Assembly: GCF_019464535.1 (NCBI RefSeq)
Contig: NZ_CP080507.1
Coordinates: 3,150,001 to 3,182,000, forward strand
DNA length: 32,000 nt
Origin: Horticoccus luteus
GTDB taxonomy: Bacteria > Verrucomicrobiota > Verrucomicrobiia > Opitutales > Opitutaceae
Direction of reading: 5' to 3'
The notes under the pieces are model-generated. The model worked only from the letters and a program-made list of their open reading frames with translations. It had not been told where the DNA came from and ran no database searches. Numbering within the stretch: the stretch's first letter is position 1; the number at the start of each line of letters is the position of its first letter. Both the position numbers and the translations under genes were made by a program. Shown in pieces: positions 1 to 32,000 of the stretch.

Positions 1-54
1 GGCAAGGGCGGCATTCACGGCTTCCGGTTTCACTTTGGCTTTCTTGGCTTTCAT
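1..54 (-). CDS. 5' end of an unidentified gene running off the window (N-terminus MKAKKAKVKPEAVNAALA)
   Basis: The reverse complement of 1-54 reads ATG AAA GCC AAG AAA GCC AAA GTG..., with the genome-typical GCC/AAG codon choice. It is divergent from the DMT gene. Only 18 codons are visible, so no family can be assigned. Confidence 0.3.
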   Translation of the reverse strand, partial: MKAKKAKVKPEAVNAALA

Positions 55-141
55 GGGCGGGAGAACTAGAGGGGCGCTCCCGCGTTTCGCCACAAAAAAC
101 CTTCGCGTCCTGCGCCCGGCTGCCTTCCCGTCGCCGTCTCG

Positions 142-1071
142 ATGTTCGCCGCCTTCCTCGCCGCGTTCTTCTTTGCGCTCAACGCCACCTGCGCCACCCA
201 CAGCGTGCGGGCGAGCGGCGCGCTGCGCGCCAACCTCGGCCGGCTCGTCGTCGCGGCGGTCGTCCTCGGCCTCTTCGCCCACACGCTCGGTCGCGGTTTC
301 GCCAGCGCGAGCGTGCCGTGGTTTTTTCTGAGCGGCGTCATCGGCATGGGCCTGGGCGACCTCGGCGTTTACGGCGCGCTGCCCCTCCTCGGGTCGCGTC
401 TCACCGTGCTCATGACCCAGTGCCTCGCCGCGCCGATCGCCGCCCTCGGCGAATGGTGGTGGCTCGGCACCCGCCTCACCGTCACGCAAATGTTCTGGGG
501 GCTCCTCATCCTCGCGAGCGTCGCCATCGCCCTCACCCCCAGTAAACGCCACCCGCCTCGCGTGAAAATCCGCCCGCTAGGTTTTCTCTTCGGCCTTCTC
601 GCCGCGGCTGGCCAAGGCCTCGGCGCCCTCGTCAGCCGCAAAGGCGTGACCGTTGCCGACGCCGCCGGCGAAGCCGCCCACGCCGCCAGTTTCGGCCTCA
701 CCGCCGCTTACTACCGCATCCTCGCCGGCCTCGCTTTCGTCGCCCTTTGGTTCGTCGTCCTCCGCCTCCTCCACCGCCTTCCCGCCGCACCCGCACCGCA
801 GGCCCGTTCTAATCTATTGGGTTACACCTTTCCCGCCGCGCGACTTTGGATTTTGATCAACGGCTTCGTCGGTCCCGTGCTCGGCGTCGGGTGCTATCAG
901 TGGGCGCTGGCGACCGCGCCGAGCGGCCTCGTCCTCCCCATCGCCGCCACCGCCCCGCTCCTCGCCATCCCCATCGCCTATTTTTTCGAGGGCGACCGAC
1001 CCCCACGCCGCGCGATTTTCGGCGGCGTCCTCGCCGTGGCCGGTTGCATCGCGCTCACCGCCGCGCGTTGA
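142..1071 (+). CDS. DMT/EamA-like multi-pass membrane permease
   Basis: The 309-aa ORF has about 10 hydrophobic helices and a Gly/Ala/Leu-rich two-halves organisation typical of drug/metabolite transporter (EamA) proteins. GC3 is high. An in-frame stop at 67-69 with no alternative start before 142 fixes the start. Confidence 0.75.
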   Translation: MFAAFLAAFFFALNATCATHSVRASGALRANLGRLVVAAVVLGLFAHTLGRGFASASVPWFFLSGVIGMGLGDLGVYGALPLLGSRLTVLMTQCLAAPIAALGEWWWLGTRLTVTQMFWGLLILASVAIALTPSKRHPPRVKIRPLGFLFGLLAAAGQGLGALVSRKGVTVADAAGEAAHAASFGLTAAYYRILAGLAFVALWFVVLRLLHRLPAAPAPQARSNLLGYTFPAARLWILINGFVGPVLGVGCYQWALATAPSGLVLPIAATAPLLAIPIAYFFEGDRPPRRAIFGGVLAVAGCIALTAAR

Positions 1072-1227
1072 CCGCTCGCTCGCGCCCCGGGTAAACCGCC
1101 TGGCTGCCACGCGTCGCCGACACCTCGCGCCATCCTTTTTGCTCAACGTCGGAAATACCCGGACCGCCGCTGAATCTCACGCCGACGTTGACGAATCCGC
1201 CTTAGCCCGGTCTGTTGGGCGGTTTCG

Positions 1228-3102
<1,875 letters not shown>

Positions 3103-3208
3103 CCGCGCGCCCCCGGCAACAGCCAGCGCGCCCGCCTCACGTCCTCGCCGGGAAACCCAACTCCGCTCGGGCTTCGACCACGTTGCGCAGTGGCCTTAGC
3201 GCAGCCGC

Positions 3209-3236
3209 AAAACGCGGACCGAAGGCCGCGTTTCCG
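3209..3236 (-). terminator. Intrinsic terminator downstream of the thymidine phosphorylase gene
   Basis: AAACGCGG (3210-3217) pairs with CCGCGTTT (3226-3233), with two further C:G pairs across an A bulge. Read on the minus strand it is followed by TTTTG. It sits about 64 nt past the deoA stop, in the convergent gap with the ABC-F gene. Confidence 0.55.
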
Positions 3237-3296
3237 TCAGGCCGCGACCTTGCCAGCGCGTGCTGACCGCTCGGCCTCTCGGGGCCGAATCGCCCA

Positions 3297-4601
3297 TCAG
3301 CGAATCAACTCTTCGATCAATTTCGGCGCCGCGACCTTCGCCTCGCCGATGACGATCGCGCGTGTGAGCATGGCCGATACCTCGCTCAGCGCCTGCTCGT
3401 CGTTCGCGTGGACGATACACAAGGGCGCGCCCGCGCTCACCCGTTCGCCGATCTTCGCCAACGCGCTCACCCCCACCGCCGGATCCACCCGATCGTCCGC
3501 CTTGGCCCGGCCTGCACCGAGACGAAGCGCCGCCAGCGCGACGCCCATCGCGTCTACTTCCTGCACATAACCGTCGCCCGCCGCGGCGATCGCCCGCTGC
3601 AACCTTGCCTGTGGCAGCCGCGACGGATCATCGATTGCGCCCGCCTCGCCGCCCTGCGCCGCCACAATCTCGCGAAACTTCGCCAGCGCCGCGCCGCTCG
3701 CAATCACCCCTTCCAGCTTCCCGCGCGCTTCCGCTTCCGTCCGCGCCACCCCGCCCAGCACCAACATCTGCTCACCGAGCGCGAACGTCACCTCCATCAA
3801 ATCCGCCGGCCCCTCGCCCCGCAGGCAGGCGATCGACTCGGCGACTTCCAACGCGTTGCCCACCGCATGCCCCAGCGGCTGTTCCATCGCGGTCAGGAGG
3901 GCGCGCACGTTTTTTCCGCCCGCCCGGCCCACGCTCACCAACGATTCCGCCAGCCGCCGCGCCTCCGCCTTCGTTTTCATGAACGCACCCCGCCCGAACT
4001 TCACATCGAGCACGAGCGCGTCGATGCCCTCGGCGAGTTTCTTTGAGAGGATGGAACCGCAAATCAGCGGAATGCATTCCACCGTGGCGGTCACGTCCCG
4101 CAGCGCGTAAAGCTTCTTGTCGGCCGGCGCCAGATCCTTGGTCTGGCCGATCAAAGCACAGCCGAGCTTCGCCACCTGCGCGCAGTAAGCGTCGAGCGAT
4201 AGATCCGTCCGGAAACCCGGGATCGATTCCAGCTTGTCGAGCGTCCCGCCCGAGTGCCCGAGGCCGCGCCCGCTGATCATCGGCACCGGCACCCCGCACG
4301 CGACGACCATGGGCGCGAGTGGAATGGAAACTTTGTCGCCCACGCCGCCGGTCGAGTGCTTGTCCACTTTCACTCCGCGGACCGCGGTGAGATCCGCGAC
4401 CGTGCCGGAACGCATCATGGCATCCGTGTAATGCGCGGTTTCCTCCGGTGTCATCCCGCGCAGGAAAATCGCCATCAACAACGCACTGAGCTGATAATCC
4501 GCCCACGAACCATCGGTCGCACCGCGCACGAAAGCGTTGATCTCGTCGCGCGTCAGCGCGTGCCCATCGCGCTTCCGCGCGATCACATGTTGGGGAAACA
4601 T
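3297..4601 (-). CDS. deoA: Thymidine phosphorylase / pyrimidine-nucleoside phosphorylase
   Basis: The 434-aa protein shows the N-terminus IARKRDGHALTRDEINAFV, DYQLSALLMAIFLRGM, the phosphate-binding KHSTGGVGDK, SGRGLGHSGGTLDKLESIPGF and the C-terminal PYNP domain. These are collinear with the DeoA/Pdp family. Confidence 0.93.
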   Translation of the reverse strand: MFPQHVIARKRDGHALTRDEINAFVRGATDGSWADYQLSALLMAIFLRGMTPEETAHYTDAMMRSGTVADLTAVRGVKVDKHSTGGVGDKVSIPLAPMVVACGVPVPMISGRGLGHSGGTLDKLESIPGFRTDLSLDAYCAQVAKLGCALIGQTKDLAPADKKLYALRDVTATVECIPLICGSILSKKLAEGIDALVLDVKFGRGAFMKTKAEARRLAESLVSVGRAGGKNVRALLTAMEQPLGHAVGNALEVAESIACLRGEGPADLMEVTFALGEQMLVLGGVARTEAEARGKLEGVIASGAALAKFREIVAAQGGEAGAIDDPSRLPQARLQRAIAAAGDGYVQEVDAMGVALAALRLGAGRAKADDRVDPAVGVSALAKIGERVSAGAPLCIVHANDEQALSEVSAMLTRAIVIGEAKVAAPKLIEELIR

Positions 4602-4675
4602 GCCGCCAGTCTTTCAGGCCCCCGCGCCGGCGGCAAATCCGTAAGCGCGCCCCGCTCCGCGAATTCCGTCTCCGC

Positions 4676-5224
4676 TTATTTCGCCCCGCGCCACGCCGCG
4701 CGCGCCCGTTGAAACGGCGAGCGCACCGAAGCCGCCACACTCCGCCCACCCGCCGCTGACGCGACGCAAACGGCCCCCGTCTCCACCGCTTTTTCCTGTC
4801 CCTCCAGCCGCGCCTCACGCTCCGCCAGCGCCGCTTCCCGCGCTTGAAGCGCTGCCTCGTGCTCCTGCATCGCCTGGCGATCGTCGCGCAGCGCGGCGCT
4901 CTCCGCTTCCAGAAGCTCCCGCGCGCGATGCAGCTTTTCCCAGCCCGCGCGCAATGCCGCCGCCTCGCCTGGCACATCGGCCGCTGCAAACGGCGCCCGC
5001 GTCGGCGTGACCGCCCCGCGCGGCCCCGCTTCCAGCCGCGCCTGCCACTCCCGAAGCCTCGCTTCGTAGGCGCGCAAATTCTCTTCTCGCACGCGCAACG
5101 CCTCGAGATCCTCCCGCACGAGCAAACGCGCAGCGTCGGTCTCGTGCGCAGCCGACAACGGTGCGGACGACACCTTTCGCGCGAATCTTAACGAACTGGA
5201 AGGCGGCGTGAAAGAGGTGCTCAT
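4676..5224 (-). CDS. Hypothetical coiled-coil protein (Glu/Ala/Leu/Arg-rich)
   Basis: The 182-aa ORF almost exactly fills the gap between deoA and the ABC permease gene. It has heptad-like stretches (EALRVREENLRAYEARLREWQARLE; EAALQAREAALAEREARLEGQEK). GC3 is high but skewed to G-ending codons, unlike the C-ending neighbours. No domain was recognised. Confidence 0.45.
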   Translation of the reverse strand: MSTSFTPPSSSLRFARKVSSAPLSAAHETDAARLLVREDLEALRVREENLRAYEARLREWQARLEAGPRGAVTPTRAPFAAADVPGEAAALRAGWEKLHRARELLEAESAALRDDRQAMQEHEAALQAREAALAEREARLEGQEKAVETGAVCVASAAGGRSVAASVRSPFQRARAAWRGAK

Positions 5225-5340
5225 GGCGACTCGTGCATCCTACCGGATCGCCCCGGCTCCGCCTAGAGGCACGGCCCGGTTTTACCGCGCGTTTACCGTG
5301 CGCCCGTCACCTTTCGTCAAAACTTTACGCCTCGCGCGCC

Positions 5341-6567
5341 TCAACTCCGGAAAATCACGCTCTCGCGATTGAACATCCGCACCGCCACCGCCAGCGCGAC
5401 TCCTGCATAGACACAGGACGATCCGAAGATCAGCGCGATGTAGTGCCAGTGCCAGATCCCGGACAGCATCTCTTTGCACACCAGCGAAAGATTCAACAGC
5501 GGCACCAGCGCGAGTTGCGCATTGAGATCGATGCCCGGCAGCATCCCGATCACCGCCGGCATGATCACCACGATCATCATCGGCGCCACATAGCTTTGCG
5601 CTTCTTTGTAACTCTTCGCGAACAGCGCGACGGTGAAGATCACCGCGGAAAACAACACCGCGACCGGCAGCACCATCGCCAGCACGCCCACCAGCCCCAG
5701 CGGATCGATCATCGGAATCACCGCGTTCGACTTCACCGCCCCCGCCGCCGCCTTCGCACCGGCGCCAGCGAATAACGTGCCCGCCATCATCGCCGTCGTC
5801 CCCAGCGAAAGCAGCATGAAGACCATCGCCGAAATGGAGCCCGTCAGCACCATGAGGAATTTGCCCAGCACAATCTCCACCCGCGCCACCGGACTGCACA
5901 GCAGCGTTTCCATCGTGCCGCGCTCCTTCTCGCCCGCGGTGAGATCGATCGCCGGATACATCGCCCCCGTGAAACACAGGATGATGATGAGATACGGCAC
6001 GATGCCGCCAAACATGTTGCCACCCACTTTCTCCGGCGGCGCCACGTTCTCGCGCTTGAAATCGAACGGCTTCACCAGCGATGCCGGCAGCCCGCGTTCC
6101 TTCAATCGCTCCACCGCCGTCTGATCGCGCAGCGTCCGCAAAAAGTTCTCCACCTCCGACACGCCCAACTGCGACTTCAGCTCACCTTCGTAATAATATA
6201 TCGCCACCGCCGGCGCCTCGCCGCGTTTCAAACCGGCCTCAAAACCCTCCGGCAATTGCACCGCCGCCCGCAGCCTCTTGTCCGTGATCTGCTGCTTCCA
6301 ATCCGGCGCCGCCGGGACGACCTTGAGGCTTTTCGCCGACTTGAATTGCGCCACGACTTCCGGCGAATCTGCGCCGCCGAGCACGGCGATGGCTGGAGTC
6401 TCGGCCCGGGCCTTGTTGATCACGCTCGACGCGATCTTACCCACGCCAAACGTCAGCAACGGGATCACCAGCACCGGGATGATGATCGTCGACAACAACG
6501 TCCGCCGGTCGCGCAGCGCATCGATGAGTTCCTTCCGGTAAACCGTGAAGATGTTGTGGACGTTCAT
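5341..6567 (-). CDS. ABC-2 type exporter permease, NatB-like (N-terminal TM, large external loop, C-terminal 5-TM bundle)
   Basis: I trimmed the start to ATG 6567 ([24 protein letters not shown]), which overlaps the upstream ATPase stop as ATGA. The TAGEKERGTMETLL motif and the topology are typical of NatB-family permeases. The 65-codon N-terminal extension in the ORF track is Arg/Gly-rich and overlaps the ATPase gene. Confidence 0.85.
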   Translation of the reverse strand: MNVHNIFTVYRKELIDALRDRRTLLSTIIIPVLVIPLLTFGVGKIASSVINKARAETPAIAVLGGADSPEVVAQFKSAKSLKVVPAAPDWKQQITDKRLRAAVQLPEGFEAGLKRGEAPAVAIYYYEGELKSQLGVSEVENFLRTLRDQTAVERLKERGLPASLVKPFDFKRENVAPPEKVGGNMFGGIVPYLIIILCFTGAMYPAIDLTAGEKERGTMETLLCSPVARVEIVLGKFLMVLTGSISAMVFMLLSLGTTAMMAGTLFAGAGAKAAAGAVKSNAVIPMIDPLGLVGVLAMVLPVAVLFSAVIFTVALFAKSYKEAQSYVAPMMIVVIMPAVIGMLPGIDLNAQLALVPLLNLSLVCKEMLSGIWHWHYIALIFGSSCVYAGVALAVAVRMFNRESVIFRS

Positions 6568-7307
6568 GCTGCCTCCTCCGTGCCCACGGCTTTGACGAAT
6601 ACTTCCTCCAAATCCTGCTCGCCGTATCGCGTGCGCAACTCCGCCGGCGTCCCCTCCGCGCAAAGTTTGCCGTCGTGGATGATCCCGACCTTGTCGCAGA
6701 GCTTCTCCACCTCGCTCATCACGTGCGTGGAATAGATCACCGTCTTCCCGCGATCCCGGCACTCCCGCACAAATTTCACGATCGCGCGCGCCGTCATTAC
6801 GTCCAGCCCGAGCGTCGGCTCATCGAAAATCATCACCGCCGGATCGTGCACCAGCGTGCGGGCGATTGACGTCTTCTGCTTCATGCCCGTGGAAAACTTA
6901 TCACACCGGCGATCGAGAAATTCATGCATGCCGAGCTGGTCCGCCAGAAGCTGCGTGCGCGCTCGCACCGCCGCGTCCGACAAGCCGTTCAGCCGCCCGA
7001 AATACGCGATCATCTCGCGCGCCGTCAGCCGCGCATATAATGCCGTGCTCGCGCCCAAAAAACCCACGTGCGCCCGCACCTTCGCCGGCTCCGCCAGGAC
7101 ATCGAAACCCGCCACCGTCGCCGTGCCCGCGGTCGGCCGCAGAAGCGTGGCGAGCAGGCGCAGCGTGGTCGTTTTGCCCGCGCCGTTCGCCCCGAGGAGG
7201 CCATAAATGCGGCCGGGCTCGCACGTGAAACTCACGTCATCCACCGCCCGGATCGCCCCGCGCTTTTTGTCGTGGAACACCTTCGAAAGATTGCGGGCGT
7301 TGATCAT
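6564..7307 (-). CDS. ABC transporter ATP-binding protein, NatA-like
   Basis: I trimmed the start to ATG 7307 ([22 protein letters not shown]). Walker A is GANGAGKTT, the signature is FSTGMKQK and Walker B is [11 protein letters not shown], followed by an H-loop STH. ATGA overlaps occur at both ends. Confidence 0.93.
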
Positions 7308-7501
7308 GGGCGGCGCGCCTGGTTTTCTTCGTTCCTCCCGGCCGCGAGCATCGCCGCCGTCACGCCCGTGCCGATCGCGCAACCCATCGCCACGCCCAGC
7401 GACTTGCTGATGGCCCAGCCGATCCCGAGCCCCACCGCGGCGGCGGTCAGCCCCCGCCACCGGCAGCGCACCAGCGTGTTTTTTTGGATGATTCTTTTCA
7501 T
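7304..7501 (-). CDS. 65-aa glycine-zipper membrane microprotein
   Basis: The sequence is [65 protein letters not shown]. It has a basic N-terminus followed by GxxxG/A repeats. The ATG lies 14 nt after the response-regulator stop, and its stop overlaps the ATPase ATG (ATGA). No homology check was possible. Confidence 0.5.
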   Translation of the reverse strand: MKRIIQKNTLVRCRWRGLTAAAVGLGIGWAISKSLGVAMGCAIGTGVTAAMLAAGRNEENQARRP

Positions 7502-7515
7502 GGCAAAGCGGTCGC

Positions 7516-8256
7516 TCACAGACTCATTTTCTCGCGAAATTCCTGCGCCTGCCGGCGGCTGAGCTCGATCTGCGAGCCGCCCTTCAGATGCACCAGCAAA
7601 CCGCCGCTGAACCACGGCTCGATCTTGTCGATCCACGCGAGGTTGATGATCTGCCGCCGGTTGGCGCGGAAAAAATATTTCGGGTCCAGCCGCTCCTCCA
7701 TCGCGTTGAGCGAGCGGAAAAGCTGCGGCTGCGCGCCGTCGAAATGCACCCGGGTGTAATTGCCCTCACTCTCCAGCAAGCGGATCGATTTCACCTCGAC
7801 GAACCAGCAACGATCGCCCTCGCGCACGAACACTTTGTCGTCGGCCGCGAGGCGGTCGCGCGCCGCGCTCTCCGGCGCAGATGTCGCGCCGTCCGCACTC
7901 CCCGCCACCTTTTGCCGCAGCCGCTCGATCGCCGTCGCCAGGCGCGCCGGATCCACCGGTTTCAAGAGGTAGTCGAGCGCGTTGAGCTCAAAGGCCTTGA
8001 CGGCAAACTCATCGTAGGCGGTCGTGAAAATCACGTGCGGCACCGGCGGCTCGAGCGAGGCGAGCAAGTCCATGCCTGTCTCGCCCGGCATCTGCACGTC
8101 GAGAAAAAGCAGTTCCGGCTGCAACGCCGCGAGCTGTTCCCGCGCCTGCTTGCTGTTCGCCGCTTCTCCCACCACGTCCACGTCGGCAAACACGCTCACC
8201 AACCGCTTCAGTTCGTTGCGCGCGAGGCGCTCGTCATCGATGATCAGGGCTTTCAT
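7516..8256 (-). CDS. LytR/AlgR-family response regulator (REC + LytTR DNA-binding domain)
   Basis: The receiver domain shows MKALIIDDERLARNELK and the phospho-acceptor context LLFLDVQMPGETG. The C-terminal LytTR-like segment shows VKSIRLLESEGNYTRVHF, FFRANRRQIINL and LSRRQAQEFR. Confidence 0.93.
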   Translation of the reverse strand: MKALIIDDERLARNELKRLVSVFADVDVVGEAANSKQAREQLAALQPELLFLDVQMPGETGMDLLASLEPPVPHVIFTTAYDEFAVKAFELNALDYLLKPVDPARLATAIERLRQKVAGSADGATSAPESAARDRLAADDKVFVREGDRCWFVEVKSIRLLESEGNYTRVHFDGAQPQLFRSLNAMEERLDPKYFFRANRRQIINLAWIDKIEPWFSGGLLVHLKGGSQIELSRRQAQEFREKMSL

Positions 8257-9386
8257 GCGCGTGAGATCTGGCTGGGCAGGATCACTTCCGCGACGACTTG
8301 CGCAGCGTCATCCGCTCGCAATCGCAGCGAAGCCTTTTCGCCGAAAAACAACCGCAGCCGCTCGGCCGCATTGCGCAACCCCAGCCCCGTCGACCCGCCC
8401 GTCGTGCCGCCCGCTCCCGCCGGACGCAGCTCGCCGGGATTCGTTACGCGCAATCGCAATTGCCCACCGGCGCACGCCGCCTCGATCAGAATCTCGCCGC
8501 CTTCCGGCCGCGGCGAAATGCCGTATTTCACCGCGTTTTCGACCAGCGTCTGGAGCAGCAGCGGGGGAAATGACAACCCCAGCGTCTCCGGCGCGACATC
8601 AAGCCGCACCCGCAGCCGCTCCTCGTGCCGCACCTGCTCCAACGCCAGGTAGTCGTTGACCACCCGCAGCTCGTCCTCAAACGGCACCGACTCGCATTGC
8701 GCCGACTGCAACGAATAGCGCAGCAAGTTCGCGAGTTGCGTCACCGCCAGCCGCGCCCGCGCCGGATCCTCGTCGATCAACGCCCGCAGCGAATTCAACG
8801 CGTTGAAGATGAAATGCGGATTCACCTGCGACTTCAGCGCCCGCAGCTCGGCGTCCTTCACCGTCGCCATCAATTGCAGGCGCTCGATCTCCGACCGGTT
8901 GAAACGATCGAACAACTGGTAGATGAAATAGACGCACATCCAGCCGACGATCAGCACCGTTCCATTGATGACGCTGATCGTGCAGAACAACCAGACGCTG
9001 TGCTTGGATTCCCACGGCAGTTGCAGCGCCCCGTAGGTGTAGCCGTAGCCGATCGCCGTCCAGGCCACCGACAGCAAAAAGGAAAACAGCAACACTCGCG
9101 GCACCAGCGCGCGCCAGCCCAGTTGCTTCCAGCCCCATCGCTTCATTACCACGCGCGCCGCGTGGGTGAGCAACACGCCCAGTGCGACGACCATCACCGT
9201 GATCGCCACGGTGCGCCACGGATCGCCCGCTTCCGACGTCGTGGCGAAGACAAACGAAAACACGAGTTGCAGGACCAGAAAAGCGCCCCATCCAAAAGCC
9301 TGACAGAACACATACAGCCGCTCCTTCTGCCGCTCACGGCGCGCCCCGTCCTGCAACAACACTTCTGTGCGCGTTAAATTTTCCAT
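8253..9386 (-). CDS. LytS/YehU-type sensor histidine kinase (multi-TM N-terminus, His_kinase + HATPase_c)
   Basis: I trimmed the start to ATG 9386 (MENLTRTEVLL). There are 4-6 TM helices with no obvious periplasmic domain. The H-box is VNPHFIFNALNSL, the N-box is LLQTLVENAVKYG and the G-box is TGGSTGLGLRN. Its stop overlaps the regulator ATG (ATGA). Confidence 0.9.
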   Translation of the reverse strand: MENLTRTEVLLQDGARRERQKERLYVFCQAFGWGAFLVLQLVFSFVFATTSEAGDPWRTVAITVMVVALGVLLTHAARVVMKRWGWKQLGWRALVPRVLLFSFLLSVAWTAIGYGYTYGALQLPWESKHSVWLFCTISVINGTVLIVGWMCVYFIYQLFDRFNRSEIERLQLMATVKDAELRALKSQVNPHFIFNALNSLRALIDEDPARARLAVTQLANLLRYSLQSAQCESVPFEDELRVVNDYLALEQVRHEERLRVRLDVAPETLGLSFPPLLLQTLVENAVKYGISPRPEGGEILIEAACAGGQLRLRVTNPGELRPAGAGGTTGGSTGLGLRNAAERLRLFFGEKASLRLRADDAAQVVAEVILPSQISRA

Positions 9387-9486
9387 CGACACCGCCAGCT
9401 TACAACAGCCGCGCCGGCCCAGCGCAAACTTTGGACAAGCGGTTGCGCCACCCTGACGAACGGCGAACGCCTGCGCTCTGCGCGCC

Positions 9487-10182
9487 TCAAGCGCCCGCGG
9501 CGACCAGCACCTTGCGCGCCGGAAAATCCAAATCAAACGGTTCGTCCGCCGCCGGCGCGTGATACGTGCTGATGATCGCATACCGATCCTTGCCCGCCGT
9601 GTTCCGCGTTGAACCGTGCACGAGCCGGTCGGAAAAGATGATGGCGCTCCCGCGTTTGATCGCACACGTCACCACGTCGCCCTCGCGCCAGTCGCCATTG
9701 CTGACCTCGTCTCCAAATTCCCCGTTCGGCAGGCCTTTCTTCACCATCTGCCAGTCGCGTTTGTGACTGCCCGGCACGACCGTCAGCGTTCCGTTCTCCG
9801 CTGCGGCATCGTCGAGCGGGATCCACACCGAAAGTTTCGGCCGCGTGTTGCGCCAATAGAAACAGTCGATGTGCCACGGCGTGGAAAACGTTTTGTCGGC
9901 TGACTTGTAGACCAGCTTGTCGCTCATGAACATCACGCCGTGCGGCATCACTTGCCGCAGCGGTGCAACGAGCCGCGGATCCTCCGCCAGCGCGCGAAAT
10001 GCCGCGCTCGCCACCGCCACGTGCAGAAAAACCGACGCCCCCGGCTTCGCCTTTTCCGCCAGCAGCCGCTGCGCCTCGGTTTTCAATGTGTCGCATTCCT
10101 TGGCACTGAGAAGCTCGGACAAAATCACGAAACCGTCGCGCTCGTAACGCGCCGCGAGATCGGCAGGCAGGTGGGTTTTCAT
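9487..10182 (-). CDS. Fe(II)/2-oxoglutarate dioxygenase, phytanoyl-CoA dioxygenase (PhyH) family
   Basis: The 231-aa protein has the N-terminus YERDGFVILSELLS, the facial triad context TPWHIDCFYW (HxD), LSVWIPLDD, NGTLTVVPGSHK and a distal His in FSDRLVHGSTRN. Confidence 0.85.
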   Translation of the reverse strand: MKTHLPADLAARYERDGFVILSELLSAKECDTLKTEAQRLLAEKAKPGASVFLHVAVASAAFRALAEDPRLVAPLRQVMPHGVMFMSDKLVYKSADKTFSTPWHIDCFYWRNTRPKLSVWIPLDDAAAENGTLTVVPGSHKRDWQMVKKGLPNGEFGDEVSNGDWREGDVVTCAIKRGSAIIFSDRLVHGSTRNTAGKDRYAIISTYHAPAADEPFDLDFPARKVLVAAGA

Positions 10183-10223
10183 GGTTAAAGCGAGCCACTC
10201 TAAGCGTTCCCGCCGCTTTCGTC

Positions 10224-10251
10224 TTTAGCAGCGAGGAAACTTTGTTTAGCA
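10224..10251. promoter_or_regulatory. Direct repeat TTTAGCA-N14-TTTAGCA in the PhyH/AraC divergent promoter region (candidate AraC operator)
   Basis: Identical AT-rich 7-mers lie at 10224-10230 and 10245-10251, with a 21-bp centre-to-centre spacing (two helical turns). They sit in the 78-bp gap between divergent genes. AraC-family proteins typically bind direct repeats with this periodicity. Confidence 0.35.
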
Positions 10252-10260
10252 AATCTCGCC

Positions 10261-11040
10261 ATGACCGCCGCCCGCGCCATTGGCCCGCCGCCCGTCGAAA
10301 GCATCCGGCTCGTGGAGCGCTTCGAACGCGCCGCGCCGGGCTTCGCGTTTACCGCCACTTCCCTCCCGGGCCATCTTCTGCATCTGGTCGTCGCGGGCGA
10401 GGTCGAGCAAAGCTGCAATGGCCGCCGCCAGCACCTCACGCCGGGCGCGCTGGTGTGGTATCACGAAGACGAATGGGTCGAAGGCCGCGTCCTGCGCGCA
10501 CCCTGGATTTACTATTCGGTCAACTTTTTCGCCCCCACCTTGTCGCCGCCCGATTTTGCCGCGCGCGTCCGTCCCGCGCAGCAGTCCCTCGCCGCCATCT
10601 TCGCCGCCCTCCACGCCGCGTGGCGCCAGCCGGCGAGTGTCGAGCGCAACCACCTTTGCCACGCGCACCTGCTCACGCTGCTCGCCGCCGCCGCCCTCGA
10701 TCCGTCCGCGCCGCCACCGCCGGCCGGACAAAGCCGCTTATGGTGGGAGATCGAGGCATGGGCTCGCCAGCACCTCGACCGCCCGTGTTCGCTCGAGGCC
10801 CTTTGCGCTGCGTTTCACCGCAGTCCCAATACCGTCTCCCGTGCCTGTCGCGAAGCCGTCGGCCTGCCACCGATGAAGCGCCTCAAACAAATTCGCCTCA
10901 GCCTGGCGCGCGGCCTCGTGCAACACTCCGATCTCACCATGACTGCGATCGCCAGCCGCATCGGCTACGCACGCGTCCATGAATTTTCCCGCGATTACCG
11001 GAAAGCCTTCGGACACCCGCCCACCGCCGATCGCGGCTGA
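10261..11040 (+). CDS. AraC-family transcriptional regulator
   Basis: The C-terminal double HTH reads LEALCAAFHRSPNTVSRACREAVGLPPMKRLKQIRLSLARGLVQHSDLTMTAIASRIGYARVHEFSRDYRKAFGHPP. The N-terminus is a cupin-like ligand domain. Confidence 0.88.
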   Translation: MTAARAIGPPPVESIRLVERFERAAPGFAFTATSLPGHLLHLVVAGEVEQSCNGRRQHLTPGALVWYHEDEWVEGRVLRAPWIYYSVNFFAPTLSPPDFAARVRPAQQSLAAIFAALHAAWRQPASVERNHLCHAHLLTLLAAAALDPSAPPPPAGQSRLWWEIEAWARQHLDRPCSLEALCAAFHRSPNTVSRACREAVGLPPMKRLKQIRLSLARGLVQHSDLTMTAIASRIGYARVHEFSRDYRKAFGHPPTADRG

Positions 11041-11305
11041 CTTCGCGTGACCGATCGTGGCTCGTGTCATAGACTGACAGGTGGGCTGCGCGGCCCGCGC
11101 GCGGCTTGAGCGCAGCATTACTCGATCAACTACCGCCCGCGGAGCGCACGGTCTACCCAGCGCGGCGTAAGTTTAATATGCGGCCTCACTAGGCTCAATT
11201 CCCCGAAGCACGTGCCCGCCACCGCGCGCAAGATGCGTTTGAGCAGATTGCGCTTTAACCCGCGCCTGCCCGCCGCCACGTTTCCGCCCAACCCCGCTTT
11301 CTCGC

Positions 11306-12799
11306 GTGACCCTGCACCCTCTCGACTGGGCCATCATTGTTGTTTATCTCGCCGGCTGTCTTTTCGCCGGCCTCGCCATGCGGCGCTTCGTGCGCGGCGT
11401 CGAAGACTTCGCCGTCGCCGGCCGCGAGATGAACGTCAATCTCGGCATCGCCTCCCTCGCTGCGACCGAACTCGGCCTCGTCACGATCATGTATACCGCC
11501 CAACTCGGTTACGAGAAGGGCCTCGCCGGCGCCGCCATCGGCGTGATCATGTGCCTCGCCATCTGGCTCGTCGGCCGCACCGGCTTCGTCATCGAGGCTC
11601 TCCGCAACGCCGGCGTGATGACGATTCCTGAGTTGTTTGAAAAACGCTTCGGCGTGCGCGTCCGCTGGTTCGCCGGTCTGTTCGTCGTGCTCGGCGGGCT
11701 GCTCAACATGGGCATCTTCCTTCGCCTCGGCGGCGAGTTTCTCGTCTCCACCACCGGTCTCCCGCCCGGCTGGCTCGAATGGGTGATGACCGGCCTCCTC
11801 GGCCTCGTGCTGATCTACACCGCACTCGGCGGCATGCTGTCCGTCCTCGTTACCGACTACCTGCAATTTCTCGTCATGGGCGTGGGCATCGTGCTCACCT
11901 CGGTCCTCGTGCTGCATCAGGTCGGCTGGACCCATCTGATCGACGGCCTTAACGCCGCCTGGGCCGGCCACGGCGCCGCCAAACTCGCCGCCAATCCGTT
12001 CAATCCCTTCGACCGCACCAGCTACGGCTGGGGCTACCTCCTCTGGATGTTCGTTTTTCAAATCGCCGTCGCCACAACCTGGCAGACGCAGATCAGCCGC
12101 GTGCTCGCCACCAAAGATGCGTCCACCGCGCGTCGCATGTATCAACGCACCTCCTTCTACTTCGTCGGCCGCTTTCTATTGCCCGGCCTCTGGGGCGCGG
12201 CGGCATTCGTTTATTTCGCCGACCGCGGCGGCCTGCCCGCCGGCGTCGATTCGCTCACCGCGATGCCCACTTATCTCGCAACGCTTCTGCCCGTGGGCGT
12301 GATCGGAATCGTCGTCGCTGCGATGCTCGCCGCGGAAATGTCGACCGACAGCGGCTACCTCCTCACCTGGGCCACCGTGATCTACAACGATCTCATCACC
12401 CCGTGCCTGCGCCGCCCGCTTTCCCGCCGCGCGCAACTCGTGCTCACGCGCCTGCTCGTGCTCGGCATCGGCGTTTTCCTGCTTTTCTACGGCCTCTGGT
12501 ATGAGTTGCCGGGCAACGCGTGGGACTACCTCGCCGTCACCGGCAATATTTACCTCGCGAGCGTCTTCACGCTCCTCGTCGCCGGCGTCTACTGGCCGCG
12601 CGCCAACGCCCGCGGAGCTTACGCCGCGCTCGTGCTCGGCGCCGTGGGCCCCATTGCGTTTCTCGTCCTCGGACAACGCTTCGCCATCGCGCCCGAACTC
12701 GCCGGCGCCTCGTCCTTCGCGCTCGCCGCTGTGGGGATGATCGGCGGCTCGCTGCTTTCCCGCCGCGTCGTCGTCACCGCAGAACCCGTGCTCACATGA
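11306..12799 (+). CDS. Sodium:solute symporter (SSS) family transporter
   Basis: The 497-aa protein has a GTG start and 13-14 TM helices. The N-terminus is LDWAIIVVYLAGCLFAGLAMRRF and AVAGREMN, followed by TIPELFEKRFG and YTALGGMLSVLVTDYLQF, all typical of SSS/SLC5-like carriers. Confidence 0.9.
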   Translation: MTLHPLDWAIIVVYLAGCLFAGLAMRRFVRGVEDFAVAGREMNVNLGIASLAATELGLVTIMYTAQLGYEKGLAGAAIGVIMCLAIWLVGRTGFVIEALRNAGVMTIPELFEKRFGVRVRWFAGLFVVLGGLLNMGIFLRLGGEFLVSTTGLPPGWLEWVMTGLLGLVLIYTALGGMLSVLVTDYLQFLVMGVGIVLTSVLVLHQVGWTHLIDGLNAAWAGHGAAKLAANPFNPFDRTSYGWGYLLWMFVFQIAVATTWQTQISRVLATKDASTARRMYQRTSFYFVGRFLLPGLWGAAAFVYFADRGGLPAGVDSLTAMPTYLATLLPVGVIGIVVAAMLAAEMSTDSGYLLTWATVIYNDLITPCLRRPLSRRAQLVLTRLLVLGIGVFLLFYGLWYELPGNAWDYLAVTGNIYLASVFTLLVAGVYWPRANARGAYAALVLGAVGPIAFLVLGQRFAIAPELAGASSFALAAVGMIGGSLLSRRVVVTAEPVLT

Positions 12800-12987
12800 A
12801 CCACTTTGCCGTGATTTTCTGGGTCGTCCTGATCGTCGCCTCGATCGCGTGGTATGGCTTTTTGGTCTTCTACATCGGCGTAAAAGCCGGCCGCGAAATC
12901 CTCGCGTTGACCAAATCGCTCGACGCCACGGCCGCCGCTCAACGCTCTGCGGCCGATCCTTCAGCGCCCGACGCCCCCCGCCGCTGA
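12796..12987 (+). CDS. 63-aa single-TM microprotein translationally coupled to the SSS transporter (candidate small subunit)
   Basis: The ATG at 12796 overlaps the SSS stop (ATGA). The sequence is MNHFAVIFWVVLIVASIAWYGFLVFYIGVKAGREIL..., with genome-typical C-ending codons. Its 3' end overlaps the convergent AraC gene by 27 nt. Confidence 0.5.
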   Translation: MNHFAVIFWVVLIVASIAWYGFLVFYIGVKAGREILALTKSLDATAAAQRSAADPSAPDAPRR

Positions 12988-13845
12988 CCCGCTCGTTGCG
13001 CCGTGGCTCCGGCGAAACGCCCCCGGCGTCAGCCCCGTGCGGCGCAGAAACTGGCGGTTGAAATTCGCGAGATTGTTGTAGCCCCCGGCAAACGCGATCT
13101 CCGCCACCGAGCGGCTGGGATCATCGAGCAACTCGCGACAGATGCGGCCCACGCGCACTTCGTTCACAAACGCTTCGAACGTGTGCCCCATTTTCCGTCG
13201 AAAATAGCGGCTGAAGGCCGCCGGACTGAGCCCCGCGCGTTGCGCCGCCACCTTCTGGCTCACCGCCTCGCCCACGGCGCCATCCACGTAACGCAGCACG
13301 CGTGCGAGCCGCGCCTCGTCCCGCCCCGTCAGTCCCGGCGAAAAACCTGCGCTGGAAAGCGTCGCCGCCGGTGCGTCCGCCAGCGTGTGAAATATTTCCA
13401 GCAACGCCGCCAACCTTGGCAGCGGCGCCAAATCCGGCAAAGCGCCCAGCCGCTCCGCCACGGTGCGCACCGTCGCACCCGGAAACAGCAACCCGCGCTG
13501 TGCCCGGCCCAGCAATCGCCGCACCGACGCGAGTTCGGGCATCGCTCCTCCCGCTTCGCCCATAAACCGCTCGGAGAATTGCACCACCACCGAGCGTGCC
13601 GTGCCACTCCAGTCCGGCGAATTGCTCCAGTAGTGCGGGAGATTCGCTCCCAGCAGCACCAGGTCACCCCGCTCGAAACGCCCGATGCTGTCGCCGACGA
13701 AACGCAACCCATGGCTCGCCTCGATCAACGTCAGCTCGCACTCCGGATGGAAGTGCCACGGCGACCCGAAACGCGGGCTCGCAAAGCGGCGGCAGGCGAA
13801 GGATTCGCCCGGTCGCAGTGATACTTTTTCCAACGTCGCGCGCAT
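12961..13845 (-). CDS. AraC-family transcriptional regulator with N-terminal cupin sensor domain
   Basis: The cupin motif region is WHFHPECELTLIEASHGLRFVGD...GDLVLLGANLPHYW. The C-terminal HTH pair reads VSQKVAAQRAGLSPAAFSRYFRRKMGHTFEAFVNEVRVGRICRELL...IAFAGGYNNLANFNRQFLRRTGLTPGAFR. Confidence 0.9.
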   Translation of the reverse strand: MRATLEKVSLRPGESFACRRFASPRFGSPWHFHPECELTLIEASHGLRFVGDSIGRFERGDLVLLGANLPHYWSNSPDWSGTARSVVVQFSERFMGEAGGAMPELASVRRLLGRAQRGLLFPGATVRTVAERLGALPDLAPLPRLAALLEIFHTLADAPAATLSSAGFSPGLTGRDEARLARVLRYVDGAVGEAVSQKVAAQRAGLSPAAFSRYFRRKMGHTFEAFVNEVRVGRICRELLDDPSRSVAEIAFAGGYNNLANFNRQFLRRTGLTPGAFRRSHGATSGSAAGGVGR

Positions 13846-13905
13846 GAGAAACCGCCTCAGGTGTTAATTAAGTATCAGCGTCGGTCAAACCCGGCGTAGC
13901 CCCAC

Positions 13906-13933
13906 GCGCCCACCTGCGCTATCTTGCGCCCAC
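13906..13933. promoter_or_regulatory. Direct repeat GCGCCCAC-N12-GCGCCCAC upstream of the second PhyH gene (weak operator candidate)
   Basis: Identical 8-mers lie at 13906-13913 and 13926-13933, 20 bp apart, just upstream of ATG 13945. The GC-rich background makes a chance match plausible. Confidence 0.2.
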
Positions 13934-13944
13934 GTTTTTTCCCC

Positions 13945-14778
13945 ATGTCCACGACCACCGCCGCGCTCGATCTCCATTCGCCCTATCCCCTGACGGCAGA
14001 CCAAATCGCCCGTTTCCGCCGCGATGGCTTCGTGAAGTTGAAAGACGTGCTCTCGGCCGATGTCCTCGCGCATTACGGCAAGATCATCACGGACGAGGTG
14101 CACCGCCTCAACACGATGCATCTGCCGCTTGAGCAGCGCGACACTTACAGCAAAGCGTTTCTCCAGGTCATCAACATCTGGACGAAAAACGACACCGTGA
14201 AGGAATTCTGCTGGAGCCAGCGCCTCGGGCGCATCGCCGCGCAATTGCTCGGCGTCGATGGCGTGCGCATGTATCACGACCAAGCGCTCTATAAAGAACC
14301 GAACGGCGGCATCACACCCTGGCACGCCGACCAATATTATTGGCCGCTGAGCAACGCCAACTCCGTCACCGCGTGGATCCCGTTGCAGAAGACCACGCAG
14401 GAAATGGGCCCCCTCGCCTTTGCCGCCGGCAGTCACCAATTCGAAATGGGCCGCGACCTCGTGATCAGCGACGAAAGCGAACAACGCATCGGCCGCTCCA
14501 TGAAGGACCACAACTATCCGCTCGTCGACGAGCCCTTCGATCTTGGCGAGGTGAGCTTTCACTACGGCTGGACGTTTCACCGCGCCGGTCCCAACACCTC
14601 GACGCAGCCCCGCGCCGTGATGACGATCATCTATATTGAGGACGGCATTCGTCTGATCGAACCCAACACCAAAGCCCGCCAGGGCGACCGCGCCGCCTTC
14701 GCCTCCGACGTCGAAGTGGGCGCGGTGATGAACGGCAAAATGACCCCGGTGATTTATCCGACGCCGGGGCTTGTCTGA
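13945..14778 (+). CDS. Fe(II)/2-oxoglutarate dioxygenase, phytanoyl-CoA dioxygenase (PhyH) family (second copy)
   Basis: I trimmed the start to ATG 13945 (MSTTTAALDL). Motifs are FRRDGFVKLKDVLS, TPWHADQYYW (HxD), VTAWIPLQ, GPLAFAAGSH and a distal His in FHYGWTFHRAGPN. Confidence 0.85.
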   Translation: MSTTTAALDLHSPYPLTADQIARFRRDGFVKLKDVLSADVLAHYGKIITDEVHRLNTMHLPLEQRDTYSKAFLQVINIWTKNDTVKEFCWSQRLGRIAAQLLGVDGVRMYHDQALYKEPNGGITPWHADQYYWPLSNANSVTAWIPLQKTTQEMGPLAFAAGSHQFEMGRDLVISDESEQRIGRSMKDHNYPLVDEPFDLGEVSFHYGWTFHRAGPNTSTQPRAVMTIIYIEDGIRLIEPNTKARQGDRAAFASDVEVGAVMNGKMTPVIYPTPGLV

Positions 14779-14849
14779 GTCCTCGCGACGCTCCCCGTCC
14801 GCCTTCCCCGTTCAGCGCAGCAACCGCGGCGCCGCGCGAAAATCCGCCG

Positions 14850-15323
14850 TTACAAGCCCCGCACAATTTCCAGCAATTGCGCCGCGTGATTTGCCGGATC
14901 AACTTTCGGAATCACCGCGAGCACCGTGCCGTCGGTCGCGAGCACATAGGCCGCCCGCGCCGGGCCGACAAAGGTGCGGCCATACATCGACTTCTCGACG
15001 AGTGAGTCCGTCGCCTCGGCAAAGCGATCGCCCGCGTCGCTCACGAGCGCGTAGGCGATGCCTTTTTTGGCCGCGTATTTCAGATGCGATCCGGCCGTGT
15101 CGCGGCTCAACGCCATCACGTTGAACCCTCCGCGCTCCAATTCCTTCACGCCCGCCGCCAGACTGTCGGTCTGCTTGTCGCAGCTCCCCGTATTATTGCG
15201 CATATACACCGAAATGATCGTCGGCCGCGTCAGTAATTCGCTCAGCAAAGTCTCGCGCACGACGCCGTCGCGCACCACTTTGAGCGGAAAATCCAGCGTC
15301 AACTTTTGTCCCACGGAAATCAT
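14850..15323 (-). CDS. Bcp-like peroxiredoxin (AhpC/TSA thioredoxin fold)
   Basis: It is collinear with Bcp: VYMRNNTGSCDKQ carries the TxxC peroxidatic Cys context (the usual Pro is Met here). Also present are ALSRDTAGSHLKYAAKKG, ALVSDAGDRF, GRTFVGPARAAYVLATDGTV and DPANHAAQLL. I prefer the ATG at 15323 over the TTG at 15344. Confidence 0.8.
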   Translation of the reverse strand: MISVGQKLTLDFPLKVVRDGVVRETLLSELLTRPTIISVYMRNNTGSCDKQTDSLAAGVKELERGGFNVMALSRDTAGSHLKYAAKKGIAYALVSDAGDRFAEATDSLVEKSMYGRTFVGPARAAYVLATDGTVLAVIPKVDPANHAAQLLEIVRGL

Positions 15324-15436
15324 CCTTCCGTCAGCACGCGCCAACTTCCCGTCCTTTTCAACCGCAAGGTGAGCAACTTACAGTTTTCGCCGATTTTGAC
15401 GCGGCCCTCAAAACCACCCATGTTCCTCGCCTGACA

Positions 15437-15901
15437 ATGAAGTCGGTGAAAATCCCAGCCTTCGAGCTGTTCCTCCACGAAATGATTCCGCTCGCCAAGG
15501 CGATGGGGGTCGGCGTGGAGATTAGCGACGAGCATTCGCTGACGCTCACCGCGCCGAAAGAGCAGAACAAAAATTCGCTCAACACCGCGTTCGGTGGCAG
15601 TCTTGTCTCCATCGCCACGCTCGCCGGCTACGGCGTCGTCTGGGAATTGATGAAGCACGAAGATGGCGCCACCGATAAGATCGAGTGGCGCATCGTGGTG
15701 AAGGAAAGTCGCGCCGCCTACCGGCGTCCCGTCCTCGGTGATTTGCGCGCGATCTGCGAACGCCCCGCCAAAGCCGCCGTCGAGGAGTTCAAGGCCGCCC
15801 TTTCCCGCTACGGCAAAGCCAAGCTCAAGCTGAAGGCGTCCGTCGTCGAAAACGGCCACACCGCCGTCGACGTCACCGCCGCCTTCGTGGTCTCGCGCTG
15901 A
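15437..15901 (+). CDS. YiiD C-terminal-like hotdog thioesterase domain protein
   Basis: The 154-aa protein shows IPLAKAMGVGVE...LTLTAPKEQNKNSLNTAFGGSLVSIATLAGYGVVW, which resembles the stand-alone YiiD_C/putative thioesterase family. It is divergent from the Bcp-like gene. Confidence 0.7.
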   Translation: MKSVKIPAFELFLHEMIPLAKAMGVGVEISDEHSLTLTAPKEQNKNSLNTAFGGSLVSIATLAGYGVVWELMKHEDGATDKIEWRIVVKESRAAYRRPVLGDLRAICERPAKAAVEEFKAALSRYGKAKLKLKASVVENGHTAVDVTAAFVVSR

Positions 15902-16050
15902 TTTCTAACCGCGCCGCCGGAAAAAGCGCAGCGCCGTGCCTGCAAGGTGGTCCACGTGCCCCGCGCGCGGCTTCGCCCGACAGCAAACGTCATCAAGTTT
16001 GATGGCGCGTTTTCGCCGCGCCGGTTCCTCCGCGCGTCAGTTTCCCGCGC

Positions 16051-16422
16051 TCAAATATGCCGCGAATCCGCCTCGTCCTTCTTCGCATAGCCCGTCTCCT
16101 GCCGCTGATGATTCACGGCGTTTTTCTTCAAATACGCCTGATAAACGTCGTCCGCCGTCATCCCGAGCGTCTGTGCGAGCGACACCAAAAAGTGAAACAA
16201 ATCCACCACTTCCACCTTCGCGTTCTGCTCGTCGAATTTCTGGTATTTCGCCCACCACTTCCACGGCACCGAATCGATCAGCTCCGCCGTTTCCTGCTGT
16301 AACGCACGGGTATAGTTAAGGATCCACTTGGCCTTTTCCTCTTCCGTCGCCGGCGGCAGCGCCACCCCGATGCGCCGGTTCAGCGCGTCCTGCATCTGAA
16401 AAATCTCTTCGAGCTTGTCCAT
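16051..16422 (-). CDS. All-alpha NTP pyrophosphohydrolase, dimeric dUTPase (dUTPase_2)/MazG-like
   Basis: The 123-aa protein shows QMQDALNRRIG, YTRALQQETAELIDSVPWKWWAKYQKFD, EVVDLFHFLVS and YLKKNAVNHQRQETGY. This is the typical pattern of the dUTPase_2 family. Confidence 0.7.
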   Translation of the reverse strand: MDKLEEIFQMQDALNRRIGVALPPATEEEKAKWILNYTRALQQETAELIDSVPWKWWAKYQKFDEQNAKVEVVDLFHFLVSLAQTLGMTADDVYQAYLKKNAVNHQRQETGYAKKDEADSRHI

Positions 16423-16628
16423 GGGCGGCGACGCTGAAAAAGCCGCCCGCGCGACGCAAGCCCGCGCCCACCATCCCCTCTTTCAATTAGAAGTTGCTCC
16501 ACTGAGCGGGTGCGACGACATTGTCGCTTCCTGTTTGCGTCGAGCGCGCATCCCGCGCTCCGCGAACGTTCATCCAAATCGGCTGTTCGCGCATTCCGCG
16601 CTGAACGCCAGTTAACAAACACAAACCC

Positions 16629-17726
16629 ATGCCAGATCAAGAAACGTCCGGCGCATCGGCTGCGGCTCCTCAAGAGACCGCGCCCGCGTCGACCGCATCC
16701 ACGCCTTCCACGGCGGATGCAACCGCGCCGATCGGTCAGTTCGGCTCGTCCCGCGGCTCCGGGCTCGCCCGCGGAAAACGCCCCGCCTCGCCCGCACCCG
16801 CCGCCGCCAGCTCCGCTCCCGGCGGCTATCAACCGACGCAAGTCGAAGTCATCAACCCGCAACGCGAATATAAAAACCCCTTCGGCGGTGCCGATGTCGC
16901 CCCCTCGAAGGAACCCGCTCCGGCCCCGGCCGCCGCGCCCGCTCCGGCGCCCGTCGCCGCCGCGCCGCAGGTGCCTGTTCAACCAGCCCCGGCTCCCCGC
17001 GCTCCCATCGCCGCCGCGCCGACTCCGGTCGCGCCGACTCCCGCCGCGCCCGCTGAAAAGGCGGAACTGAAAATCCTCCCGCCCGCGCAGGAACGCCGCC
17101 CGGCCCAAAGCTGGGAACACTCCGGCTTCGGCCGCGGCGCGGCCGCCCCCAGCGAGCAGAACGAGAACCCCCGCCCTCCGCGCCGCGACGACCGTGGCAC
17201 CTTCCGCCCGGAGCGCCGCGAGCAGAAATTCGAGCCGCGCGCCCCGCGCCCCCCGCAAGAACCCCGCCCCGCCCAAGATCCCCGGCCGCCGCGCGAGCCG
17301 CGTCCCGCGTTTCGCCAGAAACGCGACCAACCCGCCCCGGCGAAGAAACCCGGTGGTTTTCTCGGCTGGCTCAAAGGCCTTTTCGGCGGCACACCCGCGC
17401 CCGAAGCGCCTCCCGCCCGCCCGCAGCCCGGCGACGAACGCCGCCGCGATGGCGACCGCTACCGCGACGGCCGCCGCTCGGACGGACGTCAGCGCCACGG
17501 CGGTGAACAAGGCCGCCAGAACTTTGAAGGCAATCGCGGCCCCCGCCCCGAAGGCGGCGAGTTTCGCCGCGACGGTCAGGACGGTGAACAACAACACCGC
17601 CGCCGTCGGCGCGGCGGACGCGGCCGCAACCGCGGTGGCGATTACGGCAACCAAGGCGGTGACCGCGGCGATCGCCGCGATCGCGGCCCGAATCCGGAAG
17701 GTCAGCAGGGTGGCGGCGCGATCTGA
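16629..17726 (+). CDS. Hypothetical low-complexity protein: Ser/Thr/Ala N-terminus, Pro/Ala-rich middle, Arg/Gly/Asp-rich (RGG-like) C-terminus
   Basis: The 365-aa ORF has consistently high GC3 and C-ending codons. It starts at an ATG and is followed 47 nt later by a 12-bp-stem terminator on the same strand. No folded domain was recognised. The competing antisense ORF 16380-17654 was rejected. Confidence 0.6.
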   Translation: MPDQETSGASAAAPQETAPASTASTPSTADATAPIGQFGSSRGSGLARGKRPASPAPAAASSAPGGYQPTQVEVINPQREYKNPFGGADVAPSKEPAPAPAAAPAPAPVAAAPQVPVQPAPAPRAPIAAAPTPVAPTPAAPAEKAELKILPPAQERRPAQSWEHSGFGRGAAAPSEQNENPRPPRRDDRGTFRPERREQKFEPRAPRPPQEPRPAQDPRPPREPRPAFRQKRDQPAPAKKPGGFLGWLKGLFGGTPAPEAPPARPQPGDERRRDGDRYRDGRRSDGRQRHGGEQGRQNFEGNRGPRPEGGEFRRDGQDGEQQHRRRRRGGRGRNRGGDYGNQGGDRGDRRDRGPNPEGQQGGGAI

Positions 17727-17772
17727 TCGCGTGAGTTAAACCTTGCCAAGGCCGACCGGCCCCAACGCATTC

Positions 17773-17809
17773 GAAGGCGTCCGCATTCCGCGGACGCCTT
17801 CTTCATTTT
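17773..17809 (+). terminator. Rho-independent terminator after the low-complexity protein gene
   Basis: GAAGGCGTCCGC (17773-17784) pairs perfectly with GCGGACGCCTTC (17790-17801), with a 5-nt loop, and is followed by TTCATTTTG. Confidence 0.8.
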
Positions 17810-17855
17810 GCGGATCCGCCTCGCGCGTCCGCGCCAACTTTCCCGCTCTCGCCAC

Positions 17856-19145
17856 ATGGCCGATCTCATTGTCAACGGCGGCAAGCCGCTCTCCGGCACC
17901 CTCACTCCGTCCGGCAACAAAAACTCCGCCCTGCCCATCCTCTGCGCCACGCTCCTCACCGACGACCCGGTGACGCTCCGCAACGTGCCCGCCATCACGG
18001 ACGTCGAGAAACTCGTGGAGTTTTTCACCGCGCAAGGCTCCCAGATCACGTGGGATCGCACGTCGGGCGAGATGACCCTCGCGCACGCCACGTTCGATCC
18101 CGATCGCCTCCAAGGCACGCTGCCCAACGGCATGCGTTCCTCCGTCCTCCTGTTTCCGCCGCTGCTGCACCGCTTGGGCCGCCTCGCGATTCCAGGCAAC
18201 GCCGAAGGCTGCTCCCTCGGCATCCGCGAACTCGATCCCCACCTCGAGATTCTCACCACACTGGGCGCGCAGATCGAGTCCAACGGCACCGTCACGATGG
18301 AGTTGCCCGGCCGTTTCCGCGGCGCGCGCCACTGGCCCGACTATATGTCCGTCACGGCCACCGAAAATTTCGTGATGGCCGCCGCACTGGCCGAAGGCAC
18401 GTCCACGCTCCTCAACGCCGCGAGCGAACCGCACGTGCAGGATCTTTGTGCCACCCTCGCCCAAATGGGTGCCCGGATCGAAGGCATCGGCACGAGCAAA
18501 CTCACGATCCACGGCGTCGATCGTCTTCACGGCGGCACGTTCACGATCGCGAGCGATATCCACGAAATCGTCACCTTCCTCGCCCTCGGCGCCATTACCG
18601 GCGGCGAAGTCCGCGTGCGCGAGTCGCTCCCGCACCACTTCGATCTGATCGGCCGCGCCTTTCGCAAACTCGGCGTGACGATCGATCACGACGGCGACAC
18701 CGCCATCGTCCGGCCGGGGCAGACGCTGCGCGTTGAGTCACCGTTCACGTCGAACTTGCTGCCGAAAATCGAAGCCGCGCCGTGGCCGTATTTTCCTGTC
18801 GATCTGCTGCCCTGCATGATCGCACTCGCGGTTCGCGCCGATGGCCCAATGCACTTTTGGAACAAGGTTTACGAAGGCGGCTTCACGTGGATGCCCGAAC
18901 TGGCGAAGTTCGGCGCGCACGTCGTCGTCAGCGATCCGCATCGCATCATCGTCTTCGGCTCGAAGCCGCTGCGCGCCACCACCGTCGATGCGCCCTACAT
19001 CATCCGCGCCGCCGTCGCGCTCTACATGGTCGCCGCCAGCATTCCCGGCCGCAGCATCGTGAAAAACGCCGACACCATCAAACGCGCCCATCCGCGCTTC
19101 GTGGAAAACCTGCGCACGTTCGGCGCCGAAGTGGAGTGGCGTTGA
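17856..19145 (+). CDS. murA: UDP-N-acetylglucosamine 1-carboxyvinyltransferase
   Basis: I trimmed the start to ATG 17856 ([34 protein letters not shown]). The active-site loop Cys lies in [16 protein letters not shown]. Length and collinearity match the EPSP-synthase/MurA fold family. Confidence 0.96.
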
Positions 19146-19180
19146 AACGTCTCTCCACTCCTCCCGCCGCCGCCTCCCTC

Positions 19181-20227
<1,047 letters not shown>

Positions 20228-20230
20228 GCC

Positions 20231-20950
20231 ATGTCGCTTCGACGGCTCACGTTCGCCGCCTCGGCTGTCGCTGTCGCCTTCGGCCTCGCCGGCTGCGGAT
20301 CACCGCCATCCGGTGGCGGCTTCGTGCGGATCGACAATGTCGCAATGTATGGCCAGCCCCGCACCCCGCGCCCGCCGGTTTTGCAACAGGCCGACGCGGA
20401 TTTCGTCCGCCGGGCCGCCGCGGTTTTTGGCCATGACCGCCAGGCGGCGAGTCTCGCCTGGGCCAATGAAGCCGACCGGTTTTTCCAGCAACGCAACTTC
20501 GACTACGCCATGCGGCGTTACAACCAGGCGTGGCTTCTCGATCCGGAAAATTTCCGCGCCTTCTGGGGCTTTGGCCGCGTCGCCCTCGAACGCGATCGCT
20601 TTGACGAAGCCCTCGAGCATTTCGACAAGGCCCTTTCCCTTTGCCACGATGATCGACAACGCCCCGCGGTGCTTTCCGACACGGGCGCGGCACTCACCTG
20701 GAAGGCCAAGTCGCTTCCGCGCGAAAACGGCGCAGAACGCGACCGCCTTTTCGCCCGCGCTAACGCAATGTTTGCCGACAGCACGCAACGCGATCCCACC
20801 TACGCCAACGGCTGGAAACGCTGGGCCATGTCGCTTTTCGACCAGGGGGACTTGGCGGGAGCCCGCGAGAAAATCCTTCGCGCCCAAACCGCCGGCGCCG
20901 ACATCCCGGCGACACTCCTCGCCCGACTGACAGCGGCAAAATCTCCATGA
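20231..20950 (+). CDS. TPR-repeat lipoprotein
   Basis: The signal peptide carries a lipobox (AVAFGLAGC GSPP). TPR-like repeats are present (ADRFFQQRNFDYAMRRYNQAWLLDPENFRAFWGFGRVALERDRFDEALEHFDKAL). The gene starts 3 nt after the ruvB stop. Confidence 0.75.
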   Translation: MSLRRLTFAASAVAVAFGLAGCGSPPSGGGFVRIDNVAMYGQPRTPRPPVLQQADADFVRRAAAVFGHDRQAASLAWANEADRFFQQRNFDYAMRRYNQAWLLDPENFRAFWGFGRVALERDRFDEALEHFDKALSLCHDDRQRPAVLSDTGAALTWKAKSLPRENGAERDRLFARANAMFADSTQRDPTYANGWKRWAMSLFDQGDLAGAREKILRAQTAGADIPATLLARLTAAKSP

Positions 20951-22524
20951 GGCTGGATTTTCTCGACGGTCGGTCGCCGGGATTGTGGTTCGCCCTCCGG
21001 TCGCGCTTTCGCGCGCTTCTCCTGCTCGCTGCTCTCGGCCTCTACGTCTTCTTTCTCGCCTGGTATGTTTCGCCCTACGCCGGCGGCGCCGATTCCTCCG
21101 GTTACCTCAACAGCGCGCAACTCCTCCTCCACGGCCGGCTCACCGCCACCGCGCGCGTGCCCGCCGGTTTTCCCGCCGACCATTTCCGCCGCGAAGCCTT
21201 CATCCCCGTCGCGTTTATTCCCGGCCCTGACAGCGCGGAGATGGTCCCCACCTACCCGCTCGGACTGCCGCTGCACTACGCCGCCGTCGGACGCTGGACC
21301 GGTTTGGACGCCGCGCCCGTCGTTCTCAACATCCTCACGGCGCTCGCGGTCATCGCCCTCCTGTATCGGATTGCCCGTGACGTCGGCGTCCATCCTCGTC
21401 CGGCCGCCGCGCTTACCGCTCTTTTCGCGCTGTCGCCGTTGACGCTCTACTACGCGTTGCAGCCGATGAGCGATCTCGTTGCGACCGCGTGGACGCTGGT
21501 CGCCATCCTCGGCGCTTGGCGCAGCCCGCGCCACGTTGGCTGGGCCGCGCTCGCCGCGCTGGCGGTCACCGTCGCGGTATTTGTGCGTCCCGCCAATGCG
21601 CTTCTCCTGCTGCCCGTCGCTTTCGGCCTCGGCCTTGCGTGGCGTCGCTGGCTGGTCTTCGCCTGGTGCGGTTTGCCCGGCGCGCTGGCGTGGGCCGCCT
21701 TCAATCGCCACCTCTACGGCTCAGCTCTGGCCACCGGTTATGGCAACATCGCCGACACGCTGCGCTGGTCCTACATCGGCCCCACGCTCGCCCACTTCGC
21801 CAAATGGATCCCGGTCGTGTTAACGCCCGCCGTCGCCCTCTTCCTGCTGCTGCCCGCCGCGCGAGCTTCCGTTCGCGCCAAGCGGCTGCTCGGCGTTTGG
21901 GCCAGCGCGTTCGTGCTGTTTTACTCCGCCTACTATTTCAGCCACGAAACGTGGTGGTATCTGCGCTTCCTGCTGCCCGCGATGCCGGCGCTCCTCATCG
22001 GCGCGGCGCTCGTGTGGCAACAGTGGCCCGCGCCCGCCCTCACCCTCGCGCTCGAAGGCTCGGTGCAGACCTCGCGCCGTTGGCAAAGCGCGCGGTGCCT
22101 GCGCGTGCCACTCACGACGTTCTTCTTTATCGCCGCCCTCGTCTGGCAAATCGCCTGGGGCTGGCACTTTCAAGTGCATAAGATCGAACTCGGCGAACGC
22201 CCCTATCGCGAGGTTGCGCGCTGGGTCCAGCAATCCCTTCCGCCCCACGCCGTCCTCGTCGCCGGCCAGGTCAGCGGCGCAGTTTTTCATTACAGCGATC
22301 GTCCCTTCGTGCAATGGAGCGAAGTGACGCCCGTGAACTACGCCGCGCTCAACGACTATCTGCGCACGAACCGCGGCGAGCTCTACGCCGGCTTGTTCAA
22401 CTACGAAGAACAACCCGCCTTCGCAACGCATCTGCCCGGCACATGGCAACGCGTGCAGCAATTCGGCCCCATCTCCATCTGGCGGCGCACCAGTCTCGCT
22501 CCCTCCGCCGCCGCGCGAAACTAG
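20947..22524 (+). CDS. GT-C fold membrane glycosyltransferase (ArnT/PMT, family 39/83-like)
   Basis: The 525-aa protein has about 10 or more TM helices followed by a soluble C-terminal domain. The first-loop acidic motif is GGADSSGYLNSAQ, placed as in GT-C enzymes. The start overlaps the TPR gene stop (ATGA). Family assignment rests on topology and motif only. Confidence 0.6.
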   Translation: MRLDFLDGRSPGLWFALRSRFRALLLLAALGLYVFFLAWYVSPYAGGADSSGYLNSAQLLLHGRLTATARVPAGFPADHFRREAFIPVAFIPGPDSAEMVPTYPLGLPLHYAAVGRWTGLDAAPVVLNILTALAVIALLYRIARDVGVHPRPAAALTALFALSPLTLYYALQPMSDLVATAWTLVAILGAWRSPRHVGWAALAALAVTVAVFVRPANALLLLPVAFGLGLAWRRWLVFAWCGLPGALAWAAFNRHLYGSALATGYGNIADTLRWSYIGPTLAHFAKWIPVVLTPAVALFLLLPAARASVRAKRLLGVWASAFVLFYSAYYFSHETWWYLRFLLPAMPALLIGAALVWQQWPAPALTLALEGSVQTSRRWQSARCLRVPLTTFFFIAALVWQIAWGWHFQVHKIELGERPYREVARWVQQSLPPHAVLVAGQVSGAVFHYSDRPFVQWSEVTPVNYAALNDYLRTNRGELYAGLFNYEEQPAFATHLPGTWQRVQQFGPISIWRRTSLAPSAAARN

Positions 22525-22742
22525 CGCGCCGAATTTTTCCCTTGGCTCCGCCGGCCGCCGCGCGTCTTATGGTCCGACGTCGCTAACGTTCTGCCGCGCT
22601 CAACTCTGCAGCGCAGGCCAACGACCATCGTTGTGACGCCAATTGCGCCGGACTTTCCGGTGCGCCGCAGGTTTTCGCCTCCGGTCTCTGTCAACTGCAT
22701 CTCGTGCCGACTCAGCCCCGATGCGTAACCCACTGTTCTTGC

Positions 22743-24077
22743 ATGTCTCTTTTTCCTGAGTCCTCCCTGCCGCGCATCGGCATGGTTTCAACCCACGGCT
22801 ATGTCGCCGCCGAGCCGCCGCTCGGCGCGGCCGACACGGGCGGTCAGGTTGTTTACGTTCTCGAGCTCGCCCGCAAGCTCGGCCAACTCGGCTTCGAAGT
22901 CGATATCTGGACCCGCCGCTTCGAGGACCAACCGGAGATCGATGTGATGACCGAGCGCGTCCGCGTCATCCGCATCCCCTGTGGCGGCCGCGATTTCATC
23001 GGCAAGGAATACCTGCAGCGCCACCTCGATGAATGGGCCGAGCGCGCCCTGCGCTTCATCCACCTTCACCGCCTGAACTATCACTTTTTCAACAGTCACT
23101 ACTGGGACGCCGGCTGCGCCACCCAACGCCTCGCCGAGGCGCTCGACGTGCCGCACGTGCACACGCCCCACTCGCTCGGCGTCTGGAAAAAGCAGCTCAT
23201 GGAGCGCGATTTCCCCACTGATGCGGAGAACTTCGAGCAGAAATACAATTTCGCCGAACGCATCCGGCAGGAGACGCTCCTTTACCGCACGTGCGACGTC
23301 GTCGTCGCCACCACGCCGCCCCAACTCGACATGCTCGTGCACGACTACGGTGCGCCGGCCGGCCAGGTCCACATGATCCCGCCCGGCTACGACGACAACC
23401 GCTACTATCCCGTCAGCGCCGCCTCCCGCACGTCGATCCGCCAGCGTCTCGGCTTTGAAGGCAAGGTCGTCCTCGCGCTCGGCCGTCTCGCGCGTAACAA
23501 GGGCTACGATCTCCTGCTCGAAGCGTTCACCCTTGTCGCGAGCCGCATCCCCGACGCCCGTCTGCATCTCGCCGCGGGCGGCATGGAAATCAGCAGTGAC
23601 GAACGCGCCTTGCTGCAGGAGCTCAAGGAACTCGCGGTGCGCCTTAACATCGACGACCGCGTTACGTGGGGCACCTACATCGCCGATTCCGAACTCGCGG
23701 ACTATTACCGCGCCGCGGATGTGTTCGTTTTGAGCAGCCGTTACGAACCGTTCGGCATGACCGCCATCGAGGCCATGGCCTGCGGCACGCCCGCCGTCAT
23801 CACGACCCACGGCGGCCTCTTTCGCGCCGTCACGTTCGGCCGGCATGCGCTCTACGCCGACACCTTTGATCGCGAGGATCTCGGCATCTCCATCGTCAAA
23901 ATCCTGCGGCATCCCGGCCTCGCGTTGCGACTCTCGCGCATGGGCGCGCACAAGGCCCGCAGCTTGTTCACGTGGACCGGCATCGCCCAGCAACTCATCA
24001 GCCTCGTCGAAGAACGCCCCACACCCCAGGCCTTTGCCGACAACGAATGGGACGAACCGTGGAACGACGGCGATTGA
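22743..24077 (+). CDS. Sucrose-phosphate synthase-like GT4 glycosyltransferase (SPS; a mannosylfructose-phosphate synthase-type specificity cannot be excluded)
   Basis: I trimmed the start to ATG 22743. The hallmark SPS N-terminus is IGMVSTHGYVAAEPPLGAADTGGQVVYVLELARKLG. Also present are HSHYWDAG, PHVHTPHSLG and the C-terminal GT-B motif EPFGMTAIEAMACGTP. It has a GT domain only (444 aa). Confidence 0.85.
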   Translation: MSLFPESSLPRIGMVSTHGYVAAEPPLGAADTGGQVVYVLELARKLGQLGFEVDIWTRRFEDQPEIDVMTERVRVIRIPCGGRDFIGKEYLQRHLDEWAERALRFIHLHRLNYHFFNSHYWDAGCATQRLAEALDVPHVHTPHSLGVWKKQLMERDFPTDAENFEQKYNFAERIRQETLLYRTCDVVVATTPPQLDMLVHDYGAPAGQVHMIPPGYDDNRYYPVSAASRTSIRQRLGFEGKVVLALGRLARNKGYDLLLEAFTLVASRIPDARLHLAAGGMEISSDERALLQELKELAVRLNIDDRVTWGTYIADSELADYYRAADVFVLSSRYEPFGMTAIEAMACGTPAVITTHGGLFRAVTFGRHALYADTFDREDLGISIVKILRHPGLALRLSRMGAHKARSLFTWTGIAQQLISLVEERPTPQAFADNEWDEPWNDGD

Positions 24078-24126
24078 ACCTCCTCCAACTCCGAACCCAC
24101 CCGGCCCACCGCGGTCGACTTTCCCG

Positions 24127-26226
24127 ATGCCCGACACCCAGTCCATTCGTCTTTTCAGCAGCGATCTCGATAACACCCTCCTCGGGAATCCGGAATCGAC
24201 CCGTCGCTTCAAACTCGCCTGGGAAGGCATTCCCGCCGCGCAACGCCCCCTCCTCGTCTATAATAGCGGCCGCCTGCTCAGCGACCTCGACCAACTCCTC
24301 GGAGCCGAGCAACTCCCCGCGCCCGACTATCTGATCGGCGGCGTCGGCACGCAGATCTACGACGCGCGCGCCGGCCGTGCGCTCCACGATTTCGATGGCG
24401 AACTCGCCCTCGGCTGGGATCGCGACCGCGTGGCCGCCATCGCCGCAGCGTTTCCCGGCGTCCGGCCGCAGCCCAACCAATACCAGCATCCCTTCAAGTC
24501 GAGTTGGTATCTTGAACGCGCCAATCGCGCCACGATCACCCGCCTCTCCGATCAATTCACTGCCGCCGGCCTCGACGTGAGCATCGTTTACTCCAGCCTG
24601 CGCGACCTCGACATTCTCCCGAAAAACGCCGCCAAAGGCGCCGCGCTCCGCTGGCTGTGTCAACGCCTCGACCTTACCCTCGACCGCGTGCTCGTCGCCG
24701 GCGACACCGGCAACGACAGCAGCATGTTTCTTCTGCCCGGCGTGCGCGGCATCGTCGTCGAAAACGCCCAACCCGAACTCTTCGAGGACGTCGTCGAAAT
24801 TCCCGTTTACTGCAGCCGCCAGGTCATGGCCGACGGCGTCGTCGACGGCTTGCGCCACTACGGCGTCATCGCCCAATCGCCCCTCGTCCGCGACACCGTC
24901 CACGCCGCGCGCTCGTCCCGCGGCGCCTTCAAGATGCTTTTCACCGGCACCCGCCTCGGCTCGCTCGGCCCCGACGACCAGGCGTTTCTCCGCCTCGCCT
25001 ACGAAAAAGCGCTCGCAGCCCTCCGCCGCAACATCACGCCCCTCGGCTTCTCCGCCTGCTCGCTCGCCGACAACACCGTCACCGGCACCGATGCCAACTA
25101 CCGCAGCGTCTGGGCGCGCGATGGCAGCATCACGCTCATCAACACCCTCGACGTCGATGATGACGACATCCGTTCCGCCGGTCGCCGCACCCTCGATACG
25201 CTTCTCCGCGCCATCGCCGTCAACGGCCAGATTCCCGCCAACGTCCGCCTCGACGACGGCGTGCCGGATTACGCCGGCGTCGGCAATATCTGCTCCATCG
25301 ACAGCGGCCTGTGGGTCATCATCGCGTTCTACAACTACGTCGAGAAGACCGGCGATCTCGACTTTCTGCGCACGCACGCCGCCCGACTCCAGCGCGCAAT
25401 GGACTGGATCAGCGCGCACGACAGTAACAACGACGGCCTCCTCGAAATCCCCGAAGCCGGCGACTGGACCGATCTCTTCGGCCGCAGTTACAACGTCCTC
25501 TACGACGAGGTCCTGTGGTTTCGCGCCAACGTCTGCTTCGGCCGCTTGCTGGAGTTTCAAGGCGAATACGAACGCGCCAGCGACTACCTCCGCTGGTCGC
25601 AACACATCCGCGGCCGCGTGATCGACACCTTCTGGCCGCACACGCGCCCCGCCGCCAACCTCCCCGAAACCGCGAACCGTTTCGCCGAACGCCAGTTCAG
25701 CCTCGGCGACACCCAATACCTCATCGCCGAAGTCACCCCGTTCGCCTTCAACTGGCGCTGCGACGTCTTCGGCAACGTGCTCGGGTTTCTCATGAACCTC
25801 CTCGACATCGAGCGCGCGCGCACCGCCTTCCGCTTCATGTGGAGCGTCGGCGTCAACGAACCTTACCCCGTCGCGAACCTCTATCCCGTCGTGCAATCCG
25901 GCGATCCCGACTGGCGCGCCTACTATACCGTCAACCTCCTCAACCTCCCCCATCACTACCACAACGGCGGCATCTGGCCGTTCGTCGGCGGCATGTGGGT
26001 GCGCTTCATTCACCGCCTCGGCCTCCATGAGGTCGCCGAACGCGAACTCCTCCGCCTCGCCAAACTGAACCAACTCGGCCGGCGCGACGAATGGGAGTTC
26101 AACGAGTGGGCGCACGGCGTCACCGGCCGCCCGATGGGCAAAGCCTACCAGGCCTGGTCCGCCGCGTCGTTCGTCCGCGCCTGCCAGGAAATCGAAGCCG
26201 ACCCCGACCATCTCGCCGATGAGTGA
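24127..26226 (+). CDS. Bifunctional-architecture protein: N-terminal sucrose-6-phosphate phosphatase (HAD-IIB, S6PP-like) fused to a C-terminal GH100-like alkaline/neutral invertase (six-hairpin glycosidase) domain
   Basis: I trimmed the start to ATG 24127. Residues 1-250 show SSDLDNTLLG (DxDxT), PDYLIGGVGTQIY, HPFKSSWY, DLDILPKNAAKGAAL, VAGDTGNDSSMF and GIVVENAQPEL, collinear with cyanobacterial SPP. Residues ~270-699 show ANYRSVWARDGS, GQIPANV, IDSGLWVIIAFYNY, EAGDWTDLFGRSYNVLYDEVLWF, HHYHNGGIWPFVGG and KAYQAWSAASF, collinear with GH100 invertases. The reading frame is uninterrupted. Confidence 0.85.
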   Translation: MPDTQSIRLFSSDLDNTLLGNPESTRRFKLAWEGIPAAQRPLLVYNSGRLLSDLDQLLGAEQLPAPDYLIGGVGTQIYDARAGRALHDFDGELALGWDRDRVAAIAAAFPGVRPQPNQYQHPFKSSWYLERANRATITRLSDQFTAAGLDVSIVYSSLRDLDILPKNAAKGAALRWLCQRLDLTLDRVLVAGDTGNDSSMFLLPGVRGIVVENAQPELFEDVVEIPVYCSRQVMADGVVDGLRHYGVIAQSPLVRDTVHAARSSRGAFKMLFTGTRLGSLGPDDQAFLRLAYEKALAALRRNITPLGFSACSLADNTVTGTDANYRSVWARDGSITLINTLDVDDDDIRSAGRRTLDTLLRAIAVNGQIPANVRLDDGVPDYAGVGNICSIDSGLWVIIAFYNYVEKTGDLDFLRTHAARLQRAMDWISAHDSNNDGLLEIPEAGDWTDLFGRSYNVLYDEVLWFRANVCFGRLLEFQGEYERASDYLRWSQHIRGRVIDTFWPHTRPAANLPETANRFAERQFSLGDTQYLIAEVTPFAFNWRCDVFGNVLGFLMNLLDIERARTAFRFMWSVGVNEPYPVANLYPVVQSGDPDWRAYYTVNLLNLPHHYHNGGIWPFVGGMWVRFIHRLGLHEVAERELLRLAKLNQLGRRDEWEFNEWAHGVTGRPMGKAYQAWSAASFVRACQEIEADPDHLADE

Positions 26227-27139
26227 TCCTTCTCCGACGACAAATCCGGCGCCCGCGGGCGCCGGACGGCGCGCGCTCTGCTTCGGCGAAATTCTCTGGG
26301 ACTTTCTCCCCGACGGTCTCTTCCCCGGCGGCGCACCGTTCAACGTCGCCTATCACCTTCACCGCCTCGGCCTCACAACATATCCCGTCTCATCCGTGGG
26401 CGACGATGTGCTCGGCCGCGAATTGTTGCGCCGGTTGCGTGACTGGAAAATCCCTGTCGACCTCATCGCCACCGATCCCGCGCGCCCCACCGGCTACGTC
26501 CGCGCCGCAATCACCGCGACCGGCGATGCGCACTACGATATTGTCCGCGACGTCGCGTGGGATGCCATCCCCGCGCCCACCGCGGCGCTGGCTCTCGCCG
26601 CCTCGACCGACGTGCTCGTCTTCGGTTCGCTCGCGGCGCGCTCCCCCGAAAACCGCGCGACCCTGCATCGCCTGCTCGCTGCGCTCCCGGCCACCGCGTG
26701 GCGCGTCTTCGACATCAATCTGCGCGCGCCCTTCGATGATCTCGCCGTCGTCGCCGAACTCGCCGCGCACGCCACCGTTTTAAAACTCAATGCCGCCGAA
26801 GCCGCCCGCCTCGCCGGTGCCACCGAGTCTCCCGGCTCCGAAGAAACGCACGCGCGCAACGTGCAGCAGCGGTTCGCCGTTCCGCTCGTCGTGGTCACCG
26901 CCGCCGACCGCGGCGCCGGCCTCCTGCGCGACGACCATTGGCACTGGGAAACAGCCCGCCCGGTCGCGGTTGCAGACACCGTCGGGGCCGGCGATGCATT
27001 TCTCGCTCGCCTGATCGCCGGCCTGCTGGCGCGCGCCAGCGAGCCCCGGATTCTCGCCGCCGCTTGCCGCCTGGGCGAATGGGTCGCCGCTCAACGTGGC
27101 GCCACTCCCGCCTACACCTCCGCAACGCCCTCCGCATAA
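26219..27139 (+). CDS. PfkB-family sugar kinase, fructokinase-like
   Basis: Motifs are LCFGEILWDFLPDGLFPGGAPFNVAYHL (the typical fructokinase N-terminus) and the PfkB signature 2, DTVGAGDAFLARLIAG. It overlaps the upstream gene by 8 nt. Confidence 0.85.
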   Translation: MSDPSPTTNPAPAGAGRRALCFGEILWDFLPDGLFPGGAPFNVAYHLHRLGLTTYPVSSVGDDVLGRELLRRLRDWKIPVDLIATDPARPTGYVRAAITATGDAHYDIVRDVAWDAIPAPTAALALAASTDVLVFGSLAARSPENRATLHRLLAALPATAWRVFDINLRAPFDDLAVVAELAAHATVLKLNAAEAARLAGATESPGSEETHARNVQQRFAVPLVVVTAADRGAGLLRDDHWHWETARPVAVADTVGAGDAFLARLIAGLLARASEPRILAAACRLGEWVAAQRGATPAYTSATPSA

Positions 27140-27145
27140 ATTTAT

Positions 27146-27754
27146 ATGAACCTGTCATCCCTTCACCTCGAACACTTCGAACAATACCTCCCGCGTCTGC
27201 TGGCCGCCCTGCCGGTCGCACTTCTCGTCATCCTCGGCGCCCTCGCGTTGAGCTTTGTCGTCAACCGCGCCCTCACGCTTCTCTCGAACAAAACGAGTCT
27301 CTCGCACGAAAATGTTGCGCCCTTCCGCAAGATTATGCGCGTGCTCATCGCGATCGCCGCCCTCGTGCTCATTTTGAATGTCTTCGGCTTCAGCCTCGGC
27401 GGCTTGTGGACGATTCTCTCCACCGTGCTCGCGATGGTCGCCATCGGCTTCGTCGCGGTCTGGAGCGTGCTGAGCAACACCCTCTGCACGTTCATCATTC
27501 TGCTTTCGCGCCCATTCGCGATTGGCGACGAGGTCGGATTCGCCGGCGAGGACGTCAAGGGCCGCGTTGAAGACATGAATTTCATCTACACCACGCTGCG
27601 GTGCGATGACGGCAGTTTGCTCCAGATTCCCAACAATCTGTTCTTCCAACGCGTCGTCCGGCGCCGCCCGTCCTCCGCCCCGGTGTCGCTCGAAACCCAG
27701 CTCAATCGTCCCGCCCTGCAACGCACGCCCGCGCCATCCCCAGCTCGCGGCTGA
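27146..27754 (+). CDS. Small-conductance mechanosensitive channel (MscS family), short form
   Basis: The 202-aa protein has three TM helices. The pore helix and beta-domain start read AMVAIGFVAVWSVLSNTLCTFIILLSRPFAIGDEVGFAGEDVKGRVEDMNFIYTTLRCDDGSLLQIPNNLFF. The gene starts 7 nt after the kinase stop. Confidence 0.85.
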   Translation: MNLSSLHLEHFEQYLPRLLAALPVALLVILGALALSFVVNRALTLLSNKTSLSHENVAPFRKIMRVLIAIAALVLILNVFGFSLGGLWTILSTVLAMVAIGFVAVWSVLSNTLCTFIILLSRPFAIGDEVGFAGEDVKGRVEDMNFIYTTLRCDDGSLLQIPNNLFFQRVVRRRPSSAPVSLETQLNRPALQRTPAPSPARG

Positions 27755-27781
27755 CGTTCAACATCCTCCTCCGCTCCCCGT

Positions 27782-27811
27782 AAAAAGGGCCGCGTTTTCG
27801 CGGCCTTTTTT
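27782..27811. terminator. Bidirectional intrinsic terminator between the MscS gene and the convergent small membrane ORF
   Basis: The sequence is AAAAAGGGCCGCG-TTTT-CGCGGCCTTTTTT. It has 7 G:C pairs and a 4-nt loop, with an A-tract upstream and a T-tract downstream, so it can act on both strands. It lies 27 nt after the MscS stop and 19 nt after the minus-strand ORF stop. Confidence 0.85.
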
Positions 27812-27829
27812 CTTTGCGTGGCGTTCGGA

Positions 27830-28111
27830 TTAGCGTGCGCCCGCCGTGCGATTCGCCGGCAACAGCACGGGCCCGGCGCGCCGTTCGCGGGCCAGCTGCC
27901 AACGCGCCGCCTGACGTTGCAAGCGCGTCCAGCCGAGCGCGCCGAAGTAGCTCAGCGCCACGGCGCTCTGCACCCAGCCCATCAGCTGCAACCAGAGCGC
28001 CTGCGCGCTCGCCCCGTCCGCCCCGGCCGGAAACCAGCCCGGCGCCGCGGCCGGCAAAAGCTGCATGATCGCTCCGAGCCCTAAAAATCCCCACGCGTTG
28101 ACCGAATTCAT
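27830..28111 (-). CDS. Hypothetical 93-aa two-TM membrane protein
   Basis: I trimmed the start to ATG 28111 (MNSVNAWGFLGLGAIMQLLPAAAPGWF...LWLQLMGWVQSAVALSYFGALGW). It ends just before the bidirectional terminator. No family was recognised. Confidence 0.4.
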   Translation of the reverse strand: MNSVNAWGFLGLGAIMQLLPAAAPGWFPAGADGASAQALWLQLMGWVQSAVALSYFGALGWTRLQRQAARWQLARERRAGPVLLPANRTAGAR

Positions 28112-28221
28112 AGCTCCCAGATAAGCGGCCTGCGTGCCAACCCGAACGCTCCCACCTAAAGCCTTGTCACCCCGCGATCCGCTCTTTTCGACGACTTTTT
28201 CCGCCCCTCGCGGCGCCGCCC

Positions 28222-28253
28222 TTTGCAAGACCGCTCACCTCCAATCTTGCAAA
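28222..28253. promoter_or_regulatory. Perfect 9-bp inverted repeat TTTGCAAGA-N14-TCTTGCAAA in a divergent intergenic region (candidate operator)
   Basis: The arms lie at 28222-28230 and 28245-28253, about 80 nt upstream of the DUF885 gene ATG and about 110 nt upstream of the divergent small ORF. Confidence 0.3.
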
Positions 28254-28334
28254 ATACGGGGGCCGTCATCCCCTCGTTTTGCCTGCCTGCGTTGGCCTCC
28301 TGAAAGTTCCGCCGTTTTCCCCTGATTTCTTCCT

Positions 28335-30131
28335 ATGACGACCCCCTACCGCTTCCTCGCTCTGTTGGTCGCGAGCGCTTCGCTCGCCTTTGCTGCGCAA
28401 CCCGCCTGGGTGCAAACATCCAACCAAAACGCGGTGCCCGTCCTCGAGTATCTGGGCCGCTACGCCCCGGAATACGGTTCCGATCTCGGCCTCGAACAAT
28501 ACGACCCGGAGGTCACCGATCTCAAACCGCGCGTCTATGAACGCAGTCTCGCCGATGCCGAGATTCTCCTCGCCGCACTCAAGGCCAAAATCCCGCCGGA
28601 AACCAACGCCAAGGTCCGCCAGGATCTGGAGATTCTGGTCGATAACGTCGAACTCCAGATCAACTCCTCCCGGCTCAATCACGAGCTGATGCTGCCCTAC
28701 ACCTGCGTCGCCCAAAATGTCTTCGAGGGCCTGCAAGTGCTGCTCGACTCGCGCAACAAGCCCGAGCGCCGTCAGCGCGCCCTTGTCCGTCTCCAACACT
28801 ATGCGGGCCTCGCCGGCGCCGAACCCCTCGTCACGCTCGCCGAGGCGCGCAGCACCGAACGCTTCACCACGAAAAATCTCACCGGGCCCTACGTCGTCGC
28901 GGTGAACAAGGATCTCGGCAACACCGAGCGCTTCATCGCCGGCATCGCCCAACTTTTCACCGCCGCGCAACTCGACGGCTGGCAGGACGCCCACGCCCGA
29001 CTCGCCGCCCAGCTCCGCGCGCACGACGAATGGGTGCGCCGCGAAATCATCCCGCGCGCCCGCCCGACCAACCAACTCCCCGCGGCCATCTACGCCGACA
29101 ACCTCAAGAACTACGGCGTCAGAATGTCGCCGCAGGAACTCATCGACCGCGGCCTGTTTGGCTTCCTTGAAATTCGCGACGAGATGCAGGTTCTCGCGCA
29201 ACGCATCGCCACCGCTCACCATTTTCCTTCCAGCGATTATCGCGCCGTGCTGCGCGAGTTGAAGAAAGACCAGATCACCGGCGCCGCGATTCTGCCCTAT
29301 TACCACGACATCCTCACCCAGCTTGAACACCTCGTCGCCGAGCACCACATCGTCACCCTGCCCCAGCGCGCCGCCGTGATCCGCCTCGCCTCGGAGGCCG
29401 AGTCCGCCTCGCAACCCGCCCCTCATCTCAATCCGCCCCGTCTCCTCGGCAACACCGGCGAATACGGTGAAATCGTCCTCCCTCTCACCAATCCCAATGC
29501 CGCCCACCCCGGCGAACTGCAGGACGATTTCACCACCAAGGCCTACGCGTGGACGCTTACCGCGCACGAAGCCCGCCCCGGCCACGAATTGCAATTTTCC
29601 GCCATGGTCGAGCAAGGCGTCTCCACGCCCCGCGCCGTATTCGCGTTCAACAGCGCCAACGTCGAAGGCTGGGCGCTCTACATGGAAGCCGTGATGAAAC
29701 AATACGAGCCACCCGAAGGGCAGCTCTTCGCCCTGCAAGCCCGCCTCCACCGCGCCGCCCGCGCCTTTCTCGACCCGATGCTCAACCTCGGCCTCATGAA
29801 GCCTGAGGCGGCGCAGCAATTTCTCGTTTCGGACGTCGGTCTCTCCGCGCCCTTCGCCACACAGGAGATCGACCGTTACACCTTCCGCGCTCCGGGCCAG
29901 GCCACGTCGTATTACTACGGCTACCTGCGCCTGCGCCAGATTCGCGCCCAGACTGAACTCGTCCTTCGCGACCGCTTCAACGAAATGGCCTTCCACGACT
30001 TCATCTTGAGCCAGGGCCTGCTGCCGCCGGAACTATTGGCCAAGGCCGTGCGCGAAGAGTTCATCCCCGCGGCGGCGGCCCCGGCGGAGTCAGCACCTGA
30101 CGCCGATCATCCAGCCGCGAAGCAAATGTAG
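28335..30131 (+). CDS. Secreted DUF885-family protein (putative metallopeptidase-like)
   Basis: The signal peptide is MTTPYRFLALLVASASLAFAAQP. The family-typical motif HEARPGHELQF (HExxPGHxxQ) and the ~600-aa length match DUF885 proteins. Confidence 0.8.
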   Translation: MTTPYRFLALLVASASLAFAAQPAWVQTSNQNAVPVLEYLGRYAPEYGSDLGLEQYDPEVTDLKPRVYERSLADAEILLAALKAKIPPETNAKVRQDLEILVDNVELQINSSRLNHELMLPYTCVAQNVFEGLQVLLDSRNKPERRQRALVRLQHYAGLAGAEPLVTLAEARSTERFTTKNLTGPYVVAVNKDLGNTERFIAGIAQLFTAAQLDGWQDAHARLAAQLRAHDEWVRREIIPRARPTNQLPAAIYADNLKNYGVRMSPQELIDRGLFGFLEIRDEMQVLAQRIATAHHFPSSDYRAVLRELKKDQITGAAILPYYHDILTQLEHLVAEHHIVTLPQRAAVIRLASEAESASQPAPHLNPPRLLGNTGEYGEIVLPLTNPNAAHPGELQDDFTTKAYAWTLTAHEARPGHELQFSAMVEQGVSTPRAVFAFNSANVEGWALYMEAVMKQYEPPEGQLFALQARLHRAARAFLDPMLNLGLMKPEAAQQFLVSDVGLSAPFATQEIDRYTFRAPGQATSYYYGYLRLRQIRAQTELVLRDRFNEMAFHDFILSQGLLPPELLAKAVREEFIPAAAAPAESAPDADHPAAKQM

Positions 30132-30148
30132 TCCGTCGTCCCGGAGCG

Positions 30149-30170
30149 CCGCCGCTTTCGCGCGGCGGTT
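30149..30170. terminator. Weak GC hairpin in the convergent gap between the DUF885 and SDR genes
   Basis: CCGCCGC (30149-30155) pairs with GCGGCGG (30162-30168), with a 6-nt loop, followed by TT. The U-tract is short, so this call is tentative. Confidence 0.3.
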
Positions 30171-30188
30171 GGATCGCCGCGCGCGCGC

Positions 30189-30899
30189 TCACAAATCGCC
30201 GCGCTGCGGCCGCAACACGATCTCCTCGACCACCGTGCGGCGCGTCATCTGGTAAACCTCAAAAAACGCGCGCGCCACATCCGCCGCCGGCATCATCCGC
30301 TCCTCGTCGATGCCACTCCCCGCCCACGAAGGCGACCACGTGGCTCCCGGATAAACGCAGCAGACGCGCACGCCGCGCTCCTTCGTTTCCATCCGCAACA
30401 CCTTCGCCAGCCCCGTCACCCCAAACTTCGCCGCGCAATACGCCGCGTCACCCGGAAACGCCTGCAGGCCCGCCACCGAGCTCATAAAAAACACGTCGCC
30501 ACTCGCCCGCGCCAACATTCCGGGCAGCAAGGCACGCGTCACCAAAAACGCACTGCGCAACGTCGCGCCGATCATCGCGTCAAACGCCGCCACCGTCGTT
30601 TCCGCAAACGGCGCCGCCGTGAACGTGCCGGCGTTGTTGATCAACACATCCACCCCGCCGAAGCGCTTCGTCACCGCCGCCGCCATCTCCGCCACCGCGG
30701 CGTCGTCACTCACATCGCACGGAAAAATCTCCGCCTTCGCCCCGCGCTTTACCGCCGCGGCCGCCACCCGCGCGAGGTTGCGCTCATTCCGGGCGACCAG
30801 TGCCAGCCGCACGCCCTTGAGCCGCGATCCGAACTCCCGCGCCATCGCCGCGCCAATGCCCTGCGATGCGCCCGTAATCACCACGACTGGTTTGCTCAT
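30189..30899 (-). CDS. Classical short-chain dehydrogenase/reductase (SDR)
   Basis: I trimmed the start to ATG 30899 (MSKPVVVITGASQGIGAAMA, containing TGxxxGxG). It has NNAG and the catalytic Ser...YxxxK (SSVAGLQ...YCAAKFG). Confidence 0.9.
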   Translation of the reverse strand: MSKPVVVITGASQGIGAAMAREFGSRLKGVRLALVARNERNLARVAAAAVKRGAKAEIFPCDVSDDAAVAEMAAAVTKRFGGVDVLINNAGTFTAAPFAETTVAAFDAMIGATLRSAFLVTRALLPGMLARASGDVFFMSSVAGLQAFPGDAAYCAAKFGVTGLAKVLRMETKERGVRVCCVYPGATWSPSWAGSGIDEERMMPAADVARAFFEVYQMTRRTVVEEIVLRPQRGDL

Positions 30900-30971
30900 G
30901 GCGCGAAACTCCAATCTCCGCGCCTCAAGCTCCAGCGAGAAATTTCCCTTCACCCCACCGCGTCGACCCCC

Positions 30972-31952
30972 TCAGCAGATCAGCGACCCGAAATCCATGT
31001 AGTCCGCGACGAATCCGCCTTTCACCCCTTTGCAGATCACGCTCACCGCGTCGTGCGAGTGCAGTGATTCCAAGTGCGAACACGCGATTTGGAAATCCTT
31101 GATGCGCGCATCGCCCTCGAACTCCCGATAAAGCAGCCGCGCCGCATCTTCCACAAACTTCAGGTGCGCGCCGTTGAGCTCGGCAAACGCCTGCTCGTCC
31201 TCGCGTTTCACCATCACCTGCGTCTCCGTTGCCAGCGCCGCCTGACAATGTTGGATCACCTCTTCGATCCAGATTTTTTTGCCCGGCACTTCCTCCACGG
31301 TCACCCGCGCCTTGCTGCGCTGCGAATGCGGCACGCCATACGCCCCCCGCTGGTCGCGCGCGTGCTCCGTCAATTCCGCCGAGCACGGGCACGCCGAGGA
31401 ATACACGAAGTCCACTTGGATGAACCGCCGGTATTCGCCATCCGCCGTCATCACGCCCTCGAACGCCACCTTGTAGAATTGGTAGCCTTCGAGGCCGCTG
31501 CGCAGGCTCTGCTGCAGCAACGGGTAGGAAAACGCGATCTTCAGACGCGCCGCCTTGCTTTCCACCTTGCGCAGATACGCCTTCAAAATCCGCCCCACCC
31601 ATTCGCCCGTGAACACCGCGTCCTTGTGCTCATAAAACGAGCGCACGATCCGGCTCATGTTGATGCCCTTCAACTCGGCTTCCAGCGACACCGTGCCCGT
31701 GACACTCGCTTCGAGCGTCAACAGCTTGCCGCTCTTCATCCGAAACTTGAGCGGCAGTTTGAAATTGGAAACGCCCACCTGTTGGATCGGCACGTTCGCC
31801 CCTTGGATCGCGTCGTGCGCCGCCTCCATCATGTCGGGCAGGGTGGCGCGATACGCCGGCGTGACGCGAAATTTGCGATCGTAGCCGCGCTTGACCTTCG
31901 GCTCGGCGCCGTCGGCCGAGCGATGGAGATACATGGGTTTCTTTTTGCTCAT
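30972..31952 (-). CDS. folE2: GTP cyclohydrolase I type 2 (FolE2/MptA family)
   Basis: Motifs are [49 protein letters not shown] and [16 protein letters not shown]...[12 protein letters not shown], collinear with the FolE2 family. Confidence 0.9.
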
Positions 31953-32000
31953 GGTCGTTTTTAGGCAACGCCGCCAGGCGGTTGTGACGATAACCGTAGC

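Follow-up and report, generated by a model that had tools for sequence, protein, structure and literature searches.

The window, a stretch of 32,000 nucleotides from the soil bacterium Horticoccus luteus (Verrucomicrobiota, Opitutaceae), contains a cluster of four genes in the order sps, spp-GH, pfkB and mscS-like, all on the plus strand. The gaps between them are of 49, -8 and 6 nt, the ATG of pfkB overlapping the stop of the fusion gene by 8 nt. We consider the four genes a tight, operon-like unit that is probably co-transcribed. The genes and the hairpin that precedes them are the following.

22512..22537, plus strand: terminator-like hairpin with a T-run that closes the upstream gene (a consensus match only)
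22704..24077, plus strand: SPS-like GT4 glycosyltransferase of 457 aa (GTG start at 22704; alternative ATG at 22743)
24127..26226, plus strand: spp-GH fusion gene, 699 codons plus TGA, no internal stop
26219..27139, plus strand: PfkB-family sugar kinase, fructokinase-like (Pfam PfkB, 130 bits)
27146..27754, plus strand: small MscS-like mechanosensitive-channel protein of 202 aa (Pfam MS_channel_2nd, 53.7 bits)

A leader of about 180 nt lies between the hairpin and sps, and neither a sigma-70-like promoter nor an Rfam element was detected in it. The product of sps matches the Pfam families Glycos_transf_1, Glyco_transf_4 and GT-B_Sucrose_synth. Its best match in the PDB was the SPS of T. elongatus (6kih, 1.9e-51), with MshA (3c48, 6e-49) nearly equal and the SPS of H. 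orenii (2r60, 8e-39) next. The DTGGQ motif corresponds to Gln51 of the T. elongatus enzyme, which contacts the fructose moiety and where MshA has GGM, and HSLG and EPFG align to the catalytic His158 and Glu331 of the same SPS. The score against the NCBIfam model sucr_P_syn_N (TIGR02472) was 190.7, below the cut-off of 576. The PfkB protein had a fructokinase (2qhp, 1.7e-39) as its best PDB match and was also below the NCBIfam fructokinase cut-off (83.6 versus 450). Homologues of the mscS-like gene were found in the same cluster at five other loci (L002, L005, L012, L021 and L034).

The fusion product is 100% identical to the database protein "HAD-IIB family hydrolase [Horticoccus luteus]", whose start is also at 24127. 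The GC content by codon position was 0.67/0.44/0.85 (GC3 0.846), indicating that the frame is truly coding, and the coding-like GC3 was kept through the linker. A longer open reading frame from the ATG at 23845 (793 aa) was discarded, since the GC content by codon position of the added part is that of non-coding DNA and this part overlaps sps in another frame. The antisense frame of 781 aa at 23998-26343 was also rejected, the mirrored GC pattern being that of a high-GC mirror ORF. The same architecture appears in more than 120 independent homologues of about 700 aa, and one continuous frame was found at 77 of 80 independent loci belonging to about eight phyla, so that an assembly artefact or frameshift can be ruled out. 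This answers a worry of the initial annotation, in which the continuous frame of 699 codons and the flanking SPS-like synthase and fructokinase had been correctly recognized (here the GT4 gene at 22704-24077 and the PfkB gene at 26219-27139).

Two domains and the segment between them

Within the fusion gene we delimited these domains and sites.

24148..24864, plus strand: HAD-IIB/S6PP domain, residues 8-246 (Pfam S6PP, 222 bits, cut-off 20.3)
24865..24927, plus strand: interdomain linker, residues ~247-267, poorly conserved in sequence
24928..26223, plus strand: GH100-like (alpha/alpha)6 hydrolase domain, residues ~268-699 (Pfam, profile and AF2/Foldseek)
24934..24936, plus strand: codon 270, an in-frame ATG at the N-terminal border of the hydrolase domain
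25120..25122, plus strand: D332 (WARDG), predicted "fixer" Asp of subsite -1 of clan GH-G, aligned to the "RD" of InvA/InvB, invariant in 81/81 sequences
25471..25473, plus strand: D449 (GDWTD), the predicted general acid, matching InvA Asp188 in HMMER alignments, invariant in 81/81
26104..26106, plus strand: E660 (EFNEW), the predicted general base, matching InvA Glu414 and InvB Glu415 in the HMMER alignment, invariant in 81/81

Judged by its sequence, the segment of residues 8-246 is a HAD-IIB domain of the sucrose-6F-phosphate phosphatase type with all the catalytic motifs present: D13-L-D15-N-T (motif I), S47 (II), K170 (III) and D193/D197 (IV), with DLDNT at residue 13, AAKG at 168 and GDTGND at 192. 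These motifs were kept in 75-78 of 77-78 fused homologues. The best solved relative of residues 1-260 was the SPP of Synechocystis (1s2o, 1.5e-29; next match 1.7e-7), over which DLDNT, (S/T)GR, KG and GDxGND were all aligned. The SPP type is a stand-alone protein of about 245 aa, while the window protein bears a C-terminal hydrolase of 430 aa. The N-terminal domain passed the cut-off of the HAD-SF-IIB model TIGR01484 (51.9 versus 41.8 bits) and remained below those of the NCBIfam SPP equivalog TIGR01485 (156 versus 183.65) and of TIGR01482 (82 versus 107). In the full-length AF2 model the pLDDT over this domain was ~85-95.

In Pfam, the first domain matched S6PP and the second Glyco_hydro_100 (PF12899), with 61.3 bits (cut-off 23.6) in two stretches, the best of which covers residues 529-686 only; GDE_C obtained 38 bits and MGH1-like 29 bits. 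A profile of the C-terminal domain family matched InvB (4e-34), InvA (1e-33) and AtCINV1 (1e-27) over 405 of 415 positions, the next family appearing at 3e-14. In our first full-length AF2 model the loops of this half were poor (pLDDT 69.5) and the interdomain geometry was untrustworthy, so the domain was re-modelled with a diverse alignment, reaching a pLDDT of 91.5 and a pTM of 0.92. The top 28 Foldseek matches of this model in the PDB were all GH100 enzymes (TM 0.71-0.79, 20-22% identity), with the GH63 enzymes GgH/MgH at a TM of ~0.6. Assignments to GDE_C/GH133, GH176, GH63 (GgH/MgH) or GH78 were rejected, all of them being much weaker than GH100 in profile and fold searches. According to these profiles and to the predicted fold, the domain is a deep-branching relative of the GH100 alkaline/neutral invertases, with ~21% identity to them.

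Anabaena InvA (5goo) and InvB (5z73) and Arabidopsis CINV1/NIN2 (6ttj) have the single-domain (alpha/alpha)6 barrel predicted for the window protein, and the motifs NY..x.RD, xVDSxxW, the D-acid loop, YHNGGxWP, the E-base and QxWS are collinear. In the window protein we found NYRSVWARDG at residue 324, GQIPANV at 367, SIDSGLW at 390, GDWTD at 445 and HNGGIWP at 612; all the motifs quoted in the initial annotation, those of the phosphatase included, could be located in the translation. However, the window domain is only 20-22% identical to these invertases, whereas the plant enzymes are ~55% identical to the Anabaena invertase that served as a modelling template (5GOR). It also differs in its fusion to SPP and in lacking an equivalent of Arg430, a residue reported to assist the catalytic Glu of InvB. 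The whole clade lacks the insertion of three residues concerned (GKQARKYQTW in InvB versus GK---AYQAW).

The alignment to InvA and InvB, a check proposed at the outset, indicated that the catalytic Asp/Glu pair is conserved, and D449 was invariant also in 34 diverse family members. The role of the fixer Asp in clan GH-G has been defined (bioRxiv 10.64898/2026.07.01.735942). The platform tryptophans W617 (HNGGIWP, InvA W376) and W677 (QAWS, InvA W434) were invariant in 81/81 sequences as well. With acid, base, fixer and platform Trp intact, the domain is predicted to be an active hydrolase. Among close homologues the mean column identity was 0.855 for the C-terminal domain versus 0.72 for the N-terminal one, and this stronger constraint on the hydrolase half is the pattern expected of an active enzyme and not of a pseudo-enzyme.

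The segment of residues 246-290, which contains the linker, was nearly constant in length, measuring 41-44 aa in all but eight of the 81 sequences. The identity to other phyla was 8-35% over residues 247-289, and the mean column identity in close homologues was 0.60 over residues 250-290, both ranges reaching into the N-terminal extension of the hydrolase. The full-length model had pLDDT values below 50 at residues 260-276. The ATG at 24934 is indeed located at the domain junction, as had been pointed out before, and the stand-alone relatives L075 and L079 start near this codon. The separate expression of the hydrolase that it was thought to allow did not hold as a conserved feature, since, of the 59 aligned sequences that cover codon 270, only 26 have Met at this position (22 more are gapped), and the share among 120 close homologues is 57%. 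No SD-like motif was seen upstream of this ATG, and none before the real start at 24127 either. The conserved "LF" (residues 271-272) was considered as an interdomain latch specific to the fusion and rejected, being also N-terminal in L075 and L079.

Distribution and variants of the fusion

The initial annotation implied an unusual architecture. Actually, it is common, with fusion at 77 of the 80 species-level loci sampled, in about eight phyla. The phyla with GH100-like fusions include Verrucomicrobiota, Planctomycetota, Acidobacteriota, Chloroflexota, Myxococcota, Bacteroidota and Spirochaetota. The SPS-like GT4 gene was adjacent at 73 of the 80 related loci and pfkB at 22. Alkaline/neutral invertases have been placed in cyanobacteria and plants (PMC6753628) or in cyanobacteria and proteobacteria (PMC10661998), and the fusions described here appear in heterotrophic phyla said by the literature to lack them. 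The combination of an SPP-type phosphatase and a GH100-like hydrolase in one polypeptide within an SPS/fructokinase cluster, as first proposed for this locus, is supported by the profile, structure and fold matches. We found no published description of a bacterial SPP-GH100-like fusion in our literature searches, in agreement with the earlier remark that no characterized enzyme of this architecture was known to its author. The names given in the databases ("HAD-IIB family hydrolase", "sucrose-6F-phosphate phosphohydrolase" and "beta-fructofuranosidase") cover half of the protein each, and the last one also implies a mechanism that is not that of GH100-like enzymes.

Several variants of this arrangement were detected. 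At L075 and L079 the hydrolase, SPP and SPS are separate neighbouring genes, and in P0249 the hydrolase has been independently fused to PfkB. Two distant fusions, P0154 (adjoining an SPS-like gene) and P0223, have active-looking HAD motifs and have lost the acid and the platform Trp of the hydrolase, the base being lost too in P0223. In Phycisphaeraceae the HAD domain is dead and the hydrolase domain intact. These lineages with one dead domain suggest that the scaffold has a role beyond that of two separate catalysts. Stand-alone relatives appear in mixed contexts, P0136 beside an ABC sugar importer and P0133 without nearby sugar genes; therefore, the wider family is not uniformly tied to sucrose synthesis.

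A putative sucrose make-and-break cycle

The interpretation that we favor, and hold to be somewhat more probable than all others together, is that of a bifunctional cytoplasmic enzyme taking part in a cycle of sucrose making and breaking, by which the compatible-solute pool would be tuned. The HAD-IIB domain would dephosphorylate the sucrose-6F-phosphate supplied by the adjacent SPS-like GT4 to sucrose, and the C-terminal domain, acting as an inverting alpha-glucosidase, would split sucrose into glucose and fructose. The PfkB kinase would re-phosphorylate fructose to fructose-6-P, the acceptor of SPS. The four genes, including the MscS-like channel, would form an osmoadaptation unit that builds and then removes a sucrose pool, its size being the balance of synthesis versus hydrolysis, and the fusion would enforce a 1:1 stoichiometry and the co-localisation of the opposing activities. 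As the initial annotation had already reasoned, such reactions close a cycle that would be futile unless gated. We adopt this view and, since the free running of both halves would be a futile cycle, infer that the hydrolase is gated. By analogy with the Synechocystis invertase, whose activity was halved at 75 mM NaCl (PMC6753628), the hydrolase half would most likely be inhibited when the ionic strength inside the cell is high, the direction and the ion dependence of the gating being taken from this model. Cells under salt or drought stress would then build up sucrose and break it down again on dilution. Sucrose is a compatible solute in a planctomycete (PMC3694870), and an osmotic role would also fit the MscS-like gene in the cluster, here and at the five other loci.

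If this prediction holds, GH100-type invertases would be widespread in heterotrophic bacteria, changing the view of the origins of sucrose metabolism and of plant cytosolic invertases. Many soil and marine heterotrophs, including cultured Flavobacteriaceae, would use sucrose as an osmolyte, synthesizing it and turning it over. Having the last synthetic and the first degradative step on one polypeptide would provide a compact system in which to study the avoidance of a futile cycle and the setting of a solute pool.

That sucrose is the probable substrate is suggested by the best relatives of all four enzyme parts, which are sucrose enzymes (SPS 6kih, SPP 1s2o, InvA/InvB and fructokinase 2qhp). 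It is nevertheless conceivable, although unlikely, that the same architecture performs another chemistry, the product being another phosphorylated fructoside or glucoside, or the hydrolase cleaving another alpha-glucoside or transglycosylating. Candidates are mannosylfructose, a sucrose isomer, glucosylsucrose or a kojibiose-type linkage; mannosylfructose is the product of MfpsA/MfppA in Agrobacterium. The low identity to characterized GH100 enzymes (~21%) and the missing Arg430 equivalent would fit such a change, and clan GH-G enzymes share subsite -1 and differ completely at +1. None of the GT4, HAD and PfkB proteins reaches its NCBIfam equivalog cut-off, MshA is as good a match to the GT4 as SPS is, and there are stand-alone family members in non-sucrose contexts. 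However, the GGQ motif, which contacts fructose, is present in the GT4, and the hydrolase domain has independently been fused or linked to a fructokinase-like kinase, which speaks for fructose as a product, both pointing, together with the nature of the best relatives, back to sucrose.

The remaining alternatives concern the protein itself. That the GH-like domain could be mainly non-hydrolytic, serving as a sucrose-binding sensor or as an oligomerisation scaffold that regulates or organises the phosphatase, with negligible hydrolysis in vivo, seems improbable to us. The non-catalytic sensor offered as one reading in the initial annotation fails for the window protein, since neither this protein nor any of its 80 relatives departs from the consensus at a catalytic or subsite -1 position, the hydrolase half being also the more conserved one. 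One dead domain is found in some distant relatives, and P0154 and P0223 with their degenerate hydrolase, the converse situation of Phycisphaeraceae, the interdomain segment conserved in length and not in sequence, and the hexamers formed by GH100 enzymes (PMC5796173) would all be compatible with such a non-hydrolytic role. Still less credible, and in our opinion very improbable, is the absence of the fusion in the cell, two proteins resulting from a sequencing or assembly frameshift or from separate translation of the hydrolase at the ATG 24934. The single frame in 77 of 80 independent assemblies, the homologues of ~700 aa, the coding-like GC3 across the linker and the poor conservation of Met270 speak against it, even if this ATG is located exactly where the stand-alone homologues begin and two loci do encode separate genes.

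A bolder and rather doubtful version of the make-and-break cycle is that the fusion might be a self-contained "osmostat", with reciprocal allosteric coupling between its two opposing active sites, mediated by ionic strength or by sucrose or sucrose-6-P bound in one domain and controlling the other, in the manner of PFK-2/FBPase-2 or RelA/SpoT. The scaffold being a regulatory device would explain its retention after one site died, the phosphatase in Phycisphaeraceae and the hydrolase in P0154/P0223. If true, GH100-type sucrose cycling would be an ancient, widespread trait of heterotrophs and not a cyanobacterial or plant speciality.

Known systems resemble the make-and-break cycle in part. In Synechocystis, Sps/Inv and GgpS/GghA set the solute level by opposing synthesis and hydrolysis with ion-inhibited hydrolases (PMC6753628), as our working model supposes here, but as unlinked separate proteins. 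The bidomain SPS-SPP and GgpS-GgpP proteins of heterotrophic bacteria also have a HAD phosphatase fused to an enzyme of the same pathway (PMC6753628; TIGR02471 "sucr_syn_bact_C"). They combine the enzymes of two successive steps of biosynthesis, while the fusion in the window joins the last biosynthetic step and the first catabolic one. Its logic is closer to that of PFK-2/FBPase-2 or RelA/SpoT. The co-encoding of sucrose synthesis and breakdown is already known from the spsA-sppA-frkA-amsA operon of Synechococcus PCC 7002, in which synthesis, consumption and fructokinase have been read as sucrose homeostasis for osmoprotection (PMC11046441). One transcription unit there carries SPS, SPP, a sucrose consumer and a fructose-recycling fructokinase, a set that the predicted enzymes of the window cluster would share. 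A similar cluster is present in halotolerant methanotrophs. The sucrose consumer of the Synechococcus operon, a GH13 amylosucrase by which the glucosyl moiety is stored in glucan, contrasts with the GH100-like hydrolase of the window. The enzymes of that operon are separate proteins, whereas in the window SPP and the hydrolase are covalently joined and an MscS-like gene has been added to the cluster.

The fused gene and its surroundings

We have examined the open reading frame at window positions 24127-26226 (+), for which the initial annotation had claimed a continuous 699-codon frame. It translates unbroken to its TGA, and every motif quoted there was found at its place: in the N-domain DLDNT at residue 13, AAKG at 168 and GDTGND at 192, and in the C-domain NYRSVWARDG at 324, GQIPANV at 367, SIDSGLW at 390, GDWTD at 445 and HNGGIWP at 612. 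The G+C contents at codon positions 1, 2 and 3 (0.67/0.44/0.85) give a coding signature, and the 5' extension up to an ATG at 23845 looks non-coding in this frame by the same measure. The high G+C of the window (65%) produces long ORFs by chance, for example an antisense ORF of 781 aa (23998-26343, -) that spans the whole fusion gene. Its pattern (0.82/0.47/0.67) mirrors that of the sense frame, which marks it as a shadow ORF of high-GC DNA rather than a gene. Codon 270 is indeed the in-frame ATG (24934) proposed before as a possible separate start for the hydrolase part. However, of the 59 aligned sequences with a residue at this position only 26 have Met, as do 57% of the close homologues, so that an internal start is not a conserved feature. 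The interdomain segment (246-290) is variable in sequence but hardly in length, with 73 of 81 sequences having 41-44 aa.

The protein is 100% identical to a database entry, 'HAD-IIB family hydrolase [Horticoccus luteus]' (Opitutaceae, Verrucomicrobiota). Fusion sequences are already public under names that cover one half each: 'HAD-IIB family hydrolase' at NCBI, 'sucrose-6F-phosphate phosphohydrolase' at JGI and 'beta-fructofuranosidase' in UniRef, the last one being the wrong mechanism for a GH100-like alpha-glucosidase. Stand-alone relatives of the GH domain carry the JGI label 'glycogen debranching enzyme'.

Features of the cluster
22512-22528, terminator-like hairpin that ends the upstream gene and leaves a leader of ~180 nt before sps
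22704-24077, +, SPS-like GT4 gene, 49-nt gap before the fusion gene
24127-26226, +, spp-GH fusion gene, 699 codons then TGA
26219-27139, +, PfkB gene, 8-nt overlap with the fusion gene (ATGAGTGA)
27146-27754, +, MscS-like protein of 202 aa, 6 nt after pfkB

The four genes follow one another closely on the + strand, and the SPS-like synthase and the fructokinase named earlier as neighbours correspond to the GT4 gene and the fructokinase-like PfkB gene at either side. In the ~180-nt leader neither a sigma-70-type promoter nor an Rfam element was detected. The best solved relative of the GT4 is the SPS of T. elongatus (TeSPS, 1.9e-51), with MshA nearly level (6e-49). The GT4 has 'DTGGQ' aligned to TeSPS Gln51, a residue that contacts fructose hydroxyls, and MshA has GGM at this place. 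The PfkB protein is closest to the fructokinase 2qhp (1.7e-39). The MscS-like product, last of the apparent sucrose operon, matches a single domain, the MS_channel_2nd beta-domain, and has homologues in the same cluster at five other loci (L002, L005, L012, L021, L034). To find a channel gene among those for a compatible solute would fit an osmotic role.

Two neighbours have no evident tie to the cluster. Upstream, a 525-aa polytopic membrane protein (20947-22524, +) gives a weak GT-C/Alg9-like match (19.5 bits, below the cut-off); downstream, a DUF885 protein (28335-30131, +; 287 bits) has an N-terminus that by eye is signal-peptide-like. Farther away, at 5341-9665 (-), there is an ordinary group without relation to the fusion, in which a LytTR-type response regulator (7516-8256) and a sensor with a His_kinase domain (8253-9665) adjoin the ABC-2 exporter pair at 5341-7460. 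Elsewhere, the genes of the window are unremarkable ones for housekeeping and transport.

Family and predicted active sites of the two domains

For both domains the fold and the family are known ones. The assignment of the first ~250 residues to the sucrose phosphatases was supported by profile search, with Pfam S6PP covering residues 8-246 (222 bits). Among solved structures, residues 1-260 matched Synechocystis SPP (1s2o) at 1.5e-29, the second-best match being at 1.7e-7, and HAD motifs I-IV (DLDNT, (S/T)GR, KG, GDxGND) align with those of 1s2o. With the NCBIfam SPP equivalog model the score was narrowly below the cut-off (156 vs. 183.65), and with the HAD-IIB subfamily model it was above.

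The single-sequence search with the C-domain gave a modest Pfam Glyco_hydro_100 score (61 bits). GDE_C and MGH1-like likewise exceeded their thresholds, and InvA, one of the two Anabaena alkaline/neutral invertases (InvA, InvB), was matched at 5e-13. A profile from an alignment of 34 diverse family members found GH100 structures at near full length (InvB 4e-34, InvA 1e-33, Arabidopsis CINV1 1.4e-27) ahead of GH78 (3e-14, partial coverage), GH176 (7vma, 4.5e-11) and the GH63-type GgH (1.7e-8). The AF2 model built with the same alignment (pLDDT 91.5, pTM 0.92) had GH100 invertases as all of its top 28 Foldseek matches in the PDB (TM 0.71-0.79, identity 20-22%), followed by GgH/MgH at TM ~0.6. 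This agrees with the GH100-like nature proposed initially. Since the domain is above the Pfam GH100 threshold and shows four of the five testable features of structure and catalysis, we file it, from sequence and model, as a putative deep-branching GH100-like clade.

Subsite -1 has five residues common to the enzymes of clan GH-G, namely Asp as acid, Glu as base, a second Asp as 'fixer' and a pair of platform Trp (InvA W376 and W434), and subsite +1 is where these enzymes diverge (2026 preprint, 10.64898/2026.07.01.735942). The catalytic pair proposed for InvA is Asp188 and Glu414 (PMC6995568).

Predicted active-site residues of the GH domain, from HMMER alignments
D449, motif GDWTD, equivalent to InvA D188, predicted acid
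E660, motif EFNEW, equivalent to InvA E414, predicted base
D332, motif WARDG, predicted fixer Asp
W617, motif HNGGIWP, equivalent to InvA W376, predicted platform
W677, motif QAWS, equivalent to InvA W434, predicted platform

The comparison with InvA and InvB that the initial annotation had suggested for the Asp/Glu pair gave a match, and all five residues are invariant in 81/81 sequences (80 species loci) and throughout the alignment of 34 diverse family members. In contrast, Arg430 of InvB has no equivalent in the clade; in the profile alignment it sits in a 3-residue insertion that InvB has and the fusion clade is without. Judging by their motifs, both domains look catalytically competent.

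Distribution and conservation of the fusion

The fused architecture is real and common. A first homology search gave over 120 clusters whose proteins measure ~700 aa, reach ≥68% identity and all have both domains. An exhaustive search with the C-domain only (E ≤ 1e-3) gave 1037 clusters (50% identity), in most of which the protein stands alone, is ~400-440 aa long and shows 28-45% identity. Scanning one genome per species, we found relatives in at least 599 genomes, and the best 80 loci were taken for examination. In these best 80 of at least 599, S6PP and GH were in one ORF at 77, an SPS-like GT4 gene was present at 73, a PfkB gene at 22 and an MscS-like gene at 5. The three others are L030, cut by a contig end, and L075 and L079, in which GH, SPP and SPS are separate adjoining genes. 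In Verrucomicrobiota, Planctomycetota and Acidobacteriota the GT4 gene lies upstream, and in Bacteroidota and Chloroflexota it lies downstream. The carriers among the best 80 included Opitutaceae and other Verrucomicrobiota, Phycisphaeraceae, Planctomycetaceae, Holophagaceae, Chloracidobacterium, Anaerolineae, Ardenticatenaceae, Polyangiaceae, many cultured Flavobacteriaceae (Polaribacter, Mariniflexile, Tamlana, Algibacter, Gaetbulibacter and others), Saprospiraceae, Lewinellaceae, one spirochaete and one Vulcanimicrobiota bin. Cultured carriers such as Polaribacter, Mariniflexile, Tamlana, Algibacter and also Oleiharenicola are at loci L015 and L051-L073.

The GH domain is the more conserved half, with a mean column identity among close homologues of 0.855 vs. 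0.72 for the N-domain, and with 61-76% identity to other phyla (40-64% for the N-domain). Very distant taxon labels are attached to L017 (Gammaproteobacteria), L033 (Chloracidobacterium), L075 (Candidatus Nealsonbacteria) and L043 (Vulcanimicrobiota), whose GH domains match the Opitutaceae protein at 59-72% identity over the best segment. Strong constraint, horizontal transfer or mis-binning may account for such identity across phyla.

Apart from the main fusion, further architectures give independent ties of this GH clade to sucrose or fructose. We found more divergent S6PP-GH fusions (P0122, 57% identity; P0125, 51%) and proteins with other partners: P0249 (L081, 1789-3981) has an N-terminal GH and a PfkB sugar kinase, and P0256 (L085, 2702-4894) a PRK/uridine-kinase-like P-loop domain before a C-terminal GH, neither with an SPS gene on its short contig. 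The wider family would consist of alpha-glucosidases serving several settings, since stand-alone P0136 adjoins an ABC sugar importer and P0133 has no sugar-gene context. Its SPS/SPP-linked part is a clade of ~60% identity or more.

A proposed sucrose cycle and the alternatives

The SPS-like GT4 would produce sucrose-6F-P, the N-domain would free sucrose from it, the C-domain would split this into glucose and fructose, and PfkB would convert the fructose back to fructose-6-P. As was pointed out at the start, all steps running at once would waste sugar nucleotide and ATP. In Synechocystis the sucrose level is modelled as Sps synthesis against degradation by an invertase strongly inhibited by ions (half activity at 75 mM NaCl, ~15% at 145 mM) (PMC6753628), which offers a model for the gating of such a cycle. 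The spsA-sppA-frkA-amsA operon combines synthesis, consumption and fructose recycling in a single transcription unit that serves 'sucrose homeostasis' (PMC11046441), and the planctomycete Rhodopirellula baltica has sucrose as a main osmolyte (PMC3694870). On these analogies, and with the grouping of spp-GH with SPS-like, fructokinase-like and mechanosensitive-channel-like genes conserved across phyla, an ion-gated make-and-break cycle tuning the sucrose pool is the function that we favour, as probable rather than certain. The covalent fusion would give the opposing activities equal dosage and proximity.

A different chemistry, in which the product is another fructoside (e.g., mannosylfructose) or the GH prefers another alpha-glucoside or transglycosylates, seems unlikely to us, although the low identity of the GH domain to characterised invertases, the missing Arg430, the divergence of the clan at subsite +1 and the scores of every partner enzyme under the equivalog cut-offs speak for it. 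Still less probable is that the GH-like domain acts mainly as a non-hydrolytic sensor or scaffold, an option raised initially: for the window protein, the invariance of the catalytic residues and the stronger conservation of the GH half speak against it. What argues for it comes from relatives in which one site is lost. In two Phycisphaeraceae MAGs (L028, 6001-7284; L041, 6001-7248; fusion ORFs 5170-7299 and 5005-7263) 'SNLDST' or 'CNLDAT' replaces DLDNT and 'GSSAND' replaces GDTGND, changing the HAD nucleophile to Asn and one motif IV Asp to Ser, all GH catalytic residues being intact. No SPS-like gene lies within their ~5-6 kb flanks, and they look like live hydrolases carrying a dead SPP-like domain. 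Conversely, P0154 (L089, 974-3073) and P0223 (L088, 2523-4490), from metagenomic contigs, keep the HAD motifs and have lost the acid Asp and both platform Trp, P0223 also the base Glu, in a domain still related to that of the window by BLASTP (2e-68 and 2e-53). These are apparently SPPs with a pseudo-GH100 domain, and P0154 is still followed, 1 nt downstream, by an SPS-like gene. The persistence of the scaffold after the loss of either site hints at a structural or regulatory role of the pair. Finally, two separate proteins or an assembly artefact, a concern of the initial annotation, can be practically discarded on the comparative evidence of one fused ORF at 77 of the best 80 loci of at least 599.

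The logic of encoding synthesis and degradation together was already known. The covalent SPP-invertase architecture and its breadth in heterotrophic bacteria appear undescribed; full-text literature searches gave no paper on an SPP-GH100-like fusion, and A/N-invertases have been said to be limited to cyanobacteria and plants (PMC6753628) or to cyanobacteria and proteobacteria (PMC10661998). We regard the fusion as a solid and testable lead, not as something categorically new. Besides, three loci have an extra stand-alone S6PP-like gene beside the fused one (L019, 3092-3988; L045, 7488-8261; L078, 7281-8066); the two phosphatases may be redundant or may divide the work between them.
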